Of a stretch of 55,921 nucleotides of DNA, positions 1-55,921 are shown piece after piece. Location of the stretch: the IMG/VR virus record IMGVR_UViG_2541047806_000003, positions 1 to 55,921 of that record. One strand, written 5' to 3'. The translations under genes and the position numbers were made by a program. Under the pieces are notes generated by a model, which was not told where the DNA came from, did no database searches, and worked only from the letters and a program-made list of their open reading frames with translations. The DNA is from a virus (Duplodnaviria > Heunggongvirae > Uroviricota > Caudoviricetes). Every line of letters begins with the position of its first letter. Position 1 is the first letter of the stretch.

Positions 1-1446
1 ATGAGTATGTCATCCATACCGTCGTCCTCCCAATCCGGGAAGCTCTATGGCTGGGTCGAAAGAATTGGTAACAAGGTGCCCCATCCTTTTTTGCTCTTTA
101 TCTATTTGATTATCGTACTCATGGTGACGACAGCAATTTTGTCGGCCTTTGGCGTCAGTGCGAAAAACCCGACCGATGGTACGCCGGTGGTCGTGAAAAA
201 CCTGCTCAGTGTGGAAGTATTACACTGGTTTTTACCCAATGTTATTAAAAACTTTAGCGGTTTTGCTCCACTTGGAGCGATCCTGGCGCTGGTTTTAGGT
301 GCCGGTCTGGCGGAGCGCGTCGGCTTACTGCCAGCGTTGATGGTTAAAATGGCATCGCATGTGAATGCCCGCTACGCCAGTTATATGGTGCTGTTTATTG
401 CTTTTTTTAGCCACATTTCTTCCGATGCGGCGTTAGTGATCATGCCACCGATGGGTGCGCTGATTTTTCTGGCGGTGGGCAGGCATCCAGTTGCAGGTTT
501 ACTGGCCGCCATTGCAGGCGTAGGTTGCGGCTTTACGGCTAATTTACTGATTGTCACAACCGACGTGTTGCTGTCGGGGATCAGCACGGAGGCTGCGGCT
601 GCGTTCAATCCGCAAATGCACGTCAGTGTAATTGATAACTGGTATTTTATGGCCAGCTCCGTAGTCGTACTGACGATTGTTGGCGGCCTGATAACCGACA
701 AAATCATTGAGCCACGTTTAGGTCAATGGCAGGGAAACAGCGATGAGAAACTGCAGACATTAACCGAAAGTCAGCGTTTTGGTTTACGCATAGCAGGTGT
801 CGTATCGCTACTTTTTATTGCTGCGATTGCGCTGATGGTGATCCCGGAAAACGGGATATTGCGCGATCCGATTAATCACACCGTGATGCCATCCCCCTTT
901 ATTAAAGGTATCGTGCCACTGATCATTCTTTTTTTCTTTGTGGTCTCGCTGGCTTATGGCATCGCTACCCGCACAATTCGACGTCAGGCGGATTTACCGC
1001 ATTTAATGATTGAACCGATGAAAGAGATGGCGGGATTTATCGTGATGGTTTTTCCCCTCGCCCAGTTTGTCGCCATGTTTAACTGGAGCAACATGGGGAA
1101 ATTCATCGCCGTGGGGCTGACCGATATACTGGAAAGTTCAGGGCTTAGCGGCATCCCGGCGTTTGTCGGTCTGGCGTTGCTTTCCTCTTTCTTATGCATG
1201 TTTATCGCCAGCGGTTCCGCAATCTGGTCGATTCTGGCCCCCATTTTCGTACCGATGTTTATGCTACTTGGCTTTCACCCGGCATTTGCGCAAATCCTCT
1301 TTCGTATTGCCGACTCATCCGTATTGCCTTTAGCGCCGGTATCTCCTTTTGTTCCACTGTTTCTTGGATTCCTGCAACGTTACAAACCAGACGCGAAACT
1401 GGGTACTTACTATTCGTTAGTTTTGCCCTATCCACTTATCTTTTGA
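1..1446 (+). CDS. abgT: AbgT-family (p-aminobenzoyl-glutamate) transporter; ORF begins at window edge and appears C-terminally shortened at the prophage junction
   Basis: 481 aa polytopic membrane protein, N-terminus MSMSSIPSSSQSGKLYGWVERIGNKVPHPF recognised as AbgT-like; ORF stops at 1446 just before phage-end repeat and terminator. Confidence 0.7.
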   Translation: MSMSSIPSSSQSGKLYGWVERIGNKVPHPFLLFIYLIIVLMVTTAILSAFGVSAKNPTDGTPVVVKNLLSVEVLHWFLPNVIKNFSGFAPLGAILALVLGAGLAERVGLLPALMVKMASHVNARYASYMVLFIAFFSHISSDAALVIMPPMGALIFLAVGRHPVAGLLAAIAGVGCGFTANLLIVTTDVLLSGISTEAAAAFNPQMHVSVIDNWYFMASSVVVLTIVGGLITDKIIEPRLGQWQGNSDEKLQTLTESQRFGLRIAGVVSLLFIAAIALMVIPENGILRDPINHTVMPSPFIKGIVPLIILFFFVVSLAYGIATRTIRRQADLPHLMIEPMKEMAGFIVMVFPLAQFVAMFNWSNMGKFIAVGLTDILESSGLSGIPAFVGLALLSSFLCMFIASGSAIWSILAPIFVPMFMLLGFHPAFAQILFRIADSSVLPLAPVSPFVPLFLGFLQRYKPDAKLGTYYSLVLPYPLIF

Positions 1447-1513
1447 ATGGCTGGCTTAACGAAAAAATATTTTGTATTCAACATGTTATGTTTTGTTTTG
1501 TTTTTAATTTACC

Positions 1514-1537
1514 AATTTGGTCGCAATTTGGTACACA
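1514..1537. repeat. Left copy of 24-bp prophage-end repeat AATTTGGTCGCAATTTGGTACACA (candidate integrase arm-type/att site)
   Basis: 22/24 identical to 55886-55909 immediately upstream of integrase start; contains AATTTGGT sub-repeats. Confidence 0.45.
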
Positions 1538-1564
1538 AAAAAGAAACGAGGCGTTAGCCTCGTT
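1536..1564 (-). terminator. Rho-independent terminator ending the late (tail) operon
   Basis: 8-bp GC-rich stem AACGAGGC/GCCTCGTT with loop GTTA, followed on minus strand by TCTTTTTTGTGT. Confidence 0.6.
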
Positions 1565-1611
1565 TCGCGCGGCGATGTTTTCAACATCACCATGCTATCA
1601 CTGCCGCATCA

Positions 1612-1896
1612 TTAAGCCCATGCGCGGACGCCTGGATCTGGAACAATGAAAGGCTCAAGCTGAGAAATATCAACATCGTCACCAGTTATACGCACGTTGA
1701 CGTAATAACCTTTTTTCCCAATAAGTACAGGTGTCTCGCTTTCTGGATCGTCGAATACAAGGACAAAACCGATATCATCAATAAACACGGTTGACCAATT
1801 GGCATCCAGCAAGCCGCTATTAATCACAATGTCGTTGTATTGCTGTTTGTCAGTAAATTGCAAGCTAACGTCTTTCATGTTAACCACCTTAAACAA
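1612..1896 (-). CDS. Hypothetical protein downstream of tail fibre (possible fibre assembly/accessory protein)
   Basis: 94 aa ORF, start overlaps stop of tail-fibre gene (translational coupling); last gene before terminator. Confidence 0.45.
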   Translation of the reverse strand: MFKVVNMKDVSLQFTDKQQYNDIVINSGLLDANWSTVFIDDIGFVLVFDDPESETPVLIGKKGYYVNVRITGDDVDISQLEPFIVPDPGVRAWA

Positions 1897-3685
1897 TTTC
1901 GCTTAATTGCGCATCAGTTAATGCCTTATGCCATACTCGAAAATTTCTGATATGACCAAATAAATGACGTTGTCCTGTCGTTGTCTGACCACCGATACGA
2001 ATAGTTGCGGAGCTTTGAATATAAGTCCAGGTTGTTTTTATTTCGCTGGATATACGTCCGTTACTTATTGCACATGTCAATTGATCTGCTTTTACACGCA
2101 TCCCCATAACCATTTTTTCCAGCCCGGCATTTTCATTTATTCGTCGGTCTGAACCACTTATATTGCAATACGGAAAACCGTCGTACCCACCTGATGAACC
2201 AAACCCCATTTCGATCCCCGCTCCGGTTTGATGACCGCTGATATTAAAAACACGCGGTGCTGCATTTGGCGTTTTATACCAGTTCTTATGTACCTCACAA
2301 AGAACCGTAAAAGGAAGATTATAAAGGTTATTCTTGATTGGGACTGTCACCATATCGCTTGCCCGCGTTGCCGGTGCCGTCCCCGTAACAATAAAAGATG
2401 ATGCGCCTGTACCAGCCTCAATCTGTGGAGTGGTTACATCGAGATAATCCCCTGATGTAACCATCTGCCCTGTATCCGGAGAATACTGGACAAAACCACC
2501 AACCGTATTTTCTGTTGTATCTGCTTTTAATGTAGCCTCAAAAAATATCCAGCCAGTTGCATCATCCTTAACAGACCTTGCTGTAACACGGCTTGTCTGA
2601 CCTGTCTTGCTAATTATGCGGGTGGTAAGGTTCAGGTTTGCTGCTCCTATTGATGTCCTTACCTCCCCATCATAATGTTCAAATAAAATACGAACGGCGA
2701 TATTATCAACTTCACTTTTTACCCGACAGGATATAGTTACATGCTTTTCGTCCCCTGAAGTATCAACCCCTCCGGCACTCGAATACAGTCCGATAATGGC
2801 ATGCGCTTTACTTGTACCAACAATCGAATCCTGTACGACAAACCGGCCATAATTAAACCCGAAACTATCTGCGCCTGTTTCTGTAACGTCCAGTGAAGTT
2901 GACTTATTCCACTTCGAAGGGTCTGTACTGTTCTGGAAGAAGTTCGTTCTTTGTCCCTCAATAAGCAGGCCATCACACTCAAATCGCGGCTCATTAATTT
3001 CCGCCGTTTTCAGTTCGCCAGATTTGTTGATATATGTTGCCGTTGATGCGCGACTGAAATTAACCTGTTTATCACTGGCAACCTGAACCACATTATCGCC
3101 AATCTTCACTTTTTTATAACCCGGAGAATAGCCCGTAATCATATCCAGCGAATCATTAAAGGGCATCCACACATCCGGCAGCGGCTGTAAAACATACGCG
3201 TAAGGCTGCGCCGTCTGATTGGCGTATTCGTGGGCTTCGTCTCTGTATGTCTTAGCTGAATCGGCTGCGCTTGTCGCTGTTGTTGCAGCGTTGGTTGCAG
3301 TGGTAGCTGATTGTGATGCTAATTTTGAGGCTGAAATCACATCTTTGTTGTCGCTAAAAAATTCAACTGCGTCCGCTATTTCTGATTCTTTGCCCTGATA
3401 GTAACGCAGTGTTTCGGCGACATCCTGAGCAAGACCATCCACAGAGATCGAATCTGAAAGCAGGATGCTAAATTTAGTTCCAGCCGGAATAGCCGGACTT
3501 GCCGCAGGAGTTACCGACAAACTTGTTGCGCTTTTTACCTTTGTGATTGAAAAAATCTGCACCGGATCGCTAATGGCAATAAGAGTGCAACCCACTCTGA
3601 TCAGAGATAATGCGGCGTTGAATTCAGTCCCTGCCCCGGTAACTGTGTTTCCGCTAACAGCTATAGTGCCTGTTGTGTAAATCAT
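1889..3685 (-). CDS. Distal/side tail fibre protein
   Basis: 598 aa; N-terminal MIYTTGTIAVSGNTVTGAGTEF and Ala/Thr-rich repeat ATTATNAATTATSAADSAKTYRDEA typical of tail fibres; position after J-like gene. Confidence 0.7.
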   Translation of the reverse strand: MIYTTGTIAVSGNTVTGAGTEFNAALSLIRVGCTLIAISDPVQIFSITKVKSATSLSVTPAASPAIPAGTKFSILLSDSISVDGLAQDVAETLRYYQGKESEIADAVEFFSDNKDVISASKLASQSATTATNAATTATSAADSAKTYRDEAHEYANQTAQPYAYVLQPLPDVWMPFNDSLDMITGYSPGYKKVKIGDNVVQVASDKQVNFSRASTATYINKSGELKTAEINEPRFECDGLLIEGQRTNFFQNSTDPSKWNKSTSLDVTETGADSFGFNYGRFVVQDSIVGTSKAHAIIGLYSSAGGVDTSGDEKHVTISCRVKSEVDNIAVRILFEHYDGEVRTSIGAANLNLTTRIISKTGQTSRVTARSVKDDATGWIFFEATLKADTTENTVGGFVQYSPDTGQMVTSGDYLDVTTPQIEAGTGASSFIVTGTAPATRASDMVTVPIKNNLYNLPFTVLCEVHKNWYKTPNAAPRVFNISGHQTGAGIEMGFGSSGGYDGFPYCNISGSDRRINENAGLEKMVMGMRVKADQLTCAISNGRISSEIKTTWTYIQSSATIRIGGQTTTGQRHLFGHIRNFRVWHKALTDAQLSEIV

Positions 3686-3730
3686 CGCAATAACTCCGTT
3701 TTGTTAATTAACTAAACAATTCTACCATTT

Positions 3731-3746
3731 TGTGATCTGTGTTACA
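3731..3746. promoter_or_regulatory. CRP-like palindrome TGTGATCTGTGTTACA upstream of moron 1
   Basis: 9/10 match to TGTGA-N6-TCACA; part of recurrent CATTTTGTGATCTG motif. Confidence 0.3.
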
Positions 3747-3882
3747 CTTTGGGCTTATACATAATGTATTTTTTGATCTATATCAACATACGAAATGATA
3801 GCTTCTGCGGTGATTTGCTCATCGGATGGGTGGATCATCACGAACAACAAATGACAGTAAAACAAACAGTAAGGTGAATACA

Positions 3883-4128
3883 ATGAAAAAACTAATTGTT
3901 GCTTGCATCTTATCAGCTCTGTCTTTTGGTGCTTTTGCTTCTGTAAATTCGACAGATAAGAGTGATGCTGGCACTGCTCAATATGGTGATACTGGCCTTG
4001 ATAACCAACGTTCGAGTTATTTCAATACTGACTCATGGAAAGAAAAACAACTACAAGGTAAAATTATTGACAGTGAATGTAATTTACCTATCCATTTTTC
4101 TGGTATAAATGATGGGTGTAAAAAATAA
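3883..4128 (+). CDS. Small secreted protein (moron between J and tail fibre)
   Basis: 81 aa from ATG 3883 with SD AAGGTGA; N-terminal signal peptide MKKLIVACILSALSFGAFA; opposite strand to tail genes; own terminator. Confidence 0.5.
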   Translation: MKKLIVACILSALSFGAFASVNSTDKSDAGTAQYGDTGLDNQRSSYFNTDSWKEKQLQGKIIDSECNLPIHFSGINDGCKK

Positions 4129-4140
4129 AAACAATGCATA

Positions 4141-4167
4141 AAAAACGGGGCTTATGCCCCGTTTTTT
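4141..4167. terminator. Bidirectional rho-independent terminator
   Basis: Stem AACGGGGC/GCCCCGTT, loop TTAT, A-run upstream and T-run downstream. Confidence 0.6.
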
Positions 4168-7100
4168 ATGCTGTCGTTGATGTTCTAAATGATCCGGTGC
4201 CTCTTGCTACTATCATTGTTGGAGAATACAACGCGGTACAATATGCGTATCCTTCAGATGATGATGTTTGAGGACAATATATTTTCCCGATAATATCTGA
4301 TGCTTTTAAACCAGAAAAAGCGCATTGCACTGTTAATGTGCATCCACCATAAGGCACGTAATATGAAATTGTTTTGTTTTTATCTCCGCAACTAAACGTT
4401 ACGTTATAAGTGGATCTATATTCACCAGACATTAATGAAATAGTCGCCATAAGCATAACTGATTTCGTCAATGCATTATCCGTGCTGTCTTTATATGTGA
4501 TGGTTGCGCTATAACTTCCGTTATGCCCAAGCACTCGATCTGGACCAACCCCCATGTTAGCAACGTCACCGACAAATGACTTTGCCTCTACTGTACCTTT
4601 AAACTTCCCGCTTGTGGCCTGAATCTCACCAGTGAATTTACCAGATGTTGCGTACACCGTACCGCGTACAGTGACGTTGTTGAACTCCGCATTGCCGTTT
4701 TTATTTAGCATCCAGCCAGCCGAACCAGCTTTATAGTTGGTTGACTGAATTTGCTGCGCAATCTTCGCGGTAGTGATTGATGCGTCTCTGATCCACGCAT
4801 CACGGATGTAGCAAGCACCGTTAGTAACATAGAACGGGGTCTGATAGGAGCCACCTGCCGCAGTCATAAGCACGAAACGGTCAACGAGGAAAATACACTG
4901 CGATTGAACGTTAGTCCCGCTACCAGTAAGGCCGAGCGACATTCCTGTAGCGTATTTCATACCGTTTTTATCAGTGGCAATCTTAATTGAATATGACGCA
5001 TCAACGTTACCTTTGAAGTCAGTCAGTGCTTTTGATGTCGTTTCTATCGCCGTTGTGTTTCCGTTAATAGTTACTTTCAACTGGTCGATTCTGGTTGACA
5101 ATGCCTCGTCTGCCGTTGCCATAGCCTGTGACCATTCCGTGATGCTTGAGTTTACATCGTCGAAAGATGCCGAGATCTGGCCAAATTTTTCCGCGCTTGA
5201 TGTTTCATGCGTAGAAAGTGCAGTTGACACTTCGGATACTTTCGAATTAATCGTACTGGTAAGCGATGAGTTAAGGCTGCTGATTGCGTCAGTGCGTGCA
5301 TTCTTCTCATCTGCGATCGCTTTATCCATCCTGGTTACGTTGCTTGTCACCTTGCTATCGAGCGTGGAAATTGACGCATTAACCCCGCTAATAGCTTCTG
5401 CGCGTGCGCTCGCCTCATCTGCGATTGCTTTATCAAGACGGGAAACGCTCGCGTCGGTTTTGCTTTCAAGACTACTGACGCTGGCGTTAACGTTGCTAAT
5501 AGCTTCTGCGCGTGCGCTCGCCTCATCTGCGATTGCTGTGTCTACCCTTGCTATTTCCGCTTTTGTTTTTGTTTGTCCTTTCCTGTATTTCGCCTCAATA
5601 ACAGTGCTCATCTTGCTTTGCGCCATTGAGTTATTAATAAGCGCCAGAGATGCGTTTTGCAGACTTGCTTTCGCCTGATCTATCTCGTCGCTGTTTTTAT
5701 CAACCTCACTTTTAACGCCGCCAAGCGTCGCGCTGATACCTGATATCGCCTGAGCACGTGCGCTTGATTCATCAGCGATAGCTTGATCAAGACGGCTAAC
5801 ACTGGCATTTGTGTTATTTTCAAGCGTTGTTAAATCAGCTTTAACCACTGTTATTGCGTCGCTTCTTGCCTGCGTTTCATCTGATATTGCATTATCGAGG
5901 CGCTTAACGCTGGCGTCAGTTTTCTTGTCAAGTGTTGAGATACTTGCGTTCACGTCGCTGATAGCCTGAGTACGCGCACTTGTTTCGTCTGCAATTGCCT
6001 GATCAAGACGGTTTACGCTGGCGTCAGTTTTCTTGTCAAGATTGCTTATTGAGGCATTTACACCGTTAATAGCTTCAGCGCGGGCGCTGGCCTCGTCAGC
6101 TACTGCGCGTTGCACATTAGAGATCTGACCTTTAAGGTTTGTGTCCATCACATTCATTTCTGCCGTGATGGTTTCCAGTGATTCCGCTGTCGCTTTTTTC
6201 TCTTCAGCGATAACGTTGTCAATGCGGTCAATTTCCGCTTTCGTCTCTGTCCTGCCTTTCTTGTACTGAGCGGTAAGAGTTACGCGAGTGTTAGTCTGTG
6301 CAAGCGAGTTATTAATAAGAGCAAGTGAGGCGTTTTGCAGACTTGCTTTTGCTTGCGCCAGTTCGCTGCCAACTTTTTCGCTAGACACCTCCAGCGAGTC
6401 GATTCTCGACTCATGCTGTCCAATATCATCGGCGTTTTCCTTAACTTTTTTATAAAGATCTTCCGTTTCTTTTTTGAGCGTATCAGTATCAGCTTTTATT
6501 GATCCTGTTTCTATGGTTAGGTTGTCAGTTTCAGTCCTTAAATCGTCAGTTATGTTGGTCAGATTATCAGTTGCAGTTTTGAGGTTGTCAGTAGCAGTTT
6601 TAAGGTCATTCGTAGCGCTTTCGATAAGATCAGTGCGGTCGCCTAGATCTTTAATGTCACCAACCATTTCTTTAAATTGTTTGGAATTCATTACGTCTTT
6701 GGTGACGTAATCGGTAATTTCATCAAAGTTTTCTGTTGGCTTACCTGACGCTTCCACAAAGTCAGACACACCAAAAGCGTTACGCGCGCGCACATAAACG
6801 TAATATGTGTGACCTGTATTCATGCCGCCAAACGTCCACTGATGACCACGCCCAGTATATTGTGCTTTAGTGGTTATTGATGCCGGATCAGTGATCTGCG
6901 TTTCACCTGAGTAATAAAACTCGTAACTGGTATCAGTGGTGAGCGTTGTTCTGCTGATCGGGTAAACTGTAGCCTGGAATACACCGGGAACCCAATTAAC
7001 GCCAACTGGGGCCGCTGGTGCGCCAATAACCAGATCGACAATGCTTTCCGCACCCTTCATGCCCGTGTCATTTCTGCCACGAATGCCTAATGAGTAGTTG

Positions 7101-9136
7101 CCAGCATCAATGCCATAAAAATCATAACTGTAATTCGTGGTTTCGTAGCTTTTAACTACAGCGCCTTCGGCGTTATACACGCGAATCTCAAAGGTCAGGC
7201 GACGCGTTGTCGTCTGTGTTTCCCATGTTGCGCGACATTGAACCGTTTCAGATCCAACGTTTAACACCTTCAGATTTTCAATGTTCGGCACGCGGAAGTG
7301 ATTAAGCGTGTCGTTATTGATCTCGAAGATTGCGCCATTATCGACTACGGCCTGCTTATGTGGATCATGCTGTGCGGCCTCGATGGTGTATACGCTGTTA
7401 TTTTCTGTTTCTGCTACACTGGTGATTCGACATAAAACGGGTTTTGCTGCGTTGGTTGATACAGCAAAAACAGTGCCGTTACGAATCCACGCCGGGGCGG
7501 CTGCAAGGGTGATAATGTTCCCGTTAACTCCGATGATCTGGTGTTTTTTAAATTTACCATCGCTATCAAGTAAGCTGATGGTGTCGCCAGCCGCGATATA
7601 TTCAGAATCAACCTTGTCGACCGTGATCGCTCTGCCATTGTTCGCCACGATGCGACCGCCTAAACGAGCGCCTGCGCGATTATTATCGAGGATCTCGATT
7701 ATATCCCCCGGCGTAAAGTGAATGGCGTCACGGGCCATTTTAAATGTGAATTTTGACGGCTCGCGTTTCGCTGTTTCGATCAGCCATTTACCAGCGCGGT
7801 GCGCTTGCCCGCGTGAAGTGCAACCGAACGCCTCCAACGTGGTTTCGTTATAACCATCACGGGCGATTAGTTTATCATCTGCGACATATTCTTTTGATTG
7901 CTCCCAGCCGTTTTCAGGGTCAGTCCAGGATACGATCACGGCGTTGTAGCATTCTGCGCGTGCGATACTTGAACGAGTAAACGCGCCATCAACGACGTTT
8001 GCATTTGTGATGGTGGCGATTGGATCTTGTGGCGCATCAATCATCACGGTAAGACGTTGTCCGTCCCATAACGCGATACCACGGAACATACCTGCGATGT
8101 TGTCCAGTAGGTCGCGGGCGCTCATTTGCTCCGTAATGTAAGCGTTAAGCGTCATGCGAGGTTCAAGGCCACCATAGCCATCATCAACCAACTGATCGCA
8201 GTATTGAGAAAGCACGTACAAAGCGCCATCATCAACATCAATGTAACCAGCATGTCGAGCAAGTCCAAAGCGCTCGTTTTTAACCAGATACCGGAAAAGC
8301 CATGCAGGGTTATTGGTATACGCCTTTTTAAATCCACCAAGCCATAAACCTGAATATGTGCGCGTTTCAGGGTTGTAGTTGTCAGGCACATCAACAATCA
8401 GGCCGCGAAGGTGATAGGTGCGGGTAGGCGTATCAGTATACTGATCATGGTCAATTACGGCGCCAGCTACAGCGGTATGAGGATAAGACAGATTATCATC
8501 TATTATTTCGCTGTAACTACTCCACCGCGTATCATTCCGCAATAGATCGCCGTTGCTGTCTGGTGTTATGCGACGAACGCGAATATCAAACGGTTTTTCA
8601 TCCGGCGCTTTAATGATGTGAGCTTCCAGGTATTCACCGCTTTGTTTACCAGGGCCAATGTGTATGTCTTTAATCAGCGACCACGTAGAAGATGATGACG
8701 GTTTAACATCAACCATCAACATGACGGATGTATTATATTGATTGCCCTTTTCATCTGACTGAACGAGAGCATCAACACCAAGATTCAACCTGACGCGGGT
8801 AACGTTTGGATCTGAAACAGTCCTGATTATTGGTGTGTCGTGAGTTACCTTTGCGTTGACAATAACGGTTGACTCAATGGCGTTAAAACCATTAATCGGC
8901 GATTGGTCAGCCGTGCCGTTGCGCCAGGCTATACTAATCCCCGGAATTGATGTATTCCCGTTTGCGTCAGTAACAGGAGTGTCATTAAGCATCACGTCAT
9001 TCAATGGCGCTTTCTGGTTTACCGGACCGTATATCGGCCCTTCGCTGAGAATATCTAAAACACGATAAAACTGTTTGTGATACAGGTTATCGTTCAATAA
9101 TGTTGGTGTTTTGGCTTTGCCGCCGCCGCTACTCAT
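4166..9136 (-). CDS. Host-specificity / central tail fibre protein (lambda J-like) with long coiled-coil repeat extension
   Basis: 1656 aa; N-terminal two thirds resemble lambda gpJ (e.g. YSGLWLGGFKKAYTNNPAWLFRYL); residues about 920-1400 are heptad-like repeats (DASVSRLDKAIADEASARAEAISGVNASIS...). Confidence 0.85.
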   Translation of the reverse strand: MSSGGGKAKTPTLLNDNLYHKQFYRVLDILSEGPIYGPVNQKAPLNDVMLNDTPVTDANGNTSIPGISIAWRNGTADQSPINGFNAIESTVIVNAKVTHDTPIIRTVSDPNVTRVRLNLGVDALVQSDEKGNQYNTSVMLMVDVKPSSSSTWSLIKDIHIGPGKQSGEYLEAHIIKAPDEKPFDIRVRRITPDSNGDLLRNDTRWSSYSEIIDDNLSYPHTAVAGAVIDHDQYTDTPTRTYHLRGLIVDVPDNYNPETRTYSGLWLGGFKKAYTNNPAWLFRYLVKNERFGLARHAGYIDVDDGALYVLSQYCDQLVDDGYGGLEPRMTLNAYITEQMSARDLLDNIAGMFRGIALWDGQRLTVMIDAPQDPIATITNANVVDGAFTRSSIARAECYNAVIVSWTDPENGWEQSKEYVADDKLIARDGYNETTLEAFGCTSRGQAHRAGKWLIETAKREPSKFTFKMARDAIHFTPGDIIEILDNNRAGARLGGRIVANNGRAITVDKVDSEYIAAGDTISLLDSDGKFKKHQIIGVNGNIITLAAAPAWIRNGTVFAVSTNAAKPVLCRITSVAETENNSVYTIEAAQHDPHKQAVVDNGAIFEINNDTLNHFRVPNIENLKVLNVGSETVQCRATWETQTTTRRLTFEIRVYNAEGAVVKSYETTNYSYDFYGIDAGNYSLGIRGRNDTGMKGAESIVDLVIGAPAAPVGVNWVPGVFQATVYPISRTTLTTDTSYEFYYSGETQITDPASITTKAQYTGRGHQWTFGGMNTGHTYYVYVRARNAFGVSDFVEASGKPTENFDEITDYVTKDVMNSKQFKEMVGDIKDLGDRTDLIESATNDLKTATDNLKTATDNLTNITDDLRTETDNLTIETGSIKADTDTLKKETEDLYKKVKENADDIGQHESRIDSLEVSSEKVGSELAQAKASLQNASLALINNSLAQTNTRVTLTAQYKKGRTETKAEIDRIDNVIAEEKKATAESLETITAEMNVMDTNLKGQISNVQRAVADEASARAEAINGVNASISNLDKKTDASVNRLDQAIADETSARTQAISDVNASISTLDKKTDASVKRLDNAISDETQARSDAITVVKADLTTLENNTNASVSRLDQAIADESSARAQAISGISATLGGVKSEVDKNSDEIDQAKASLQNASLALINNSMAQSKMSTVIEAKYRKGQTKTKAEIARVDTAIADEASARAEAISNVNASVSSLESKTDASVSRLDKAIADEASARAEAISGVNASISTLDSKVTSNVTRMDKAIADEKNARTDAISSLNSSLTSTINSKVSEVSTALSTHETSSAEKFGQISASFDDVNSSITEWSQAMATADEALSTRIDQLKVTINGNTTAIETTSKALTDFKGNVDASYSIKIATDKNGMKYATGMSLGLTGSGTNVQSQCIFLVDRFVLMTAAGGSYQTPFYVTNGACYIRDAWIRDASITTAKIAQQIQSTNYKAGSAGWMLNKNGNAEFNNVTVRGTVYATSGKFTGEIQATSGKFKGTVEAKSFVGDVANMGVGPDRVLGHNGSYSATITYKDSTDNALTKSVMLMATISLMSGEYRSTYNVTFSCGDKNKTISYYVPYGGCTLTVQCAFSGLKASDIIGKIYCPQTSSSEGYAYCTALYSPTMIVARGTGSFRTSTTA
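4940..6380. repeat. Intragenic tandem repeat region within J-like gene
   Basis: Exact 41-bp repeat TAATAGCTTCTGCGCGTGCGCTCGCCTCATCTGCGATTGCT at 5388-5428 and 5507-5547 plus many degenerate copies encoding the coiled coil. Confidence 0.6.
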
Positions 9137-9149
9137 GGTTTTTCTCCTG

Positions 9150-9680
9150 TTAACTTACAACGTCTAAGGCGTCTCTATTGTTGCTTGTGTCTATGCCTAA
9201 CGATCCGACGTTTGAACCTATTTTCATTTCACCTAATAGTATTGGCACTGGTCTACCCTGGCCCACCTTGTTTTCAATGCTGGTGTAGGTGTTGTTCGTT
9301 ATGGTGTTATCTTGTGCGCTTTCTGCCGATGTTTTTATCTTCATGTTGCGGGACATAAAGATTGAGAACGCAACGCTAACCACCGAAACACCAATCAGGA
9401 TCCAGCCTACAACACCAATCCCAGCAATACCGCCTTCAACTACTGGCGCAATAATGACGGTAGTTCCGTCAGGGTATTTACTATTAACCGCTGCCGGGGC
9501 CGTCTTTTCGTTATAATCTTTCCCGGCAATCCGTAACCGCAAAGGTGTATTTAAAAAAGCCTTCTTGAATTCCTGATTCTGCGCGGTCAATAAGCGAAGC
9601 CCTTGCGCTGGCGTTTCAACGTTTAAACACACTTTGCTGTAATATCTTCGAAGATTGCCCGTAAATCTAAATTTGAGCAT
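9150..9680 (-). CDS. Tail assembly protein (lambda I-like); 5' end uncertain
   Basis: 176 aa, C-terminal hydrophobic segment, position between K-like and J-like genes; ORF overlaps K-like 3' end by 58 nt. Confidence 0.65.
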   Translation of the reverse strand: MLKFRFTGNLRRYYSKVCLNVETPAQGLRLLTAQNQEFKKAFLNTPLRLRIAGKDYNEKTAPAAVNSKYPDGTTVIIAPVVEGGIAGIGVVGWILIGVSVVSVAFSIFMSRNMKIKTSAESAQDNTITNNTYTSIENKVGQGRPVPILLGEMKIGSNVGSLGIDTSNNRDALDVVS

Positions 9681-10354
9681 TTATCAGATCTCCATATTGA
9701 ATGCGTTTGTCGAACATAAGCGGGCCGCATTTGCTCGCGGCGGCTTAACAGTCCGGCATTGTCATGATGCAAAACAGTGTTATCGCCCAGGTAAATCATC
9801 GCGTGGCATGGGTCAGCGCCTTTGAACGGCTGCCTGATTATTACGTCACCTGGCTGGATGCTTTGCGCATCAACCTGATAAAACCCGTTTCGCGGCAAGT
9901 TTTTTAAATACAGGTTTTCACCGCGAAGCCACCAGCCATCAAGGCGCTCGAAGTCCGGTAGATCCACGCCACAAAGGTGATATGCGTCGCGGAAAAGCGC
10001 GTAGCAGTCTGTTTTCCCGTGCTCAAATTTTCGGCCTAACAGGTGCGCTACCGGGCGGAATTTTCTAACCCTGCCACCGGAGCATAAAAGCCACGGGAGG
10101 CCGGAAATAACCTGTTGTTGTCGATCCAGCGCAGACAATACCGGAATATCATCAACGTGAGAGTGAAAAACGGCGGTTATAACGCCTAATTCGTCAGCTT
10201 TGATGTAATCGTCCGGCGAAATTTTGAAGCTGTTGTATGGCGTTTCAGATACGTTAGCGCACGGGTAAAAATATTCGTTATTTATCACCAGGCCGCAAAC
10301 TTCCTCACGCGGGTGAGCTGCGGCGTAGCGAACCATTTTGTCTTCAAGTGCCAT
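9623..10354 (-). CDS. Tail tip assembly protein (lambda K-like; MPN/JAMM plus NlpC/P60-like)
   Basis: 243 aa; JAMM-like motif AVFHSHVDD; position between L-like and I-like. Confidence 0.8.
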   Translation of the reverse strand: MALEDKMVRYAAAHPREEVCGLVINNEYFYPCANVSETPYNSFKISPDDYIKADELGVITAVFHSHVDDIPVLSALDRQQQVISGLPWLLCSGGRVRKFRPVAHLLGRKFEHGKTDCYALFRDAYHLCGVDLPDFERLDGWWLRGENLYLKNLPRNGFYQVDAQSIQPGDVIIRQPFKGADPCHAMIYLGDNTVLHHDNAGLLSRREQMRPAYVRQTHSIWRSDKCSNLDLRAIFEDITAKCV

Positions 10355-10356
10355 AA

Positions 10357-11061
10357 TTAGCCCACCTTACTTGAACCGGGGAAACAGGAAATTGGTAACG
10401 GATTTGGACGCGGGAAACGTAAACGACAACCGCTCAGACGGTGGCTACATCTGTCGGCTTTAGGATCGCTTGTCGGCTCGTCTTTATCGTTTGCTACTGG
10501 TCCGCCAGCGTACATACACCCGTCGCCTCTGTATTGCCACTGGCAAACGTCAGCAAGGATGGTGCGCCCAGGGATGACAGCTTTATCTGCATCAATTGGC
10601 GTTGACAGTTCATACTGCACCTGATCCGCTGTTTCTTCGCTCATTGCTTCAACGACGTAAAAAGATACAGCCTCAATAGATGGATCTGCGTCTGGATTAC
10701 CGTTAGGGAAGTTAACGGCGTCAAGATATTTCACCTCCACCTGGCGGCGCGTAACCTTCATTCCTCTAAGGTCGTTAAAATCGTTGTTCATCCCCGTAAT
10801 GAGTCCGCCGATATTGGCTACAACCATTTGAGGCCGTGAATAAACACCCTCATTTTTCATTTCGAAGCCCGTCGCCTCGATCGGGTAGCTGTTGTAAGCT
10901 ACTCCCTTCCAGATAACCTGGCCGTAATAGCCGTTCGCGCCGGAATGGAAGCGGATAACCTCGCCTCCCAGGGGAGTAAGGTCCAGTTCAAATAAGTCAA
11001 TGACCGCGCCAACTCCGGCATCGACGGAATCAATAATCATCTCTCTCGGAATATTGCGCAT
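10357..11061 (-). CDS. Minor tail protein (lambda L-like)
   Basis: 234 aa; C-terminal Cys cluster CSHRLSGCRLRF as in gpL; gene order M-L-K-I-J. Confidence 0.85.
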   Translation of the reverse strand: MRNIPREMIIDSVDAGVGAVIDLFELDLTPLGGEVIRFHSGANGYYGQVIWKGVAYNSYPIEATGFEMKNEGVYSRPQMVVANIGGLITGMNNDFNDLRGMKVTRRQVEVKYLDAVNFPNGNPDADPSIEAVSFYVVEAMSEETADQVQYELSTPIDADKAVIPGRTILADVCQWQYRGDGCMYAGGPVANDKDEPTSDPKADRCSHRLSGCRLRFPRPNPLPISCFPGSSKVG

Positions 11062-11079
11062 TTTCTCACCTTGTCATTT

Positions 11080-11095
11080 TGTGATCTGCGTCACG
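11080..11095. promoter_or_regulatory. CRP-like palindrome TGTGATCTGCGTCACG upstream of moron 2
   Basis: 9/10 match to TGTGA-N6-TCACA consensus; about 60-70 bp upstream of candidate promoter start. Confidence 0.3.
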
Positions 11096-11116
11096 CTAAA
11101 TCATACCAAAATGGAT

Positions 11117-11145
11117 TGATCGTGGTTTTTACAATATGTATATTT
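11117..11145 (+). promoter_or_regulatory. Candidate sigma70 promoter for moron 2 (TTGATC-N17-TATATT)
   Basis: -35/-10 hexamers with 17-bp spacer read directly from sequence. Confidence 0.3.
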
Positions 11146-11190
11146 TACTCAAACGAAGGGGAAGTTAACAAAATGGCGCGGAGGTGCGTT

Positions 11191-11379
11191 ATGACTGAAA
11201 AGCTATGGAAGTTGACGGTATTCATGACAGACGGTAGGGAAAAGGTTATCGCCCTGTATGACGACGAGGGGGAAGCATTGGTTGACGCGCTTTTACTTGC
11301 TGAGGATGACCGCCTTTTGGGATACCAGATCGAACCTGTCAAATATGATGCTAACAAAAATGAAAAAATACAGTCTTGA
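11191..11379 (+). CDS. Hypothetical small acidic protein (moron 2, gene 1)
   Basis: 62 aa from ATG 11191 with SD GGAGGTG; in-frame upstream ATG at 11174 also possible. Confidence 0.4.
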   Translation: MTEKLWKLTVFMTDGREKVIALYDDEGEALVDALLLAEDDRLLGYQIEPVKYDANKNEKIQS

Positions 11380-11707
11380 TGTGTGGTTAAGTGGTAGCAA
11401 GGAGTGTTTCGGATTATTTGATAGCGAAGAAGTAGCCCTGGAAGAAGGCAGGATTCTTGAATGTAGTTTAGGCCATCCAGTGAAATATACTGCTAATCCG
11501 GTACAGATAGTTGATGAGGTGGAAGATATGAACCCGAAAGATATTAATGTTAACTTCAATGTTAATTTTGCAGACTCTATGGATCAGTCTTGCCCTGGTG
11601 AAATACACGCAAAAGGTTTCCCGGCTGACGATCCAGAAGCAAAACGCGAATACGAAAAAGCTGCGAAAGATTTCTGTATCGATAACCTTTCAGCATTCGA
11701 TAAATAA
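11360..11707 (+). CDS. Hypothetical acidic protein (moron 2, gene 2)
   Basis: 115 aa from ATG 11360 (MKKYSLDVWLSGSKE...); overlaps gene 1 stop region. Confidence 0.45.
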   Translation: MKKYSLDVWLSGSKECFGLFDSEEVALEEGRILECSLGHPVKYTANPVQIVDEVEDMNPKDINVNFNVNFADSMDQSCPGEIHAKGFPADDPEAKREYEKAAKDFCIDNLSAFDK

Positions 11708-11716
11708 GGCGGCAAC

Positions 11717-11965
11717 ATGGGGCGGCGCAATCACGGTGATTATGTGTACACGTTGAAACAGGCCGCCCGCCTCATCGGTTATCATGAACACGAATTTATT
11801 GATTTGCTGATTGAGCGCGGGATACTGTACCAGGTCTGCTTAACGCTGTACCCTAAAGCGAAATACCTACAGGAAAAGTTATTTATCATCATGACGGATG
11901 AAAACCAGGTTAATCACTCATTCGTCACTGATAAGGGCGTTAATTATCTGCGTGATAACTTATAG
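11717..11965 (+). CDS. Small helix-turn-helix DNA-binding protein (moron 2, gene 3)
   Basis: 82 aa; YTLKQAARLIGYHEHEFIDLLIERGIL resembles excisionase/MerR-type HTH. Confidence 0.5.
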   Translation: MGRRNHGDYVYTLKQAARLIGYHEHEFIDLLIERGILYQVCLTLYPKAKYLQEKLFIIMTDENQVNHSFVTDKGVNYLRDNL

Positions 11966-12095
11966 GTGACTGATTATAAAAATAGAAGTTTTGGCGCTAA
12001 TAATAATGGGGTTGATAGTATTTGGCGTTCATGCTGTAGATCTGGACTGGAAAACGATAGCAGAAAATATAGCATTAATGGAAATAGAATAAAAA

Positions 12096-12125
12096 TAACC
12101 CCGCTTCGCGCGGGGTCGTGTTTAT
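12096..12125. terminator. Bidirectional terminator
   Basis: Stem CCCCGC/GCGGGG with A-run upstream and T-rich tract downstream. Confidence 0.5.
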
Positions 12126-12319
12126 ACGCCATCAACCAAAAATAAAACCTCCTTCCCTTCCCGGGATCTACACCCAACGTACCCATCACCAACGTCGTGA
12201 AGATACCATATATCGCCGTTGTCAGCTTTTACAGTAAGGTCGTTGATCTCATAGTCGTCAAACAATGTAAAAGCGTAAGTTTTGTCAACTACACAAGTCC
12301 CGTACATAACAACCCCCAT
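12122..12319 (-). CDS. Small protein, distant member of paralogous family also found at 32.3-33.9 kb
   Basis: 65 aa; shares D-x-G-D/H-x-W-Y motif (ADNGDIWYLHD) with ORFs 32353, 32573, 32822, 33034, 33725; start abuts M-like stop. Confidence 0.45.
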   Translation of the reverse strand: MGVVMYGTCVVDKTYAFTLFDDYEINDLTVKADNGDIWYLHDVGDGYVGCRSREGKEVLFLVDGV

Positions 12320-12672
12320 TAGCCAACAACTTGCTCAAACGTTGCGTTTAGCGTGTACAAAGGCCCGTCTTTAGTCATGCTCCATTGCCGACAGACAAAA
12401 AGCCTTTGCACGTTATCCATTGACGGCGACCAGTAAAAAGCCTCGACCGCGCCGCGCGCCCTCAAGAATGCTTCCGCCTGGATTGCTACGTTTCCACCAT
12501 CACCACATCCGGCGCTACTGCCTTTAAACACCAGGGTGTAGCTATCAAGCAATGGATTGATACCTTTTACCTGTCTTTGCTCATAACCATCGCCCAGCTT
12601 AACAACAGATACGTCTGGCTTCCTGGTCACGCTGTAGCTTCTTTGCGGCGTCCATCTGAACACTTCCGGCAT
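12319..12672 (-). CDS. Minor tail protein (lambda M-like)
   Basis: 117 aa; VKLGDGYEQRQ and C-terminal ATFEQVVG match gpM pattern (lambda ends AEFEQVVN). Confidence 0.85.
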   Translation of the reverse strand: MPEVFRWTPQRSYSVTRKPDVSVVKLGDGYEQRQVKGINPLLDSYTLVFKGSSAGCGDGGNVAIQAEAFLRARGAVEAFYWSPSMDNVQRLFVCRQWSMTKDGPLYTLNATFEQVVG

Positions 12673-12705
12673 AAAACCCCCACAAGTTACATTTTGTATA
12701 TATCT

Positions 12706-12731
12706 TTACGCGCTTCTACGCGAAAAATAAG
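12706..12731. repeat. Conserved 26-bp element TTTACGCGCTTCTACGCGAAAAATAA (copy 1, upstream of M-like gene)
   Basis: 24/26 identical to 25055-25080 upstream of portal gene; contains direct TACGCG repeats. Confidence 0.35.
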
Positions 12732-12743
12732 ATCATTGTCACA
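12727..12743. promoter_or_regulatory. Perfect palindrome ATCATTGT-C-ACAATGAT (operator-like)
   Basis: 8-bp inverted arms read directly; about 30 bp upstream of candidate -35 of moron 3. Confidence 0.35.
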
Positions 12744-12770
12744 ATGATTATAGCTAGTTTACAAAATGGC

Positions 12771-12799
12771 TTCACATAGCACGCAACAAGATGTATATA
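12771..12799 (+). promoter_or_regulatory. Candidate sigma70 promoter for moron 3 (TTCACA-N17-TATATA)
   Basis: Hexamers with 17-bp spacer, TG immediately upstream of -10. Confidence 0.3.
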
Positions 12800-12839
12800 G
12801 AAAGCAAGAAGAAAGTAGTACCAACGAAGGAGGCTCAAA

Positions 12840-12995
12840 ATGAAACGCTATGTAGTAGTAATGCTAAATAACGCATTCGAACAAGTGGAAATAGCAATCG
12901 TTAAGGGTTTCGACGACGCATTCAAATACGGTCAATTCATGATGAATGCGAAAGAAGATGAATACCGGGACTTCTTCCTGAAGGCACTTAACTAA
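12840..12995 (+). CDS. Hypothetical small acidic protein (moron 3, gene 1)
   Basis: 51 aa (MKRYVVVMLNNAFEQVEIAIVKGFDDAF...), strong SD AAGGAGG; below 60-aa ORF-track cutoff. Confidence 0.4.
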   Translation: MKRYVVVMLNNAFEQVEIAIVKGFDDAFKYGQFMMNAKEDEYRDFFLKALN

Positions 12996-13012
12996 GGATG
13001 ATGGGGTGAGTT

Positions 13013-13267
13013 ATGAAACTGGTAGCGATTGACAGAAATCTGAAAGCACAGAAAAACGCACAGGACCGGATCATCAAGAAAGGTAAGGAATTACTTAAAG
13101 CCTTTCTGAGAAAAGAAGTTTACCCCAAAAAGTTACGCGACGGTTACGGATACAAAATGGATATCAATCTTGATTGGAGGCTGTTTAGCGAAGATTTGAA
13201 GGTTTGGTTAATTGTTGAGCACCATGCCTATAACAAGTTATGTGGCGTGAAAGGCACTCATAAGTGA
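13013..13267 (+). CDS. Hypothetical basic protein (moron 3, gene 2)
   Basis: 84 aa, SD GGGGTGAG, 17 nt after gene 1 stop. Confidence 0.5.
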   Translation: MKLVAIDRNLKAQKNAQDRIIKKGKELLKAFLRKEVYPKKLRDGYGYKMDINLDWRLFSEDLKVWLIVEHHAYNKLCGVKGTHK

Positions 13268-13326
13268 GTCGAGATATTCGAAAGGGGATATATCGCGCGG
13301 AATGGTCGTTTATAAATACGAAAAAT

Positions 13327-13359
13327 AACCCCGGCATTGCACCGGGGTTTAGTTTATTT
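13327..13359 (+). terminator. Rho-independent terminator of moron 3
   Basis: Stem AACCCCGG/CCGGGGTT, loop CATTGCA, then T-rich tract. Confidence 0.6.
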
Positions 13360-15696
13360 GCGGCGAGGTTGCAACATTCCGCCTGGTCTTTGAGATTCCC
13401 TTGTTATCATTTTCATGGCTACACGTTCCATTGTTAATTCAAGTCTGCGGCTGTCTTCGTCGCTGAATCCGTTCGTGGTCTGAATGCTGATACTGACAGG
13501 CATACTAATACCGCCACCGCCGCCAATATCACGGCCCGGAATAACTCTGCCGTTCTCGCCAGGGATCATATATTGATTGCCGTTAGATGTCTGGAATAGC
13601 TCCGGCCTGTTGTGTTCCCCTACGCGGTACATATTACCACCAATGACGCTACCACCATTAAAGCGACCGCCGCCGAAAATTGACGTAGCCAGCGACATGA
13701 TCGCAGTGAGCGCCGCCGAACCAGCCGCCGCCCAGCTACCGCCAGTTGACGCCGCAGTTGCCGCCGCTGCTGGGGCCGCCGCCGCAGCAATGCTTCCCTG
13801 AGCTGCTACCGCGCTTGCTGTTGTACTTGTTTGCGTGGCCTTGCTTTGTGTCTCCATCATGATCTGATCTGCTATCCAGTTTGCAGCTATGTCTGAGAGT
13901 CTGTTACCGATATTGCCGAGTATATTGCTTCCTAAGTTAGCAAAAACATCACTCAATGATTGAGTGCCGTTTAACAGGCCAACAAGCGCATTACTCATTC
14001 CGCCTTTAAGGCCATTAACACAATCACCGATAAGGCCGTTTGTGTCGCTTTGCGCCTGCCATTGTTCCCATTTCAGATCGCGGATCTGTTGCTCATAGGC
14101 TAACAATTCCTGTTTCTGTTGCGCTTCAGTAGCGCCCAGGTCTATAAGCATTTGCTTACGGATGGCCCATTCATTTTGCGCCTGCTGGATGGGGTCAACT
14201 TCGCCTTTTAGCTGATCCATCGGGCTTACTATTTGTGACCATTTATCACGCAATTCATCTACCGGAATTTGTGCTAATTCTTCTTTCAGTTCCTTGCCGA
14301 TCCCTTTTTGCGCGGCGCGGTACTCAAGGAGCGTGATTTTACCCTGGGCAAATGCAGCATCAATGGCCTTGCCGTTCTCCAACGCTTTGCGCATGGCGGC
14401 GGCGTCTTTGTTGTACTGATCAGAAACGCTTATACCTTTGTCACCAAGCCGATCAGCTTCCGATTTCTTCTCTTTTTTCTGTTTTTTCGGCTTGTCTACT
14501 GGCTTGTCGAATCCGGTAATCGCTCCGTCATTGGCAGCATTCTGTTCATTTTTCCTTGCTTCTTCTGTAGCCTGGATTGCTGCGGTCAGATCATCCTGTA
14601 GTTGCATGACCTTGCCAACGGTCTTCCCGTATTTCTTCTCGTAGTTGCTGTTATATTCGTCGGTTTGCTCTCCTACTACCTCCTTCATCCATTTATAGCC
14701 ATCCATTAGCGCCTTGATTGGCGTCACCATTGCGATGATCTTCTCTGCCACCTCTCCAGCCTTAACAGCCACATCATCAAACATGTCGATAAATTCGCTA
14801 CCAGCCGTTTTGAGTGTGTCGAAGCAGGTTTTAGCGAATTTAGCGCCATCGCCAAGCCCTTTAACGCCTTTCGTGATCAAGTCGATAGCTGAAACAACGC
14901 CATCTGACACGCCAAAAAGATCATCCAACTGCTCAACAAGGCCCATAATTTCTACTTTAAGCTCATTGATAGCCATGCCGGATGTGCGCGGCAACTGAGC
15001 AAACTTATCGTTTGTTTCCTGCGTAGCCGCCTGTATTGCGTTAACCATCCTTTCAGCCGTGATCTTGCCGTCCAGCATTTCGGCGCGGAACTGGCCCATT
15101 GATAATCCCATATGGCGGGCCATTGTTTGTACGATGGTCGGCGTATTTTCAAGCAGGCTGTTAAATTCTTCGGCACGAAGAACACCGCCGTCGATAGACT
15201 GACGGAATTGACGCATTGAGTTAGACATCTGTTCCGCTGACGCGCCGCCTAATGCACCCATTTTCTGAATAGTGCCAACCAGGTTAAGCAATTGCCCTTC
15301 CGTAGCGGAGGTGTTTTTTAGTGAGATAGCCAGGCCTTGCCATAATTCGCCAGTATCTTTCAGGCTCTGCCCCGTCTCCCTGGATATTGCTTTCAGGCCG
15401 TCGAAAACCCGTCCGGCGGACTCCGCATCGCCCGTAAGCATTTTGATTTTTACGCGAAGCATTTTTGCTTGCTCCGCCATATCCATAAATTGGCGCACAG
15501 CCTCCGCAGCAATTAGCAGATGGATAACCCTGGTCAGTGCCTTGATGGATGTTTTCAGGGTGTTTACCTGGCGGTCAGCCTGTTTTGCGCCGCGCTCTAT
15601 ACGATCAAAGGCCTGGTCTGCCTGTCGTTGTGCAACGAGAAGTTGACCAGTTTTCGCATCAACTTCGTAATAAATTGTACCTACACTGGTAGCCAT
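13354..15696 (-). CDS. Tail tape measure protein
   Basis: 780 aa, alpha-helical, Ala/Gly-rich C-terminal part, position between chaperone and M-like. Confidence 0.85.
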   Translation of the reverse strand: MATSVGTIYYEVDAKTGQLLVAQRQADQAFDRIERGAKQADRQVNTLKTSIKALTRVIHLLIAAEAVRQFMDMAEQAKMLRVKIKMLTGDAESAGRVFDGLKAISRETGQSLKDTGELWQGLAISLKNTSATEGQLLNLVGTIQKMGALGGASAEQMSNSMRQFRQSIDGGVLRAEEFNSLLENTPTIVQTMARHMGLSMGQFRAEMLDGKITAERMVNAIQAATQETNDKFAQLPRTSGMAINELKVEIMGLVEQLDDLFGVSDGVVSAIDLITKGVKGLGDGAKFAKTCFDTLKTAGSEFIDMFDDVAVKAGEVAEKIIAMVTPIKALMDGYKWMKEVVGEQTDEYNSNYEKKYGKTVGKVMQLQDDLTAAIQATEEARKNEQNAANDGAITGFDKPVDKPKKQKKEKKSEADRLGDKGISVSDQYNKDAAAMRKALENGKAIDAAFAQGKITLLEYRAAQKGIGKELKEELAQIPVDELRDKWSQIVSPMDQLKGEVDPIQQAQNEWAIRKQMLIDLGATEAQQKQELLAYEQQIRDLKWEQWQAQSDTNGLIGDCVNGLKGGMSNALVGLLNGTQSLSDVFANLGSNILGNIGNRLSDIAANWIADQIMMETQSKATQTSTTASAVAAQGSIAAAAAPAAAATAASTGGSWAAAGSAALTAIMSLATSIFGGGRFNGGSVIGGNMYRVGEHNRPELFQTSNGNQYMIPGENGRVIPGRDIGGGGGISMPVSISIQTTNGFSDEDSRRLELTMERVAMKMITRESQRPGGMLQPRRK

Positions 15697-15823
15697 GATT
15701 TAACCTCATGCAAAAATGTGATCTGTGTATCTATTTTATACAAAATGGCTTTACTTCAACGACTCCATTTTGTATAAGGAAGCTAAAGGGAATGGTCAGT
15801 AAATCAAGTTAGCGTGGTGGGTT

Positions 15824-16483
15824 ATGAAACGGTTAGCAAAAGTGGCAATGATTGCGGCGGTATTGGGTCTGGTTGGTTGCAATGAGGATAATGAAAAAGC
15901 GCCTATAGTGACCAATCAAGAGCAACAAGCATTAGCAGAGAAAAATGCTAAATGGCTTGCAGAACAACAAGCAAAACAAGCCGCATACGATGCACAGTTA
16001 GAAAAAGAAAATGCTGGTAAACAGTGGCTTGTAGTTGAAAGAAAAGATGATATGCAGGACGCAAAAAACGTATTCCTTTTTGTGAAAGCAGAACAATTCA
16101 GCGGAAGTCTTGATGCTTTCCCGACACTGAAGGCACAGGATAAGAATAAACCGGTATTAACAATCGCTTGCCAGGGTAATAAAACAAAAATGTTCGTAGC
16201 ATGGTCACACCATGTAACTGACGCCGGGGACACTACTTATATTAACTACCGGATCGGCGTTCACAAAGCTGTAGCTACTGAGTGGTGGCGGTCAACTAAT
16301 TATAAAGCTCTTGGATTATGGGACGGCAAAAAAGCCATCCCAATGATTAAAAAACTGGTTAACGAAAAACAATTCATCATTGAAGTAGTGCCGGAAGCTG
16401 GCGACATTGAGAAAGCAGTGTTTAACATTGATGGTCTTTATAACCACATCGACAAAGTGAAAAACGCTTGCAACTGGAATTAA
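15824..16483 (+). CDS. Lipoprotein (moron 4, gene 1)
   Basis: 219 aa; signal peptide plus lipobox LVGC; SD GGTGGG. Confidence 0.6.
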   Translation: MKRLAKVAMIAAVLGLVGCNEDNEKAPIVTNQEQQALAEKNAKWLAEQQAKQAAYDAQLEKENAGKQWLVVERKDDMQDAKNVFLFVKAEQFSGSLDAFPTLKAQDKNKPVLTIACQGNKTKMFVAWSHHVTDAGDTTYINYRIGVHKAVATEWWRSTNYKALGLWDGKKAIPMIKKLVNEKQFIIEVVPEAGDIEKAVFNIDGLYNHIDKVKNACNWN

Positions 16484-16493
16484 GGGGTAAATC

Positions 16494-16868
16494 ATGAAAA
16501 AAATAATCAAAGCGGTTCTCATTGGTGTTATGGCTTTAGCTCTTACAGGGTGCGCAAGATCAACTGATTTCGTTAAGTTAGCTGATAAAAATTTGCAAGT
16601 TGGAATGACTTGTGAGCAAGTGAATAAAATAATGGGGGAACCACAAAGAATCGAGCATGACGGTAATTATAGTTATCACGTATGGTATTCAGTAACCAGC
16701 ACGATAGGATTTACTTACATGGATGTTGAAGAATTATCCCCTTCAAGGGTTATCGCAAAGTTTGATAACTGCATCCTAAAAGAATGGAAAGATCGCAGTA
16801 AGGCAAAGTCTGTATACAATACAATCACACACAGTTCACCAGGTACAGCAATTAAAGATTTCAATTAG
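16494..16868 (+). CDS. BamE/SmpA-OmlA-like lipoprotein (moron 4, gene 2)
   Basis: 124 aa; lipobox LTGC; LQVGMTCEQVNKIMGEP resembles BamE motif. Confidence 0.55.
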   Translation: MKKIIKAVLIGVMALALTGCARSTDFVKLADKNLQVGMTCEQVNKIMGEPQRIEHDGNYSYHVWYSVTSTIGFTYMDVEELSPSRVIAKFDNCILKEWKDRSKAKSVYNTITHSSPGTAIKDFN

Positions 16869-17568
16869 CAAAACGCCCGGATCTACCGGGCTTTTCTTGC
16901 TCACGATTTTTCATTCTTTCTAGTGCCTTTTTAGCGGCCTCCATTTGCTCGTCATAAGCACGTTTATTTATGTGAATGTTTGGCTTGCTTCTCTCGTTTC
17001 TTTCGTCTGGCGGCGTTTTAGCGCGTACAACGGCCCTATATCCGGTCATTGTCATATTCCATGCTTCTGATTCTGATAACCCCAGGTGAGCTACGGCAGA
17101 ATAAACGAATTCCAGCACGTTAAAAGTCGGCTTATATTCCCCTTCCCGGCTCTCTCCGGCGTCTTCTTCTGGCCCGTCACCGATTAAACCGTGGTACATG
17201 CAATGTTGTGCCAGCGTGATAACGTCACTGGTCGGCATCAGTCCGGGTTTTAGTCGTAACTTGCCGGAAGAAGTTAACCTACATTCACCCAATAACGGGG
17301 CTATTTCGTCGTCTGAGCAACATTTCAGGATGCGCATTGACGTTTGTACTATCTCACCATAACACCGCGCCATAATGCGATTGCGGAGGTCTGGATCTGT
17401 AGGCAATCGTGATGGGTATTTGCTGCCGTGGATAAGTGCGAAATATTCGACAAGCTCACTATCGTTGCCGATTTTAGCCATCGCAGCAAAGCAAGGATTA
17501 AACTCATAGCGCTTACCGTTCACCACAGCCGCAAATTGTCCTGTACGAACATGGATCATAGTATTCAC
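16861..17568 (-). CDS. Tail assembly chaperone (G/GT-position)
   Basis: 235 aa acidic protein between major tail and tape measure genes; assigned by position. Confidence 0.5.
   Translation of the reverse strand: MNTMIHVRTGQFAAVVNGKRYEFNPCFAAMAKIGNDSELVEYFALIHGSKYPSRLPTDPDLRNRIMARCYGEIVQTSMRILKCCSDDEIAPLLGECRLTSSGKLRLKPGLMPTSDVITLAQHCMYHGLIGDGPEEDAGESREGEYKPTFNVLEFVYSAVAHLGLSESEAWNMTMTGYRAVVRAKTPPDERNERSKPNIHINKRAYDEQMEAAKKALERMKNREQEKPGRSGRFAN
16875..16898 (+). terminator. Rho-independent terminator of moron 4
   Basis: Stem GCCCGG/CCGGGC, loop ATCTA, then TTTTCTT. Confidence 0.6.
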
Positions 17569-17571
17569 CTT

Positions 17572-17596
17572 AAAAGAAAAGGGGCCAAATGGCCCC
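17572..17596 (-). terminator. Attenuator/terminator after major tail protein gene
   Basis: Stem GGGGCC/GGCCCC followed on minus strand by TTTTCTTTT. Confidence 0.5.
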
Positions 17597-17614
17597 GATT
17601 GTTAATATTGGCTG

Positions 17615-18091
17615 TTATGCTGGCGGAACGTCGCCTACCGTTACCTTGCCAGCGCTTTCGCACTCAATGGACCAGGTGGAAACATTATCGTGTGGATCTT
17701 CTTCTTTAAAGGAAGTGCAAAGGAATGGGCCTTCAGTTACGTCTACAGGAGAAACGATCTTCAGCCATACATAAGGTTGTGATCCGGTGGTTTCACCTGG
17801 CGTAATTACGTGGCGTTTCAGCGCTTTCTGATTATGGATTTCTTCAGTGCGGGACACACCGTCGCCGGAGAAAGAAACGGATTTGTAAGTAACCATTGAT
17901 TCTTTCGTGTAATCGGCTGATTTATCGGCGGTGGCGTCAGCGGTTTCCCATTCAACGGAAAGTGTTTTACCACGCATCATGCCTAACGCTTTGTACGCTC
18001 CAGTTTCCGGCTTCGCATTTGGACAAGCGATAGCGAAGAATACAGCAACGTCACGGCCTGTAAACGTGCCTTTTTCGCAAGTCTGAGACAT
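17615..18091 (-). CDS. Major tail protein
   Basis: 158 aa; position upstream of chaperone and followed by attenuator hairpin. Confidence 0.7.
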   Translation of the reverse strand: MSQTCEKGTFTGRDVAVFFAIACPNAKPETGAYKALGMMRGKTLSVEWETADATADKSADYTKESMVTYKSVSFSGDGVSRTEEIHNQKALKRHVITPGETTGSQPYVWLKIVSPVDVTEGPFLCTSFKEEDPHDNVSTWSIECESAGKVTVGDVPPA

Positions 18092-18104
18092 GTTAATTTA
18101 CCTC

Positions 18105-18491
18105 TTATCTTGATATGATGGTTTGAAAAGCTACGGTAAAAATAAAGCGCCCTTCTCTTGTCTGCATTGCAGGGATAGCGCCAACTGGCTTCATGTGTGT
18201 AATTTTATCAGTTTTATATTCTGTTAACATACTTTGACGGATGGCATCGGCAAGGTCTTCCACTTCACTGATATTTGTATCATTACGCGCTGAAATAACC
18301 AGAATGCGGAAATAATCACGGGTTATTGCTTCTTCACCAGCCGCGCCGCCGTTTTGCTGGATTACGATGTATCTGTCATTATTCGAATTGCTCCGCTCAT
18401 TCCAGAAACGGGCCTGCAAAATATAGCCCTCATCGTATCCGTGGGATTGAATCCAATCCCTTATTTCGTCGTATACTTCGCTGCGCTTCAT
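18105..18491 (-). CDS. Tail terminator / completion protein (U-position)
   Basis: 128 aa, position between head-tail genes and major tail gene. Confidence 0.5.
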   Translation of the reverse strand: MKRSEVYDEIRDWIQSHGYDEGYILQARFWNERSNSNNDRYIVIQQNGGAAGEEAITRDYFRILVISARNDTNISEVEDLADAIRQSMLTEYKTDKITHMKPVGAIPAMQTREGRFIFTVAFQTIISR

Positions 18492-18952
18492 GTTTTGTAA
18501 CCTTCTACAATCTCTTTATAAATATCGTCGGCGTTGTTTGGATCTTCGAATGCCTTGCGCAAGAATTCCGGCTCCGCGTTTGGGTCCCAATATTTACCTT
18601 TGCCAGTACCGCCGCCGAACTCAATTACCTGTTTCGGCCCGAAATCTGAAAGGTTATTTGTTTTCCCGAAATGTTCACGCGGCTGGCCTTTTAATGTGCC
18701 TGGCATATTGTGCACCCATTCAGCGTAACGGGCTGTATATCCCAGCCGTAACTGCATACCCTCCGCCGTGTTACCTATATATTGAAATTGGCTGTTAATT
18801 AAAAAACCCGTATCAACTGGTGTCATGTTTGCCGCGAAGCCACCAGCCAGCATACCGACGCGCCATAAAACTTCGTGCGTCTTTTTATCGGTGATTTCCT
18901 TTAGTTCCTGCTTTAATCTCTCACGGACGCGTTTAACCCCCTTGATAGGCAT
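18488..18952 (-). CDS. HK97 gp10-like tail/neck component
   Basis: 154 aa; VDTGFLINSQF resembles gp10-family motif. Confidence 0.55.
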   Translation of the reverse strand: MPIKGVKRVRERLKQELKEITDKKTHEVLWRVGMLAGGFAANMTPVDTGFLINSQFQYIGNTAEGMQLRLGYTARYAEWVHNMPGTLKGQPREHFGKTNNLSDFGPKQVIEFGGGTGKGKYWDPNAEPEFLRKAFEDPNNADDIYKEIVEGYKT

Positions 18953-18954
18953 GA

Positions 18955-19323
18955 TTAACCCCCTGTCACGATCTTATAATCCGGCGTGTCGTTAAACATG
19001 CTCATATCCCATTCAACGATCCCGGTAATAACGTTGGCCCCAGCCACCAGCGGGTCGGAAATATTAGTGGTGTCGCCAGTGGCAATCATCCAGCCGTTTT
19101 TCGGGCGCTGCACTGGCTGCATATTATGAAGCAGTTCGGTAAATACGGTTATTGTATTGCTAACCTCATTACCGTTTGTGTCTGTTGCAGTGCCGTCGGT
19201 GCGCTCCCATGCGCAGTTAATCAGGTATGGTGCGCCGTATACGTCGGCGTTTGTCCAGTCGTCATGCGTTACGGGGTAGATGGTGGCTAATGCCTTGTAA
19301 CTGAATCGCGCAATCTTACTCAT
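18955..19323 (-). CDS. Head-tail joining / head closure protein
   Basis: 122 aa, assigned by position. Confidence 0.45.
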   Translation of the reverse strand: MSKIARFSYKALATIYPVTHDDWTNADVYGAPYLINCAWERTDGTATDTNGNEVSNTITVFTELLHNMQPVQRPKNGWMIATGDTTNISDPLVAGANVITGIVEWDMSMFNDTPDYKIVTGG

Positions 19324-19507
19324 AGCCGTAACTCCAGCTAATGACCTTTGGATGAGTTTTCGCCACGCGCGGGCAAAGAATTACCCATAAGCCAGCATCA
19401 TTGAGGTAGGCCGCCACCTGGCGTCCGCTATCCGTTTTAACCCACACGCGGGTAAATGGTTTCGGCAATACTGGATTTGGTAATGTCAGGTCGTTCCACA
19501 TTGTCAC
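19316..19507 (-). CDS. Small hypothetical protein in head-tail joining cluster
   Basis: 63 aa ORF coupled to neighbours. Confidence 0.35.
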   Translation of the reverse strand: MTMWNDLTLPNPVLPKPFTRVWVKTDSGRQVAAYLNDAGLWVILCPRVAKTHPKVISWSYGYE

Positions 19508-19890
19508 ATCCTCCTGCTCTTACCAATCCACAGCCCGGCGTGCGCGGTGTTTTCTGGATCTGGTGGAATTAGTTCGGCTGTACAATGGTGTTTGTCCAGT
19601 GAGTAAAGCAACGAATAGGCCGCCTTCCATCGCTTATTAAAATCGACATAGCGGTAAGACTGGCTTGCACCGTTCGGACCAGTCTGCGAGGAAACGTATT
19701 TATCAGCCTGGCTGAGTCCTAACAGGCCAATGAGATAAAGCTGAATCAATGTTGCAGTGGAGGACGGATAATTGGCATCAAGGCATTCATTAACGCTATT
19801 TGCCTGCTCCACCAGCAAAGATAAAACCACGTCTGGTATTTCAATCCCCTGGCTTTCGAGATATTCCCGCGCCTGTTGTGTGGTAACCAT
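19504..19890 (-). CDS. Head-tail connector / DNA packaging protein (gp6 or FI-position)
   Basis: ORF-track start 19926 lies inside a terminator hairpin; start moved to MVTTQQAREY at 19890. Confidence 0.45.
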   Translation of the reverse strand: MVTTQQAREYLESQGIEIPDVVLSLLVEQANSVNECLDANYPSSTATLIQLYLIGLLGLSQADKYVSSQTGPNGASQSYRYVDFNKRWKAAYSLLYSLDKHHCTAELIPPDPENTAHAGLWIGKSRRM

Positions 19891-19908
19891 TTTGTTTTCT
19901 CCACATAC

Positions 19909-19936
19909 AAAAAAAATCCCCGGCATTGCGCCGGGG
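19909..19936 (-). terminator. Terminator/attenuator after major capsid gene
   Basis: Stem CCCCGGC/GCCGGGG followed on minus strand by T-run. Confidence 0.55.
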
Positions 19937-19955
19937 AGCTACAGAAACATATCAA

Positions 19956-21020
19956 TCAGGTATTGCTGCCGTAGACCACTCCTGAACGACCTTCCATGTC
20001 ACGGGTGATTTGCAGACCCTCAGCGGACATGATGCGGAAGTTGTAGTTATCAGTCGGCATCATGCGCGGTAACGGTACAACACCAGTAGTCATACCAACC
20101 AGCGGGGTAATTACGCTACGGCTGCGCTGATAAGCAATGAACTCGTTGCCGGACAATGCATAGCTCTGGCGAATCTCACCAACCGGAGCGAACGGCATAA
20201 TGACGCTCAGCACGCTACCGACTACAGCACCATTAACGATGTGTGGGCGTGCCAGGTTAGCCATGATTTCTGGCGATACCCACATTACATCGTATTTAGC
20301 TACGAAGTTGGCGCGGGCCAGTTTCCCGAACTCACCAGTGGTAAAGAATTCAATAATCTTATCGAAAGCCGCAGTGGTAAGGTCGATTTTAGCGACAGTT
20401 TTCAGTTTAAGTTGCTGGGTGTTTTTGTGGTTTTTAATACCCATTGCTTTATGATCATCAACCACGATGCGATCGTTACCATTCAGGTAGAACTGGACGC
20501 GTGCTTTGTTGAATTTTTTCAGTTTAAGGCGCTGGCTGTCTAATGCAAGGTCGATACCTACAGTATTTAAGCCCTGAGCGAGACGCCAGTTAACACCGTA
20601 ACCAGCCGCGAACATCGGGATCGGGTCGCCATCGCTATCGTATTCGGTGTGATCAAAGCCGTGTGGCGCTTGACCATCCATAGACATCACAACTTCATCA
20701 TTGATGTCACCGGATACGTTGTACATTTTCAGCGTTTTACCGACTGGCAGTACGGTTTGCACACCCATCAGGTCGTTTACGATCTCAATACCGATTTCTT
20801 CGGTGTTCAGTTCGATAATCTGGTTATCGATTTCTTTCCAGAATTCTTTTGCGAAGCCGCCGACGGCGTTACAGGTCAACATTTCAGCGGTCATATTTGC
20901 CTGATTTGCAGCAATCATGGCGTTGTGCTGCTCGTTGAAGATATTGCGTTGCGCCCACAGTTCTTTCCAATGGCCCTGCATACGGGCGTTGGTGGCAAGG
21001 TTTTCTTTTGTAAAGTACAT
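19956..21020 (-). CDS. Major capsid protein
   Basis: 354 aa, follows decoration-protein gene, followed by strong terminator. Confidence 0.8.
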   Translation of the reverse strand: MYFTKENLATNARMQGHWKELWAQRNIFNEQHNAMIAANQANMTAEMLTCNAVGGFAKEFWKEIDNQIIELNTEEIGIEIVNDLMGVQTVLPVGKTLKMYNVSGDINDEVVMSMDGQAPHGFDHTEYDSDGDPIPMFAAGYGVNWRLAQGLNTVGIDLALDSQRLKLKKFNKARVQFYLNGNDRIVVDDHKAMGIKNHKNTQQLKLKTVAKIDLTTAAFDKIIEFFTTGEFGKLARANFVAKYDVMWVSPEIMANLARPHIVNGAVVGSVLSVIMPFAPVGEIRQSYALSGNEFIAYQRSRSVITPLVGMTTGVVPLPRMMPTDNYNFRIMSAEGLQITRDMEGRSGVVYGSNT

Positions 21021-21037
21021 GTTTTTCCCCTTTTAAA

Positions 21038-21466
21038 TTAAGCAACGCGAACGCGGATAAAATCTTCCGCCTCCAGGGTTACGTCTTCCTGGCAGTATGC
21101 GATGATCGGATCTGGCGCTGCCTGTTCACTTGGCGCAACAAACAGTTTCACCCCGTCGGCTGCGAGAGCAATAGCTGCACCCTTAACATAAGCGGCTGCA
21201 GGAACAAGGAGAGCAAACTCTCGGCCCTGTTCCACATAATCAGCAACAACAGTTTCATTTGCAGCGATTGCATCAGTAATGGTTTTGCCTTCGTGGAATG
21301 CCGGGTTGACGATGTACAACTGAGCTGCACCGACATCAGCACTGGTTGCTTTTGCAAACTTACCTCCGTCCAGTTTTACCAGTTCACCTGGTTTTACTGC
21401 GACCTTAGCAGTGTAGGTTTCGGTAATGGATTTACCATCAATATTTACACGACGAAAACGAGACAT
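21038..21466 (-). CDS. Head decoration protein (lambda D-like)
   Basis: 142 aa Ala/Val-rich protein immediately upstream of capsid gene. Confidence 0.7.
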   Translation of the reverse strand: MSRFRRVNIDGKSITETYTAKVAVKPGELVKLDGGKFAKATSADVGAAQLYIVNPAFHEGKTITDAIAANETVVADYVEQGREFALLVPAAAYVKGAAIALAADGVKLFVAPSEQAAPDPIIAYCQEDVTLEAEDFIRVRVA

Positions 21467-21480
21467 TGTATTCCCTCCAG

Positions 21481-22785
21481 TTAGAAATAAGTGTTAAAGT
21501 CAGGGACTTCGCCTTTTTTGTCTTCACTTGCTGTGTTGGCGGCTAGCGGAGTTGCTTTACCCAGGGATTTAAACATTGCCTCTAATGCTTCACCGCTTAA
21601 TGCGTTAGCAACAATTTCGCCGTGAACTTTTGCTACTGCGGCGCGTTTTTCTGCTACTTCTTTATTTGCGTTTGCTGCAATTTCTTCTTTAATTGCTTTC
21701 TGGTTGGTCTGTAATTCTTCTTGGTTGGTCTGCAATTCTTCTACGCTTGCCTGTACTGGTTTTAATGCCTCTGCTACTGCATTAGCGATATTGGCGGCTA
21801 AGCCTTCGTTAATTTCTTTTACCAGTTCGGCGCGTTCTTCTTTTGTCAAAGGCATGGGATCGTCCTCCGATTTATTGGCCTTAATTTTTTCATTCAGGGA
21901 GAAAAGATTAGACAGGTGTTCAGCGAACTGAGCGAACCATGATTTACTTTCCTCATTGGTTGCAAGTTCGCCATTATTGAGAATAATTTTATCAGCCTGT
22001 TTTTCATATGCGCAAACTTGAGCACTTTCGGTATTAGTGGCAATCGTCACTTCTTTATCAGTGAAGTCCACAACATACACGTAATCGGCATCAGGAAATA
22101 ATTCACGCGCCGCGTCGGTTAATTGTTTCTCAAGCGTACGGTAACTGTTTTCTTTCATTGCCACCGCCATTAACGGTTTCGCCTGGTCAGTATTAACCAT
22201 CAACCCTACACCCTGTTCAGGTGATGCGGCTGGCGGCTCATGCAGCAAAATAGCGTCATGGTCGATCGACATAATTTTTACTACATGGTCAGCGCCCTGG
22301 GCTTTCATCTCTTCAGTAGCTGGCATACGCTGACGATATACAGCGACGGACGACCAGATAGGATCTTTGCTTTCTCCTTTCTCCAGTGCTTCCAGTCGGG
22401 TTAATAATTCGCGCCCCTGTTCTGAATGGCTGGCTGTTTCAATATCCACCCATTTTTCCACATAAACACGATTGCCGCGTAATTCAACGTTTCTGTTCCA
22501 CGCTCCACAAAACCCGGTGTTCAATCCTTCCGGGCTAAATGCGGAAACAAATTTACCGTCAACGGTAGGATGGCCTAACGGTGCAAGCGTCCCCTCCAGT
22601 GACTGGTAATTAGCGATAATTTCAGCTTCTGGGTAATACTCACGATTCATAACGATATTGAATGGCAGCGTATATGATGGCACAACAATGTGCTCGCGTC
22701 CGTTATAAGTTTCCCGGCGTATGGTATTAGCGGTTAATTTGGTATTAACCTGAATCAATTCTTTACTCACGGTTTTTACTCCCAA
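21481..22785 (-). CDS. Prohead protease / scaffolding protein (fusion type)
   Basis: 434 aa, C-terminal coiled coil with EELQTNQEELQTNQ repeat; position between head morphogenesis and decoration genes. Confidence 0.5.
   Translation of the reverse strand: MGVKTVSKELIQVNTKLTANTIRRETYNGREHIVVPSYTLPFNIVMNREYYPEAEIIANYQSLEGTLAPLGHPTVDGKFVSAFSPEGLNTGFCGAWNRNVELRGNRVYVEKWVDIETASHSEQGRELLTRLEALEKGESKDPIWSSVAVYRQRMPATEEMKAQGADHVVKIMSIDHDAILLHEPPAASPEQGVGLMVNTDQAKPLMAVAMKENSYRTLEKQLTDAARELFPDADYVYVVDFTDKEVTIATNTESAQVCAYEKQADKIILNNGELATNEESKSWFAQFAEHLSNLFSLNEKIKANKSEDDPMPLTKEERAELVKEINEGLAANIANAVAEALKPVQASVEELQTNQEELQTNQKAIKEEIAANANKEVAEKRAAVAKVHGEIVANALSGEALEAMFKSLGKATPLAANTASEDKKGEVPDFNTYF
21700..21741. 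repeat. 21-bp tandem direct repeat (2 copies) inside scaffold gene
   Basis: CTGGTTGGTCTGTAATTCTTC / TTGGTTGGTCTGCAATTCTTC. Confidence 0.6.
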
Positions 22786-23720
22786 TCTTCGCCATATTTA
22801 GCGTGCGCAACTTTATAGTTTTCTTGCGCCCGATCTAATATTCTTCCGTTTAATATGTTACCGTCTTCGTCAACTAATACGGTAATCGTGCTACATTTGC
22901 AGTTAATAGAATTTGGGGATCTGCTCCACCATTCGCGCTGCTCATCTATGGTGTATGTTTTTCCGTGCCGCTGCGCGTGCGATAGCCTGGTGGTCGGTGA
23001 TAACGCCGAAATGTGCATTTGCATAGTGCGCAGATTAAATTCTTCTGTCGCAGCTTCTGCCTCATCCATACGCGCTGTGCGTAACGCTGTGCATATTTCA
23101 GTTCGGGCAATACGTTTACACCTGAATAGCGGTAATTGCGTCTCCTGATTCAATGTGCGCGCTATTTCCAGTGGGTTTAAACCACGGGCCATGCCTTCAG
23201 TTAGTCGGCGGGCCATATCCTTTTTGATCTGTGCTGTCAGCCCGCGCATTTCCTCAAATACACGGGTACGGACCAGGGCAAGGCGCGTGCGGTAGGTTGT
23301 GCTTGATAGTACGGCAGATACATCGGGATAAACGCTTGAGTACGTGACAGACTGGTTAGCAAGGTTGGCGTATTCCTGTGCCGTGCCTCGCTGATACGCG
23401 ACCTTCACGTATTCCTGCCAGAACCAAAAACTTTCCGGGTCGGTTAGCTCGAATATCTCATCAATCATGTCGCTGGCGTCCTCCAGCATGTCGTGAAATT
23501 CATCCATGTAAATCTGAAAGGTGTATTTCTTATTAACAGCCAGGCTATATTGGATTCTGTCCAATATGGCGATATATGGATCGGCTACTTTTTTCAGGCA
23601 GGATTTGAAACGCTTAATAGCACCAGACCTTAACTTCCCTGTCATGGTCGGGTCTTCGGTGTTAGATGGCATTATCGCGGCTGGAGGTATTCGCCTGATT
23701 ATCTTCTTCACATTCATCAT
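22776..23720 (-). CDS. Head morphogenesis / minor capsid protein (Mu F / SPP1 gp7-like)
   Basis: 314 aa, position directly after portal gene. Confidence 0.6.
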   Translation of the reverse strand: MMNVKKIIRRIPPAAIMPSNTEDPTMTGKLRSGAIKRFKSCLKKVADPYIAILDRIQYSLAVNKKYTFQIYMDEFHDMLEDASDMIDEIFELTDPESFWFWQEYVKVAYQRGTAQEYANLANQSVTYSSVYPDVSAVLSSTTYRTRLALVRTRVFEEMRGLTAQIKKDMARRLTEGMARGLNPLEIARTLNQETQLPLFRCKRIARTEICTALRTARMDEAEAATEEFNLRTMQMHISALSPTTRLSHAQRHGKTYTIDEQREWWSRSPNSINCKCSTITVLVDEDGNILNGRILDRAQENYKVAHAKYGEDWE

Positions 23721-25032
23721 CGTTTTCCTCTTCCAGTTCTACCTCACTAGCCGGGCCATCGTATCCGGCAGCTTCGCGGATCTCGTCACCGCTGAATATT
23801 TCCTCACCAGTAGCGAGACATGCCTGATTGATTTGTGCCATTTTGTATGCCGCGTCGAGTAGCTCTGCTTTTGTCATGGCGTTAAGGTCGTCCCACAGTA
23901 CAGATACGTCTACTGGCATACTGATAAGGCGGAGATCTGCCATCTTGCGGAATAGCTCCTCAAGCTCACCTCCTATTTCCTCACGGCGGGTCATGCAGCG
24001 GTTATTGAAGTAGCGGAGGTCTTCGGTTGATGCGCGCTCGCCCTGCTGATTCCCAACCAGGATACGCGTTGGAATATCGATACCAGCGGCTGCGGTTTGC
24101 AGGTTGACGTCATAGGTAGCGGAAGGATCTGCTACGGCAGTAACCAGCGGGCTAACGGTAGCTCCCTGTAATGCCATCATCACATCATTACCTTTATTTA
24201 TATCCTCTGCCGCTTCATTGAATTTTTCGCGTAGCTCTGTAACGTCGCAACCGTATGTTGCAGCCAGAGAACGGAAATCAATTTCTTTATCGAACGAGAT
24301 AGCCAGTTGACGTGCTGCGTTTTTCAGGAATGATTCACCGCTGCCGCCTTCCACTTTCTCCAGTGAAACGAATGCGTTATAGGACGGTTCAAGGAAAGCG
24401 ATGGCATCATCAGAATAATCACCGAAGATAAATATGCGATCTGGATGTATCTTTCTTGCTATGGTCTTACTGTTAATGCGCTCCTTGTATTCCCACCATG
24501 TAGGCAGGCCATAGTTTTCTTTATCCGGGTTTTCTTCGAAGTCCTTCGGTGTAAGAGCACCAGCCCATACGGGGGTAAATTTGGCAATGCCTACGCCTTT
24601 TGTTACTGGCTGATCCCACGGCTTGTTATCCCTGACGTGAATTAACAGTCCAGCATAACGACCGATGAGGCGGCGGCGATCGCATTCAGCAATTACGCGC
24701 CAGAATCTATTGTCGAATCGTTTTTTGATTTCTCTTTCCCACGAAGTTTCCTTTTCCGCTTTCTCGTCTTCCGTACCTTCAATCAGCGTTGGCCTGGTGC
24801 GCCAGCACGTAGTAATGATCTTCTCAATAGCACCGTGAGCGATACCACCGCGACGATACAGTTTGTATAAATCGGCATAGGTGATTTCTTCTTTGAATCC
24901 GTATTCACTCCACGCAGCATCACGTTTTGCATCAATACCCATTGAGAATGGGTTAGCGGCTGCATAGCGGGCAAAGGCCGCCTGGCGTTGTGACAAGGCA
25001 GCATTAACCGCCAATTCTAAATTGGATGGCAT
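23662..25032 (-). CDS. Portal protein
   Basis: 456 aa from ATG 25032 (SD AGGAG), acidic C-terminus, follows terminase large subunit. Confidence 0.75.
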   Translation of the reverse strand: MPSNLELAVNAALSQRQAAFARYAAANPFSMGIDAKRDAAWSEYGFKEEITYADLYKLYRRGGIAHGAIEKIITTCWRTRPTLIEGTEDEKAEKETSWEREIKKRFDNRFWRVIAECDRRRLIGRYAGLLIHVRDNKPWDQPVTKGVGIAKFTPVWAGALTPKDFEENPDKENYGLPTWWEYKERINSKTIARKIHPDRIFIFGDYSDDAIAFLEPSYNAFVSLEKVEGGSGESFLKNAARQLAISFDKEIDFRSLAATYGCDVTELREKFNEAAEDINKGNDVMMALQGATVSPLVTAVADPSATYDVNLQTAAAGIDIPTRILVGNQQGERASTEDLRYFNNRCMTRREEIGGELEELFRKMADLRLISMPVDVSVLWDDLNAMTKAELLDAAYKMAQINQACLATGEEIFSGDEIREAAGYDGPASEVELEEENDDECEEDNQANTSSRDNAI

Positions 25033-25054
25033 AATGTTTACTCCTGAATACATG

Positions 25055-25080
25055 TTTACGCGTTGCTACGCGAAAAATAT
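25055..25080. repeat. Conserved 26-bp element TTTACGCGTTGCTACGCGAAAAATAT (copy 2, upstream of portal gene)
   Basis: 24/26 identical to 12706-12731. Confidence 0.35.
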
Positions 25081-25180
25081 AAAAACTTGCGGGGGATTGT
25101 GAGGCAGATTTTATGTAGCCAATTGAGAATTATTCTTGTTCATCTTCGGAAATTTTTCGAAGTTGATAATAATCAATAAC

Positions 25181-26695
25181 TTAAAATCCGCGCAGGCGCT
25201 TAGGTAACATAAGGCCCATCGCCTGTGGTTGGCTTAATTCGGTGATACCCCATACCATAGCGTCCATACGGTCAGGGGATTTTTTAGCGGTGGCTGGCAC
25301 GTATTCCATCATTTGATTTTCCAGCGTGTACAACTCACCAGTGTGGGCCACCCTTCCCTGTGCATATAGCGCAGATATTGGTTCGGCACGGGCGAATTTA
25401 CCTTTGCTTGCGTGTACCTTAACAATGCGGCCTTTGAATCCGGCATTACGTAGTGTGGCCTCTGCCATATCACCACCCTGGTTGGTTTCGATAACCATCG
25501 CGTCAGCTTCATGGATGTTGTAGGCGTTCATTGCTGCTTGCGCCCAGTCGTTAGGTGACATGCGGCCTGAGTAGTCACCGTCTACAGAATACTGAGCGTA
25601 CTTGCCGCCACCATAAGCGGAACATGCCACGATCCCGGTTTCGTCCGACTCATCAGATGATGTTGTTGCCGGGTCGATGGCTATCACCGTGCGAATTTTC
25701 TCCTGCGTTATCTGCATCCTGTGCGCGGCGGTTATCATCGCTTCAGTCCACAATGCGCCCTCTTGATCGAACTTGCGCGGACACTGCATATATTGAGCTT
25801 CGAATGTTCGGCGATGTGATTTAAGAGTTGATTCATCTTTATCACTATGCTTATGCAACCATAGCCAGCCATCCGGCAGGTTGTGAGGAACAGGAATAGC
25901 GAATTTGTTTTCCGGGTACAGATCCCAATAGTCAAGACTGTTGTCGATCTTCACTGGCAGGCAAAGGTGATGCCATTTCTCACCACTACCGCCACGTAAC
26001 AGGTAGCCGGATAAATCATCGTAGTGGATACGCTGCATGATGACGATCACTGGCGTTGTTTGCACAGCCAGGCGCGAAGAAAGCGTGTCGTTGTAATTGG
26101 TATTAACCTGCTTTCGCACCACATCAGAATAAGCGTCAGCTGGTTTCAGGGGGTCATCAATAATCATTGCGCCGTTAAACCCAGGTTCCATGTACCCGGC
26201 GCGGAACCCTGTCACCTGTCCAAGCGATGACGTCGCATACACGCCGCCACCCTGAGTGGTCCACCACAGGTTTTTCGCGTTCGAATCGTTGCGCATTTGC
26301 ATAGGCCACAATTCCTGATATTGCGGCATCGTGATTATGTTTCTTGTCTCTGAGGAATTAAGCAAGGCGAGTCCGTGTGAATACGATACATGCAGGAATC
26401 TGGTGCGGGGTTCTATTGCGAGGCAGCGGGCCATCATGTGAATTGTGGCAATCATTGTTTTGCCATAGCCCGGTGGGATGTTGATTATCAACCTGGTGAT
26501 TTCACCATTAATAACTCGTTGTAGCGTATCGGCAATTATTCTGTGATGACGCCCAACCAAAAAGTCATTGCCAACCTGTTGCTTATAAAAGTAGGAACTA
26601 AAAAACAAAGGTGCTGATATGTCTTTGGGAGCACAACCTTTAACACACAACCACCTTAGAACCTCTCTGTCAATCTTTGTCGTCGCAGTCTCCAT
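25181..26695 (-). CDS. Terminase large subunit
   Basis: 504 aa; Walker A-like PPGYGKT; nuclease-like acidic motif AIDPATTSSDESDETG; start uncertain. Confidence 0.85.
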   Translation of the reverse strand: METATTKIDREVLRWLCVKGCAPKDISAPLFFSSYFYKQQVGNDFLVGRHHRIIADTLQRVINGEITRLIINIPPGYGKTMIATIHMMARCLAIEPRTRFLHVSYSHGLALLNSSETRNIITMPQYQELWPMQMRNDSNAKNLWWTTQGGGVYATSSLGQVTGFRAGYMEPGFNGAMIIDDPLKPADAYSDVVRKQVNTNYNDTLSSRLAVQTTPVIVIMQRIHYDDLSGYLLRGGSGEKWHHLCLPVKIDNSLDYWDLYPENKFAIPVPHNLPDGWLWLHKHSDKDESTLKSHRRTFEAQYMQCPRKFDQEGALWTEAMITAAHRMQITQEKIRTVIAIDPATTSSDESDETGIVACSAYGGGKYAQYSVDGDYSGRMSPNDWAQAAMNAYNIHEADAMVIETNQGGDMAEATLRNAGFKGRIVKVHASKGKFARAEPISALYAQGRVAHTGELYTLENQMMEYVPATAKKSPDRMDAMVWGITELSQPQAMGLMLPKRLRGF

Positions 26696-27185
26696 GAGTA
26701 TTGTACTCCTTATTCAGGTTATCGATTATCTCAAGGACAGTAGTCTGATTTACTTCTACCTGGACGGGTGCTTCTTCCTTGTTACCGACGATCTCCTGTG
26801 TGACGCGTTCGCCGTATTTGCGCGGCTGGAGTTTTGCCAGTAGCCACTTGCGTGTCTCAATCATCAGTTGATGGCGGCGCAATTGGTCCTTATCTGCGTT
26901 CTCTGCGGCATCAGCCAGATCGATGATTTCATCAGCCAACACCTCGAAGCCGATCTCCTTCGCGCGCGCGTACATGATCGAGAATTCCGGTACATCCCTA
27001 AACCATTTCAGAATTGTGGAACGGGTAGGCATACCAGGCATTTTAGATATTTTGTTAATGCTCTGACCGTCCGCCACCAGTTCGCAGATCTCTAACGCTT
27101 TTTCTTCTGTATAACCATGCGGACGGCCCACCCTTTTTGCGGCTGGCTTTTTATCGTCAGCATTTGCCTTTTTAGTGCGGGCCAT
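26670..27185 (-). CDS. Terminase small subunit
   Basis: 171 aa, HTH-like N-terminal region, immediately upstream of large subunit. Confidence 0.65.
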   Translation of the reverse strand: MARTKKANADDKKPAAKRVGRPHGYTEEKALEICELVADGQSINKISKMPGMPTRSTILKWFRDVPEFSIMYARAKEIGFEVLADEIIDLADAAENADKDQLRRHQLMIETRKWLLAKLQPRKYGERVTQEIVGNKEEAPVQVEVNQTTVLEIIDNLNKEYNTHGDCDDKD

Positions 27186-27195
27186 AATTCACCTC

Positions 27196-27279
27196 TCAAT
27201 ATTTATTGATGATATATACGCAAGCTACAAAACTTGCGCAGTATGTTAAAACTTCCAACCAGTCGAACAGCTCTTTCAT
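27196..27279 (-). CDS. Mini-ORF P10, MKELFDWLEVLTYCASFVACVYIINKY
   Basis: 27 aa, SD AAGGTAA; ends 10 nt before TerS start. Confidence 0.3.
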   Translation of the reverse strand: MKELFDWLEVLTYCASFVACVYIINKY

Positions 27280-27349
27280 TGTTTACCTTTATGCGAAGAA
27301 AACGATAACGACTAACAACGTGCATATAGCCATAATTAAGAAGTCACTG

Positions 27350-27424
27350 TCAGACATTGATAATCACCCCAATAATAACTAATGCAACGGTACACACGAT
27401 CAACATAATATCAATAGCGTTCAT
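27350..27424 (-). CDS. Mini-ORF P8, MNAIDIMLIVCTVALVIIGVIINV
   Basis: 24 aa, SD AGGTGA. Confidence 0.3.
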   Translation of the reverse strand: MNAIDIMLIVCTVALVIIGVIINV

Positions 27425-27432
27425 GCTTTCAC

Positions 27433-27501
27433 CTATTGAGCAAGCGCGGTCATAGTGAGAACAATCGCAACGATCAGGAAAAAGAAATCAAGCCATTTCA
27501 T
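27433..27501 (-). CDS. Mini-ORF P7, MKWLDFFFLIVAIVLTMTALAQ
   Basis: 22 aa, ATG overlaps stop of P6 (ATGA), SD GGGAG. Confidence 0.3.
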   Translation of the reverse strand: MKWLDFFFLIVAIVLTMTALAQ

Positions 27502-27578
27502 TTTTTAAACTCCCGATAAACATCTACGGCAATAACTGTAATAACAGCCACCAGCAATAGCATTTCGTATGCGTTCAT
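27498..27578 (-). CDS. Mini-ORF P6, MNAYEMLLLVAVITVIAVDVYREFKK
   Basis: 26 aa; alternative frame within 3' part of P5 ORF. Confidence 0.3.
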   Translation of the reverse strand: MNAYEMLLLVAVITVIAVDVYREFKK

Positions 27579-27672
27579 TGACACTACCTATAACCAGACC
27601 AATGATGATAATTACGGCTACTACGCAAAACATCATCCCGCACATAATCGCCAGTAATTCGAATATATCCAT
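27505..27672 (-). CDS. Mini-ORF P5, MDIFELLAIMCGMMFCVVAVIIIIGLVIG... (55 aa)
   Basis: SD AGGTGA; longer than siblings, may be a fused or degenerate copy. Confidence 0.25.
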   Translation of the reverse strand: MDIFELLAIMCGMMFCVVAVIIIIGLVIGSVNERIRNAIAGGCYYSYCRRCLSGV

Positions 27673-27680
27673 GCCGTCAC

Positions 27681-27755
27681 CTATACAACATTCTTCCACC
27701 AGAAACAGATAATGACGGCGACCAACGACCACCAGATGAGATCGTAAATATTCAT
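27681..27755 (-). CDS. Mini-ORF P4, MNIYDLIWWSLVAVIICFWWKNVV
   Basis: 24 aa, SD GAAGGT. Confidence 0.3.
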   Translation of the reverse strand: MNIYDLIWWSLVAVIICFWWKNVV

Positions 27756-27766
27756 GGTGAATACCT

Positions 27767-27841
27767 TCAGCTTTCAATGAGTATCATGATCGCCAGCCAT
27801 ACAGCGACGCAGACAGAAAGGATAATTAGCGGGTCAATCAT
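27767..27841 (-). CDS. Mini-ORF P3, MIDPLIILSVCVAVWLAIMILIES
   Basis: 24 aa, SD GGTGGGGTGA inside 3' end of P2. Confidence 0.3.
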   Translation of the reverse strand: MIDPLIILSVCVAVWLAIMILIES

Positions 27842-27846
27842 ATTTT

Positions 27847-36043: not shown

Positions 36044-36233
36044 CCTTCACCTCGCGACGATAGATTTCTACTGGCTTAACCGGAATAGCGTTAAAATCCC
36101 CTTCATCCAGTGCGGCAATAAACGTTAGCGCCAACCGTGCTTCAACACCGCTTAAATACTTGCACCATGCATCACCGTTATAATCTTCAAAAAGAATAAT
36201 CACTTTTTTTCATGTTTATCTCTTGTTGTTTCA

Positions 36234-36956
36234 TTATTCACCCCGTGTCACTCGTTTAATTTCGTTATCAGCCCGCGCCTCTTCTTTGAACAATTCAGTA
36301 ATGGCGTCTTCATAGAAAGCACGGTATTTCTTCCACCACGTTGATCGGCTTACCGGAAATACAAGCTGATTAACCGCACGCCGGACAAGATCTACAGGGA
36401 AACGCGAGTACCCGCGCCCGCCGCAATGCTGGCACGTTTTGAACACTGGCATTTCCGCTGCTTCACTGGCTGCTTTATCCGGTATCTCGCCGCGCCCTTT
36501 GCATCGTTTACAATGATTGAGAACTTTTCCATGCCCCTTGCATTTTTTGCAAAGGTGTTTTTCTCCGTAGTCGTCAAACGTAAATTTATATCCGCCGCAA
36601 TCCATACAAGTTTTTTCTGTCGCGGCACTCTGGCAGTAATCCCGAAACGCGAAAACGGCAACAAGAATAATAAGATCATTGCGTTTGTCCTCGTCCAGCT
36701 CCATGACGTATTCGTAATCTTTTGCCATAGCTCTTAAACGCTCTGTAAGCAAAACTACGGCCCTGTGTTTTTCGGCTTGCGATAGTTCCATCTTCCCTAA
36801 AAAAGCGCTATAACCAAGCTCTACGCGCGATTGCGCCATACCTGCTGCGGTTAGTGCATCAGTAGTATTAAGCGAGTCTGGGGACGTGCCCCGGCTTTCA
36901 TCTGACAAACGCGGTGATTTTGGGAGGTGGAATTTAAGAATAGATTCCAAATTCAT
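36234..36956 (-). CDS. Q-like late-gene regulator candidate with DnaJ-type zinc finger (four CxxCxGxG-like repeats)
   Basis: 240 aa; CMDCGG, CKKCKGHG, CKRCKGRG, CQHCGGRG; sits after rusA/ninG as Q does in lambdoid phages. Confidence 0.45.
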   Translation of the reverse strand: MNLESILKFHLPKSPRLSDESRGTSPDSLNTTDALTAAGMAQSRVELGYSAFLGKMELSQAEKHRAVVLLTERLRAMAKDYEYVMELDEDKRNDLIILVAVFAFRDYCQSAATEKTCMDCGGYKFTFDDYGEKHLCKKCKGHGKVLNHCKRCKGRGEIPDKAASEAAEMPVFKTCQHCGGRGYSRFPVDLVRRAVNQLVFPVSRSTWWKKYRAFYEDAITELFKEEARADNEIKRVTRGE

Positions 36957-37150
36957 TATTTACCCCCGTAACGTGCAACCAGTCTTTTGCGATCAGATAT
37001 TGATTGCACTAGCTTTCTTTCAAGCTCTTTAAGCGCAAGCAATTCTCGCATGTGGAAAACATGTATTTGTCGTACAGTTTCCAAATCATGCTCGTCGCGC
37101 TGAATATCTATTTGCAGATCTTTAATTTCGTTTTTCATTGTTACCACCAC
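36956..37150 (-). CDS. Small coiled-coil protein
   Basis: 64 aa, coupled between rusA and Q-like gene. Confidence 0.4.
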   Translation of the reverse strand: MVVTMKNEIKDLQIDIQRDEHDLETVRQIHVFHMRELLALKELERKLVQSISDRKRLVARYGGK

Positions 37151-37542
37151 ATATTAGTCAAGTATTCGTTAATATCCGGTAACAGGTCGCCGCGTTCGCG
37201 TACCTTGATAAACAATCGCCCTCTTTTTACCTTCCGGCAGCGGACAAATTTCATTGCGTCAACCTGGCTATCATCAGCCCAAAAACCGGAATAAGTTATA
37301 GCGTCAAATAATGCCTTCCCTACATTGTCAATATCGCGGCGTCTGTTATCTGGCGGTGCAATATACACCGTTATTGATAGCCTACACTTAAGATTAATTT
37401 TCAGATTAAGCAGTTTTATAATGTCTTTTACCTGCTCCCTGTATTCCTTACCTTCCTTGCTTATATAGTGGAAACCGCGCGAATGCCGGTAATATTTATT
37501 GTTCGATGGCGGGTAAGGCAGGCTAAAAGTATATTCATTCAT
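37141..37542 (-). CDS. rusA: Holliday-junction resolvase RusA
   Basis: 133 aa; N-terminal FSLPYPPSNNKYYRHSRG typical of RusA. Confidence 0.85.
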   Translation of the reverse strand: MNEYTFSLPYPPSNNKYYRHSRGFHYISKEGKEYREQVKDIIKLLNLKINLKCRLSITVYIAPPDNRRRDIDNVGKALFDAITYSGFWADDSQVDAMKFVRCRKVKRGRLFIKVRERGDLLPDINEYLTNMWW

Positions 37543-38144
37543 GCTGCCTTTCTCCTTAAGGCGTCCAATTTCGCCTGGTAAACTTTAATGATCTCCTTGC
37601 ATTCTTCGATCGTCCATTTATGCGTATCGTTGTTGTTCTCCAGAGCTACCACCCTGGCGAGGCCAATTTTTCGAATCAGCGCCGGGCGATACCCTCCGAT
37701 GTTGCCGTCTAGTATCTGGTTGCAGTGCCTACATTGCTTGTGGGCGTTATCTTCATTGAAGCGAAGGTGTCCGGCGGCGGCTACAGTCCTATAATGGCCC
37801 GCATCGTATCCGCATTGCTCACCGTAATAAGTCCCGCAGGATATACACGGCAAACTCGCGTCACGCTCTCGGATATAGGCATTAAATACAGCTTGTGCCT
37901 GCTTTAACCAATAACTACGCGGATTTAACTGCCTCCGCTTCCGGTTGCGTTCTTCACGCTGGCTATCACGGCGTTTCTTCCGTTCCATAGCCTTCATAGC
38001 CTTCTCACGGTCGCGGCATAGCTGATCAAACTTCAGCTCTTCCAGACACTCATCACTGCACCACGTTTGATTGTGATATTTAGGCTCAAAAAAAACGCCG
38101 CAGCATTTGCAACGGCGTCTTATTGGTTTTTTAGGGTTCTGCAT
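37539..38144 (-). CDS. ninG: NinG/Rap-like recombination protein
   Basis: Cys-rich (CKCCGVFFEP...CISCG...CRHCN), Arg/Lys-rich; start set to MQNPKK (SD GGGGTGG). Confidence 0.7.
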   Translation of the reverse strand: MQNPKKPIRRRCKCCGVFFEPKYHNQTWCSDECLEELKFDQLCRDREKAMKAMERKKRRDSQREERNRKRRQLNPRSYWLKQAQAVFNAYIRERDASLPCISCGTYYGEQCGYDAGHYRTVAAAGHLRFNEDNAHKQCRHCNQILDGNIGGYRPALIRKIGLARVVALENNNDTHKWTIEECKEIIKVYQAKLDALRRKAA

Positions 38145-38158
38145 AAAAACCACCCCGA

Positions 38159-38335
38159 TTATTTTTGATTCTCTGTTTCGTTCAGCCTTTCGGCGTGTCC
38201 GGCCCTTAGCGAGTGATCTACACATTCGTTGCACTCGTTACATTCTCCTTTTTTCGTGCTGCATACATTGCACATTGCACGCATGACGCTTTCTCGTTCA
38301 TAGTCGTCATGCCATTGGTAATCATCAAAAGACAT
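38159..38335 (-). CDS. Small Cys-rich protein (NinF-position)
   Basis: 58 aa, CNVCSTKKGECNECNEC, SD AGGAG. Confidence 0.35.
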   Translation of the reverse strand: MSFDDYQWHDDYERESVMRAMCNVCSTKKGECNECNECVDHSLRAGHAERLNETENQK

Positions 38336-38493
38336 AATGCTCTCTCCTTTTCAGGTGATTTCTACGCATTTCAGCGCTGCCGGATTTTTAAAGAGCATTT
38401 TGTTTGCTTGAAGTATACAAAATGGATACCCCAAACAAGGCAAAAAGCGCCATTATGTGATCCGCATCACGCAATGACGCCATTTTGTAAATT

Positions 38494-39258
38494 TCAGTCC
38501 GGTAAAACGCGGTTAAGCGTAGTACGATTGATGGCCCAGTCGTTAGCCAGGAATACAGCACGGGCAAAGCCGCGCGGCGTTAGTGAGCGGATCATCTTAG
38601 TGCGTTTCGACTTTCCTCCTAACTTAGCGTGCTGTTTGCTGTCTTCCCATTCATCCGGCATAGGTACAGGCCGGAATAGCGGCTGCTTAAATCCATTCCC
38701 GCACCAGATACAAGTTTTCTTCGTGTAGGCGTCGCGGTCGGCGATGTATTCCGGGAAAGCTGGATGCTTATCATCTTCCGGCAGGTAGCCACCGTAAGCG
38801 CACGGATTAAAGATAAAATCCGGTTTACGCCATAACGTTGACAGTGCGCCCACCGGATTTTCCACCATCCACGGGACGTGGTACATATCAGCAAGCGTTT
38901 CTACCAGTTTTGCGTTGTATGCCGCCTTCTGCTGGAAGTAAGGATCTTTTTTCCGCTTATCAGCAAACCAGCGAGCGCCGGACACCGCAAGATCGTCGCA
39001 CGGAGGAAAGCCCAGGATAATGTCAGGATCTGGATAAACAGACAATTCAGGGGAGAACATTGCCAGGAAATGGCTGTCAATCCATACGTTGACATACTCA
39101 ATGTTCGGATGAATGATTTTGACGCCTTCATAATCGCCGTGATTAGCGCCATCATAGTTGAAGCAATAGCATTTATAACCAGCGTCGGCCCAATCTTTAA
39201 CGGCGTATCCGCTGCCGTCGTACAGCGACCACACCACCCAATTTCTAAGCCCACTCAT
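38494..39258 (-). CDS. Putative DNA (cytosine-5) methyltransferase-like protein (short)
   Basis: 254 aa; motif-IV-like GFPPCDDLAVSG and motif-VI-like VENPVGAL; LYDGSGY resembles motif I. Confidence 0.5.
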   Translation of the reverse strand: MSGLRNWVVWSLYDGSGYAVKDWADAGYKCYCFNYDGANHGDYEGVKIIHPNIEYVNVWIDSHFLAMFSPELSVYPDPDIILGFPPCDDLAVSGARWFADKRKKDPYFQQKAAYNAKLVETLADMYHVPWMVENPVGALSTLWRKPDFIFNPCAYGGYLPEDDKHPAFPEYIADRDAYTKKTCIWCGNGFKQPLFRPVPMPDEWEDSKQHAKLGGKSKRTKMIRSLTPRGFARAVFLANDWAINRTTLNRVLPD

Positions 39259-39758
39259 TTCCTACCCTCGAACGTAAAGTAGCGGCGCATGATGATAGTG
39301 ATCACCGTTACCGCCGCCATTTTTGAGATGAATTGCATAGCTGATATTTCCGGCATGAATGCCATAAACGATAGCGTGGGAAAAATTAACGCATCGCCAA
39401 TGGCGGACGCTATATTTGCAGGCCAGCGTTTAGAATCGAAATCACCAGGTAAAACCCGGTAAACGCCGCCAGAAATAAGCGCACCGGAAACAACCGCGAC
39501 GAATGACGCGATCGCCACCATTCCGGCGTCGTAATTTATCAGCACCGTGATTGCGCCAGCGGCGGCGCATGTTGTAGCCGACCATTTAAGGCCGCCGCCA
39601 TATAACAGAAAATCACGAATCATCATATTGACACACACGGCGGCTACCGTGGTGATCGGAATTACCCACGGGCCACAGTGGTTAACAATAAGATTGATGA
39701 TAACGAAAACGGCGACATAAACGCAGGCTAATAACCTGTCAATTGCCACCATCTTCAT
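39255..39758 (-). CDS. VUT/YhhQ-like (DUF165) membrane transporter homolog
   Basis: 167 aa, 4-5 TM helices; KRWPANIASAIGDALIFPTLSFMAF resembles YhhQ conserved region. Confidence 0.5.
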   Translation of the reverse strand: MKMVAIDRLLACVYVAVFVIINLIVNHCGPWVIPITTVAAVCVNMMIRDFLLYGGGLKWSATTCAAAGAITVLINYDAGMVAIASFVAVVSGALISGGVYRVLPGDFDSKRWPANIASAIGDALIFPTLSFMAFMPEISAMQFISKMAAVTVITIIMRRYFTFEGRK

Positions 39759-40077
39759 TTAGCTCTCCCTCCCGATCCGCTAATATCTGTTCGGCCTTAA
39801 GCGCGTTATAAGCAATAAGGTCTATAAGAGTGTCGAGCGGATCAGTTCCATTAGCGAGAATAGCCCCTAAACGCGCTTCCTTGAGGCAAATCATTAGATC
39901 CCATACATCAAGTGGGGTTAAATTTGCATTCATCTTAGCGTTGAAAATAGCCGCTATTTTTGGCGCTGATTTTTCTTCTTTTCGATCGTATCCGTTTTCC
40001 TCCCCTCTTGCCTCGATAGTTTCAGCCGCAAGTCTCAGCAATTCAGCCGCTTTATTCATTTTCTGCACCTCTTGCAT
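39739..40077 (-). CDS. Hypothetical protein
   Basis: 112 aa ORF. Confidence 0.45.
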   Translation of the reverse strand: MQEVQKMNKAAELLRLAAETIEARGEENGYDRKEEKSAPKIAAIFNAKMNANLTPLDVWDLMICLKEARLGAILANGTDPLDTLIDLIAYNALKAEQILADREGELNEDGGN

Positions 40078-40603
40078 ATAGCTCTTTACGTGTTATCTGC
40101 GTGAAAATACATTCATGTCTGCATCGTGGATGCCAGATCAGGAACAAGCTCCCCTTATTGTTCCCGCTTACTGGTTTCCCTGTTGCAGCATTGATAAACG
40201 CCAGACGCCCGCGCGTGATTAATCGGCATTCGTTTGCCGTCTCCACGCCGTTCATAAACCAGCTAACAGAAATGTCAGCGGGCAATAGCATTACACAGCC
40301 AATATGATTTCGTTGATGTTCAAGCGCCGCCTTATCAACGAATGGCCCAGGATTAGAATATGGTGGATTAAGCCAAACATACTCACCAGGCATTGCCACC
40401 GCTCCCCACGGATAATGCAACGTGTCCATTTCTTCGGTTATATATCGCGGAACTAGCGCGTTTGCTTTGTTTGCCGCCACGTCCGCGACAAATTCAAATT
40501 CGCGGTCCATTCCTCTGAAAACTGGTTTAGGCGTCTGCCATAGATCTTTAATTTCCTTTGGAGTGTGACTACCTCCAAAATCATTTTTCATCATGACCCC
40601 CAT
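40052..40603 (-). CDS. Phage-type DNA N6-adenine methyltransferase (Dam-like)
   Basis: NPPYS motif (VWLNPPYSNPGPF); alternative starts at 40594/40591. Confidence 0.75.
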   Translation of the reverse strand: MGVMMKNDFGGSHTPKEIKDLWQTPKPVFRGMDREFEFVADVAANKANALVPRYITEEMDTLHYPWGAVAMPGEYVWLNPPYSNPGPFVDKAALEHQRNHIGCVMLLPADISVSWFMNGVETANECRLITRGRLAFINAATGKPVSGNNKGSLFLIWHPRCRHECIFTQITRKELYARGAENE

Positions 40604-40854
40604 CAGAAATAATCCTGATCAGTACCCCACCGATTATTTAGATACCCAACCAACCACACAAAACGCTCAATGCTGATTAGTGGGGCAACCTTGCGATAAT
40701 GCTTCTCTAATATCAGCCGCGTGGCTTTATCGCTGTAGCCGTTCTTCTCTACCTCCGCTTTGCAGGCCGAAAGCGCGGCGCGGGCGGCAGTCTTTACGGC
40801 GTTAAATTGCGGCTCTGACATATTGAATAAAGCCATAGGATCACCATTCATCCT
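40603..40854 (-). CDS. Hypothetical protein (start moved to MNGDPMALF)
   Basis: ORF-track N-terminus overlaps neighbouring membrane ORF. Confidence 0.4.
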   Translation of the reverse strand, partial: RMNGDPMALFNMSEPQFNAVKTAARAALSACKAEVEKNGYSDKATRLILEKHYRKVAPLISIERFVWLVGYLNNRWGTDQDYF

Positions 40855-41074
40855 AATCACGCGAAACAGTAAAGCAAAAACCGATGAATGCGCTACCAGC
40901 CAATAAAGCGCGTACAGTAAAAAGAATGCTTTCAATGTCGTTAAATTCAGGTACTGACCATGTAACAAAAATCATACCCAGCGTAAATATGACGATAGCG
41001 CCACTGAACACCAAAAAAACAAAAAGCGTAACCAAAAGCCACGCCTTTAACCAGTTTAAAAAGCTCTTAACCAT
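40853..41074 (-). CDS. Small membrane protein
   Basis: 73 aa, two hydrophobic helices. Confidence 0.35.
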   Translation of the reverse strand: MVKSFLNWLKAWLLVTLFVFLVFSGAIVIFTLGMIFVTWSVPEFNDIESILFTVRALLAGSAFIGFCFTVSRD

Positions 41075-41075
41075 T

Positions 41076-41279
41076 TTAAACCTCGTCTATTACACCGTCT
41101 TTCACCCGCTCTTTTATATCCCATACATGAGGTTTGCATATTTCCTGATAATAGTGATCAGGCCTGCTGCCGAAATACCATTTGCCTTCCATATAAAAGT
41201 AAACGCCCGAAAAGTTTCCGGGCGCTGCCTTTGTTGCTGCTTCTGGGATTTTCCACTCTTTATAGCGTTTATACTTCAT
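41076..41279 (-). CDS. Hypothetical protein
   Basis: 67 aa ORF. Confidence 0.4.
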   Translation of the reverse strand: MKYKRYKEWKIPEAATKAAPGNFSGVYFYMEGKWYFGSRPDHYYQEICKPHVWDIKERVKDGVIDEV

Positions 41280-41460
41280 ACATTTTTACCGCCTGTTTTA
41301 GATCTTTTAATGTGCAAGGCATCAAGCGAAAATGCTGAACGCCTTTAATGATGCAGATTAGGTAAATGTCACCGATTGAGTTGTAGTAATAACATCCGCA
41401 ATAACCGACACCAGCTAATTTGGCGTTGTCCGGTAACTTATATTCTCCAACGCATTTCAT
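41269..41460 (-). CDS. Hypothetical protein
   Basis: 63 aa ORF. Confidence 0.4.
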   Translation of the reverse strand: MKCVGEYKLPDNAKLAGVGYCGCYYYNSIGDIYLICIIKGVQHFRLMPCTLKDLKQAVKMYEV

Positions 41461-41558
41461 ATATCACCTCATATGGTATTCAATAAACCATCTGATAAAC
41501 AGGCATAAGGCAATAAAACCCCAGCAACAGCACATATAAAACAATGTGTCGTCCATAA

Positions 41559-41777
41559 TTAAGCCTCAATAACACCGTAATCAAACGCACCTAAATACCG
41601 TTCGATGCTTACAACCTCAATACCATCAATGCACCGTTTCCACACAGACACCTGGCTTTCATTTCCCCGGAAGTGCATATTAGAAAGCACTTCATCGGCT
41701 GGATAGCTTTTCCCGGCGACGTAGGCATCATGGCCTACGCCACCCTCAACGCAATAAAGCATGTATTCGCGGGCCAT
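41559..41777 (-). CDS. Hypothetical protein
   Basis: 72 aa ORF. Confidence 0.4.
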   Translation of the reverse strand: MAREYMLYCVEGGVGHDAYVAGKSYPADEVLSNMHFRGNESQVSVWKRCIDGIEVVSIERYLGAFDYGVIEA

Positions 41778-41876
41778 CTTGTTTTCCTCCGTGCCGTAAA
41801 CCTTTTGATTTCGGTTTACAAAACGGATACGCGATCACAACACAAAATGTATATTTATGTGATCGCAATCACGCTG

Positions 41877-42506
41877 TTAATGCAGTACACGTTTTTCCGG
41901 TTCAGGCATTGGCTGTGAGTTTTTCCGTGCATCATTAAGCACAGCTATAGCCGCCTGCACGCCGAAATCATTTGCACGCATATCAGTGCCAACCATTTCG
42001 CCGTAAAACAATGGCATAAGGTGTTTAACTTCTTCTTCTTCGTAACCGTCATCAACGAACTTCTCTAGCAATTTAACTTCAAACAGTTTTTTCATCATGT
42101 CACGCATAGTATGCAGTGCAATGCTACCCATATGATTTTCATCCAGCGGGAAGATAACAGCACTTCCGAACGCCATCGGGTCAATCTCTTCCGGCACTGG
42201 CACTCGACCAAAATCCTCTTCCATGCGTTTTACGAAAGTAAGGCAGAAGACATAACGAGCTACAACCGTTTTTTCTTCAGCGTTTAAAGAAACATAATCG
42301 CGGATCGACGCGTCCATCACAATATCAACGATCTGCATAGCCAGGTTTAAATCAGCGTCATACGCGCCAGCTTCCATATCTTTTAATACTTCGTGATAAT
42401 CCTTCGTTTCCACTTCATGAACACTTGCGTCTTCAGTGTAGCGAGTGATTAACATGCCATTGCCGCCAAGTGAATAAGCTGTTTTGATGTCGTTCATGAT
42501 GTTCAT
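41877..42506 (-). CDS. Hypothetical protein
   Basis: 209 aa ORF. Confidence 0.5.
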   Translation of the reverse strand: MNIMNDIKTAYSLGGNGMLITRYTEDASVHEVETKDYHEVLKDMEAGAYDADLNLAMQIVDIVMDASIRDYVSLNAEEKTVVARYVFCLTFVKRMEEDFGRVPVPEEIDPMAFGSAVIFPLDENHMGSIALHTMRDMMKKLFEVKLLEKFVDDGYEEEEVKHLMPLFYGEMVGTDMRANDFGVQAAIAVLNDARKNSQPMPEPEKRVLH

Positions 42507-42510
42507 CCTT

Positions 42511-42843
42511 TTATAGTGGGTGATGCCATTTCATTTCAGTTTCTGGGTTGAACGGGTTTCCTTCACTTGAAAGGAATAAATCACGCGCCCGTTTTAGCTC
42601 TTCCTGGCCTATTTCTATTTCATCAATCTGACCGAACGATCCAGGCATCATCCGTTTTAAATCAGATAGCGGGCGCATAAGGCCGCAACCGCGCAACAAC
42701 ATGTCTAACGCGAACTGTCGCCGCCCTGCTGCATCATTAAAGCGACGCGCCCACGGTACACACACGATCCGGCGTTCGAACTCAATAAATAGTGATAGCT
42801 TATTTGTTTCGCTATCATAGGCCTTATGTAATTTAATTTTCAT
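42511..42843 (-). CDS. Hypothetical protein
   Basis: 110 aa ORF. Confidence 0.45.
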   Translation of the reverse strand: MKIKLHKAYDSETNKLSLFIEFERRIVCVPWARRFNDAAGRRQFALDMLLRGCGLMRPLSDLKRMMPGSFGQIDEIEIGQEELKRARDLFLSSEGNPFNPETEMKWHHPL

Positions 42844-43024
42844 TTAACACCTCAACATATTGTTCAAGATGCCATTTACCCACCTCGTCGTCTTCTTCAT
42901 CAAATAATGTTACTTGACCCCCTGACCCGAAAGAAAAGGCAGCGACAATAAATTTATAGCCATACCACGTGCGGATCTTTTCGCCGCCTTTCAGGTCTTT
43001 AACTTTCACTAATTTTATAGCCAT
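42833..43024 (-). CDS. Hypothetical protein
   Basis: 63 aa ORF. Confidence 0.4.
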   Translation of the reverse strand: MAIKLVKVKDLKGGEKIRTWYGYKFIVAAFSFGSGGQVTLFDEEDDEVGKWHLEQYVEVLNEN

Positions 43025-43290
43025 ACGCCAAACATCCCATTCAGTCCGGCGAACAATTTCCGCCAGTGGTTTTCAACATAAGCACGGAACGGCTTAACGC
43101 GAACATTGTGGGCCTTTAGTTCAATCTCATCAAAGTAGCGCGGTTCTATGATTGTTCCGTCCAGGTATTTAACCACTAGCGGGCGCTCGAGATCGTTATA
43201 TATCTTATTCAGTACAACCAGGCCAGGGTCATCACGATATTCAGGCAACACAACAAGATCACCAGCCTTTGCATCCCATGTTTTCATCAC
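43015..43290 (-). CDS. Hypothetical protein
   Basis: 91 aa ORF. Confidence 0.45.
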   Translation of the reverse strand: MMKTWDAKAGDLVVLPEYRDDPGLVVLNKIYNDLERPLVVKYLDGTIIEPRYFDEIELKAHNVRVKPFRAYVENHWRKLFAGLNGMFGVWL

Positions 43291-43406
43291 GGCAACCCTC
43301 TAAAAATAAAGCTAACCAACGCAGCAAATGCGCCACAAGAAACAACCACAAACAGGAAGCAAATAATGCAAAACGCGACAGTCACAATATCCTTACCGAC
43401 TTTCAT
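43287..43406 (-). CDS. Small hydrophobic peptide MKVGKDIVTVAFCIICFLFVVVSCGAFAALVSFIFRGLP
   Basis: 39 aa, ATGA overlap with downstream ORF. Confidence 0.3.
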   Translation of the reverse strand: MKVGKDIVTVAFCIICFLFVVVSCGAFAALVSFIFRGLP

Positions 43407-43414
43407 GATTGGCC

Positions 43415-43528
43415 TCACATGTTAGTAATGAGTTTAATGATCGCTACCGTGATATAAAGAGATACACTGAGATACAGCACGGCGATAGATAAAGCCGCAA
43501 GCAATGCGGCAATTTTTGCAAAGCTCAT
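43415..43528 (-). CDS. Small hydrophobic peptide MSFAKIAALLAALSIAVLYLSVSLYITVAIIKLITNM
   Basis: 37 aa, ATGA overlap with upstream ORF stop. Confidence 0.3.
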   Translation of the reverse strand: MSFAKIAALLAALSIAVLYLSVSLYITVAIIKLITNM

Positions 43529-43749
43529 TTGCCACCCTCCGCAATTAACTTATCAAGCCATTTGTTATTAGCCAGCCGTTCGGCATCTTCGCCGAATGAT
43601 TTACGGTCGCTTAATTCCTGGCGAGTAGGCTTAGGCCATTTATCGTGCCACCCTGCAGACGTTTCGAACTCATACAGGCCGCCGTCAAAACAAATAAGCT
43701 CATCACAACCGTCAGGAATTTCCTTGTCTACTTCTTTTTCTTCAATCAT
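43525..43749 (-). CDS. Hypothetical protein
   Basis: 74 aa ORF. Confidence 0.4.
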   Translation of the reverse strand: MIEEKEVDKEIPDGCDELICFDGGLYEFETSAGWHDKWPKPTRQELSDRKSFGEDAERLANNKWLDKLIAEGGK

Positions 43750-43761
43750 GATAACACCTCA

Positions 43762-44040
43762 TTAATCGTTAATGACCTGGCCCATACGCCCGCGATATTT
43801 GCGCATACGTGGATCGACATATTCAGGCCAGTGCATATCCGGTTTTCTTTGCAGCGGATAAAAACTTGCCTGCCAGTTGTCGAACCATATTTGTTTTGCG
43901 TACAGGTCACTAAATCTTTTTGCCATCCGTTCCGCTGCCGTGCCGCATAAAAAAAGCCCGCGATCGATTTGATCACAGGCTTCTTTTAATACTTGCTCTT
44001 TTGTTCGTGGCGGTGGTGGCGGTTTTAGATAATCAACCAT
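43762..44040 (-). CDS. Hypothetical protein
   Basis: 92 aa ORF. Confidence 0.45.
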   Translation of the reverse strand: MVDYLKPPPPPRTKEQVLKEACDQIDRGLFLCGTAAERMAKRFSDLYAKQIWFDNWQASFYPLQRKPDMHWPEYVDPRMRKYRGRMGQVIND

Positions 44041-44055
44041 CGCTAACCTATTGGA

Positions 44056-44460
44056 TCAAAACGGGATATCGTCATCAAAGTCCATCGGCGGATTATTCCC
44101 GTTATTATTCTGCTGCTGCGGAGGCGCTTTCTGCTGCTGGCCTTGTTGGTTAACGTTCATGAATTCAAATTCGTTAACCGCCACTTCTACCGCCGTTCCC
44201 TTCGTGCCGTCGTTCCGGTCATATTGCCGAACATCCAGGCGACCGCTTACCACTATTTTTCCACCCTTGCGGATATGTGGCGCTAATTTTTCCGCACGCT
44301 CACCAAATACCAGGCAAGTGACCCACATTGTCCGCTTATTATCGCCGTAGCCATTCGTTACAGCTAACGGAAAACTACCAATCGCTTTCCCGTTTTGTGT
44401 GTAGCGAACCTCCATATCATTACCGATATTCCCGCCCAGCGTGATTGAATTTAAACTCAT
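44056..44460 (-). CDS. ssb: Single-stranded DNA-binding protein
   Basis: 134 aa; Gln/Asn-rich linker and acidic tail DFDDDIPF. Confidence 0.85.
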   Translation of the reverse strand: MSLNSITLGGNIGNDMEVRYTQNGKAIGSFPLAVTNGYGDNKRTMWVTCLVFGERAEKLAPHIRKGGKIVVSGRLDVRQYDRNDGTKGTAVEVAVNEFEFMNVNQQGQQQKAPPQQQNNNGNNPPMDFDDDIPF

Positions 44461-45104
44461 TAACCCATCTCCCCGTTAAGCTCTGCTACCCGGATGTCAT
44501 AAACATCTTTTGCCTTGATTCGATGTTCCGATCCTTCCGGTAGTAATTTCCAGCATTTGCCAAATATTTCACGCAGCTTGTTAGCGTCCTGCGCTTTCGC
44601 TGCTGCATCACAGAAACGTGCTAATACTTCATCAGGATTTGGCGGCGCTTTCTGCTGCTGTGGTTGTTGTTTTGGTGGGTTTTTCTGCTGGCGAGGCTGC
44701 TGGCCTGTCTGCTTAGCGTATGCGTCAGTATCAGGATCTCGCGCATCATCAATGCAGAATAAACCGTTCAAAGCATATTTTCGCGCGTAACTTGATGTCG
44801 CACCTGTTAGCTGGCTTGCGTCCATTCCCTTCTTGCTTTCTTCTTCCCTGGCGTAAGCCGTTACCGCTATTTCGTCTTCACCGTCGCTTAGCGTCGCCGT
44901 AGCTTTCACATAATAGCGATTGCCGATCAGGACAATTTCATCGCTTACAGTCAGCGTAATACTTTGAAGCAGTGGTTTAACCGCCTCTAAAATATCCTCC
45001 GCCGACCTGTAATTATATCCACCAAAATTATTACGCTGATTTTTCGGCGCGTTCAGCGTTTGCTGAATCGTCCATAGCTTTTTATGTAACTCTGTTTTCA
45101 CCAT
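44460..45104 (-). CDS. Erf-family single-strand annealing protein
   Basis: 214 aa; FGGYNYRSAEDILEAVKPLL typical of Erf family; adjacent to ssb. Confidence 0.75.
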   Translation of the reverse strand: MVKTELHKKLWTIQQTLNAPKNQRNNFGGYNYRSAEDILEAVKPLLQSITLTVSDEIVLIGNRYYVKATATLSDGEDEIAVTAYAREEESKKGMDASQLTGATSSYARKYALNGLFCIDDARDPDTDAYAKQTGQQPRQQKNPPKQQPQQQKAPPNPDEVLARFCDAAAKAQDANKLREIFGKCWKLLPEGSEHRIKAKDVYDIRVAELNGEMG

Positions 45105-45219
45105 TTAATCTCCCGTGCTGTTAACACTATGTATAAGGCTTTATTCGCGGCGCTCCACATTTCGGCATCGTGAAGCATTTCCGCTACTGCCAGTTTGAAT
45201 TGAAGCGCCTGAATAACCA
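45097..45219 (-). CDS. Small hypothetical protein between N-like and erf
   Basis: 40 aa, strong SD GGAGGTGA, stop overlaps erf start. Confidence 0.3.
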
Positions 45220-45250
45220 TAATGTCACCTCCGGATGTTTACATTTTGTA

Positions 45251-45541
45251 TTAATGGTAGCGGACTTTATCCAGGGGTTTTTCCCCTAAATGGCGTGGTT
45301 GCGTTGCGTGGTAGTAGCTGCCGCTTTCATTTTCCGTATACCATTTTACTGATCCTTTGCGACGTTCTTTAATGCTATTTGGTTTGCATCTTTCCTCGTT
45401 TGCAAATCGAATAGCTTTATCCACATTGTCTGTTTTATTGATTGCAGGTGATGATTTTCTTTCGTTTTCTCTTTTTATCCTTCTGCGTTCCCTGGCATTC
45501 ATTTTGCTATCACATTTACCATATATAATTGTAACGCTCAT
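45251..45541 (-). CDS. N-like transcription antiterminator (P22 gene 24-like)
   Basis: 96 aa; N-terminus MSVTIIYGK plus Arg-rich motif NARERRRIKRENERK; first gene of leftward operon. Confidence 0.55.
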   Translation of the reverse strand: MSVTIIYGKCDSKMNARERRRIKRENERKSSPAINKTDNVDKAIRFANEERCKPNSIKERRKGSVKWYTENESGSYYHATQPRHLGEKPLDKVRYH

Positions 45542-45597
45542 AATCTGATCTCCGTATATCCTTGATGATACTTAATAAAAAATCATCTTCGTTAATT

Positions 45598-45636
45598 GCC
45601 GCACTTCCAGCGGCTGACCAGATTGTTAATGAGCGG
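45598..45636 (-). promoter_or_regulatory. Candidate nutL (boxA-like CGCTCATTAACAA followed by boxB-like hairpin GCCGC-TGGAAGT-GCGGC)
   Basis: Read on minus strand in leader upstream of N-like gene; boxA resembles rrn/lambda boxA. Confidence 0.35.
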
Positions 45637-45889
45637 CTTAACATCTTTCAACTAATCCCGCAATCATCGCCGTTCCCGGCGTGACCTTGCTCACTCCAAG
45701 CAAGCTGACTCGTCGCCTTGCGTGCGGTTTCGTGGGGGATGTAACGCTTTAAACACCCCATGCGCCTTGTTATCAGTGCCGCTTTCGGTCCCCCATCGGG
45801 GAGTTACTCCACGGTTGACAAGGTGTTAAGCCTGATTTTTAAAGTGCCAGGAAGTTGCTTTTGTTACCTGCGCCCTTCCTTTGACTCGC

Positions 45890-45918
45890 AATATACGCCC
45901 CGTAAAACATCGAGTCAA
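45890..45918 (-). promoter_or_regulatory. Candidate pL promoter (TTGACT-N17-TATATT)
   Basis: Hexamers on minus strand; CCATTTTGTA motif abuts the -35. Confidence 0.3.
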
Positions 45919-46010
45919 TCCATTTTGTATACTTTTTTAAAATATTTTATATGCCATTGATATTTAAATAATAAATAACGTTTCCTGTTTACGTTTTGGT
46001 GTTTTCCAGG

Positions 46011-46035
46011 CAAAGAAAAGCCGCCATTCGGCGGC
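46011..46035 (-). terminator. Terminator after repressor gene
   Basis: Stem GCCGCC/GGCGGC then TTTTCTTTG on minus strand. Confidence 0.55.
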
Positions 46036-46041
46036 TAATGT

Positions 46042-46689
46042 TTATGGCAGGTTTACGATCTTCGCATCAACCACCACGCCTATAATTTTTGATTCTGGAT
46101 TCATAGGGATTGGCGGATACAGCGGATTGAGCGAACGTAAAAGCCTTTGACCTCCATCAATAATCAACTGTTTAAACGTCGGTATCTGCCCTTCCTCAAG
46201 CTGGGCTATAACCAGTTTGCCGTCAATAGCTGGCGCGTGCGGGTCCACAAGTATCATCGTCCCCGCCGGGATGCTCAACCCCTGCGGCGCGTTCATTGAT
46301 TCACCTTTGGCAACCAGCCAGTAACTGTCATCTGAACAAATAACGCTAGTCGTAACGTGTCGTAATGCTGAACGCCTTGCGTCATCCATATTGTTTACTG
46401 TGTCCTTCCAGTCAATAACCGGGTAACTACCTAAATCACGCGGCGGCACGGCCTGAAGTGTATTAGAAACAGAATCATCAATGACCATACCATCATGTGT
46501 AACAGTGAACTGCCGACGACCAAGCTCTCGCATAATCCGCGCAATATCTTCAAGATTTGGCTCGCGGCGACCGTTCAGCCAGTGTGACAGGCCGCCTTTA
46601 GTTATCCCCATGCGATCCGCTAGTGAATCCTGGCTCATGCCCTGCGCCCGCATGAGCTGCTTTGCTAAGTCATACCATTTTGTTTTCAT
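46042..46689 (-). CDS. CI-type prophage repressor (HTH plus S24/LexA-like peptidase)
   Basis: 215 aa; N-terminal HTH (QDSLADRMGITKGGLSHW), C-terminal S24 Ser-Lys region (AKGESMN ... IIGVVVDAK). Confidence 0.85.
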   Translation of the reverse strand: MKTKWYDLAKQLMRAQGMSQDSLADRMGITKGGLSHWLNGRREPNLEDIARIMRELGRRQFTVTHDGMVIDDSVSNTLQAVPPRDLGSYPVIDWKDTVNNMDDARRSALRHVTTSVICSDDSYWLVAKGESMNAPQGLSIPAGTMILVDPHAPAIDGKLVIAQLEEGQIPTFKQLIIDGGQRLLRSLNPLYPPIPMNPESKIIGVVVDAKIVNLP

Positions 46690-46994
46690 GTCGCTACCCT
46701 ATAACCTCAAAAAGTTTGATGCAAGTCACAAAACGTGTATTTTAAGCCTTGATCTTAAAATTCCATTTTGTAAACTTGCAGACAAGGTAAGGCCATACTT
46801 GCAAAGACGCAAGGAAAAAGATAACGGAAGGCACAAAAAGGCACTTACCTTAAGCTCTTTAAAAATCCGGTGTCGCTGCGAAGCGAAAAACAAATATCAC
46901 GCAACGGCGGGATCTGTTGAGCGGTCAGTCACTGCTATCTAATGCTAATGGGATGCCCGCCCGCGCGTTCACTCTAACCATAGGAGAAAACACG
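46690..46994. promoter_or_regulatory. Divergent repressor/early promoter-operator region
   Basis: Intergenic; inverted repeats CTTGC-N6-GCAAG (ACTTGCAAAGACGCAAGG) and CTTGCAGACAAG; CCATTTTGTA motif at 46763. Confidence 0.4.
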
Positions 46995-47252
46995 ATGAGT
47001 ATGCACATGATGAATGAAGTATGGAACGTAAAACTTAACAGCCCGATTCAAAAACTTGTCTTAATGGCTCTGGCTGAAAAGGCAGATAACAAAGGACGGG
47101 TACATGATGCATCACGCAAAGAAGTAGCCGCAATGTGTGAACTTCCTGTTCATACGGTACATGATGCCTTCGCCGCGTTAATGGATAAAGGATTTGTTTG
47201 TCGTCTTGATGCATTCAGTGATGTCTATGTAGTGATGTTGCCGGAGGGATGA
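46995..47252 (+). CDS. Winged-helix DNA-binding protein at Cro/CII position
   Basis: 85 aa from ATG 46995 (SD AGGAG); KLVLMALAEKADNKGRVHDASRKEVAAMCELPVHTV resembles HTH of replication-initiator-type proteins. Confidence 0.45.
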   Translation: MSMHMMNEVWNVKLNSPIQKLVLMALAEKADNKGRVHDASRKEVAAMCELPVHTVHDAFAALMDKGFVCRLDAFSDVYVVMLPEG

Positions 47253-47255
47253 TCT

Positions 47256-48308
47256 ATGAAGTGGTTTAAGCATGACAGCGATGCGAACCGCGATGAAAAA
47301 CTTCAAAACGTTTTGTTAGATTATGGCCTGGAAGGGTACGGGCTTTATTGGTATTGCCTAGAACTAATAACTTATGACGTAGATCAGCACAATCTAACTT
47401 TTGACCTACGACATGACGCAAGAATAATTGCGCGAAACGTCGGATCTACTGAAAAACGTATAGAAGAAATGATGAAATACTTCATCGAAATTGGTTTGTT
47501 TGAATGTTCTCAAGGCCACATAACTTGTTTAAAGTTATTGAAAAGGCTGGACCAATCAATGACTTCTAAAAGCGCTTACAGGGCCGCCATAAACACAGCG
47601 AAGGAGCAATTAAAATTAGAAAAGTTAATCAATCCAACACAAAAAGGTCATGATAGGGTCATGACCGGGTCAGGAAAGGGTCATGAATTAGAATTAGAAG
47701 TAGAAAAAGAAAGAGAAAAAGATATATACACTTCGTGTATTGTCGAAAATGAACAAAAAATGGTCAATCAGGATGGCGTAAACGAAGCGGCATTGCGTTG
47801 CCTTGCCTTCTACAACGACAAGGCAGGATGCAAATGTCGTGATGCTAAGCCATTCGTAGAACTACTGACAGAAACAAAAACACGTAAAGCGTATACGGAG
47901 AATGAGATCACGTTAGTAATTGAGTGGGCTTTAACCCAATGGCGTAGCCGTGGTGGAGTACCTAAGCCTATCAACATTTGCCGGGTAACTAAGTTTGATG
48001 GGTATTTGGCTGATGCTGAACAATGGCGCAAGCTATCAGTTACTGTAAACGCTGCCGACGTGGTGGAAGCATTTAACAGCACGTTTGACGGCCTGTTACC
48101 ACCTGCCGAACTGGATCGGGATCTTGAACGCAAGATCTATGCGTTCACTGACTACCTGAAAGACAAAAGCATTAACGGCTTTGTCGCCTACTTCGAAACG
48201 TTCAAAAACACGGCTTCAGATTTTTACTTCGGCAATGGCTTCACTGCGACACTTGATTTCCTGCTTAAACCAAAAACGCTACGTGATACTCGCGCGGGCG
48301 CTCTTTGA
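47256..48308 (+). CDS. Replication initiation / replisome organiser protein (DnaD-like N-terminal domain)
   Basis: 350 aa; N-terminus MKWFKHDSDANRDEKLQNVLLDYGLEGYGLYWYCLELI matches phage replisome-organiser pattern. Confidence 0.7.
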   Translation: MKWFKHDSDANRDEKLQNVLLDYGLEGYGLYWYCLELITYDVDQHNLTFDLRHDARIIARNVGSTEKRIEEMMKYFIEIGLFECSQGHITCLKLLKRLDQSMTSKSAYRAAINTAKEQLKLEKLINPTQKGHDRVMTGSGKGHELELEVEKEREKDIYTSCIVENEQKMVNQDGVNEAALRCLAFYNDKAGCKCRDAKPFVELLTETKTRKAYTENEITLVIEWALTQWRSRGGVPKPINICRVTKFDGYLADAEQWRKLSVTVNAADVVEAFNSTFDGLLPPAELDRDLERKIYAFTDYLKDKSINGFVAYFETFKNTASDFYFGNGFTATLDFLLKPKTLRDTRAGAL

Positions 48309-48441
48309 CCAACAACGATCCGCAAAAATCCAAAATTACCCACAAAACAATCTCACCAGCGAGCTAAATCGCATTGGGTGCTACACTTGCTTACCTTTTT
48401 GCGATTAGCTCGTCAGAGAACTATTCAGAGAGGATTTTAAA

Positions 48442-48543
48442 ATGGACGGTAAACGCATGTTCGCCCTGGCTTTTGCCATCGCTGCGGCTATCGCAGTTAA
48501 CGTCGCCTTGTTCGGCGGTTTGTTCCTTCTAGTCAATCCATAA
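48442..48543 (+). CDS. Small hydrophobic peptide MDGKRMFALAFAIAAAIAVNVALFGGLFLLVNP
   Basis: 33 aa, SD GAGG. Confidence 0.3.
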   Translation: MDGKRMFALAFAIAAAIAVNVALFGGLFLLVNP

Positions 48544-48683
48544 CCTACCTACCAGTCTGTAAATCGAAAATTAGCCACCTGATAGCGCCTCTGACGCAAT
48601 AAGACACTGCAACCTGTGCAAATGGGTTACGCGGTGGAATTTTGCGTTGTAGCGCGTCTGAGGTGTTTTAAGGAGTTGGATCG

Positions 48684-49595
48684 ATGTGTAAGTTAACACA
48701 TGAGGAACATGTTGCCGCTATTGCGAAAGTTAATCCTGATGTTGAAGTGCTGGGGAAAATTATTAATAGCAAAACAAAAGTATTATGCCGCTGCAGAGTT
48801 TGCGATCATGAGTGGTCGCCTAGACCTACCGACCTAAAATACGGGAAAGGCTGCCCGAAATGTTCTGGTCACACAAAGTTGTCGCATGAAGAACATGTTA
48901 AGGCTATTGCGAAAGTTAATCCTGATGTTGAAGTGCTGGGAGAAATAACGAACGTCGATATAAAAGTATTATGCCGCTGCAAAGTTTGTAATCATGAGTG
49001 GTTGCCGCGGCCTAGCTTTCTTAAACGGGGGAGTGGCTGCCCGAAATGTCGCGGTGGTAGTGATAGACTGTCACACGAGGAACAAGTCACGGATATTGCT
49101 AAGGTTAATCATGATATTGAAGTACTAGGGAGAATTACAGGCAGCCTGAAAAAAGTATTGTGCCGCTGCAAAGTTTGTGGCCATAAAAGGATGTGTACAC
49201 CCCACAACCTTAAGCGCGGCGACGGCTGTCCAAAATGCGCAAAATACGGCTTTCTTCGTCATGAGCGCGGTAAACTTTACATCATGACTGACGATCTGGA
49301 AGTGCCTACACAAATGAAAATTGGTGTAAGCGTTAAGGAGAACGAGCGAAGAAATGAAATATTAAAAAGCGCACATAAAGCAGGTGTTAGAATTCCTGAT
49401 TTGCATATCGTGAAAACGTTAGAAGGGCCAACTGAAAATATCCATGAATTAGAAAGCACGATGCATAAGGCTTTTAGCAATTATAAAATTAACTTCCCTG
49501 TAAAATTTGATGGTAGTAATGAGTTTTTCTATTACAGGCCGGAAGTATTCGACATGGTAGAAGAAGCATATAAAGAGATTGTTTGCTGTCAATGA
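48684..49595 (+). CDS. T5orf172/GIY-YIG-like domain protein with three N-terminal zinc-ribbon repeats (possible free-standing homing endonuclease)
   Basis: 303 aa; three repeats of about 62 aa each with CRCxVC...GCPKC; C-terminal GKLYIMTDD...KIGVS...GSNEFF. Confidence 0.5.
   Translation: MCKLTHEEHVAAIAKVNPDVEVLGKIINSKTKVLCRCRVCDHEWSPRPTDLKYGKGCPKCSGHTKLSHEEHVKAIAKVNPDVEVLGEITNVDIKVLCRCKVCNHEWLPRPSFLKRGSGCPKCRGGSDRLSHEEQVTDIAKVNHDIEVLGRITGSLKKVLCRCKVCGHKRMCTPHNLKRGDGCPKCAKYGFLRHERGKLYIMTDDLEVPTQMKIGVSVKENERRNEILKSAHKAGVRIPDLHIVKTLEGPTENIHELESTMHKAFSNYKINFPVKFDGSNEFFYYRPEVFDMVEEAYKEIVCCQ
48693..49253. repeat. Three tandem repeats of about 186 bp inside ORF 48684-49595
   Basis: Near-identical stretches such as GCTATTGCGAAAGTTAATCCTGATGTTGAAGTGCTGGG and GTATTATGCCGCTGCA-AGTTTG recur. 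Confidence 0.6.
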
Positions 49596-49628
49596 ATATA
49601 CAAAATGTATACCGGAGGATATAACATT

Positions 49629-50747
49629 ATGTGTCAAAGAAAGATTAGTGATGAACAGCTAATCACTGAACATAACAACGGTCTAACGTATAAACAGATC
49701 GCCGAAAAGTACGGAATGGCAAAACGCAACGTCGAACGGCTGGGCGCACGGTTGGCGAAACGCGGTTTAATATCCACGCGCCGCGCTCCTGGTTTTGGCG
49801 TCAATGCTGAGTCATTGCTCGTCGATAAGGATGGCAATGTGATTATGCGCTGGATTAAAACAGCCCGTGACCGCGATGAAATGGAAATGCTAATGCAATC
49901 GGCTTGTGATGCTTTCACGGAAGAGATACCACGCGCGGAGGCCGTGCCAGTGCCGGAAATTGATTTTCAAAAAAGCCTGGCCCTTTATCCGGTATTCGAT
50001 CTGCATATCGGGGCGCTTGCTCATAAAGCTGAATGCGGTGAGAGCTACGACACCGGGATCGCTGAACGCGTGCTAAATGACTTCTTCGACTACGCGGTAG
50101 GCGCTGCGCCAATGTCTGAAAAGGCTGTTTTGCTTCTCGGCGGTGATGTGCTTCACACTGACGGCCTGTTACCAGTGACGCCATCAAGTAATCACGTTTT
50201 AGATTGTGATTCACGCTACGCAAAACTGGTTTATGTGGCGATCCGGTCGGTCCGGCGTGCGGTCGGGAAGATGTTACTAAATCATAAGGATGTCGAGATC
50301 CAGGTATTATCCGGTAATCACGACCAATCAGGTATGATTTGGCTACGTGCTGCGCTGGCGGCTTTTTACGAAGATGAACCGCGTGTGACGGTTGATGTGT
50401 CACCTGCTATCGTCCATCACACACAGTACGGCAAAACATTTCTTGCTTACCACCACGGGCACACTATCAAAAAGCCAGAAAATTTACTTTCTGCCTGCGT
50501 TTCTGACTGGCGGGAGGATTTCGGCAAGTCGTCGTCTGTTTACGCTCATTGTGGACACTGGCATCACCAACGGCTGATTGAATCATCGTTGGGCGTTGTT
50601 GAGTACCACGGCACGTTAGCTGGCAAAGACGCTTATTCAACGAATGGCGGCTGGCGGTCGCGGCGGCTGGCTGCGGTAATAATTTACAGTCCTGATCATG
50701 GGGAAATCGGGCGCTTTGTTTATTACCCTGAATATTCCATTTTGTAA
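49629..50747 (+). CDS. HTH-containing calcineurin-like metallophosphoesterase
   Basis: 372 aa from ATG 49629 (SD GGAGGA); motifs DLHIG, GGDVLH, GNHD, HHGH, GHWHH; N-terminal HTH (LTYKQIAEKYGMAKRNVERL). Confidence 0.55.
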   Translation: MCQRKISDEQLITEHNNGLTYKQIAEKYGMAKRNVERLGARLAKRGLISTRRAPGFGVNAESLLVDKDGNVIMRWIKTARDRDEMEMLMQSACDAFTEEIPRAEAVPVPEIDFQKSLALYPVFDLHIGALAHKAECGESYDTGIAERVLNDFFDYAVGAAPMSEKAVLLLGGDVLHTDGLLPVTPSSNHVLDCDSRYAKLVYVAIRSVRRAVGKMLLNHKDVEIQVLSGNHDQSGMIWLRAALAAFYEDEPRVTVDVSPAIVHHTQYGKTFLAYHHGHTIKKPENLLSACVSDWREDFGKSSSVYAHCGHWHHQRLIESSLGVVEYHGTLAGKDAYSTNGGWRSRRLAAVIIYSPDHGEIGRFVYYPEYSIL

Positions 50748-50765
50748 ACCGGAGGCGATGCCATA

Positions 50766-52187
50766 ATGATAACCGAACAAGTAAACTCATTGCGGCAAGA
50801 AAGAGAATCAGCGGTTATCGGTGGCCTGCTGTTAGGTGGGCTTACTCCTAACGCGCAAGATGTTCTCGCTACGCTTGATCCTGAAGTGTTCACTATTCCG
50901 CTGTATAAGCGGGCTTTTGAAATTATCCGGGCGCAAGCCAGAAACAGAAATCTTATCGACGCCTTGCTGGTTGGTGATGAGATTGGCAACGAAAATTTTG
51001 TACCGCTGATGCAAACGGCGCGATCGTGTCCTTCTGCTGCCAATCTGAAAGGATATGCGCGACTACTACAGGAAGAACACCAGCGGCGGCAAATGCTGGA
51101 ACTAATGGAAGACATTCGCTACAAACTGGAAACGGGGACGCTTGAAGTCGTCAGGGAGACGATGAAAGATTTTGATTCCCGGTATTCAAAATTAAAGGTA
51201 ACAAAAGATCAAATTATCCCGGTGCTGTTGCGCGATGCGGTCCAGGAATACACGGAAGTGTTAAGTAAACGCATGGAGTGTGGCGTGAACTCTGACAACA
51301 TCAAAACAGGGATTGACCCACTCGACGAAATGTTAGGCGGCATTAACGCTACTGATCTGGTGCTTATCGCCGGACGCCCAGGGTCTGGTAAATCGGCGTT
51401 GGCGTTGGCAATTGCCCGCGCGGCGGCTGAACGTCCATACCCTGGCGGCGAAGGTCAGCGGGTCGGCGTTTTGCTGTTCACGCTTGAAATGTCGCTCGAT
51501 CAGATGACTGAACGTGCTATCGCTGGCGCTGGGAACTTATCAACGGATTGCCTACGTAATCCGGTAAAACTGGATGACGAAGGTTGGGCGCACGTCGCCC
51601 AGGGAATGAGTGCCCTTGCCGATCTCGATGTGTGGATTGTTGACGCATCGCAGTTAACGGTTGAGGAAATACGCGCCACCGTCGAACGGATGAAACAGGA
51701 CCATCCTAATCTTGGAATGGTGATGATTGACTACATCGGTTTAATGAAACTGGCTAAGGCCGAACGTCATGATCTCGCCGTAGGGCAATTGTCGTGGTCA
51801 TTGAAAATGATGGCGAAAGAGTTGCGCGTGCCAGTGGCGGCACTGGCGCAATTATCCCGCCGCGTTGAGGAACGACCGAACAAGCGCCCGAACAATTCTG
51901 ATCTGCGTGATTCCGGTAATCTTGAACAGGACGCAGACCGGATCATCATGGTCTACCGCGACGGCTACTACAACGAACAATCGGTTGCCCGCGAATATAT
52001 GGAGATCATCGTTTCAAAAAACCGTCACGGGAAAACGGGGACTGTTTACCAGCGGTTTGACGATAACGGCAACATCATCCCATGCAACCAGGCCCGCGCG
52101 GCGTCCGCTTGCATTCAGTCAATGCAACAACGTCCGGCGGCAAGTCGATTCTCCCCACGAAACAGCCAGAGCAACGCATCTTTTTAA
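50766..52187 (+). CDS. Replicative DNA helicase (DnaB-like)
   Basis: 473 aa; Walker A GRPGSGKS, Walker B-like MVMIDYIG, C-terminal RecA-like fold motifs. Confidence 0.85.
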   Translation: MITEQVNSLRQERESAVIGGLLLGGLTPNAQDVLATLDPEVFTIPLYKRAFEIIRAQARNRNLIDALLVGDEIGNENFVPLMQTARSCPSAANLKGYARLLQEEHQRRQMLELMEDIRYKLETGTLEVVRETMKDFDSRYSKLKVTKDQIIPVLLRDAVQEYTEVLSKRMECGVNSDNIKTGIDPLDEMLGGINATDLVLIAGRPGSGKSALALAIARAAAERPYPGGEGQRVGVLLFTLEMSLDQMTERAIAGAGNLSTDCLRNPVKLDDEGWAHVAQGMSALADLDVWIVDASQLTVEEIRATVERMKQDHPNLGMVMIDYIGLMKLAKAERHDLAVGQLSWSLKMMAKELRVPVAALAQLSRRVEERPNKRPNNSDLRDSGNLEQDADRIIMVYRDGYYNEQSVAREYMEIIVSKNRHGKTGTVYQRFDDNGNIIPCNQARAASACIQSMQQRPAASRFSPRNSQSNASF

Positions 52188-52266
52188 TTAACTTGAGCAA
52201 ACGGCTTACCGGAAAGTTGACCGCTTTCTAGTGGCTGTTTTCGCGCTTAAAACGAGGCGAAAAACA

Positions 52267-52824
52267 ATGAGCATTGAACTTGAAGCAAAAATTATCAATA
52301 TCCTTGAACTTGATGGCATCGACACAATGCACCAGTTACGCCAGAAAACAGGATTATCAGCGGAATATGACGAAGCTGGATGTTTGCCTGAGACAATTAA
52401 ACACTTAATCGACACTGGCATTGTCGAGCGTGTATATACATATTTCGGACCTCGCCGCAGGTTGCTTGGCTATCGAATTAAATATTTGTATGCACAACGT
52501 CGCGATCGTGTGGCATCGTTATTTAGTGACTACAGCGTTAAAAAGCGTATGCGTGACATTAGCGCGGAAACTGGTATTCCGTGGAATTACCTGTCGCGCA
52601 CGCTGCGTTTAATGGTACTGGATGAAACGCTTTGCATAGACACCAATAAGCACGGCCTTAATTTTTACTCACTGTTTAAACCTGGGCGCTTCGGTCACGC
52701 TAATGATCTCGCGTTTGATTTTGACAGCCGCCTGAATGAATACCGGAAAAATAACGGCCTGCTGCCGGATAAACCAGTATTTGAGATCGAAAAACTTAAC
52801 GGTGAAACGGGGTTGGAATTATGA
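52267..52824 (+). CDS. Hypothetical protein
   Basis: 185 aa from ATG 52267 with SD GAGG. Confidence 0.45.
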   Translation: MSIELEAKIINILELDGIDTMHQLRQKTGLSAEYDEAGCLPETIKHLIDTGIVERVYTYFGPRRRLLGYRIKYLYAQRRDRVASLFSDYSVKKRMRDISAETGIPWNYLSRTLRLMVLDETLCIDTNKHGLNFYSLFKPGRFGHANDLAFDFDSRLNEYRKNNGLLPDKPVFEIEKLNGETGLEL

Positions 52825-53027
52825 TACGGGTAATCTTTTATTCAGTTGAAACGTTTGTTGACGATACGCGCGTTTATTATCCGTGGGAAGTATACGACGC
52901 AAAGGTGTATACACCGCCACTGATGCGGAAATATAAACACGTAAAATTTAACCGGGTTTTTGTACCAATGCGTGATGCACTGCGGGTGCTGCGCGGTGAA
53001 TTACGAAACACAATGCGTATTGTGTGA
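52821..53027 (+). CDS. Hypothetical protein
   Basis: 68 aa ORF. Confidence 0.4.
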   Translation: MIRVIFYSVETFVDDTRVYYPWEVYDAKVYTPPLMRKYKHVKFNRVFVPMRDALRVLRGELRNTMRIV

Positions 53028-53036
53028 GGGGCGATC

Positions 53037-53234
53037 ATGAATAAGGAGTTAGATTTAACCATTGAAGACTTTAGCACTATTGCGGAATACATGCGCGGTG
53101 ACGATCCTGATAAACCTGTTGTGGTTGATATGAGATACTTAAAAAGCGCTTTCATGACAAGCTCACGTCTAATTTCTTTGCAGGCGATCATGTATGCGCG
53201 GGCACAGTGGAAAAATAGTAACGATGTATCATGA
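53037..53234 (+). CDS. Hypothetical protein
   Basis: 65 aa ORF. Confidence 0.4.
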   Translation: MNKELDLTIEDFSTIAEYMRGDDPDKPVVVDMRYLKSAFMTSSRLISLQAIMYARAQWKNSNDVS

Positions 53235-53662
53235 GGCAAATAAGATTTGAGATAGTAAATGACGCCGTAAAAGAAAACGCTATCAGGCAGATAAGGGAGA
53301 TACAGCCTGATAGCAAAAGCCCGCTGATAATCACCATCCAGGAGAAAACCCGCTCACTGAGTCAAAACGCGTTGCTTTGGGCGTTGCTGACAGACGTTAG
53401 CGATCAGGTTAACTGGTACGGCAGAAAGCTGTCACCTGAAGACTGGAAGGCGGTATTCACTGCCGGGCTTAAGAAATATGGCGTTGTCCCTAACCTGGAC
53501 AAATCAGGCTTTGTTGTGCTGGGAACATCAACCAGCCGGATGAGTAAAGCGGAATTTAGCGAATTAATCGAACTGATCTACTCGTTCGGTGCTGAACATA
53601 ATGTTCAATGGTCAGGTGATACGAAATTAAACGAGGAATTTATAAAACGCTGGGGGCAATAA
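53231..53662 (+). CDS. ninB: NinB-like recombination protein
   Basis: 143 aa; ITIQEKTRSLSQNALLWALLTDVSDQVNWYGRKLSPEDWK resembles NinB family. Confidence 0.7.
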   Translation: MRQIRFEIVNDAVKENAIRQIREIQPDSKSPLIITIQEKTRSLSQNALLWALLTDVSDQVNWYGRKLSPEDWKAVFTAGLKKYGVVPNLDKSGFVVLGTSTSRMSKAEFSELIELIYSFGAEHNVQWSGDTKLNEEFIKRWGQ

Positions 53663-53838
53663 TGGCTAGTTATTACATGGCTAAACCTACAGGCATTTTG
53701 TATAAGGTTGATGGCGAATACGTTTATTACTTTCACAACCAGGCGCGTGAGTGGCGATTGTGTCACGCGCACTTTAAGCACGAAATAGAAAATCATCCTG
53801 AATATTTTATTAAGGTTGACAATGTAACAGTGGCGTAA
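53662..53838 (+). CDS. Hypothetical small protein
   Basis: 58 aa, TAATG overlap with ninB stop. Confidence 0.35.
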   Translation: MASYYMAKPTGILYKVDGEYVYYFHNQAREWRLCHAHFKHEIENHPEYFIKVDNVTVA

Positions 53839-53853
53839 TTGAGGATAAACAAA

Positions 53854-54510
53854 ATGAGTGAATCAAAAGCAATCGGTGTGATTAGCCATCGCACTAACCC
53901 TGAATGCTACCCATCGTTTGAAGTATCGACATGCAGGGAAGAATATAATTTTGGATCATGTTATTTGGTTGGTGTTCGCGCTGATCGCGACACTTATTCT
54001 GTTATGGCGGCAAGCTGGAAGTTTGATAAATATGCCAATTTATCTAATAAAGATGATGATGGCATGAATAAAGAAAGTGAAATCATTAACGAATTAATCG
54101 AAGATGAGCGGCATGATTGCGATACGCCAGAAGTTACGGAATGGATGGCAGGAGAAAAGCCTCCATGCGGAGTATGGCTTGAGCTTCTAGATCCTGTCGA
54201 TGGTCGGAAATATGTTATTCTGAAATACAAGTATATAAGTGATCGCCTTGCTCTTTTTGTAGAAATGGATGCGCCTGATTTTGAACAAGCCGGGGAATGG
54301 AAGCATTTCGCTCATAAGTTGTATGTAGATCCGAAAGAAAAAACACTGGCTGAAATTGCGTTTGCACTTGCTACTAAGGTTATCGGCGAAGATGCTGCAA
54401 AAGAAATTGATTTTAACCGCGACAACGAATTTTCGTGCGATTATCGCAATATGGCGCAAGCTATTATAGACGGATGTATAGGACACGTTGAATATACGGG
54501 TGGTGAATAA
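53854..54510 (+). CDS. Hypothetical protein
   Basis: 218 aa from ATG 53854 (SD GAGGA). Confidence 0.45.
   Translation: MSESKAIGVISHRTNPECYPSFEVSTCREEYNFGSCYLVGVRADRDTYSVMAASWKFDKYANLSNKDDDGMNKESEIINELIEDERHDCDTPEVTEWMAGEKPPCGVWLELLDPVDGRKYVILKYKYISDRLALFVEMDAPDFEQAGEWKHFAHKLYVDPKEKTLAEIAFALATKVIGEDAAKEIDFNRDNEFSCDYRNMAQAIIDGCIGHVEYTGGE

Positions 54511-55921: not shown

Follow-up and report, generated by a model that had tools for sequence, protein, structure and literature searches.

The window analysed here (the whole stretch of 55,921 nucleotides) begins in a shortened abgT gene of the host, E. coli, and ends at a phage integrase gene, and a 24-bp sequence that lies shortly after the first recurs directly upstream of the second. 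This raises the question of where exactly phage and host DNA meet and of what the repeat is: the crossover site itself, a set of binding sites or a similarity without function. The comparisons described below make it very probable that positions 1–1610 are the attL of a mEpimmI (mEp021-like) prophage of about 54.6 kb in abgT and that the repeats are most likely arm sites of the integrase (Int). The features on which the argument draws are listed in Table 1.

Table 1. Features at the two ends of the window, with the observations on which each assignment is based.
Feature	Position	Strand	Basis and remarks
abgT, cut by the prophage	1..1446	+	ORF list; codes for the first 481 of 508 residues
NarL I site of the host ogt promoter, TACTTACTATTCGTTA	1404..1419	+	sequence read; PMC7419079 Supplementary Fig. 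S3
att core, attL form TATCCACTTATCTTTT	1429..1444	+	end of abgT homology; comparison of attB, attR and attP
P' arm, phage DNA from core to tail-operon terminator	1445..1542	.	collinear with MagusPhagus post-core sequence and 11 distinct relatives
IHF-like site ATTCAACATGTTA, weak candidate	1476..1488	+	consensus scan of attP; 1 mismatch from WATCAANNNNTTR
Left copy of the 24-bp repeat, P' arm tandem element, 11-bp units AATTTGGTCGC + AATTTGGTACACA	1514..1537	+	repeat search
Terminator of the leftward tail-fibre operon	1543..1566	-	terminator scan; 10-bp stem, then T-run
Last phage gene before attL, 88 aa, function unassigned	1612..1878	-	ORF; phrog_1361, E = 2e-27
72-aa ORF, candidate excision/directionality factor	54510..54728	+	convergent with int, overlaps int 3' end by 43 bp
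Tyrosine integrase (int), 399 aa, arm-binding, central and catalytic domains	54686..55885	-	Pfam, phrog_1
Possible third P-arm unit AATTTGGTA	55866..55874	+	inside int codons 4-7 (T-K-L)
Right copy of the 24-bp repeat, P arm tandem element, units AATTTGGTCAC + TATTTGGTACACA	55886..55909	+	abuts int start codon

The junction in abgT and the attachment core

A preliminary description of the window had noted an abgT-like open reading frame that stops at 1446 and seems short, and had read this as the left junction of a prophage integrated into the 3' end of the gene. Both points are borne out. The product matches the Pfam family ABG_transport over profile positions 1–476 of 502, and the uninterrupted abgT of strain Z226-1 measures 1527 bp and encodes 508 aa compared with the 481 aa found here, so that this intact homolog does not end at the same residue but continues for another 27. 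When the window was compared with the uninterrupted abgT locus, the match broke off at 1444 (n = 4191 genomes with at least 80% of the query matched), and the attR of relatives and the attP of free phages, described below, agree with integration at this place. The phage DNA to the right of the core starts with GA, so that the junction reads TTT TGA and AbgT ends at residue 481, with a TGA stop codon that is supplied by the phage directly after the core. The AbgT of the window is without its last hydrophobic segment, the 27-aa tail LVVWLLMLLAWYLVGLPIGPGIYPRLS. Lysogens with the truncated AbgT are common; 224 blocks in the assembly collection contain the exact truncated protein, the same gene is annotated by PGAP as a pseudogene ('incomplete; missing C-terminus') in 5 lysogens, and L029 is identical to the window across 1400–1600. 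Matches of 63 bp in pseudogenes annotated as 'AbgT family transporter' (H26–H30) were considered as duplications of the att site and rejected; these belong to B2-type strains in which the abg operon has been replaced and just a 144-bp 3' remnant is left.

Reading attB in the intact abgT-ogt locus of an uninterrupted genome and comparing it with attP yields a common core of 16 bp, TATCC(A/G)CTTATCTTTT, which has an A in the host and a G in the phage at position 1434. The 10 bp that follow (1435–1444) are identical in the host and in all phages examined and are for this reason the probable strand-exchange region; moreover, GN04592 carries the A in its attL core and the G in its attR core, which places the exchange to the right of position 1434. 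Strand exchange would thus most likely take place within CTTATCTTTT. An imperfect inverted repeat around the core of MagusPhagus (TTATCC ... GGATAA) was set aside, the P' arm of the window having GGCTGGC instead. As a separate observation, core positions 1437–1444 coincide with the first (left) half of NarL site II in the promoter of the host gene ogt (PMC7419079 Fig. S3).

The right host flank had been placed outside the window, in agreement with the finding that the core occurs just once in the 55.9 kb, at 1429–1444. In GN04592 and MLI107, attR consists of the core, a 27-codon abgT remnant and then ogt-fnr-uspE, and six contigs that encode an identical 411-aa Int likewise show attR core, abgT remnant and ogt beyond the integrase end, one of the six matching the last 1500 nt of the window exactly. 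Judging from these contigs, the attR core of the window would lie about 110 bp past its right edge, with the 27-codon abgT remnant and then ogt behind it, and the right flank is predicted to read TATCCGCTTATCTTTT, then TGGTGGTATGG..., then ogt.

In the free phage MagusPhagus the predicted attP is contiguous and runs in the order int, P arm, core, P' arm, terminator and tail genes, with the 24-bp element in both arms, and the record ends of mEp013, when joined, give the same order. This arrangement bears on the reading that takes the 24-bp repeat for the att core, as the direct repeat that marks the true prophage ends. Att cores do look like this, as a near-identical direct repeat found just at the two prophage ends, but host abgT homology stops 70 bp short of the repeat, at 1444, and the repeat (AATTTGGTC...ACACA) is absent from intact abgT-ogt. 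At attR, the junction with the abgT remnant is at TATCCGCTTATCTTTT, which lies some 122 bp rightward of the repeat, and the free phage holds both copies, one on each side of the core. The end of homology at 1444 together with the free-phage attP refutes the repeat as a crossover site, leaving this reading with a probability close to nil; the repeat forms no part of the true core at 1429–1444.

On the phage side of the core, the P' arm leads up to the terminator of the tail-fibre operon, and the first bases of the terminator T-run abut the P' arm element. The terminator is invariant among relatives at 23 of its 24 positions, and the same hairpin is annotated in mEp013. The 88-aa gene beyond it sits downstream of a 598-aa tail fibre gene, and an equivalent CDS is called by PGAP in GN04592.

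The repeat in the two attachment arms

The recurrence of the 24-bp sequence upstream of int, with 22 of 24 positions matching, was reproduced: 1514–1537 reads AATTTGGTCGCAATTTGGTACACA and 55886–55909 reads AATTTGGTCACTATTTGGTACACA, both on the + strand. A search with the 24-bp pattern, in which the 3 middle bases were left free and up to 3 mismatches were allowed, returned just these 2 places in 55.9 kb and no match in 100 dinucleotide-preserving shuffles. The extra short copies reported earlier are present as well, since AATTTGGTM is found at 1514, 1525, 22736, 55866 and 55886 (5 copies versus 1.68 expected), and a further unit, TATTTGGTA, starts at 55897. One might take the repeat for a remnant without function or for a similarity that arose by chance in AT-rich DNA between genes, given that AATTTGGTM on its own is about 3-fold enriched, that 5 of the 100 shuffles reach 5 copies of it and that the lambda-like octamer discussed next is at chance level. 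Against this stand the complete absence of the full 24-bp pattern from the shuffles and the fact that all relatives examined have retained the element at both places, even phages with unalignable arms and an identity of about 68% in the int region, and such an origin is accordingly very improbable.

The right copy had also been described as reminiscent of lambda-type arm sites on account of the octamer GTCACTAT. The octamer is indeed there, at 55892–55899, but it occurs at chance frequency (2 copies in the window versus 1.31 expected) and is not found in the left copy, which reads GTCGCAAT at this place. Furthermore, the positions that vary among relatives fall within the octamer, and TTTGGT is invariant. 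The lambda-specific arm consensus (C/AAGTCACTAT) was rejected because GTCACTAT is at chance level and confined to the right copy and because the N-terminal domain of the integrase matched Arm-DNA-bind_3 only. The more guarded suggestion that the repeats could be arm sites fared better, as they sit in the P and P' arms, away from the 16-bp core.

More precisely, in the P' arm the left copy is located 70–93 bp from the core; the right copy, in the P arm, is about 122–145 bp away from that of attR. Counting the first core base as 0, the starting points of TTTGGT are +87 and +98 for the P' arm; for the P arm they are -143 and -132, and a possible further unit starts at -163. All TTTGGT units in the reconstructed attP share one orientation. 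The possible third unit is degenerate in mEp021 (AATTTCGTA) and hence may just reflect the conserved coding sequence of MLTDTKLR. The reconstructed attP contains in addition ACGAT(A/G) repeats in the part of the P arm that lies outside the window, as well as a sole IHF-like match, which carries a mismatch and in which ATTCAA and TTA prove conserved when the P' arms are aligned.

The right copy is identical in GN04592, MLI107 and MagusPhagus, and mEp013, mEp021 and LSU61 also have the element upstream of int. The position of the left copy, abutting the terminator, is the same in type I prophages and mEp021 and occurs as a variant in type III LSU61, which has a variant unit with 12-bp spacing in both its arms. 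Both TTTGGT cores are without variation in the 11 distinct P' arms of type II that were compared; over its whole length, the element is just moderately better conserved within type II phages than the neighbouring spacer (19 of 24 invariant columns versus 43 of 70). In relatives that target ydaM or mppA, the element is kept beside int and beside the terminator, while the cores and the other arm sequence differ.

The integrase and its presumed contacts

Int has Pfam matches to Arm-DNA-bind_3 (E = 1.9e-19, residues 2–87), Phage_int_M and Phage_integrase (3.3e-17), and its columns R240, H332, R335, H358 and Y367/Y370 are invariant among 4 integrases. An in-frame ATG further upstream, at the window edge (55921), gives the 411-aa form of the protein; in relatives PGAP places the int start at the position equivalent to 55885, and the start annotated at 55921 probably lies 36 nt too far upstream. 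At the amino acid level, Int is 92% identical to that of mEp013 and 50% identical to those of type I (mEp021) and type III (LSU61). Identity between the types amounts to 65–67% in the arm-binding domain, 34–41% in the central domain and 47–52% in the catalytic domain.

The repeats are probably arm-type Int sites because TTTGGT units are kept in both arms of relatives with other cores, because the N-terminal domain is of the Arm-DNA-bind_3 family and because the arm-binding domain is better conserved than the central one; on the strength of this comparison, Int probably binds the TTTGGT repeats. In the mechanism that we propose, the tyrosine integrase would recombine the phage attP with attB inside the abgT 3' end by means of the shared 16-bp core, its N-terminal domain binding the tandem TTTGGT arm elements and its central and catalytic domains binding the core, and Int would thereby link the arms to the core, as happens in intasomes of the lambda type. 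IHF or the 72-aa ORF next to int may also have a role in recombination. The product of this ORF is 45% identical to mEp021_02, which is annotated as 'helix-turn-helix domain-containing protein', and it matches phrog_4745 ('DNA binding protein', E = 4e-4) in PHROGs; a comparison with Pfam returned nothing at E <= 0.01 and just Phage_AlpA at E = 0.2, and a single-sequence AlphaFold2 model was unusable (pLDDT 52). As an excision/directionality factor it is a weak candidate.

Lying directly at the start codon of int, the P copy could serve the regulation of int besides, or in place of, intasome assembly. Carried to its end, this would make the repeats operator-like sites of a regulator, be it Int in autoregulation, the 72-aa HTH protein or some other protein of the phage, and not arm sites. 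No Shine-Dalgarno sequence is visible before the int ATG, where the P copy directly adjoins, scans for sigma-70 promoters gave no hit in 1300–2000 or in the attP region of MagusPhagus, and a small HTH-like ORF is at hand beside int. However, the second copy is situated about 230 bp from int, beyond the core and beside the terminator, which is a poor place for an int operator, and the integrase possesses a dedicated arm-binding domain with which the conservation of the element across integrase types keeps pace. The 72-aa ORF, for its part, has diverged to 45% identity, and the P arm has separate type-specific repeats. An operator instead of arm sites is thus unlikely, although the two roles are not mutually exclusive.

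The arm-site reading invites comparison with lambda, whose attP comprises the arm sites P1, P2 and P'1-3 and a 15-bp core, with IHF and Xis as accessory proteins. Common to lambda and the window phage are a heterobivalent tyrosine integrase with a tyrosine-recombinase catalytic domain and a separate N-terminal arm-binding domain, direct-repeat arm sites on both sides of a short core (here putative ones, at about -160 to -125 and +87 to +106) and the identity of this short core in attP and attB. In both attP arms of the window phage, the repeats are unrelated to the core and lie about 100 bp or more from it. Unlike in lambda, the N-terminal domain is Arm-DNA-bind_3 (PF13356), with no other arm-binding family reported, the motif is based on TTTGGT, the 5' end of int faces attP, and attB is not intergenic but falls within a coding gene as well as a promoter. 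The same three-domain architecture is found in integrases of the P4/CP4-57 type, and the N-terminal domain of the window Int is detectably similar in sequence to solved N-terminal domains (PDB 3JTZ and 3JU0; E about 5e-7). Integrases of this type typically target tRNA or tmRNA genes, whereas the target here is the 3' end of a transporter gene. Phage 21/e14 likewise integrates site-specifically into the 3' part of the coding sequence of a host protein gene, icd; phage 21, however, brings a substitute 3' end with which icd stays functional, while the window phage supplies just a stop codon and AbgT loses 27 residues.

The mEpimmI phages and the host ogt promoter

Integration at the 3' end of abgT by type II mEpimmI integrases was published in 2025 (Front Microbiol 2025;16:1480411, PMC11893012) and is already known for this group, so that the prophage junction as such is ordinary. 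The study names GN04592, MLI107, UMNK88, RM9245 and mEp010/013/044 in the type II abgT-integrating set; its experimental att validation concerned mEp021 at ydaM, not abgT, and its text makes no mention of attP, arm-type repeats, excisionase, ogt or NarL. The window Int is a member of the type II cluster (mEp010, mEp013, mEp044), and, as in type II phages, the prophage is inserted towards the 3' terminus of abgT and has ogt beyond its other end (attR from related contigs). The searches returned the lysogens GN04592, MLI107, UMNK88, RM9245, 09-00049, E21845, 190 and 127, as in PMC11893012, and nucleotide identity of int to mEp010, mEp013, mEp044 and MagusPhagus is 89–94%. The prophage of the window is itself not among the genomes listed in PMC11893012, and its best int match in a complete genome is 95.8%. 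As a whole, the prophage is collinear with mEp010, 013, 044, 021, 515, 554 and MagusPhagus (65–81% coverage, 85–88% identity), and the 'cI repressor' and Q-like features lie under regions matched to mEp021-group phages. What the present analysis adds is an att map at base level, with the core at 1429–1444, the likely exchange within CTTATCTTTT and TTTGGT elements in both arms. The element and the Int N-terminal domain remain conserved, whereas the cores, together with the core-binding domains, change with the target (ydaM, abgT or mppA), which would represent a natural, modular retargeting of integrases.

The insertion site is also of possible consequence for the neighbouring host gene, as it falls within an ogt promoter that has been mapped by experiment. 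NarL I lies within the abgT coding sequence and stays at attL, about 55 kb from ogt, and because the core overlaps NarL site II, insertion parts ogt from the essential NarL I site. According to PMC7419079, nitrate induction is lost when this site carries point mutations. It is possible, if rather doubtful at present, that lysogeny removes NarL I and the overlapping Fis site from ogt with the loss of both nitrate/NarL induction and Fis repression, and that Int and NarL compete. If this is true, Ogt (O6-alkylguanine-DNA alkyltransferase) would be without nitrate/NarL induction and without Fis repression in lysogens, and Int might face competition from NarL bound to attB or attR, which would couple integration or excision to nitrate respiration. 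Lysogens are accordingly predicted to be without NarL I-dependent ogt induction and without full-length AbgT.

Integration site and att core

Window position 1 is the abgT start codon. When positions 1-1700 were compared by megablast with 5426 complete E. coli genomes, the match began at 1 and broke off after 1444 in 4191 of them. On the basis of a comparison of attB, attL and attR (Table), the att core is placed at a 16-bp sequence, 1429-1444, which occurs once in the window. The main interpretation of the preliminary description, integration into the 3' end of abgT, is supported by this junction and by attR in relatives, and the right host flank does, as it stated, lie beyond the window: the true attR is located about 110 bp outside, as read in six contigs with the exact integrase, where the core begins 110 bp past the window end and an abgT remnant comes next (one of the six is identical to the window's last 1500 nt). 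The public assembly collection has 73 blocks with exactly the 411-aa int product encoded in the window, and int adjoins ogt-fnr-uspE in 6/6 of the places listed among them.

The abgT-like ORF was likewise correctly described as ending at 1446, shorter than full length, since uninterrupted abgT of strain Z226-1 has 1527 bp (508 aa), with ogt 10 bp further on. The 27 residues absent, LVVWLLMLLAWYLVGLPIGPGIYPRLS, are hydrophobic and, by inspection, probably membrane-spanning. With a G as the first phage base past the core, the attL junction reads ATC TTT TGA, and the phage contributes to abgT only the stop codon; in five such lysogens the PGAP label is 'incomplete; missing C-terminus'. The exact truncated AbgT is found in 224 blocks of the assembly collection, gut metagenome scaffolds among them, which together with the 73 blocks containing the exact integrase argues that the lysogenic state is common; scaffold KE700461.1 (GCA_000458475.1) matches the window without a difference across 1400-1600. 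Some strains (E. coli C8, L004 5001-5146, and the 'AbgT family transporter' pseudogenes H26-H30) lack abgA, abgB and abgT, having an AraC/HlyD/MFS cluster instead, and retain a 144-bp abgT 3' remnant with the ogt promoter and the attB core; this phage should therefore still be able to target them.

In the int region, identity is 93.8% to Escherichia phage MagusPhagus and 88-89% to mEp013, mEp010 and mEp044. The MagusPhagus attP is contiguous, running from the int start through AATTTGGTCACTATTTGGTACACA, about 120 bp, TATCCGCTTATCTTTT, GAATGG..., ATTTTGGTCACTATTTGGTACACA and the terminator to the tail fibre gene, exactly as if the right end of the window were connected to its sequence from 1445 on; connecting the ends of the mEp013 record gives the same arrangement. 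Position 1434 is G in the phage core and A in many hosts; in GN04592 the equivalent base is A at attL and G at attR, and the exchange therefore occurred to the right of 1434. On its left side the mEp013 core has further differences (TACCTACTTATCTTTT), so that all partners share without change only CTTATCTTTT (1435-1444), within which we infer the overlap region to lie.

Collinearity of the prophage with mEp010, 013, 044, 021, 515, 554 and MagusPhagus extends over 65-81% of the prophage length, with 85-88% identity. This group has been defined as mEpimmI (PMC11893012, Front Microbiol 2025) in a study listing mEp010, 013 and 044 and prophages GN04592, GN05505, MLI107, UMNK88, RM9245, 09-0049, E21845, 190 and 127, essentially the genomes found by similarity here. 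As that study reports type II integrases acting at the 3' end of abgT, the integration site is not new; its PCR validation concerned mEp021 at ydaM. The window junction is a routine prophage junction of an already published kind, and what is added here is limited to a base-level att map and the division of the ogt promoter by the insertion. The text of PMC11893012 makes no mention of attP or its arm-type sites, of direct repeats or an excisionase, or of ogt, NarL and the overlap of the core with the ogt promoter.

Features at the prophage ends and in related loci
Feature	Position	Strand	Details
abgT ORF, shortened	1-1446		481 aa; Pfam ABG_transport, profile positions 1-476 of 502
NarL I	1404-1419		window coordinates
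NarL II, first 8 bp	1437-1444		right half of att core
attB	intact abgT		...GCCC TATCCACTTATCTTTT TGGTGGTATGG...
attL	window		...GCCC TATCCACTTATCTTTT GAATGGCTGG...
attR	lysogens GN04592, MLI107		...AATGGCGT TATCCGCTTATCTTTT TGGTGGTATGG..., then abgT remnant, ogt, fnr, uspE
IHF-like match	1476-1488		one mismatch; consensus match only
24-bp element, left copy	1514-1537		AATTTGGTCGCAATTTGGTACACA
24-bp element, right copy	55886-55909	same as left	AATTTGGTCACTATTTGGTACACA
Terminator	1543-1566	-	perfect 10-bp hairpin and T-run; ends leftward tail-fibre operon; abuts P' element
Last phage ORF	1612-1878		88 aa; phrog_1361
72-aa ORF	54510-54728	+	convergent with int; 43-bp overlap of int 3' end
Integrase	54686-55885	-	399 aa; Arm-DNA-bind_3, Phage_int_M, Phage_integrase domains
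LSU61 variant arm units	L010 1480-1507; L011 7776-7802

Separation of NarL I from ogt

Elements of the experimentally mapped ogt promoter have been marked inside the abgT 3' end (PMC7419079, Supplementary Fig. S3), with NarL I as TACTTACTATTCGTTA, NarL II as TATCTTTTTGGTGGTA (one T fewer in the machine-read text) and the extended -10 as TGGTATCTT. NarL II, the -35, the -10 and ogt are regenerated at attR (L023, reverse strand; L001 5332-5440; about 110-200 bp past the window end), and the essential NarL I stays at attL with a reported overlapping Fis site, about 55 kb from ogt. By inspection, nothing resembling a NarL 7-2-7 sequence is present at the corresponding place in the phage P arm. Because induction 'was lost' upon point mutation of NarL I (PMC7419079) and integration parts NarL I from ogt, lysogens are predicted to lose nitrate induction of ogt.

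Arm elements and the integrase

The 24-bp sequence does recur at the right end exactly where the preliminary description placed it, with 22/24 matches. With its three central bases left free, the pattern has no third place in the window and appears in 0 of 100 shuffles, and ATTTGGTACACA with up to two mismatches has no place in the window besides the two copies. The further short copies are also borne out, AATTTGGTM being present at 1514, 1525, 55866 and 55886, as well as at 22736 (5 found, 1.68 expected). The repeat was rejected as crossover or core, as it sits in the arms and the host match ends at 1444; what stands of its proposed att role is an element in both arms of attP. The likeness of the right copy to lambda-type arm sites did not hold, since the octamer GTCACTAT shows no excess over chance frequency in the window and conservation of the element does not centre on it.

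Counted from the core's first base in the reconstructed attP, the P arm (int side) has TTTGGT-containing units starting at -163, -143 and -132, and the P' arm (terminator side) has them at +87 and +98, in one orientation throughout and with 11-bp spacing inside each tandem. Across 11 distinct P' arms of type II (the integrase type of mEp010, 013, 044 and the window) both hexamers are invariant, as are 19/24 columns of the element versus 43/70 of the spacer separating it from the core. Since the unit at 55866 falls in int codons 4-7 and is degenerate in mEp021, its presence may result from the coding sequence.

A stronger argument for arm sites than this type II conservation comes from relatives of other specificity. 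mEp021 (type I), MS 21-1 and STEC308 integrate at ydaM and have unrelated cores and largely unalignable arms, and TTTGGTC(A/T)C(T/A/G)ATTTGGTACACA is kept in them beside the int ATG and beside the tail-operon terminator. LSU61 (E. coli O157:H7; type III), integrated at mppA, carries the variant arm units TTTGGCGCACAATATGGTACACA and ATATGGTACACATAATGGTGCACA; its ATGGTRCAC units are spaced 12 bp in both arms, in contrast to 11 bp in types I and II, and its arms have changed together within one phage. For the window integrase against those of mEp021 and LSU61, identity in the arm-binding domain is 65-67%; it drops to 34-41% centrally (core-binding domain) and stands at 47-52% for the catalytic domain. 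A conserved element with a conserved arm-binding domain, and switched cores with diverged core-binding domains, are what arm-type sites predict, and this sequence pattern points to the 24-bp element as putative Int-binding arm-type sites. The Int N-domain matches solved N-domains of P4/CP4-like integrases.

The window ends at an upstream in-frame ATG (55921) that gives a 411-aa Int starting MHKMCVPNSDQIM. The ATG at 55885 (399 aa, MLTDTKLR...) is favoured by PGAP, by homologues and by where the Pfam domain starts. Neither start (55885, 55921) is preceded by a visible Shine-Dalgarno sequence, whereas AGGTG precedes the int start of mEp021.

Candidate directionality elements and tail genes

The P arm beyond the window (L001 5223-5331, L005 4023-4131) contains two pairs of ACGAT(A/G) repeats, one at -89/-79 and one at -36/-26 relative to the core, with a distance of 10 bp inside each pair. 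In the same place the repeats differ in mEp021, which has GAACGGAT twice, and in LSU61, which has TTTACGC; such repeats may be bound by a type-specific directionality factor. The 72-aa ORF, with 45% identity to the mEp021 HTH protein mEp021_02 and weak AlpA and DNA-binding matches, is a candidate excisionase; its AlphaFold2 model is too poor to use.

The last phage genes include, with the 88-aa ORF, a 598-aa tail fibre protein. In the J-like tail tip protein (4166-9136, minus strand, 1656 aa), a long run of near-repeats of DASVSRLDQAIADE(A/T)SARAEAISGVNASIS looks like a coiled-coil-like repeat module.

Follow-up and report, generated by a model that had tools for sequence, protein, structure and literature searches.

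Promoters of Escherichia coli that depend on CRP carry the CRP site at characteristic distances from the transcription start site (TSS), with centres near -41.5 in class II promoters and near -61.5, -71.5 or -82.5 in class I promoters; lac P1 has its site at -61.5 and galP1 at -41.5, and the malE/malK region is a further example. Morons in temperate phages are reportedly units of promoter, gene and terminator situated between conserved phage genes, and include lambda bor and lom and the morons of HK97 and HK022. The putative CRP-type sites described below would be a further case of the known kind of site, here placed on accessory and early promoters of a prophage.

The window, the whole stretch of 55,921 nt analysed, contains an mEp021-like prophage (mEpimmI group), with its tail operon on the minus strand. 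Plus-strand cassettes break into this operon at four slots, each named after the adjoining minus-strand tail gene: fibre (ATG at 3685), L (start codon at 11061), M (slot upstream of the M-like gene, 12319-12672) and tape measure (lambda H analogue, start codon at 15696). The earlier note on this sequence had counted three independent insertion points, but there are four slots, which are conserved across the whole phage group. Each cassette has a predicted promoter of its own, followed by cargo that varies and by a terminator predicted to act in both directions. The fibre slot contains a gene for an 81-aa lipoprotein (3883-4128, signal peptide and Cys in the translation), which had no match in a Pfam search and which holds the position of the mEp021 Lpp exclusion gene, the product of which has an exclusion function (PMC11893012). 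The cargo of the L slot consists of three small ORFs, the last being a KilAC antirepressor fragment (11191-11965), that of the M slot of a 51-aa ORF and a protein with a ParE-like toxin domain (12840-13267; PF24732, E = 9e-12), and that of the tape-measure slot of a VasI/TagO-like and a BamE-like lipoprotein (15824-16868; PF11319, E = 1e-15), all on the plus strand. The fibre-slot cassette ends in a predicted stem-loop terminator (4136-4171), and similar bidirectional stem-loops are predicted at 12097-12117, 13327-13349 and 16875-16891. The cargo differs among the window, mEp021 and MagusPhagus, and with variable genes and a promoter and terminator of their own, both predicted, the cassettes correspond in these respects to the description of morons. 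The full cassette is confined to the mEpimmI group in IMG/VR, and the fibre slot is empty in relatives L025, L033 and L036.

A repeated TGTGATCTG(T/C)G had previously been proposed at three places, each beside a minus-strand tail gene and a plus-strand moron. The repeat is real, with CATTTTGTGATCTGTG at 3726-3741, CATTTTGTGATCTGCG at 11075-11090 and AAAAATGTGATCTGTG at 15712-15727, each in a divergent intergenic region adjoining plus-strand genes; the coordinates first given were exact for sites 1 and 3 and off by 1 nt for site 2 (11076-11091), and the gaps to the tail-gene starts are 40 nt (fibre), 13 nt (L) and 15 nt (tape measure), a range of 13-40 rather than 18-50. The core TGTGATCTGYG has four exact matches in the window (starting at 3731, 11080, 15717 and 28204), versus 0.04 expected, and none of 100 shuffles reached four. 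The match at 28204 was rejected as a member of the feature, as it lies inside an ORF (28027-28599, minus strand), reaches a CRP-matrix score of only 3.6 and is a chance coding-region match. There is a fifth near-copy, TGTGATCTGTA, on the opposite strand at 32343-32353, and the M slot has a CRP-like site that differs in sequence (TAAGATCATTGTCACA, 12728-12743).

The element CATTTTGTGATCTG(T/C)G covers the spacer and one half of a 22-bp dyad, TGTGA-N6-TCACA, namely the half that is farther from the promoter and close to consensus (AGATCACA when read on the opposite strand). Dyads were scored with a symmetric CRP matrix; this matrix and the sigma-70 hexamer weights are reconstructions of classical data sets, and all scores are thus approximate. 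The candidate CRP-type site of the fibre slot (site 1, 3728-3749) has the core TGTGA-TCTGTG-TTACA at 3731-3746 and scores 14.5, ranking fourth among 55,900 window positions, and its half-site pair (TGTAA-N6-TCACA) is the same as that of a classical malE-region site. The L-slot site (site 2, 11077-11098), with the core TGTGA-TCTGCG-TCACG at 11080-11095, scores 15.6 and ranks first; sites 1 and 2 each have one mismatch to TGTGA/TCACA in ten core positions. The tape-measure-slot site (site 3, 15714-15735; TGTGA-TCTGTG-TATCT) scores 11.5, its second half-site being weak in this genome (AGATA), and the M-slot site, which was absent from the earlier note (12725-12746; TAAGA-TCATTG-TCACA), scores 10.7. 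Four further putative sites lie outside the tail region. The first, at 32333-32354, lies upstream of a minus-strand promoter, and the second, at 38453-38474 (dyad 38456, score 15.0), lies upstream of a minus-strand promoter that precedes a nutR2-like boxA/boxB; the mEp021 homologue of this dyad is annotated as the predicted terminator TERM_4. The remaining two are at 41855-41876 in the early region (dyad 41858, score 12.0, conserved in mEp021) and at 46712-46733, between the repressor gene and a divergent early promoter (dyad 46715, score 15.3).

The top ranks in the window are mostly taken by intergenic dyads, with those at 11077, 46712, 38453 and 3728 scoring 14.5-15.6, the range of classical CRP training sites, followed by those at 41855, 15714 and 12725. 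The seven best matrix matches in mEp021 are the seven homologous sites, all of which are intergenic, against a share of 10.4% of positions for intergenic DNA (P about 1e-7). As for the motif being above chance in related genomes, the intergenic DNA of mEp021 contains seven dyads with a score of at least 11.5, versus 0.29 in composition-matched random DNA, a count reached in none of 300 trials. Phage lambda has two matches scoring at least 10.5, both coding, and more distant phages, found through the L protein, have 0.35 matches per 50 kb versus 9.2 per 50 kb in mEpimmI tail loci. The CRP-type sites are thus approximately 25-fold enriched, both versus composition-matched random DNA and versus the control phages.

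Alignment of the eight promoters adjoining these sites revealed one shared architecture, although some of them are paralogues (clearly in the case of P1 and P2), so that their shared spacing does not represent eight independent observations. With the TSS assumed to lie 7 nt after the predicted -10 hexamer, the dyad centres are at -40.5, -58.5, -59.5, -60.5 (three promoters), -63.5 (or -62.5) and -70.5, which, for these predicted TSS, is within 1-3 bp of canonical CRP positions, and the distances from dyad to promoter are invariant within the phage group. The predicted fibre-slot promoter (3767-3772, plus strand) has a -10 of TATTTT (TATATT in mEp021), aligned with the -10 of the other seven, and lacks a -35, with the dyad centred at about -40.5; this spacing is constant in 20 of the 20 relatives with a match to the -10 anchor (among 31 unique sequences, eight had no anchor match and three no site). 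The L-slot promoter, found by promoter scan (TTGATC-17-TATATT, 11116-11144, plus strand, centre -63.5), is the best-scoring in its intergenic region and has both hexamers invariant in relatives, with the spacing being -62.5 in 13/32 of these. The plus-strand promoters predicted for the M slot (TTCACA-17-TATATA, 12771-12799) and the tape-measure slot (TTTACT-17-TATAAG, 15750-15778) have the dyad centred at -70.5 and -60.5, respectively, the latter spacing being identical in all 33 unique relatives and the promoter conserved despite different cargo. The 32.3-kb site has its centre at -60.5 from a minus-strand promoter, TTGTTT-17-TATAAA, that is clearly paralogous to the promoter of the tape-measure slot; the minus-strand promoter downstream of the 38.4-kb site has the -10 TATACT, the 41.8-kb site is placed at approximately -59.5 relative to a weak -10 on the minus strand (TAAACC), and the 46.7-kb site is centred at -60.5 from the divergent early promoter TTGATC-16-TAAACT. 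Several of the predicted -10 elements lack the T at -7 (TATAAG, TATATA, TATAAA) and one promoter lacks any -35, as would be expected for activator-dependent promoters.

Comparison of relatives (27-38 distinct upstream sequences and 12-20 site variants per slot) showed that the majority base accounts for a fraction of 0.94-0.99 at half-site positions and 0.74-0.86 in the central 6 bp, although the relatives are close (84-100% identity in L) and the power of this footprint is therefore limited. Conserved half-sites with a variable spacer are the signature of a dimer that would read two 5-bp half-sites placed 6 bp apart. The fibre-slot site in relatives is TG(T/C)AA-N6-TCACA, constantly 53 nt from the fibre ATG, and the L-slot site follows the pattern GCGTGA-(C/T)NNN(G/T)-ATCAC, with GCGTGA and ATCAC invariant among 17 variants and the central 4 bp variable. 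In the M slot the site keeps a constant position, 63-64 nt from the M ATG, and scores up to 16.3 in relatives (CATTGTGATGAAGATCTCATTT), and in the tape-measure slot relatives score up to 16.1 (AATAGAGATCTAGATCACACTT), with GATCACA as a conserved island amid variable bases. The site is absent from L025, L033 and L036, in which J and the fibre gene have no cassette between them, and from L034, which has an unrelated cassette, and both promoter and site are retained while the cargo differs between phages. As the site is lost with the cassette and kept with the cargo promoter, it belongs to that promoter and not to the tail gene or the insertion junction.

The CRP-type dyads always co-occur with a second and far more abundant motif, TACAAAATGG, to which the CATTTTGT part of the repeated element belongs. 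Its copies include those at 3725, 12760, 32295, 32321, 38416, 38480, 45920 and 46763, as well as a perfect inverted repeat, TTATACAAAATGG-N17-CCATTTTGTATAA (15736-15778), which brackets the -35 and covers the -10 of the tape-measure-slot promoter. The motif, which overlaps -10 elements, might be a repressor site; a role as UP-element or spacer is equally possible.

The combination of scores, half-site conservation, spacing and enrichment best supports the CRP part of the original proposal, and we infer that host cAMP-CRP probably binds the dyads and activates the plus-strand cargo promoters, with the start sites, the identity of CRP as binder and the activating direction of the effect all belonging to this inference. 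The dyad would form the upstream edge of each cassette promoter. The predicted geometry resembles class I in three slots, with centres of approximately -60.5 (tape measure), -63 (L) and -70.5 (M), and the A-tract ACAAAATGG between site and -35 may be the docking place for the alpha-CTD of RNA polymerase. The fibre slot, where the centre falls at about -40.5 and a -35 is missing, would have a class II-like geometry. This combination of site and promoter is also predicted at the four promoters outside the tail region, one of which faces the repressor gene and one of which precedes nutR2. The tie to tail genes proposed earlier is incidental: the motif comes to lie near their start codons only as a result of the short divergent intergenic regions and of the activator site being the promoter element farthest out. 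The sites suggest that the accessory genes in the tail region of this prophage may respond to the nutritional state of the host.

The tail-sense strand offers another reading of the same dyads, as hexamers resembling a good -10 lie a short way upstream of the dyad in three or four of the slots, scoring at least as high as the cargo promoters, and at these slots the dyad could act as an operator. A bound protein, whether CRP or another, would then repress, for instance in the lysogen, sigma-70 promoters that restart transcription of the tail genes after the preceding terminator. Candidates are TGGTAGAAT in the fibre slot, with an extended -10 and the dyad centre at -26.5, GTGAAG-17-TATAAT in the M slot (+4.5), TTGAAG-15-TAAAAT in the tape-measure slot (+1.5) and the promoter-like element TGGTATGAT in the L slot, and the fibre-slot -10 (TAGAAT or TAAAAT) is retained with the palindrome GTTAATTAAC even in relatives without a cassette. 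We consider this unlikely. The position of the dyad is inconsistent (-26.5, about +6 or +47.5, +4.5 and +1.5), and the dyad is lost together with the cassette even where the fibre gene and the -10-like element are retained. Outside the tail region, none of the four dyads has a -10 of this kind upstream, yet each is followed by a downstream promoter, with the dyad at about -60, and several relatives (TGTGAT, GCGAT) lack the key A of the tail-sense -10 in the L slot, whereas the cargo-promoter hexamers are invariant. Furthermore, the tail operon is probably read by Q-antiterminated RNA polymerase, as the window encodes a Q antiterminator (PF03589 match); with bidirectional terminators flanking every cassette, the tail genes need no promoters of their own and restart promoters would be unnecessary.

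It is similarly improbable that the dyads are bound by a dimeric regulator encoded by the phage itself, either the Cro-like winged-helix protein (46995-47252) or the CI-like repressor, which would tie the cassettes to the immunity switch. The dyad at 46712-46733 is indeed part of the immunity region, flanked by the repressor gene and the divergent early promoter, the dyads always accompany the phage-specific TACAAAATGG in a cassette limited to this group, and one immunity type is common to the group (PMC11893012), so that an operator specific to the phage would be conserved as well. However, no dyad accompanies the main early promoter (TTGACT-17-TATATT, 45.93 kb), and the immunity region contains a single one, whereas the operator sets of repressor and Cro normally comprise several sites that overlap both early promoters. 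In addition, 8 bp of one half and the correct 6-bp spacing match the consensus of host CRP, and the dyads are at positions of an activator and not of an operator. The repressor is a relative of lambda CI and P22 c2, and the known operators of these proteins differ in geometry from the dyads described here.

The motif had also been read as a conserved junction left by moron acquisition, and a scar or recombination junction of cassette insertion, or a relic of promoter-cassette duplication without a binding function, might account for the architecture shared by the promoters, for P1 and P2 being clear paralogues, for the exchange of cargo between phages at these slots and for the non-essential spacer bases TCTGYG common to three or four sites of this genome. 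This is very unlikely, as homology between phages with different cargo has its limits near position +15 of the predicted transcript and at the terminator, not at the motif, the tape-measure-slot breakpoints being downstream of the cargo promoter, approximately 75-80 bp from the motif, and as the site is absent where the cassette is absent. Flanks and second half-sites differ among the four slots, so that these are not simple copies, and a conserved dyad around a variable spacer points to selection rather than neutral decay.

A switch by Dam methylation, with the GATC functional as at pap or agn43, is scarcely credible. All three sites of this genome contain a GATC, as do most relatives, but it is expected as a by-product of its position within the CRP consensus half-site TGTGATCT; several relatives have lost it (TATCACA, CATCACA, AATCACA or GATTACA) while retaining ATCACA or TCACA, which speaks against the Dam site being a meaningful part of the element, and there is one GATC per site, whereas known Dam switches have paired or clustered GATCs. 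Finally, an RNA hairpin in the late tail-sense mRNA just upstream of the fibre, L and tape-measure ribosome-binding sites, for which the dyad could form a stem of 4-5 bp located 13-40 nt upstream of the start codons, is effectively refuted by folding versus shuffles (z-scores of 0.05-0.60), with minimum-energy structures mostly skipping the dyad, no Rfam match in the window, and arms that are invariant rather than covarying.

Activation of the cargo promoters by host CRP thus remains the preferred reading, and the papers searched contain no report of CRP-cAMP binding at these prophage sites. The shared features with class I and class II promoters of E. coli are the 22-bp TGTGA-N6-TCACA dyad, in which one half is strong and the other weaker, predicted centres near -41, -61 and -71, a predicted sigma-70 promoter whose -10 is imperfect or whose -35 is weak or missing, and A/T-rich DNA between site and -35. 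Unlike in E. coli, the positions are 1-2 bp off the canonical -41.5, -61.5 and -71.5 under the assumed TSS, and the putative sites are on a prophage, would serve accessory cassettes and early phage promoters, and always accompany TACAAAATGG. The latter motif resembles the stoperators of the temperate mycobacteriophage L5, asymmetric repressor sites reportedly scattered in large number over that genome: both are motifs of 10-13 bp, present in many copies in short intergenic spaces genome-wide and on both sides of the repressor gene, although TACAAAATGG occurs in both orientations and always at set places within the promoters, adjacent to the -35 and to the -10. With phage morons the cassettes share a predicted promoter and terminator of their own, their place between conserved tail genes, and a variable cargo that includes lipoproteins and a toxin-like protein. 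In contrast to classic morons, the slots and the frames of promoter, CRP-type site and terminator are conserved across the group with only the cargo being swapped, and the cassettes are always oriented opposite to the tail operon; one such opposite-strand gene, gp80 of mEp021, is annotated as a virion protein. A final parallel is with the PeSLs of T4-type phages, reportedly regulatory cassettes of promoter and stem-loop that flank exchangeable genes, as in both cases variable genes are framed by promoter modules that recur in similar form and that could offer homology for the exchange of cargo, but the type of phage and the promoter class differ, and the full cassette described here is specific to one phage group.

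The window is E. coli chromosome with an inserted prophage: abgB occupies 1–1446, a truncated abgT comes next, and everything from approximately 1.6 kb onwards is prophage. It belongs to the mEpimmI group, the Nus-dependent non-lambdoid temperate siphophages of PMC11893012, where abgT is listed among the attachment sites and where mEp021-like phages reportedly match lambdoid phages in frequency among human faecal isolates. The tail region (3.3–16.9 kb) is 84–88% identical to that of mEp021, mEp010, mEp013, mEp044, mEp515, mEp554 and MagusPhagus, and 98–99.9% identical to prophages of a few E. coli genomes, with a related region present in 35 of 5426 complete genomes. PMC11893012, the only paper on this group, covers the repressor, nut sites, integrases, receptors and Lpp exclusion lipoproteins, with no mention of CRP, tail-region gene promoters or operators. 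Literature searches on CRP-regulated morons gave nothing specific, and searches with the motif strings themselves gave only primer matches, which were taken as noise.

The tail genes are located on the minus strand (fibre gene, 1889–3685; J-like gene, 4166–9136; I, 9150–9680; K, 9623–10354; L, 10357–11061; M-like gene, 12319–12672; tape measure gene, 13354–15696), and this operon is interrupted at four slots by plus-strand cassettes. The fibre slot carries an 81-aa lipoprotein at the position of the Lpp exclusion gene (3883–4128), the L slot three small ORFs of which the last is a KilAC fragment (11191–11965), the M slot a 51-aa ORF and a ParE-like protein (12840–13267), and the tape-measure slot a VasI/TagO-like and a BamE-like lipoprotein (15824–16868). 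Each plus-strand block is closed by a stem-loop predicted to act as terminator on both strands (4136–4171, 12097–12117, 13327–13349 and 16875–16891). The same four slots are found in mEp021 and MagusPhagus, with partly different cargo. The gene at 36234–36956 codes for a Q-type antiterminator (PF03589), so that the late transcript is expected to pass the slot terminators, and the tail genes would thus not need promoters of their own.

The earlier note had described a shared sequence next to the fibre, L and tape measure genes, with positions that were correct for the fibre and tape-measure slots and offset by 1 nt for the L slot; its distance of 18–50 bp to the minus-strand gene starts was replaced by measured gaps to the start codons of 40, 13 and 15 nt. 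The core TGTGATCTGYG is present four times in the window versus 0.04 expected, with the fourth copy (28204) treated as a chance occurrence, being inside an ORF, lacking a second half-site and having a matrix score of 3.6. On the tail-gene strand the sites read GTGTAACACAGATCACAAAATGG (TGTAA-N6-TCACA, fibre slot), GCGTGACGCAGATCACAAAATGA (CGTGA-N6-TCACA, L slot) and TAGATACACAGATCACATTTTTG (AGATA-N6-TCACA, tape-measure slot), and the shared 11-mer therefore combines one half of a CRP-type dyad, the consensus AGATCACA, with three bases of the spacer. The window was scored with a symmetric CRP matrix derived from 16 classical sites, which gives approximate scores (training sites mostly 11–16.5). 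The best matches were at 11077 (15.6), 46712 (15.3), 38453 (15.0) and 3728 (14.5), followed by 54537, 41855, 35190, 15714, 3769 and 12725, and slightly lower by 32333. The M slot also has a CRP-type site (12728–12743, scoring 10.7 in this genome), which had been missed. The match at 35190–35211 is moderate (11.6) and lies in an ORF-free 424-bp gap (35061–35484) downstream of the Q gene region, which could harbor the late promoter and Q-utilisation site. The match at 3769 is really an FNR-type box; the fibre slot contains the perfect TTGATCTATATCAA (TTGAT-N4-ATCAA, 3773–3786) at 41 bp from the centre of the CRP-type site. This box is kept as TTGA(T/C)-N4-ATCAA with variable N4 in most relatives but is absent from mEp021, and in its commonest variant a −10-like GATATT is located at class II distance downstream.

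For comparison, 80 loci around L-protein homologues were taken from IMG/VR, 43 from the mEpimmI group and 37 from a distant group (~71% identity in L), while for the other slots the tail-gene starts were recovered by tblastn and the best upstream matrix match was used. In the mEpimmI L slot, the sequence upstream of L is GCGTGA-(C/T)NNN(G/T)-ATCACAAAA, with both halves invariant and the central four bases varying freely (CGCA, TGGC, TTTA, CAGC, TTGA, CTCA and others). The fibre-slot site is TG(T/C)AA-N6-TCACA and always 53 nt from the ATG, the tape-measure-slot site AGAGA or AGATA-N6-TCACA at 25–28 nt (scores ≤16.1), and the M-slot site TGTGA-N6-TCTCA at 62–65 nt (scores ≤16.3). Among distinct site variants, the majority-base fraction was 0.94–0.99 at the ten half-site positions and 0.74–0.86 at the six central positions. 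Relatives differ in the L-slot bases outside the 22-mer (the 'CAT' of CATTTTGTGA), and it is therefore the CRP-type 22-mer that is under selection at the sites of the earlier note. The GATC Dam site highlighted in the earlier note does not hold up as a feature, since TATCACA, CATCACA, AATCACA and GATTACA all occur in relatives, so that it comes along with the consensus half-site TGTGATC rather than being selected itself. In the immunity region, the window and mEp021 are almost identical, so that no footprint could be obtained there.

In the independently annotated mEp021, the seven best matrix matches are seven homologous sites, all intergenic, with only 10.4% of its 22-mers being intergenic. 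At a score of ≥11.5, seven intergenic matches were observed versus 0.29 expected, a number reached in none of 300 trials with composition-matched random sequence, and the motif is thus above chance frequency in a related genome. Phage lambda has two matches ≥10.5, both within coding sequence. The distant group has 0.35 matches per 50 kb versus 9.2 in mEpimmI tail loci, and upstream of its L and fibre genes (loci L047–L083) there is neither an opposite-strand cassette nor a CRP-type site. Its L and fibre homologues are preceded, directly before the RBS, by a strong stem-loop with T-run (e.g. GCCACCTCCGGGTGGCTTTTTTT).

For the four slots and the dyads at 32.3, 38.4, 41.8 and 46.7 kb, an alignment was made that starts at the dyad and stops shortly after the closest −10 downstream. 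A common architecture is seen in all eight, consisting of the dyad, a 14–25 bp spacer, often ACAAAATGG abutting a −35-like hexamer, and (C)CAT(T/A)(T/A)TG abutting TATAAG, TATATT, TATATA, TATACT, TAAACT or TATTTT. A promoter scan, which requires T at −10 position 6, was too strict and returned only the L-slot promoter, and was replaced by our own hexamer scoring. With the start site predicted at 7 nt after the −10, the dyad is centred at −40.5 in the fibre slot, where the promoter has no −35, at −60.5 in the tape-measure slot and at 32.3 and 46.7 kb, at −59.5 (41.8 kb), −58.5 (38.4 kb), −63.5 or −62.5 (L slot) and −70.5 (M slot). The canonical positions for activation by CRP are −41.5 (class II) and −61.5 and −71.5 (class I), and the centres, counted from predicted start sites, are 1–3 bp from these positions. 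Both the dyad-to-promoter spacings and the cargo-promoter hexamers are invariant in relatives, and the predicted cargo 5′ UTRs (34–104 nt) end in good ribosome-binding sites. The tape-measure-slot promoter (15708–15815, plus strand) and the 32.3-kb promoter (32255–32360, minus strand) are clear paralogues, with the same dyad half AAATGTGATCTGT, equal distances to ACAAAATGGC and CCATTTTGT, and similar transcript starts (GAAGCTAAAGGGA and GAAGCTGAAGAGA, respectively). The dyad at 38453–38474 is located between a TTTACAAAATGG copy and the promoter (−10 TATACT) preceding nutR2, and its mEp021 equivalent coincides with TERM_4 of the GenBank record (20087–20120; 88–121 of our mEp021 locus L002), the 'predicted t4' of PMC11893012. 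This element is probably not a terminator, and we suggest correction of the annotation.

Presence and absence in relatives likewise point to the cargo promoter as the one served by the dyad. Promoter and dyad are kept in phages with different cargo, and the dyad is missing from relatives with only a terminator between J and the fibre gene (L025, L033 and L036) or with an unrelated cassette there (L034). That the dyad is so near the tail-gene start codon simply follows from how little DNA separates the divergent genes, with the activator site as the promoter element farthest out. One relative (L030) has an additional 157-aa same-strand ORF separating the M gene from the M-slot cassette promoter, so that the dyad no longer adjoins the tail-gene start. 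Where phages carry different cargo, their homology stops ~15 nt into the predicted transcript, at ~75–80 bp from the motif, which argues against the motif being a junction left by moron acquisition.

Half-site conservation, enrichment and promoter spacing, all from sequence and its comparison among relatives, make CRP binding the best explanation of the repeated motif, and we consider it probable, with some reserve. The strongest rival is that the dyad is an operator for tail-sense promoters, as by our scoring the tail-sense hexamers (fibre slot TGGTAGAAT; M slot GTGAAG-17-TATAAT; tape-measure slot TTGAAG-15-TAAAAT; L slot TGGTATGAT) are as good as or better than those of the cargo promoters, and the dyad would be at operator positions of −26.5 (fibre), +4.5 (M), +1.5 (tape-measure) and about +6 (L). 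However, these positions are inconsistent, the four non-tail dyads lack such an upstream −10, some relatives have a degraded tail-sense −10 in the L slot, and the dyad vanishes together with the cassette. The fibre-slot tail-sense −10 and the invariant GTTAATTAAC do persist without the cassette, which points to the fibre gene having its own promoter and operator; GTTAATTAAC is a 10-bp palindrome (3703–3712, minus strand) between the extended −10-like TGGTAGAAT (3719–3727) and the fibre RBS. The activator and operator readings are compatible, since activation of the cargo promoter and occlusion of a divergent one could both be effects of the same CRP dimer.

Binding of the dyads by a phage-encoded protein instead of host CRP is less likely: a repressor or Cro operator would be expected in several copies over both early promoters, while the immunity region has a single dyad, and there is none at the strong 45.93-kb early promoter. 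A scan of genome contigs with the repressor found no relatives, the nearest non-group repressors in the phage collection were ≤45% identical, and the PDB match was lambda CI only; no repressor was thus close enough for its operators to be inferred by co-variation. A candidate repressor operator is the 27-bp imperfect inverted repeat TGCAAGTCACAAAACGTGTATTTTAAG/CTTAAAATTCCATTTTGTAAACTTGCA (46720–46780) across the divergent promoters between the repressor gene and the rightward genes. Its inner part, ATTTTAAG-N7-CTTAAAAT, has the plus-strand promoter's −35 at its centre and resembles P22 c2-type half-sites. An RNA structure was rejected, with folding z-scores of about 0 on both strands of the three sites and no Rfam match in the window. 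An IMG/VR scan for the full cassette gave only 16 stretches (14 on mEpimmI-group L-locus contigs already sampled, two on further contigs), which argues against a widely mobile promoter cassette. IHF, Fis, DnaA, LexA, sigma-32 and sigma-S, as well as an extended −10 reading of CCATTTTG, had a poor fit or wrong geometry by eye.

A second motif, CCATTTTGT/TACAAAATGG, is heavily over-represented, with 16 exact 9-mers and 10 exact 10-mers in 56 kb; for exact TACAAAATGG/CCATTTTGTA copies the expectation is about 0.2 versus these 10. The copies (3725–3734, 12760–12769, 15739–15748, 15765–15774, 32295–32304, 32321–32330, 38416–38425, 38480–38489, 41817–41826, 45920–45929, 46763–46772, 49599–49608, 50737–50746 and others) are mostly intergenic, recurrently with a sense copy abutting the −35 and an antisense copy abutting the −10. 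Two of them form a perfect 13-bp inverted repeat in the tape-measure slot (15736–15778), and the repressor gene is flanked by copies at both adjoining promoters (45920 and 46763). The CATTTTGT part of the originally noticed sequence partially overlaps this motif, an overlap that is strict in the fibre slot only. TACAAAATGG probably marks the promoters of this phage. It may be docked by the C-terminal domain of RNA polymerase alpha, the sense copy agreeing with the proximal UP-subsite consensus at 7 of 9 positions, or it may act as a spacer element or be bound by a phage protein.

The promoters, operators and accessory-gene regulation of mEp021-like phages were previously undescribed, and while the CRP-type activator site is well known, its predicted setting in a gut-prevalent coliphage group, at all accessory cassettes and a number of early promoters, is new. 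If the CRP prediction holds, the exclusion lipoprotein, toxin-like protein, envelope lipoproteins and at least two early promoters of these phages would be wired to the catabolite state. Accessory genes, and possibly the choice between lysis and lysogeny, would then respond to how much carbon the gut offers. A more speculative and, in our estimate, rather unlikely extension is that the whole gut-common mEpimmI group uses one reusable module, a CRP site with a TACAAAATGG/CCATTTTGTA pair bound by a phage-specific factor, through which host cAMP would gate the lysis-lysogeny circuitry and every accessory gene. Such a module would be used at least eight times, at the four tail cassettes, the repressor-facing promoter, the promoter feeding nutR2 and Q, and two further early promoters, and the superinfection-exclusion lipoprotein, the toxin-like protein and the VasI-like lipoprotein would be among the genes gated by cAMP. 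On top of cAMP gating, control by the phage factor would be linked to immunity, a layer comparable to that of stoperators, here in a coliphage.

Follow-up and report, generated by a model that had tools for sequence, protein, structure and literature searches.

The window (the entire 55,921-nucleotide stretch analysed) encodes a J-like central tail fibre protein in which a predicted helical shaft of 7- and 36-residue repeats lies between the tail-tip hub and the distal tip domain, and in which the number of repeats differs among near-isogenic prophages by exact whole units. The explanation that best covers the observations as a whole, and to which we give about an even chance of being right, is that this is a lengthened, metastable coiled-coil shaft, variable through recombination and possibly capable of a fold switch. 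Shafts of such kind are already known, and that of the window stands out among them for its length and variability.

How a non-contractile tail proceeds from its initial touch of a receptor to the opening of its tip at the membrane is not yet fully worked out, and the coiled-coil to beta-prism switch of the pyocins is the sole demonstrated energy source of such kind. The prophage family described here provides natural, otherwise isogenic shaft alleles, with +0, +1 or +2 units relative to the window and 2–14 units across the group. With receptor-binding ends matched and the mEp receptors known (LamB, OmpA), one can test directly whether shaft length governs how far the tip reaches through O-antigen or capsule, and whether switching survives in a lengthened shaft.

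The J gene and its tail module

The open reading frame at 4166–9136 (minus strand; 1656 aa, unbroken throughout) is, judged by its sequence, the gene for the lambda-J-type central tail fibre or tip attachment protein of an mEpimmI-type (mEp021-like) E. coli prophage. Five Pfam domains, each above its gathering score and with E-values of 1e-15 to 3e-40, are shared with lambda gpJ (8iyk, 8xck) and occur in the same order: FNIII-A_GpJ (aa 88–214), Phage-tail_3 (335–492), Ig_J (609–707), Ig_J_second (709–811) and Phage_Tail_Tip (1363–1500). The first four make up the hub, FNIII and Ig part of the protein (aa 1–811; 6704–9136, minus strand), which matches lambda gpJ among PDB sequences (8iyk, E 8e-187). 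The fifth is the beta domain of the central straight fibre (PF09327, E 3e-40; 4637–5050, minus strand), and it is structurally similar to its lambda counterpart, with Foldseek matches to the lambda central tail fibre (8xck and 9wca, E 8e-5); the Foldseek search against the PDB was informative for this domain only.

The genes upstream of J, all on the minus strand, are arranged as a lambda-type tail module in the order tape measure, M, L, K (NlpC/P60), I, J: TMP_3 at 13354–15696, Phage_min_tail at 12319–12672, Phage_tail_L at 10357–11061, NLPC_P60/JAB at 9623–10354 and, immediately upstream of J, an I-like gene at 9150–9680. The M-L-K-I-J order is that of mEp021, mEp013, mEp010, mEp044, mEp515 and mEp554, as is the architecture of heptads, linkers and 36-residue units described below, and all six of these phages are matched by the window in megablast. 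[quoted passage not shown] A terminator-like hairpin (4136–4171, minus strand) overlies the J stop codon, and a terminator is annotated at the same place in the mEp records.

The presumed receptor-binding region (aa 1501–1656; 4169–4636, minus strand) is, by its sequence, of a different type from that of lambda. Lambda J has the LamB-binding domain Ig_GpJ_C (PF12421; E 5e-74), whereas the window protein gives no match to it at E ≤ 0.1. The region is about 35% identical to the LamB-type end of mEp013, the closest of the six mEp phages, and is unrelated to the OmpA-type end; neither this end nor the window's shaft allele (1656 aa, with nine heptads followed by L-R4-L-R3, as explained below) matches any of the six.

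Anatomy of the predicted helical shaft

Aligned by BLASTP, residues 1–850 correspond to lambda 1–857 (38% identity over 866 aa) and residues 1360–1525 to lambda 841–997, so that about 510 residues are left with no lambda counterpart. The shaft as a whole occupies aa 812–1362 (551 aa; 5051–6703, minus strand) and lies between the last Ig domain and the tip domain, a stretch of about 26 residues in lambda J. The preliminary description was thus correct in reporting a J-like protein of 1656 aa and in ascribing its excess length over lambda gpJ to a repetitive block, and the block is real; its proposed limits (about 480 residues at 4940–6380) are not the true ones, since they omit the heptad array and run about 110 nt, or some 37 residues, into the start of the beta tip domain. 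The term heptad-like also applies only loosely, as the units inside that interval are 36 residues long with a periodicity of 3.6, and the true heptads lie just outside it.

No family in the copies of Pfam or PHROGs that were searched matches the shaft, which contains neither proline nor cysteine among its 551 residues; PF28217 is listed on truncated relatives in precomputed tables. From the N-terminal side it comprises nine heptads and then modules of a linker and 36-residue units, the latter in four and three copies (L-R4-L-R3). The heptad array (TDLIESA, TNDLKTA, TDNLKTA and so on; aa 835–897; 6446–6634, minus strand) shows a 21-nt period at 6566–6616 in Tandem Repeats Finder. Linker L1 (AQAKASLQNASLALINNSLAQ...YKKG...KAEIDRIDNVI; aa 927–976; 6209–6358, minus strand) is followed by a degenerate 36-residue unit (IAEEKKATAES...; aa 976–1011; 6104–6211, minus strand) that is in register with the units after it and whose equivalent is picked up by the unit HMM in mEp021, mEp010 and mEp044. 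Repeat block 1 (aa 1012–1155; 5672–6103, minus strand) has four units of 36 aa (108 nt), recognised by their 108-nt spacing, by alignment and by HMM scores of 47–51 bits each. Linker L2 (aa 1156–1201; 5534–5671, minus strand) is 83% identical to L1 over 59 nt, and its motif (DQAKASLQNASLALINNSMAQ...YRKG...KAEIARVDTA) begins at aa 1153, three residues before L2 itself and so within the last unit of block 1. Repeat block 2 (aa 1202–1309; 5210–5533, minus strand), identified by its repeats and the unit HMM, has three units and is the site of the recent copy-number change. A final non-repeated helical segment (aa 1310–1362; 5051–5209, minus strand), predicted by AF2 to be helical up to aa 1351, leads into the tip domain and aligns with the shafts of the F2 pyocin and T1 gp33.

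Helicity is predicted throughout most of this region. With a single sequence AF2 returns helices at aa 819–959 and 964–1185 (pLDDT about 80), broken at YKKG in L1 (aa 958–963, the break in L1 itself falling at aa 960–963) and at YRKG in L2 (aa 1184–1191, the break in L2 itself falling at aa 1186–1191). With a 66-sequence alignment it returns one helix at aa 1145–1351 with pLDDT above 90 and then beta strands, and L2 is then modelled with high confidence as continuous helix. A model in which the helices fold back at the linkers was set aside as less likely, since some relatives have only one linker and the segments (141, 222 and 160 aa) are unequal.

In the heptad part (aa 812–908) hydrophobic residues recur with a period of 3.5, and in aa 909–1362 the main peak is at 3.6 and another is at 2.4; a canonical heptad coiled coil with 3.5 periodicity and an a/d core is found in aa 812–908 only and does not describe the shaft as a whole. 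Among 87 distinct 36-residue units, positions 1, 12, 15, 19, 22 and 33 are invariably L, I, V, M or F, alanine is invariant at positions 7, 17 and 36, and E4 (100%), R8 (89%), R32 (93%) and D34 (97%) are conserved. In our reading of the sequence, the conserved core spacing of the unit may be written 3-4-4-3-4-3-4-4-3-4, that is, 11+7+11+7. As J is trimeric, its shaft presumably forms a coiled coil of three strands. A unit of 36 residues would make ten helical turns and, with this spacing, would be expected to have almost no net supercoil; gain or loss of whole units would therefore keep the helical register.

Composition and periodicity also recall trimeric autotransporter adhesins of the YadA_stalk type, whose trimeric stalks likewise have non-heptad repeats rich in Ala, Ser, Thr, Asp and Asn, and the unit profile gives weak partial matches to one trimeric autotransporter-type adhesin. 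Homology to such a stalk was rejected, the likeness being one of composition and period, with no Pfam match in J to the YadA stalk, head or anchor.

Repeat variation among relatives

At the DNA level there are direct repeats with a period of 108 nt at 5268–6112, a higher-order repeat of 678 nt (5619/6297) that relates L1 to L2, and the 21-nt array within the heptads. Exact repeats reach 43 nt at most, against 11.7 on average and never above 14 in shuffles of the gene; the two 43-nt copies lie 108 nt apart, in unit 2 (5387–5429) and unit 1 (5495–5537) of block 2. Exact 41-mers had been reported at 5388 and 5507; the repeat is there, with its second copy at 5496 rather than 5507 and as part of the 43-nt repeat at 5387/5495. 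Tandem Repeats Finder counts just 1.9 copies of the 108-nt period because the older units are only 51–69% identical, and units were counted instead with a protein HMM of the 36-residue unit. An ORF of 234 aa (4974–5678, plus strand) lies antisense to the repeats and is regarded as a by-product of their composition.

Copy numbers were taken from annotated complete genomes and from phages, homologue searches having yielded mostly contig-truncated fragments of less than 700 aa. Prophages of strains GN04592 and LP-26-E1-261 differ from the window by one and two additional perfect 108-nt copies, respectively, placed where the 43-nt exact repeat lies, and each extra copy is identical at 108 of 108 positions to the first unit of block 2. 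The N-terminal regions of the prophages compared are 99.9–100% identical and their receptor-binding ends are identical; the same C-terminal end is present in strains FAH, GN05505, GN04592 and LP-26-E1-261, and FAH has exactly three heptads fewer. These alleles bear out the earlier proposal that the repeats yield length variation by recombination. Copy number, which it had recommended comparing across relatives, ranges among 21 of them from 2 to 14 units and from 4 to 11 heptads, with one or two linkers in each, and every type of receptor-binding domain is found with several shaft lengths.

That the repeat block was collapsed or expanded by mis-assembly is effectively refuted. One cluster of 43 contig-truncated draft proteins does start at aa 1220, right after the 43-nt exact repeat, but a gene of the same length (4971 nt) is present at 99.9% identity in four or more complete E. 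coli genomes of independent origin (2017C-4173W12, M1/5, MS 21-1 and CB7286), seven sequenced phages have the same architecture, and the frame is open throughout. Short-read assemblies break at the repeat, with the result that J annotations are truncated; the repeat might also be of use in fine-scale typing of these prophages, which are prevalent in the gut.

Differing J sizes and 'repeats of different length (positions 950-1,475)' were noted in the mEpimmI paper (Front Microbiol 2025; PMC11893012), in which unit structure, copy-number alleles, helicity and a link to fold switching were not resolved. According to the same paper, mEp021 and mEp515 depend on OmpA, mEp013, mEp010 and mEp044/554 depend on LamB, and all plate on K-12 (PMC11893012). 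By the unit HMM, the OmpA-dependent phages have 12 (mEp021) and 4 (mEp515) units and the LamB-dependent phages 4 (mEp013), 9 (mEp010) and 12 (mEp044/554). It had been suggested that the repeats may set the reach or host range of the tail tip; copy number does not track the choice of receptor, so that host range in this sense is not supported, and reach would be a plausible role for the shaft. No single shaft length is essential on K-12, where 4- and 12-unit phages both plate. The earlier observation is in this way partly confirmed and its interpretation partly supported.

Relationship to F-type pyocins and possible functions of the shaft

Several features of the shaft point to F-type pyocins. 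[quoted passage not shown] AF2 in monomer mode with the alignment likewise places a long helical segment directly N-terminal to the beta tip domain of the window protein. The helical part together with the tip domain matches the F2 pyocin fibre 25vf (E 1e-29; pyocin residues 911–1185), T1 gp33 (9l9p) and the J-like gp24 (23gd); the helical part by itself matches T1 gp33 at E 3e-7 and the F2 pyocin marginally (E 0.03).

The pyocin signature SxSxxMxxLxS or its reverse occurs 28 times in aa 812–1362, compared with 7.3 ± 2.6 (maximum 16) in 2000 shuffles, an enrichment that is inflated by the units being copies of one another. As in the pyocins, its orientation alternates, here between forward and reverse with spacings of 21 and 15 residues across the 36-mer blocks; there is one match in the heptad block, and lambda J has 0–3. 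The key positions of the signature are 91–100% conserved across the 87 units, and the i+4 pair of E4 and R8 fits, by analogy, the buried salt bridge described for the acidic/Arg pair of the pyocin.

The differences are also clear. The pyocin shaft has about 163–260 residues without visible tandem repeats, whereas that of the window has 551 residues, 7- and 36-residue repeats and copy-number polymorphism; the pyocin switch region has 163 residues and 5–6 strands per chain, whereas the window shaft has about 24 motif-bearing segments and a shorter strand spacing. The receptor-binding end is within J in the window, whereas the pyocin has separate proteins for binding. The fold switch is demonstrated for the pyocin alone, and we infer it for the window shaft. 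The supplement of the 2026 pyocin preprint by He et al. reportedly gives 24 phages with the lengths of their switch regions.

The shaft also resembles that of T1 gp33 (PDB 9l9p; PMC11945409), which is J-like, has a helical region with an IADE-x-x-AR motif before the tip domain, and has a C-terminal fibre that is flexible and longer than lambda's. Unlike the window J, it is 1172 aa long with about 150–200 helical residues, and a copy-number-variable 36-mer array is not reported for it. Fold switching has been predicted for the T1-like or lambdoid fibres of TLS, Shfl1, HK639 and mEp390.

We propose that the shaft, as a lengthened version of the pyocin-type metastable element, would connect the hub of the tail tip with the beta tip domain farther out and with the receptor-binding end, and would set the reach of the tip. 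Copy number would shift by unequal recombination or slippage between adjacent units, with the 43-nt exact repeat as the probable current substrate, and the resulting natural alleles would have shafts longer or shorter by about 5 nm per unit with the receptor-binding end unchanged; length may in turn affect fitness. On receptor binding the shaft could convert to a compact beta-prism and so help the tail tip to open. Two points tell against this reading. A shaft extended to its full length, about 80 nm here and up to about 125 nm in strain 190, should be easy to see next to a tail of some 130 nm, and the mEpimmI paper mentions no long distal fibre and gives no tip-fibre length (PMC11893012); and, as noted above, phages with 4 and with 12 units both plate on K-12.

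The shaft might instead be a stable coiled coil that never refolds and simply holds the receptor-binding end off the tail tip, for example through O-antigen or capsule, with copy number tuning the reach. We regard this as possible but rather doubtful. The helix is predicted confidently, and the beta-prism was not recovered by AF2 in monomer mode, either from the 66-sequence alignment or from the single sequence; shaft lengths vary widely in nature behind the same receptor-binding end; and lambda and T5, according to He et al., function without the pyocin-type switch, which is therefore not universal (PMC12874032). However, the alternation of small and hydrophobic residues, the invariant Ala 7/17/36 and the E4/R8 pair constrain the unit more tightly than a plain spacer needs, the heptad array of the same protein is without the signature, and the part of the shaft beside the tip domain can be aligned with the switch segment of the pyocin. 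It is very improbable that repetitive DNA merely expands and contracts with no functional consequence of length within wide limits, although very recent perfect duplications are present and unit counts of 4, 9 and 12 all allow infection of K-12 via the same receptors (PMC11893012), because changes are seen only as whole units and because units diverged to 51–69% DNA identity keep 10–12 protein positions nearly invariant, which indicates purifying selection on the structure of the unit, though not on unit number.

By analogy with the pyocins, the linkers or units could serve to attach the fibre protein encoded downstream (1889–3685, minus strand), their count setting the number or place of side fibres, an arrangement compatible with either a switching or a static shaft. 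Side fibres of the F2 and F7 pyocins do attach to the alpha-helical shaft, in F2 at the kink formed by G955 (PMC13455828, PMC12874032), AF2 breaks the helix at YKKG and YRKG in the two linkers, and the window and all relatives have a fibre gene downstream of J. Yet L2 becomes a continuous, high-confidence helix when AF2 is given the alignment, the relatives have one or two linkers whatever the type of downstream fibre, and the variation in 36-mer number would be left unexplained; we consider such docking quite improbable.

The fullest form of the preferred fold-switching shaft would make the entire repeat region (about 450–530 residues per chain) one giant spring, in which each unit, once the receptor is bound, would pass from about 5.3 nm of helix in the virion to a beta-hairpin layer of about 1 nm in a triangular prism and the fibre would shorten from about 80 to about 15 nm, reeling the tail tip to the outer membrane. 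This extension we hold to be unlikely. Were it true, 36 residues would be the smallest insertion that keeps both helical register and strand direction, and the alleles of 2–14 units would form a ready series of stroke length and stored energy.

The J gene and its relatives

The window J gene, which encodes the lambda-J-type central tail fibre, is a single long open reading frame (4166-9136, minus strand; 1656 aa) that contains the whole repeat feature, follows homologues of the tape measure, M, L, K and I genes, and ends at a terminator-like hairpin. The five Pfam domains of lambda J are present in the lambda order – FNIII-A_GpJ (aa 88-214), Phage-tail_3 (335-492), Ig_J (609-707), Ig_J_second (709-811) and Phage_Tail_Tip (1363-1500) – and the Pfam scan of J found no match in aa 812-1362, the shaft. 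In lambda J, Ig_J_second and Phage_Tail_Tip are only ~26 residues apart (818 and 845), and BLASTP aligns window J aa 1-850 with lambda J 1-857 (38% identity) and aa 1360-1525 with lambda J 841-997; the window protein thus has ~510-550 extra residues exactly at this junction, bearing out the preliminary description of a J far longer than lambda gpJ through a repetitive block. An antisense reading frame across the repeat region (4974-5678, plus strand; 234 aa, GTG start) most likely arises from the repetitive, Ala/Ser/Asp-rich codons of the opposite strand and is no gene.

Megablast recovers seven phages (the mEpimmI phages mEp013, mEp515, mEp021, mEp010, mEp044 and mEp554, and MagusPhagus) as well as 35 of 5426 complete E. 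coli genomes, and the N-terminal 800 aa of J are 92-97% identical to mEp J proteins; judged by these sequence matches, the window is an mEp021-like E. coli prophage. Between I and J, mEp515 and mEp021 carry a putative HNH endonuclease gene (L002:1937-2503, L003:1937-2503) that is absent from the window and the other relatives examined.

Repeat anatomy and predicted helicity of the shaft

Direct DNA repeats with a start-to-start spacing of exactly 108 nt span 5268-6112, accompanied by a higher-order repeat of 678 nt (5619/6297) and a tandem array of 21-nt period (6566-6616). Exact repeats reach 43 nt (copies at 5387 and 5495), versus at most 14 nt in the shuffled J gene. The near-identical repeats described previously are present, including the 41-mer at 5388, but its second copy lies at 5496 rather than 5507; the repetitive block is likewise within J, but its proposed interval of 4940-6380 (aa 919-1399) is shifted relative to the helical block (aa 812-1362, nt 5051-6703).

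The shaft comprises nine heptads (aa 835-897; TDLIESA, TNDLKTA, TDNLKTA and so on), linker L1 (aa 927-976, with ASLQNASLALINNSLAQ, YKKG and KAEI), one diverged, degenerate 36-aa unit (aa 976-1011), repeat block 1 with four 36-aa units (aa 1012-1155), a second linker copy, L2 (aa 1156-1201), repeat block 2 with three units (aa 1202-1309), and a non-repeated final helix (aa 1310-1362) leading into the tip domain. J-like fibres with helical shafts are already known, and 'repeats of different length' have been remarked in mEpimmI J proteins (PMC11893012); this anatomy of 7-aa and 36-aa arrays with linker modules is new. Among 87 distinct units from 22 proteins, positions 1, 12, 15, 19, 22 and 33 are always L/I/V/M/F and positions 7, 17 and 36 always Ala, E4 is invariant, and R8, R32 and D34 are conserved at 89-97%. 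The core spacing would be 3-4-4-3-4-3-4-4-3-4, or 11+7+11+7, giving ten turns per 36 residues. The linker copies (window 5534-5680 and 6209-6358) carry (T/S)xxRVTLTAQYKKG / STVIEAKYRKG and loosely resemble the first tip-domain strands (VDASYSIKIATDKNG, aa 1378-1392), so the module of linker plus unit array may stem from a partial duplication extending into the tip domain.

Given a 66-sequence alignment, AF2 predicts a single unbroken helix for aa 1145-1351 (pLDDT mostly >90), which leads into the beta tip domain; from the single sequence, it predicts helices at aa 819-959 and 964-1185 (pLDDT ~80), interrupted briefly at the linker motifs YKKG and YRKG. Pro and Cys are both absent from the 551-residue shaft. 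The hydrophobic period has its peak at 3.5 in the heptad block, whereas the 36-mer region peaks at 3.6 (secondary peak 2.4). The predicted helices agree with the coiled coil proposed earlier; 'heptad-like' holds only loosely, true heptads being confined to the heptad block. J is trimeric in lambda, T1 and pyocins, and a three-stranded coiled coil would therefore be the natural reading.

Length variation and receptor-binding type

The same gene occurs in at least four independent complete genomes at 99.9% identity and identical length, so the repeat block is no assembly artefact; short-read assemblies do break here, and 43 'partial' proteins form a cluster that begins at aa 1220, directly after the exact repeat. 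The J proteins of GN04592 (1692 aa) and LP-26-E1-261 (1728 aa) have one and two extra 36-aa units, unit count being their sole difference from the window protein (N-terminal part 99.9-100% identical, C-terminal end identical). Each added copy matches the first block-2 unit at 108/108 nt, the product expected if unequal exchange took place at the exact repeat of 43 nt. The demonstration of such perfect-copy alleles in near-isogenic prophages is new, and agrees with the earlier suggestion that the repeats permit length change by recombination. Strain FAH has a J with the window-type C-terminal end that lacks exactly three heptads, one block-1 unit and two block-2 units. The comparison of copy number covered 21 relatives, with 2-14 units, 4-11 heptads, 1-2 linkers and J lengths of 1358-1914 aa.

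Repeat number had also been proposed to influence host range. Unit counts are 4, 7, 7, 8 and 9 with the window-type C-terminus, 4, 9, 12, 12 and 14 with the LamB type, 4 and 12 with the OmpA type, and 2, 2, 3 and 11 with a fourth type; every type is thus found with many shaft lengths, and this independence of shaft length from receptor-binding type is new. Receptor dependence is established for the mEp phages, all of which plate on K-12 (PMC11893012). Of the OmpA-dependent phages, mEp021 has 12 units and mEp515 has 4, and LamB-dependent phages have 4-12, so receptor choice is not set by copy number. Shaft length may make a difference on hosts that are smooth or encapsulated.

Known shafts, unit distribution and neighbouring genes

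Shaft plus tip domain matches three J-like fibres of solved structure, F2 pyocin (25vf, E 1e-29), T1 gp33 (9l9p) and gp24 (23gd); the helical part alone matches T1 gp33 (E 3e-7, via the IADE-x-x-AR motif) and, marginally, F2 pyocin (E 0.03). A length-variable coiled coil homologous to the pyocin and T1 shafts is the best-supported reading. Fully extended, it would measure ~80 nm (533 helical residues at ~0.15 nm each), each unit adding ~5.3 nm.

The F2 pyocin shaft is three-stranded and alpha-helical, with side fibres docking at a Gly kink (PMC13455828). In F7 pyocin, a 163-residue shaft converts to a beta-prism upon receptor binding, reportedly as a requirement for killing; the region that switches is marked by an SxSxxMxxLxS pattern in strands that alternate in direction, and the same switch is predicted for diverse siphophage fibres (2026 preprint, PMC12874032). 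The pattern matches 28 times in aa 812-1362, versus 7.3 +/- 2.6 (maximum 16) in 2000 shuffles, although, with the units being copies of each other, these are not 28 independent events. Matches alternate along the 36-mer blocks (forward, unit positions 7-17; reverse, 28 to 2'), the heptad block has only one, and in lambda J there are 3, all of them reverse and none in the fibre region. Every unit matches the pyocin signature, a new observation, and the E4/R8 pair is consistent with pyocin's buried i+4 pair of an acidic residue and Arg, but the strand spacing of ~18 residues is shorter than pyocin's. The window shaft may also fold-switch; to read it as a very long fold-switch spring of which nature provides an allelic series is speculative and, if true, would be much more interesting.

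The unit profile matches only 32 clusters at E <= 1e-3 (six at E <= 1e-10) among 1.84 billion representative proteins, and the unit is thus narrowly distributed. Pfam-scanned matches include, weakly, a trimeric autotransporter adhesin, and another long J-like protein (P0096, 1922 aa, 11 matching stretches). In the latter Phage_Tail_Tip lies at the very C-terminus (1769-1903), suggesting a long repeat shaft with a separately encoded receptor-binding part. In truncated relatives a precomputed Pfam listing places PF28217, which may already describe part of the J shaft, just upstream of Phage_Tail_Tip.

Downstream of J lies a gene for a fibre-like protein (1889-3685, minus strand; 598 aa) with only a weak C-terminal Laminin_G_3 match and homologues named 'phage head spike fiber domain-containing protein' in RefSeq; in relatives the position codes for quite different proteins (pyocin knob/S74 peptidase fibres, tail fiber domain proteins). 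The window protein is a candidate side fibre and might attach to the J shaft, perhaps at the linkers. Directly downstream of J, a small convergent gene (3826-4128, plus strand; likely internal ATG start, giving MKKLIVACILSALSFGAFA|SVNS) encodes 81 aa including an N-terminal signal peptide, and is kept beside every window-type J as WP_000734009.1 (246 nt). It occupies the position of superinfection-exclusion lipoproteins in mEpimmI phages, but its Cys is too near the N-terminus for a typical lipobox, and the product may instead be secreted. Within the tail-tip module, a cluster of small opposite-strand reading frames (11071-11965, plus strand) between the M-like (12319-12672) and L-like (10357-11061) genes looks like a moron; its equivalents in relatives include genes for a KilAC-domain antirepressor and for hypothetical proteins.

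Follow-up and report, generated by a model that had tools for sequence, protein, structure and literature searches.

The locus between the tail tip genes L and M of the virus record IMGVR_UViG_2541047806_000003 raises the question of whether a group of small plus-strand genes placed among minus-strand tail genes is a recently inserted moron, a fixed accessory of the phage lineage, or a functional part of the tail module. The window, i.e. the whole stretch of 55,921 nucleotides that was analyzed, belongs to a published group of coliphages, mEp021 ("mEpimmI"). On the left, the cassette is bounded by L (10357-11061, minus strand; Pfam PF05100 Phage_tail_L, 1.8e-71), which is 85-100% identical in relatives, and on the right by a block at 12122-12672 (minus strand) that comprises a conserved 65-aa ORF (phrog_3249) and M (12319-12672, minus strand; Pfam Phage_min_tail, 1.2e-27). 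The preliminary description had reported an oppositely oriented unit here, and all of the elements that it listed were recovered where it had put them. In Stx, lambdoid and Erwinia phages, M and L follow each other directly or overlap. The base composition of the cassette marks it as foreign, with a GC content of 0.41-0.43 vs 0.49-0.52 in the tail genes.

Classical morons, such as lom and bor of lambda and those of HK97 and HK022 (in the sense of Hendrix and Juhala), are autonomous units with their own promoter and terminator and an atypical composition. They separate genes that are neighbors in related phages and are sporadic among close relatives. The cassette appears to share this autonomous layout but is fixed in its clade rather than sporadic. 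We found the operon in the same L/M position in all 50 relatives fetched, and again at that position in 35 of 5426 complete E. coli genomes. Since every one of the 50 relatives has it, the cassette is not a sporadic insert, and we consider it a long-fixed moron-type passenger rather than a recent insertion. Thus, the moron reading proposed beforehand stands as regards orientation, predicted promoter, CRP-like site, terminator and foreign GC, and the part of it that spoke of insertion, in the sense of a sporadic acquisition, is not borne out. It had been stated that the same genes being standard at this position in related phages would count against the proposal, and this is essentially what the relatives show. 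Variation among close relatives is confined to internal gene content, and it is unusual for a dispensable moron to occur throughout a clade.

A 'KilAC-like antirepressor' is listed among the 59 manually defined core genes of mEpimmI phages, which are as prevalent as lambdoid phages in their human faecal source collection (PMC11893012). No function, promoter or regulation is given for the cassette genes in that publication. Among the relatives, the conservation of ORF3, the third gene of the cassette, equals that of L and M. A mosaic joint lies within the cassette, the alleles of ORF1 and ORF2 reassort independently of one another and of ORF3, and the cassette loci differ by internal gene gain and loss and by an HNH insertion. 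The mEp021/mEpimmI operon (mEp021_74/73/71; MH706966, PP180001-5, PP925836) has orthologous genes in the same order and position at 83-89% DNA identity. Compared with it, the window has a 62-aa ORF1 allele and an allele mosaic of its own, lacks an extra 75-81-aa gene that is present in mEp021 and in seven other fetched loci, and has lost the ATG of a membrane-peptide gene.

Because the cassette is universally found between L and M in the clade, its genes could also be tail assembly accessory genes (chaperones) that functionally belong to the tail module. We regard this as very improbable. The cassette is on the opposite strand with its own predicted promoter, a terminator and lower GC, it is absent from ES18, Erwinia and lambdoid phages that have homologous L and M, and its internal gene turnover and HNH insertion also argue against such a role. 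Furthermore, none of the cassette ORFs matched a tail or structural family in Pfam and PHROG profile searches. In Salmonella phage ES18, whose tail-tip block is homologous (71% identity for L, 68% for M), small terminator-bounded genes on the opposite strand were annotated by the depositors as 'possible morons': gp24/gp25 lie in the M-L junction, and gp22 lies between the tape measure and M. These genes have no sequence similarity to ORF1-3, and they come as one or two genes, in contrast to a four-gene operon. We conclude that the cassette is probably a lineage-fixed, moron-type accessory operon of mEp021-like temperate coliphages, lodged in the M|L junction. That it is transcribed independently, responds to CRP and serves in conflict or host modulation is what we infer from the features described below.

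Three ORFs of 62, 115 and 82 aa had been noted in the cassette. By their sequences all three are real genes, with dN/dS across relatives of 0.22-0.29 for ORF1, 0.20 for ORF2 and 0.10 for ORF3 (cassette range 0.08-0.29), and a fourth gene at 11976-12092 had been overlooked. ORF1 (62 aa; 11191-11379, plus strand; phrog_29559, 5.6e-46) has the SD sequence GGAGGTG 6 nt upstream of its start, and an in-frame ATG at 11173 would lengthen it to 68 aa. The product is acidic (pI 4.4), a small domain of the beta-beta-alpha-beta type, and its identity among relatives is 44-98%; its homologues form 86 clusters, all from E. coli or Shigella. In the alignment of relatives, ORF2 (115 aa; 11360-11707, plus strand; phrog_38567) is split into a variable N-domain (residues 1-55) and a nearly invariant C-module (residues 57-115). 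Their dN values are 0.25 and 0.048, respectively, and the AF2 pLDDT is about 90 for the N-domain vs below 60 for the C-part. ORF1 and the ORF2 N-domain match each other (BLASTP 6e-5, hhalign 5.4e-5) and are paralogous, acidic, fast-evolving small domains. Both outpace the tail proteins in rate of change by about 5-7 times, yet remain under purifying selection. This pattern would suit proteins that bind or inhibit variable partners in conflicts between phage and host or between phages, be it exclusion, anti-defence or host modulation.

ORF1 and ORF2 each represent an orphan family that is restricted to these phages. An exhaustive HMM search with ORF2 against 1.84 billion representatives returned only 15 matches, of which the long ones are repeat-protein noise, and PDB sequence searches with ORF2 and ORF3 gave nothing below E = 0.28. 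A 51-aa ORF that neighbors a ParE-like gene was considered as kin of ORF1 and the ORF2 N-domain, which would have made a TA-type link between two cassettes, and was rejected (hhalign E = 0.28, 0.36). Small, acidic, fast-evolving orphans resemble many anti-defence proteins, and ORF1 and ORF2 could accordingly inhibit host restriction or other immunity early in the lytic cycle, being expressed on infection and not from the prophage. We consider this unlikely, given that the position in the late region, the opposite strand and the insulation by a terminator are the classic layout of a prophage-expressed moron, that the fold matches are not significant, and that no known anti-defence protein turned up as a homologue.

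The C-terminal 59 residues of ORF2 may be translated separately. An internal SD sequence (GAGGTGGA here, AAGGTGGA in most relatives) precedes Met57 (11528) by 6 nt and is conserved in 19 of 21 contexts. In the contig L051, a copy of the C-module forms a stand-alone protein of 60 aa (P0067); scanning for its relatives found none. We considered the C-module and the membrane peptide as an obligate pair because the two adjoin in L051. This idea was rejected, as L063, a sister contig of L051, carries only the peptide, and ORF2 is kept in about 15 mEpimmI relatives that lack the peptide.

ORF3 (82 aa; 11717-11965, plus strand) is a stand-alone KilAC/ANT domain with a predicted MerR/excisionase-like winged-helix fold. 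It matches Pfam ANT/KilAC (PF03374) over residues 10-82 with 29.9 bits (cut-off 25.3), and its RefSeq orthologues bear the same KilAC/ANT name. The protein is single-domain, without the N-terminal Bro-N, KilA-N, AntA or Rha fusion of the typical architecture. When the AKxLxL and TxKG signatures are taken as described for CreP and P1 KilA, TxKG is present as T71-D-K-G74 (T71, D72 and G74 are invariant, and K73 is replaced by N in 2 of 8 aligned sequences), and the AKxLxL counterpart, A16-A-R-L-I-G, is only approximate. ORF3 is neutral (pI 6.9), not basic. In a scan of one genome per species for its wider distribution, only one marginal, unrelated match was found.

The KilAC domains tested so far all target host proteins and do not act as repressors (PMC9043618; bioRxiv 10.1101/2024.01.05.574328). 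CreP, a stand-alone KilAC protein of 103 aa from Acinetobacter baylyi, has a bacteriostatic effect in A. baylyi and E. coli and makes their cells filament (bioRxiv 10.1101/2024.01.05.574328), and the KilAC domain of Listeria AriS on its own blocks the SOS response, probably via RecA (PMC9043618). ORF3 resembles CreP (likened by description) and the KilAC half of AriS in being a single KilAC/ANT domain with TxKG and no N-terminal partner; it differs in length (82 aa vs 103 aa and about 115 aa) and in its context, a coliphage tail region. Both precedents favor a toxin-like effector module, with ORF3 inhibiting growth or division or modulating SOS, the ORF2 C-module as its partner or neutralizer, and ORF1 and the ORF2 N-domain as sensors, the whole forming an abortive-infection or host-takeover device. 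The retained TxKG, the absence of a basic charge and the fact that ORF3 and the ORF2 C-module are both near-invariant and adjacent in all relatives point in the same direction. However, ORF3 is only distantly related to the tested KilAC proteins, its predicted fold is that of DNA-binding domains, and the alleles of ORF1 and ORF2 reassort independently of each other and of ORF3. Nor did PADLOC, NCBIfam or Pfam match any defence or toxin family to ORF1, ORF2, ORF3 (beyond KilAC) or ORF4. We therefore consider this explanation possible but rather unlikely.

The name 'antirepressor', which Pfam and RefSeq give to the family, suggests a different role, in which ORF3 would inactivate the CI-like repressor and tie prophage induction to cAMP-CRP, not to SOS. 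The argument is that the mEpimmI repressor has no RecA cleavage site and the lysogens are not UV-inducible (PMC11893012), so that another route of induction is needed. An anti-repressor or induction module is nonetheless a distinctly improbable reading: the name derives from multidomain Ant proteins whose N-terminal domains ORF3 lacks, the KilAC half of AriS is not its phage-regulating half (PMC9043618), and a constitutive, CRP-activated antirepressor would destabilize lysogeny. In addition, inspection by eye revealed no LexA box in the cassette promoter, where the palindrome has the form ACA..TGT, not CTG..CAG.

The overlooked fourth gene is a remnant in this window. ORF4 (11976-12092, plus strand) is a 38-codon frame for a small membrane peptide (IKIEVLALIIMGLIVFGVHAVDLDW...) that starts with ATA here and with ATG in most of the relatives that keep the gene. 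Of 51 loci, about 30 have the gene and about 15 have a deletion of it; pN/pS is 0.25 in its frame vs 0.93 in the other two. Ancestrally, the operon comprises four genes, ORF1, ORF2, ORF3 and the membrane peptide, the last of which has lost its start codon here. A 59-aa ORF with a GTG start at 11966-12145 was rejected as a gene (pN/pS ~0.93 in its frame vs 0.25 in the peptide frame). The operon is followed by a bidirectional intrinsic terminator at 12097-12117, as had been proposed, with hairpin energies of -16.3 and -16.8 kcal/mol on the two strands and a U-tract that is good on the minus strand and weaker on the plus strand. A terminator is annotated at the same place in the mEp021 and mEp515 records. 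Rfam searched over 10800-13500 gave nothing except one chance-level snoRNA match.

The upstream region contains a predicted sigma70-type promoter at 11116-11144 on the plus strand (TTGATC-17-TATATT, with CCAAAATGG-A directly before), which had been put forward as a candidate and is conserved in relatives. Consensus scanning alone is at chance level, with 6 promoter-like sites found vs 5.7 expected. Across relatives, the -10 element is invariant in all 37 distinct sequences and the 17-nt spacing is kept in 36, against a background dS of 0.35-0.9 in the neighboring genes. The near-consensus CRP-like site is likewise present, at 11080-11095 (TGTGATCTGCGTCACG). It matches 9 of 10 core positions of TGTGA-N6-TCACA, a degree of match for which 1.58 sites are expected by chance in 56 kb. 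TGTGA is retained in 36 and TCACG in 34 of the 37 relatives, and the 6-nt spacer occurs in 12 forms. The site is centered at about -62.5/-63.5 from the plus-strand start, compared with -61.5 or -71.5 for class I reference sites; this spacing is only approximate because the start was assumed to lie 7 nt past the -10 element. An RNA hairpin rather than a protein site at 11080-11095 was rejected, as folding was no better than that of shuffled sequences (z -1.2 and -0.3).

An 18-bp palindrome at 11130-11147 (TACAATAT-GT-ATATTTTA) overlaps the -10 element and is conserved in relatives, about half of which have the perfect form ATATTGTA. It overlaps a minus-strand promoter-like sequence, TTGTTA-18-TAAAAT (11171->11142), and may be an operator or two overlapping divergent -10 elements. 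The palindrome is unique in the window even when up to 3 mismatches are allowed (<=3), and since it is absent elsewhere in the genome, it is not the operator of the CI-like repressor. The leader contains the motif ACAAAATGG (11168-11176, plus strand), which includes the alternative start ATG 11173 and is invariant in 36 of 37 relatives; this 9-mer has 16 copies in the window vs 1.0 expected. A strong promoter-like site at 45920 on the minus strand has an upstream arrangement that matches that of the cassette promoter.

If the cassette is an accessory operon of this type, host RNA polymerase would transcribe it separately from the late operon, the likeliest times being the prophage state or the early phase of infection, and cAMP-CRP would stimulate that transcription. 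The palindrome over the -10 element perhaps holds the operon down, and ORF3 is the candidate binder that requires the fewest assumptions. In late growth, the cassette would be silenced by antisense transcription that runs through from the tail operon. ORF1 and the ORF2 N-domain would contact the variable partners, and the constant part would be supplied by the invariant ORF2 C-module and ORF3. A more far-reaching reading, which we put forward tentatively, is a new phage conflict system under catabolite control, in which diversifying ORF1 and ORF2 N-domain sensors are coupled to an invariant ORF2-C/KilAC effector that arrests division or SOS. It is also conceivable, if rather doubtful, that the membrane peptide is an optional fourth part of such a system. 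With similar reserve, the system might serve the prophage as an exclusion or abortive-infection device, of a type absent from current defence catalogues.

Four reverse-oriented accessory cassettes lie within the tail gene block and are kept by every member of the group; a KilAC protein is encoded only in the one between L and M. The Lpp/Cor-type superinfection-exclusion genes of mEpimmI are likewise reverse-oriented accessory genes in the tail region. Their products are lipoproteins, whereas the cassette proteins are cytoplasmic and acidic. In this window the Lpp/Cor position is occupied by a gene at 3883-4128 that is preceded by the composite motif of the cassette, CCATTTTGTGATCTG.GT.AC. This ORF has no homologue in the phage collection, the sequenced mEp phages included, and none among the published Lpp proteins.

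As known now, the cassette is an accessory operon without annotated function in a described phage group, and it belongs on a candidate list rather than being a discovery. Should CRP control its expression from the prophage, the operon would couple the carbon status of the host to a phage-encoded exclusion or host-modulating function. In that case, it would also make the stand-alone KilAC domain, which is poorly understood, tractable in an E. coli model.

Between the minus-strand tail genes L (10357-11061) and M (12319-12672) lie three plus-strand ORFs of exactly the sizes reported in the preliminary description: ORF1 (62 aa, 11191-11379, with an SD sequence GGAGGTG 6 nt upstream), ORF2 (115 aa, 11360-11707) and ORF3 (82 aa, 11717-11965). 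An in-frame ATG at 11173 is an alternative start for ORF1 and the sole usable start in two relatives. The surrounding minus-strand block of lambda-like tail genes consists of J (4166-9136), I (9150-9680), K (9623-10354), L, a 65-aa ORF (12122-12319), M and the tape measure gene (13354-15696). Folding recovered the terminator-like hairpin described earlier (12097-12117, about -16 kcal/mol on each strand), followed by a U-run that is good on the minus strand and weaker on the plus strand. No known RNA family matched the cassette region.

A megablast search with the window matched seven phages at 83-89% identity, all from the mEp021 group. These mEpimmI phages are Nus-dependent, non-lambdoid temperate coliphages (PMC11893012). 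mEp021, mEp515 and MagusPhagus have the same plus-strand genes between L and M, annotated as hypothetical proteins; the mEp021 record names the last cassette gene "putative antirepressor" and annotates a terminator at the same place. Cassette DNA is present in 35 of 5426 complete E. coli genomes, chromosomal every time and in one copy per genome. We added 44 further IMG/VR loci selected by their ORF2 family and mapped all genes by tblastn. The order L, ORF1, ORF2, ORF3, 65-aa ORF, M, 51-aa ORF, ParE-like gene, tape measure gene is shared by 50 of 50 relatives, except that the 51-aa ORF is missing in two loci and a non-homologous gene replaces ORF1 in two. Among these relatives, tblastn identities are 89-100% for ORF3, similar to L and M, 44-98% for ORF1 and 57-100% for ORF2. 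A "KilAC-like antirepressor" is also among the 59 manually defined core genes of 48 genomes (PMC11893012). The operon is thus fixed in the mEpimmI clade, the very finding that the preliminary description named as evidence against a sporadic insertion.

The cassette nevertheless resembles a moron. Its GC content, 0.41-0.43, is below that of L, K, M and the tape measure gene (0.49-0.52), a dip also seen in two further plus-strand cassettes (at 12.8-13.3 and 15.8-16.9 kb). M and L abut in Stx, lambdoid and Erwinia phages (45-69% identity in the L protein). Salmonella phage ES18, the closest outgroup (L 71%, M 68% identical), has gp24 and the opposite-strand gp25 at the M|L junction and gp22 at the tape-measure|M junction; its depositors labeled all three "possible moron" and annotated flanking terminators. 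None of these ES18 genes is homologous to ORF1-3. The abutting genes elsewhere and the ES18 genes at this place mark the M|L junction as a known entry point of accessory genes, differently occupied by lineage. Morons were thus already known from the junction that holds the cassette. What stands of the moron reading is a moron-like, HTH-bearing unit, although one that is fixed, and already sequenced and annotated, in a described phage group. The window itself is a recombinant with its joint between ORF2 and ORF3 (11360-11965), the cassette forming a mosaic boundary: J to ORF2 is 100% identical to one IMG/VR locus (L023), and ORF3 to the tape measure gene is 99-100% identical to others (L012-L016).

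Substitution patterns indicate that ORF1, ORF2 and ORF3 are real genes. The dN/dS values (with dN where listed) are 0.22-0.29 for ORF1, 0.23 (dN 0.25) for the N-part of ORF2, 0.08 (dN 0.05) for its C-part, 0.10 for ORF3, 0.04 (dN 0.03) for L and 0.065 for M. ORF1 and ORF2 residues 1-50 are paralogous (BLASTP 6e-5; hhalign 5.4e-5); both proteins are acidic (pI 4.4), and their alleles reassort independently among relatives. Both families are confined to these phages: the ORF1 family has 86 clusters and the ORF2 family 58, from E. coli or Shigella only, and a profile search run exhaustively over 1.84 billion representatives gave only 15 ORF2-family matches. The ORF1 family (51-73 aa, soluble, acidic) is labeled 'transporter' at NCBI (RefSeq WP_086611599.1, 80+ clusters), a name that sequence, predicted fold and family searches do not support.

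The N-half of ORF2 is variable in alignment and is modeled by AlphaFold as a confident beta-beta-alpha-beta domain (pLDDT ~90), whereas the C-half (ADSMDQSCPGEIHAKGFPADDPEAKREYEKAAKDFCIDNL) is nearly invariant and has low model confidence except for one helix. The conserved Met57 has AAGGTGGA (GAGGTGGA in the window) 6 nt ahead in 19 of 21 sequence contexts, and the C-half alone forms a 60-aa gene in a 121-kb phage contig, L051. These features suggest that ORF2 is a fusion, with a C-module that may additionally be produced as a separate protein.

In most relatives, ORF3 is directly followed by a gene for a hydrophobic peptide of 38-49 aa (MKIEVLALIIMGLIVFGVHA...) with an AGGTGA SD sequence in front; its frame has a pN/pS of 0.25 vs 0.93 in the other two frames. 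The window and its closest relatives retain this frame intact (11976-12092), with the ATG changed to ATA; the gene is deleted in about 15 relatives. Some relatives carry further genes: one of 77-81 aa between ORF2 and ORF3, one for an HNH endonuclease, and two of 67 and 58 aa after ORF3. A 60% identical membrane-peptide gene occurs in two ~120-kb IMG/VR phage contigs (regions 3971-4301 of L051 and 2995-3138 of L063), and in L051 the stand-alone ORF2 C-module, 82% identical, lies directly upstream of it; both small genes are thus shown to move between unrelated phages.

A consensus scan found 6 promoter-like sites vs 5.7 expected and is uninformative alone, and the candidate promoter and CRP-like site were weighed by aligning 37 distinct intergenic sequences between L and ORF1. 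The genes flanking the cassette have a dS of 0.35-0.9, so divergence among the relatives is considerable. All 37 sequences have TATATT as the -10; the -35 reads TTGAT(C/A/T), and the spacer is 17 nt in 36 of 37 relatives. In the CRP-like element at 11080, TGTGA is kept in 36 and TCACG in 34 of the 37, while the 6-base spacer takes 12 forms; fixed half-sites around a free spacer are the pattern expected for a dimer-binding site. Assuming a start 7 nt after the -10, the element would be centered at -62.5 or -63.5, near the class-I position of -61.5. RNA folding of this stretch was no better than that of shuffled sequence on either strand. The ORFs, the hairpin, this conserved promoter region and the fourth gene together confirm and extend the initial observation of a plus-strand unit between L and M.

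An 18-bp palindrome, TACAATAT-GT-ATATT(G/T)TA (11130-11147), is unique in the window and overlaps the -10. It could serve as an operator or, just as well, represent a pair of divergent -10 elements that overlap, since TTGTTA-18-TAAAAT on the minus strand (11171->11142) was also picked up by the scan; this minus-strand site could restart L-K-I-J transcription downstream of the terminator. Conserved GATC Dam sites fall within the CRP-like half-site TGTGATC (11082-11085) and the -35 hexamer TTGATC (11117-11120), making methylation-sensitive expression conceivable.

The leader motif ACAAAATGG (11168-11176) is invariant, and its 9-mer occurs 16 times in the window vs 1.0 expected (for example at 11168, 12758, 15737/15765, 32294/32321, 38414/38480, 45920, 46763 and 50737). 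Non-coding copies are preceded by T[AT]T, and palindromes with a 16-nt distance are made by two of the pairs. Either the motif lies right next to a -35 hexamer or, reversed (CCATTTTGTAAAC / CCATTTTGTATAA), it looks like an extended -10; in some copies it forms the context of a start codon. CRP-like sites with at most one mismatch are also enriched (7 vs 1.58 expected; 0 of 100 shuffles reach 7), at 3731, 11080, 32336, 38456, 41858, 46715 and 50142. The form TGTGATC-N3-RTCACG is common to 11080, 38456 and 41858, the second half-site is TTACA at 3731 and 32336, and a longer composite CCATT(T/A)TGTGATC... occurs at 3725, 11074 and 38450.

Other reverse-oriented genes lie in the tail block. A second cassette (12840-13267, +), between M and the tape measure gene, encodes a 51-aa ORF and then an 84-aa ParE-like toxin (PF24732, 9e-12; RefSeq 'ParE family toxin-like protein'), syntenic in 48 and 50 of the 50 relatives, respectively. 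The pair is a candidate toxin-antitoxin system inside the tail operon; its 51-aa member matched no family and shows no relationship to ORF1 or ORF2. In some relatives the ParE-like gene is followed by variable genes (HNH, zinc ribbon). A third low-GC cassette (15824-16868, +), between the tape measure and upstream tail genes, encodes a 219-aa VasI-like protein (PF11319, 1.2e-15) as well as a 124-aa ORF that matches DUF7738 below threshold. An ORF at 3883-4128 (+), flanked by the side fibre gene and J, has an N-terminal signal or lipobox-like sequence (MKKLIVACILSALSFGAFA) and occupies the position where mEp phages carry an Lpp exclusion gene; it had no homologue in a 50,697-record phage collection.

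ORF3 scores above the Pfam KilAC/ANT threshold and is modeled as a helix-turn-helix with a beta wing (pLDDT 75). Outside the clade, only C-terminal domains of Rha/Ant proteins are similar (30-38% identity). An autoregulatory role has a serious rival, in which ORF3 acts as an effector rather than a simple autoregulator. Two KilAC-domain activities have been tested in the literature: in Listeria AriS, the KilAC half on its own suppresses the SOS response, probably via RecA (PMC9043618), and CreP, a stand-alone KilAC protein, has a bacteriostatic effect and makes cells filament, E. coli included (bioRxiv 10.1101/2024.01.05.574328). The rival is serious because ORF3 keeps the TxKG motif of CreP and is not basic.

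No defence, toxin or named family fits the cassette. The data show the architecture and conservation of the operon; its timing of expression, CRP dependence, autoregulation and biological role are what we infer. On our preferred reading it would be an autonomous, CRP-responsive accessory unit that the host polymerase transcribes separately from the late genes. Its constant parts would be the ORF2 C-module and the KilAC protein ORF3, and the variable paralogous domains (ORF1 and the ORF2 N-domain) would bind changing partners in phage-host or phage-phage conflict.

Follow-up and report, generated by a model that had tools for sequence, protein, structure and literature searches.

An antisense two-gene cassette in the tail cluster of mEp021-like coliphages: a predicted RelE/ParE-fold protein with a non-canonical small partner

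The DNA considered here, hereafter the window, is the whole stretch of 55,921 nucleotides of the IMG/VR virus record IMGVR_UViG_2541047806_000003 (Caudoviricetes). Between two genes of its tail cluster lies a compact insert with two small open reading frames, designated ORF A and ORF B, which are preceded by a leader and closed by a terminator. Both ORFs are placed on the plus strand, antisense to the flanking genes for a minor tail protein M-like product and the tail length tape-measure protein. The features of the insert and its flanks are as follows:

12319-12672, minus strand: minor tail protein M-like gene, left flank of the insert (PF05939, E=1.2e-27; phrog_14)
12707-12722, plus strand: direct repeat TACGCG-N4-TACGCG with a 10-bp period, read from the sequence within a conserved block
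12728-12743, no strand assigned: CRP-like site TAAGA-N6-TCACA, its half-sites conserved in 28 relatives
12732-12748, no strand assigned: 17-bp perfect palindrome ATCATTGTCACAATGAT, an exact match that overlaps the CRP-like site
12760-12769, plus strand: TACAAAATGG box, a phage-wide motif abutting the candidate -35 element (repeat count and conservation)
12771-12799, plus strand: candidate sigma-70 promoter, TTCACA (12771-12776), 17 nt, TATATA (12794-12799) (conservation and recurring architecture)
12828-12833, plus strand: Shine-Dalgarno sequence AGGAGG of ORF A, read from the sequence, 6 nt before the ATG
12840-12995, plus strand: ORF A, 51 aa, phrog_29810 (function unknown), predicted beta-beta-alpha-beta (ORF call, homologues, AlphaFold2)
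13013-13267, plus strand: ORF B, 84 aa, PF24732 ParE_like, predicted RelE/ParE-superfamily fold (Pfam, AlphaFold2, structure matches)
13327-13349, both strands: intrinsic terminator hairpin closing the cassette (terminator score on both strands)
13354-15696, minus strand: tail length tape-measure gene, right flank of the insert (PF20155, E=1e-49; phrog_1538)

Several elements of the original prediction were borne out at these coordinates, namely the perfect 17-bp palindrome, the basic 84-aa ORF beginning 17 nt past the stop codon of ORF A, the terminator behind it, and the orientation of the cassette opposite to the tail genes.

Comparison of positions 12600-13420 with related sequences assigned the window, whether prophage or phage, to the mEp021-like “mEpimmI” temperate coliphages: identity over this region is 99.9% to prophages of E. 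coli M1/5, FAH, and MS 21-1 and 82-84% to the phages mEp021, mEp554, and mEp010. The cassette region was present in 32 of 5426 complete E. coli genomes. Wherever the M protein was at least 82% identical, ORF B was found (30 of 30 loci), accompanied by ORF A in 28 of the 30. Both ORFs were absent from the 50 loci in which M was only about 68% identical; the end of the tape-measure gene could be located in 48 of these and often directly abutted M. ORF B is fixed in the whole mEpimmI phage group examined and is not patchy in its distribution. The cassette shares two hallmarks of a moron, insertion between genes which in related phages lie side by side (the 50 loci devoid of both ORFs) and a terminator of its own. 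The hairpin at 13327-13349 carries a T-rich tail, lies 5 nt beyond the stop codon of the tape-measure gene, and is kept at the cassette end in relatives with extra cargo. The cassette is one of three antisense units of the tail cluster with a common promoter type. The adjoining antisense units were seen to encode lipoproteins. Lipoprotein genes in the mEpimmI structural cluster have been shown to confer superinfection exclusion in a paper in which the ORF A/ORF B cassette is not discussed (PMC11893012).

The original prediction had also placed a candidate promoter ahead of ORF A. A consensus sigma-70 scan of the plus strand from 12673 to 12839 returned no promoter, probably because the scan requires a -10 element ending in T and the hexamer here ends in A. 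In the relatives, both hexamers of the candidate at 12771-12799 are conserved, and no other part of the leader is as poorly conserved as the stretch between them, as would be expected of a promoter spacer. The same architecture, consisting of a TACAAAATGG box, 1 nt, a -35-like hexamer, 17 nt, and a -10-like hexamer, was encountered at four places in the window, the other box promoters being:

near 11116: TTGATC/TATATT (match of box and spacing)
near 15750: TTTACT/TATAAG, ahead of two lipoprotein genes
near 45920, minus strand: TTGACT/TATATT (match of box and spacing)

Given the conserved hexamers, the variable spacer, and the recurring architecture, which also precedes the neighbouring L-M island, a promoter at 12771-12799 is accepted as likely. 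The TACAAAATGG motif occurs in 25 copies with at most one mismatch in the window against 5.4 expected, and the cassette copy is nearly invariant among relatives. The idea that the box serves as the operator of a CI-like repressor was considered and found unsupported by eye, there being a single copy per putative early promoter; the cI-cro intergenic region, likewise read by eye, contains other repeats, in which CTTGCA occurs.

Further upstream, the leader contains a strongly conserved block in which each TACGCG copy of the direct repeat is intact in 27 of 28 relatives, followed by the CRP-like site. Among the 28 relatives the half-sites of the latter are near-invariant and its 6-nt spacer is variable, most relatives reading TGAGA-N6-TCACA, so that the conserved pattern is T(G/A)AGA-N6-TCACA. 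It agrees with the consensus at 8 of 10 positions in the window and at 9 of 10 in most relatives, and its centre lies 35.5 bp upstream of the candidate -35 element. Sites of the form TGTGA-N6-TCACA with no more than one mismatch number seven in the window as opposed to 1.6 expected. The cassette may be subject to cAMP-CRP control through the site in its leader. One such TGTGA-N6-TCACA-like site was also noticed upstream of the L-M island.

The palindrome, taken in the original prediction for an operator, fared differently. The window has five perfect palindromes whose arms are 8 nt or longer and whose loops measure 0-4 nt, precisely the number expected from first-order Markov simulations (5.0). 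The ATCATTGTCACAATGAT palindrome is perfect only in 10 near-identical loci, and in the 12 other variants of 12732-12748 only two to six of the eight arm positions pair, with no compensatory changes. With its centre about 66 bp ahead of the transcription start inferred near 12806, it stands clear of the candidate promoter and is not in an operator position. With a chance-level count and unconserved arms, the operator is rejected, and the palindrome is regarded as a lineage-specific accident that happens to overlap the CRP-like site; the label of a palindromic “operator” should be dropped. A search for an RNA antitoxin or known small RNA in the region gave only a sub-threshold snoRNA match in Rfam.

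ORF B encodes a strongly basic protein (pI 9.9, net charge +9.8) that evolves under constraint, the median pairwise dN/dS being 0.062 over 27 distinct alleles. The original prediction recognised no family for either protein; for ORF B this has to be amended, as residues 19-75 match PF24732, the “ParE-like toxin domain”, with 45.3 bits (E=9e-12) against a gathering score of 24.4 bits, and the domain was found in all ORF B homologues. Many of the 32 E. coli carriers have the gene named ‘ParE family toxin-like protein’ by RefSeq. Most records label both ORFs as hypothetical proteins. No match to ORF B was obtained in NCBIfam or among PDB sequences, and neither single-sequence nor profile searches of ORF A and ORF B against solved structures gave a meaningful match. 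PF24732 is small in sequence space, with 10 representatives at E <= 0.001 among 1.8 billion proteins. A literature search on PF24732 and on the A-B cassette found nothing.

An AlphaFold2 model of ORF B, built with 19 family members, reached a mean pLDDT of 86.9 with the topology b-b-a-b-b-b-a, that is, with the helical segment on a three- to four-stranded antiparallel sheet that characterises the RelE/ParE superfamily. Comparison of the model with the PDB by Foldseek was led by YoeB, YafQ, HP0894, HigB, RelK, and ParE2, albeit with weak statistics (best E 0.07, TM about 0.49). Membership of the RelE/ParE superfamily is established at the level of the predicted fold. Within the family, K40, L41, R56, and H70 are invariant down to 26% identity, K23 and N74 are nearly so, and Y73 is replaced by F in a few members. 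A profile of the B family gave no significant match to RelE, YoeB, or RK2 ParE (single sequences), so that the resemblance between K40, R56, H70, and Y73/N74 and the positions of the catalytic R61, R81, and Y87 of RelE is presumed from secondary-structure position only. For the same reason, a translation inhibitor in preference to a gyrase poison is what we infer for ORF B, not a result.

ORF A is preceded by the strong Shine-Dalgarno sequence that had been predicted for it, and its product is acidic as stated, although only mildly so (pI 5.1, net charge -1.5). Some gene callers extend it to 68 aa, but in the window the added part is not in frame, and the 51-aa form, which has the strong ribosome-binding site, is therefore taken as the conserved product. 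All homologues are E. coli prophage proteins of at least 76% identity, and the median pairwise dN/dS is 0.035 (19 distinct alleles), a value which, together with that of ORF B, indicates that both ORFs are real genes. The best AlphaFold2 model (pLDDT 95; the other four 57-86) predicts a compact domain of the order b(3-9)-b(15-22)-a(24-37)-b(44-50). ORF A matched nothing in Pfam, NCBIfam, or PADLOC, so that for this protein the absence of a recognised family stands, and the best 60 structure matches of its predicted fold were generic, with no ribbon-helix-helix (RHH), helix-turn-helix (HTH), Phd/YefM, or AbrB fold among them. Nor was any disordered tail predicted that resembles those wrapping toxins of the RelE/ParE type. 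Hence neither the DNA-binding domain nor the disordered toxin-wrapping segment by which a type II antitoxin would be known was detected in ORF A. No hhalign signal connected ORF A with the small ORFs of the nearby L-M island, so that paralogy between them was rejected.

The two genes are adjacent, small, and co-directional in one unit, ORF B starting 17 nt past the stop codon of ORF A in the window. ORF A was followed by ORF B in all 43 IMG/VR loci that carry ORF A, with a spacing of 20-24 nt, and on reading of the sequence the ribosome-binding site of ORF B is weaker than that of ORF A. The converse association is looser. Among 32 ORF B loci, gathered with a single B protein query (a diverse B alignment held no block conserved enough for a degenerate pattern), two lack ORF A, namely an IMG/VR contig (L025) and E. 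coli UMNK88, whose chromosome (NC_017641.1) confirms the arrangement. In both, ORF B sits directly behind the conserved cassette leader, is full length, and keeps all family-invariant residues; every substitution of the L025 allele is also seen in A-linked alleles. As these two copies differ by about 6% at the nucleotide level, the B-only arrangement has persisted. The obligate pairing implied by a toxin and its cognate antitoxin is contradicted by these intact solitary copies, and the asymmetry is the reverse of the usual one: the would-be “antitoxin” is never found alone, and the toxin-fold gene sometimes is. It follows from the UMNK88 prophage that ORF B is tolerated at its native expression in at least one strain, and ORF B may not be toxic at all. 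Identical A proteins, moreover, occur beside B alleles that are 67-82% identical to that of the window; this gives no sign of co-evolution between A and B, and neither proves nor excludes their binding.

The explanation preferred here, to which a probability of roughly 0.45 is assigned, is that the cassette is a fixed moron in which ORF B would be a RelE/ParE-fold effector and ORF A a dispensable, B-dependent accessory that probably binds and tempers it. The promoter, the two genes, and the bidirectional terminator would together constitute an autonomous moron of the mEp021-like (mEpimmI) temperate coliphages, where it is fixed between tail genes M and H, with transcription running counter to the late operon. 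Expression would start from the conserved promoter, apparently of a type common to at least three other promoters in the phage, in which the TACAAAATGG box abuts the -35 element and the CRP-like site stands upstream, and the palindrome would have no role as an antitoxin operator. ORF A would be translated first, from its strong ribosome-binding site, as the dedicated accessory of ORF B, which it presumably binds and restrains or modulates. The effector itself would be ORF B, a small and very basic protein of the PF24732 family, which forms a mobile-element branch of the RelE/ParE toxin superfamily. Its action is expected to be toxin-like, more likely through binding of the ribosome or mRNA as a translation inhibitor of the RelE/YoeB/YafQ type, and less likely through poisoning of gyrase as by ParE. 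Since ORF A is dispensable, the pair is TA-like in layout and not a canonical autoregulated type II module.

A possible, though more doubtful, reading holds that ORF B has been co-opted for a non-lethal role at the entry or wake-up of a mobile element, where it would transiently modulate translation, gyrase, or a regulator, and that it has no toxin-antitoxin relationship with ORF A, the latter being unrelated cargo or a lineage add-on. This reading draws on the wider family. PF24732 members are found in long early-region arrays of small genes on one strand in Rak2-like jumbo phages of about 350 kb (phAPEC6, K64-1, and GAP32 among them), the member in the Klebsiella jumbo phage Muenster being annotated as a ‘putative YafQ-like ribonuclease toxin’. 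In a T7-like phage, another member immediately precedes the gene for the T7-type RNA polymerase and has a T7 gp0.4-like gene nearby; others occur in Sortsne-like phages. On ICEclc-like Pantoea plasmids, a member scoring 73.5 bits is located between a BisC-like DUF2857 gene and an STY4528-family gene, a context that belongs to the regulatory backbone of ICEclc-like elements (PMC7423338). No ORF A homologue was found near any of these distant members (jumbo, T7-like, Sortsne-like, and ICEclc-like), and the neighbouring genes that were tested matched no antitoxin family. The solitary ORF B of UMNK88 and the identical A proteins beside B alleles only 67-82% identical to the window's own point in the same direction. 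Against it, the tight packing of genes around the distant members leaves room for non-homologous partners and obscures whether a partner is truly absent from the phage early regions, as in Sortsne, where the B homologue and the gene before it share 4 nt; the family-invariant basic and histidine residues suggest a retained active site; and the fact that ORF A never occurs without ORF B, which it always precedes by 20-24 nt, speaks for a functional link between the two.

A broader proposal, which must be considered unlikely, would extend the role outlined above to PF24732 at large, whose members would be RelE-fold “establishment” effectors of temperate, T7-like, and jumbo phages and of ICEclc-type elements in place of addiction toxins, with ORF A as a new folded modulator peculiar to the mEpimmI group. 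Under the same proposal, ORF A would be unrelated to known antitoxin families and the box-type promoter may respond to cAMP-CRP.

The canonical type II module foreseen by the original prediction, serving addiction or abortive infection with ORF A as a labile antitoxin, ORF B as the toxin, and ORF A or the A-B complex repressing through the palindrome, is now decidedly improbable. What survives of it is the layout: a compact co-directional unit, inserted antisense in the manner of a moron and closed by a terminator, in which a small gene with a strong ribosome-binding site precedes, by 17 nt, a toxin-fold gene with a weaker one. That ORF B belongs to a toxin superfamily, that ORF A never occurs without it, and that the host element is a prophage would also suit such a module. 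The proposed antitoxin, however, has neither a DNA-binding or antitoxin fold nor a Pfam or NCBIfam family, and the conserved palindromic operator overlapping the promoter that such a module should have is replaced here by an unconserved, chance-level palindrome whose centre lies about 66 bp before the inferred start. A toxin gene would not be kept without its cognate antitoxin, yet intact ORF B persists on its own in the isolate UMNK88 and in a diverged metagenomic phage, and it is fixed across the phage group rather than patchy. As for a known defence system, neither ORF A nor ORF B matched a family among the PADLOC-DB v2 models at E values up to 10. Lastly, the notion that both ORFs are non-functional remnants or chance reading frames in a tail-gene spacer, to which their shortness and mostly hypothetical annotation might lend themselves, is in effect refuted by the dN/dS and conservation results, both ORFs being under strong purifying selection and intact in all loci examined, with ORF B above its Pfam threshold and confident structure models for both.

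Should ORF B prove active, the whole of a common group of gut E. coli prophages would carry a fixed RelE/ParE-fold effector in its tail cluster. Such an effector could affect the physiology of the host, the stability of the prophage, or the resistance to other phages. The B-only variants and the relatives devoid of a recognisable antitoxin provide a ready comparison for the question of whether toxin-fold proteins of mobile elements always need an antitoxin, and the same comparison would show what a non-canonical partner of 51 aa adds to ORF B. The family and name of ORF B are already known from public annotation, and toxin-fold genes of prophages and morons are familiar in general. Less ordinary are the non-canonical partner, the reversed asymmetry of the pairing, and the occurrence of the family without a recognisable antitoxin in lytic phages and ICEs.

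Set beside the RelE/ParE type II modules YefM-YoeB, RelBE, DinJ-YafQ, HigBA, ParDE, and PaaA2-ParE2 (the last from a prophage of E. coli O157:H7), the cassette resembles them in that ORF B, a basic protein of 84 aa matching PF24732 ParE_like, is predicted to share the superfamily fold, in the small same-strand gene ahead of the toxin-fold gene, and in its residence on a prophage. It differs from them in that ORF A has neither a known antitoxin fold nor a predicted disordered toxin-binding tail, no operator is conserved, ORF B occurs naturally without its partner, and the sequence similarity of ORF B to RelE, YoeB, and ParE is not significant. With the other PF24732 members, for none of which an experimental characterisation was found in the searched literature, ORF B shares the invariant K, L, R, and H residues and the carriage by mobile genetic elements of Enterobacterales. 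Those members, unlike ORF B, have no ORF A homologue beside them and reside in arrays of early genes or in regulatory operons of ICEs; the A-B pair, as an antisense moron of the tail cluster, is peculiar among PF24732 carriers to the mEpimmI group.

A further comparison is offered by the morons of lambdoid phages, of which lom and bor of lambda and gp15 of HK97 are examples (general knowledge and PMC3594210). Like these, the cassette would form an independent transcription unit; it has its own terminator and is placed between structural genes that abut in many related phages, and it has its promoter architecture in common with the mEpimmI lipoprotein unit at 15824-16868 of the window. Unlike the lambdoid morons and the exclusion lipoproteins, its cargo is a toxin-fold protein with a partner instead of a membrane or exclusion protein. 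Its fixation in all members of the phage group examined also sets it apart from a typical moron.

The TACAAAATGG box, a 10-nt motif with one copy abutting the candidate promoter of the A-B cassette (the antisense gene pair of ORF A and the ParE-like ORF B), occurs 25 times in the whole window with at most one mismatch, as against 5.4 copies expected, and none of 100 shuffles reached that number.

12760, 13151, 15739, 15765, 23838, 38416, 38480, 45920, 46763 and 50737: TACAAAATGG boxes, ten of the 25 given as examples

Inverted pairs are frequent, being exemplified by 15739/15765 and 32295/32321 (each with a 16-nt gap) and further by 38416/38480. At four sites, a -35 hexamer lies immediately downstream of the box, the centre of which falls near -41.5. 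By eye, the motif does not resemble the operator of the CI-type repressor.

Sites approximating the CRP consensus, TGTGA-N6-TCACA, are likewise enriched in the window, with seven at one mismatch or fewer where 1.6 would be expected.

3731, 11080, 32336, 38456, 41858, 46715 and 50142: CRP-like sites, at most one mismatch to the consensus

Several of them share the form TGTGATC-N4-(A/G)TCACG, and since these adjoin TACAAAATGG boxes, the sequence suggests that site and box constitute a recurring composite regulatory module, to which either CRP or a similarly specific phage factor would bind.

Box-associated candidate promoters also lie in the repressor region and upstream of a lipoprotein unit.

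46042-46689, minus strand: CI-like repressor gene (215 aa), followed by a terminator
45920-45929: box of a strong candidate box-type promoter, TTGACT-17-TATATT, directed leftward and lying beyond that terminator
15824-16868, plus strand: two lipoprotein-like ORFs, of 219 aa and 124 aa, each bearing a lipobox signal peptide

The leftward promoter may correspond to pL in this phage. The lipoprotein-like ORFs have the tape-measure gene on one side and the tail genes upstream of it on the other, and a candidate TACAAAATGG-box promoter precedes them; they probably encode the superinfection-exclusion lipoproteins reported in the mEpimmI phage group (PMC11893012).

Both ends of the A-B cassette were compared among relatives, and a homologue of ORF B was located on a plasmid.

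12707-12722: direct repeat TACGCG-N4-TACGCG (10-bp period) within the leader that precedes the cassette
L170 2501-2749: PF24732 protein gene (73.5 bits) on the Pantoea agglomerans plasmid NZ_CP134742.1

The leader repeat is strongly conserved, each copy being intact in 27 of 28 aligned relatives. In relatives, what separates ORF B from the terminator is a variable cargo slot (3759-5093 and 3671-3958 in the related loci L001 and L002, and 3264-3550 in L025, a contig with ORF B and without ORF A), holding a 30-aa and a 58-aa ORF in several phages and, in mEp021, a zinc-ribbon protein gene and one other gene; the 59 nt of the window's own slot (13268-13326) are empty. The plasmid protein scores higher against PF24732 than ORF B itself, and its gene sits in an ICEclc-type regulatory backbone, between an STY4528-family gene and a pair of genes, BisD-like ParB and BisC-like DUF2857; a small partner gene is absent from this plasmid locus.

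Tail genes L and M have a second antisense moron island between them (11062-12125); the last entry below is a minus-strand ORF next to tail gene M.

11080-11095: near-consensus CRP-like candidate site TGTGATCTGCGTCACG, upstream of the island ORFs
11116-11144: candidate promoter TTGATC-17-TATATT, upstream of the same ORFs
11191-11379, plus strand: ORF, phrog_29559
11360-11707, plus strand: ORF, phrog_38567
11717-11965, plus strand: ORF, phrog_5689, annotated in mEp021 as an antirepressor
near 12097-12117: GC-rich hairpin at the island's end
12122-12319, minus strand: 65-aa ORF, phrog_3249, directly downstream of tail gene M and on the same strand

The phrog_3249 ORF is conserved in mEp021 (mEp021_70) and MagusPhagus. 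In architecture, the A-B cassette and the L-M island are alike.
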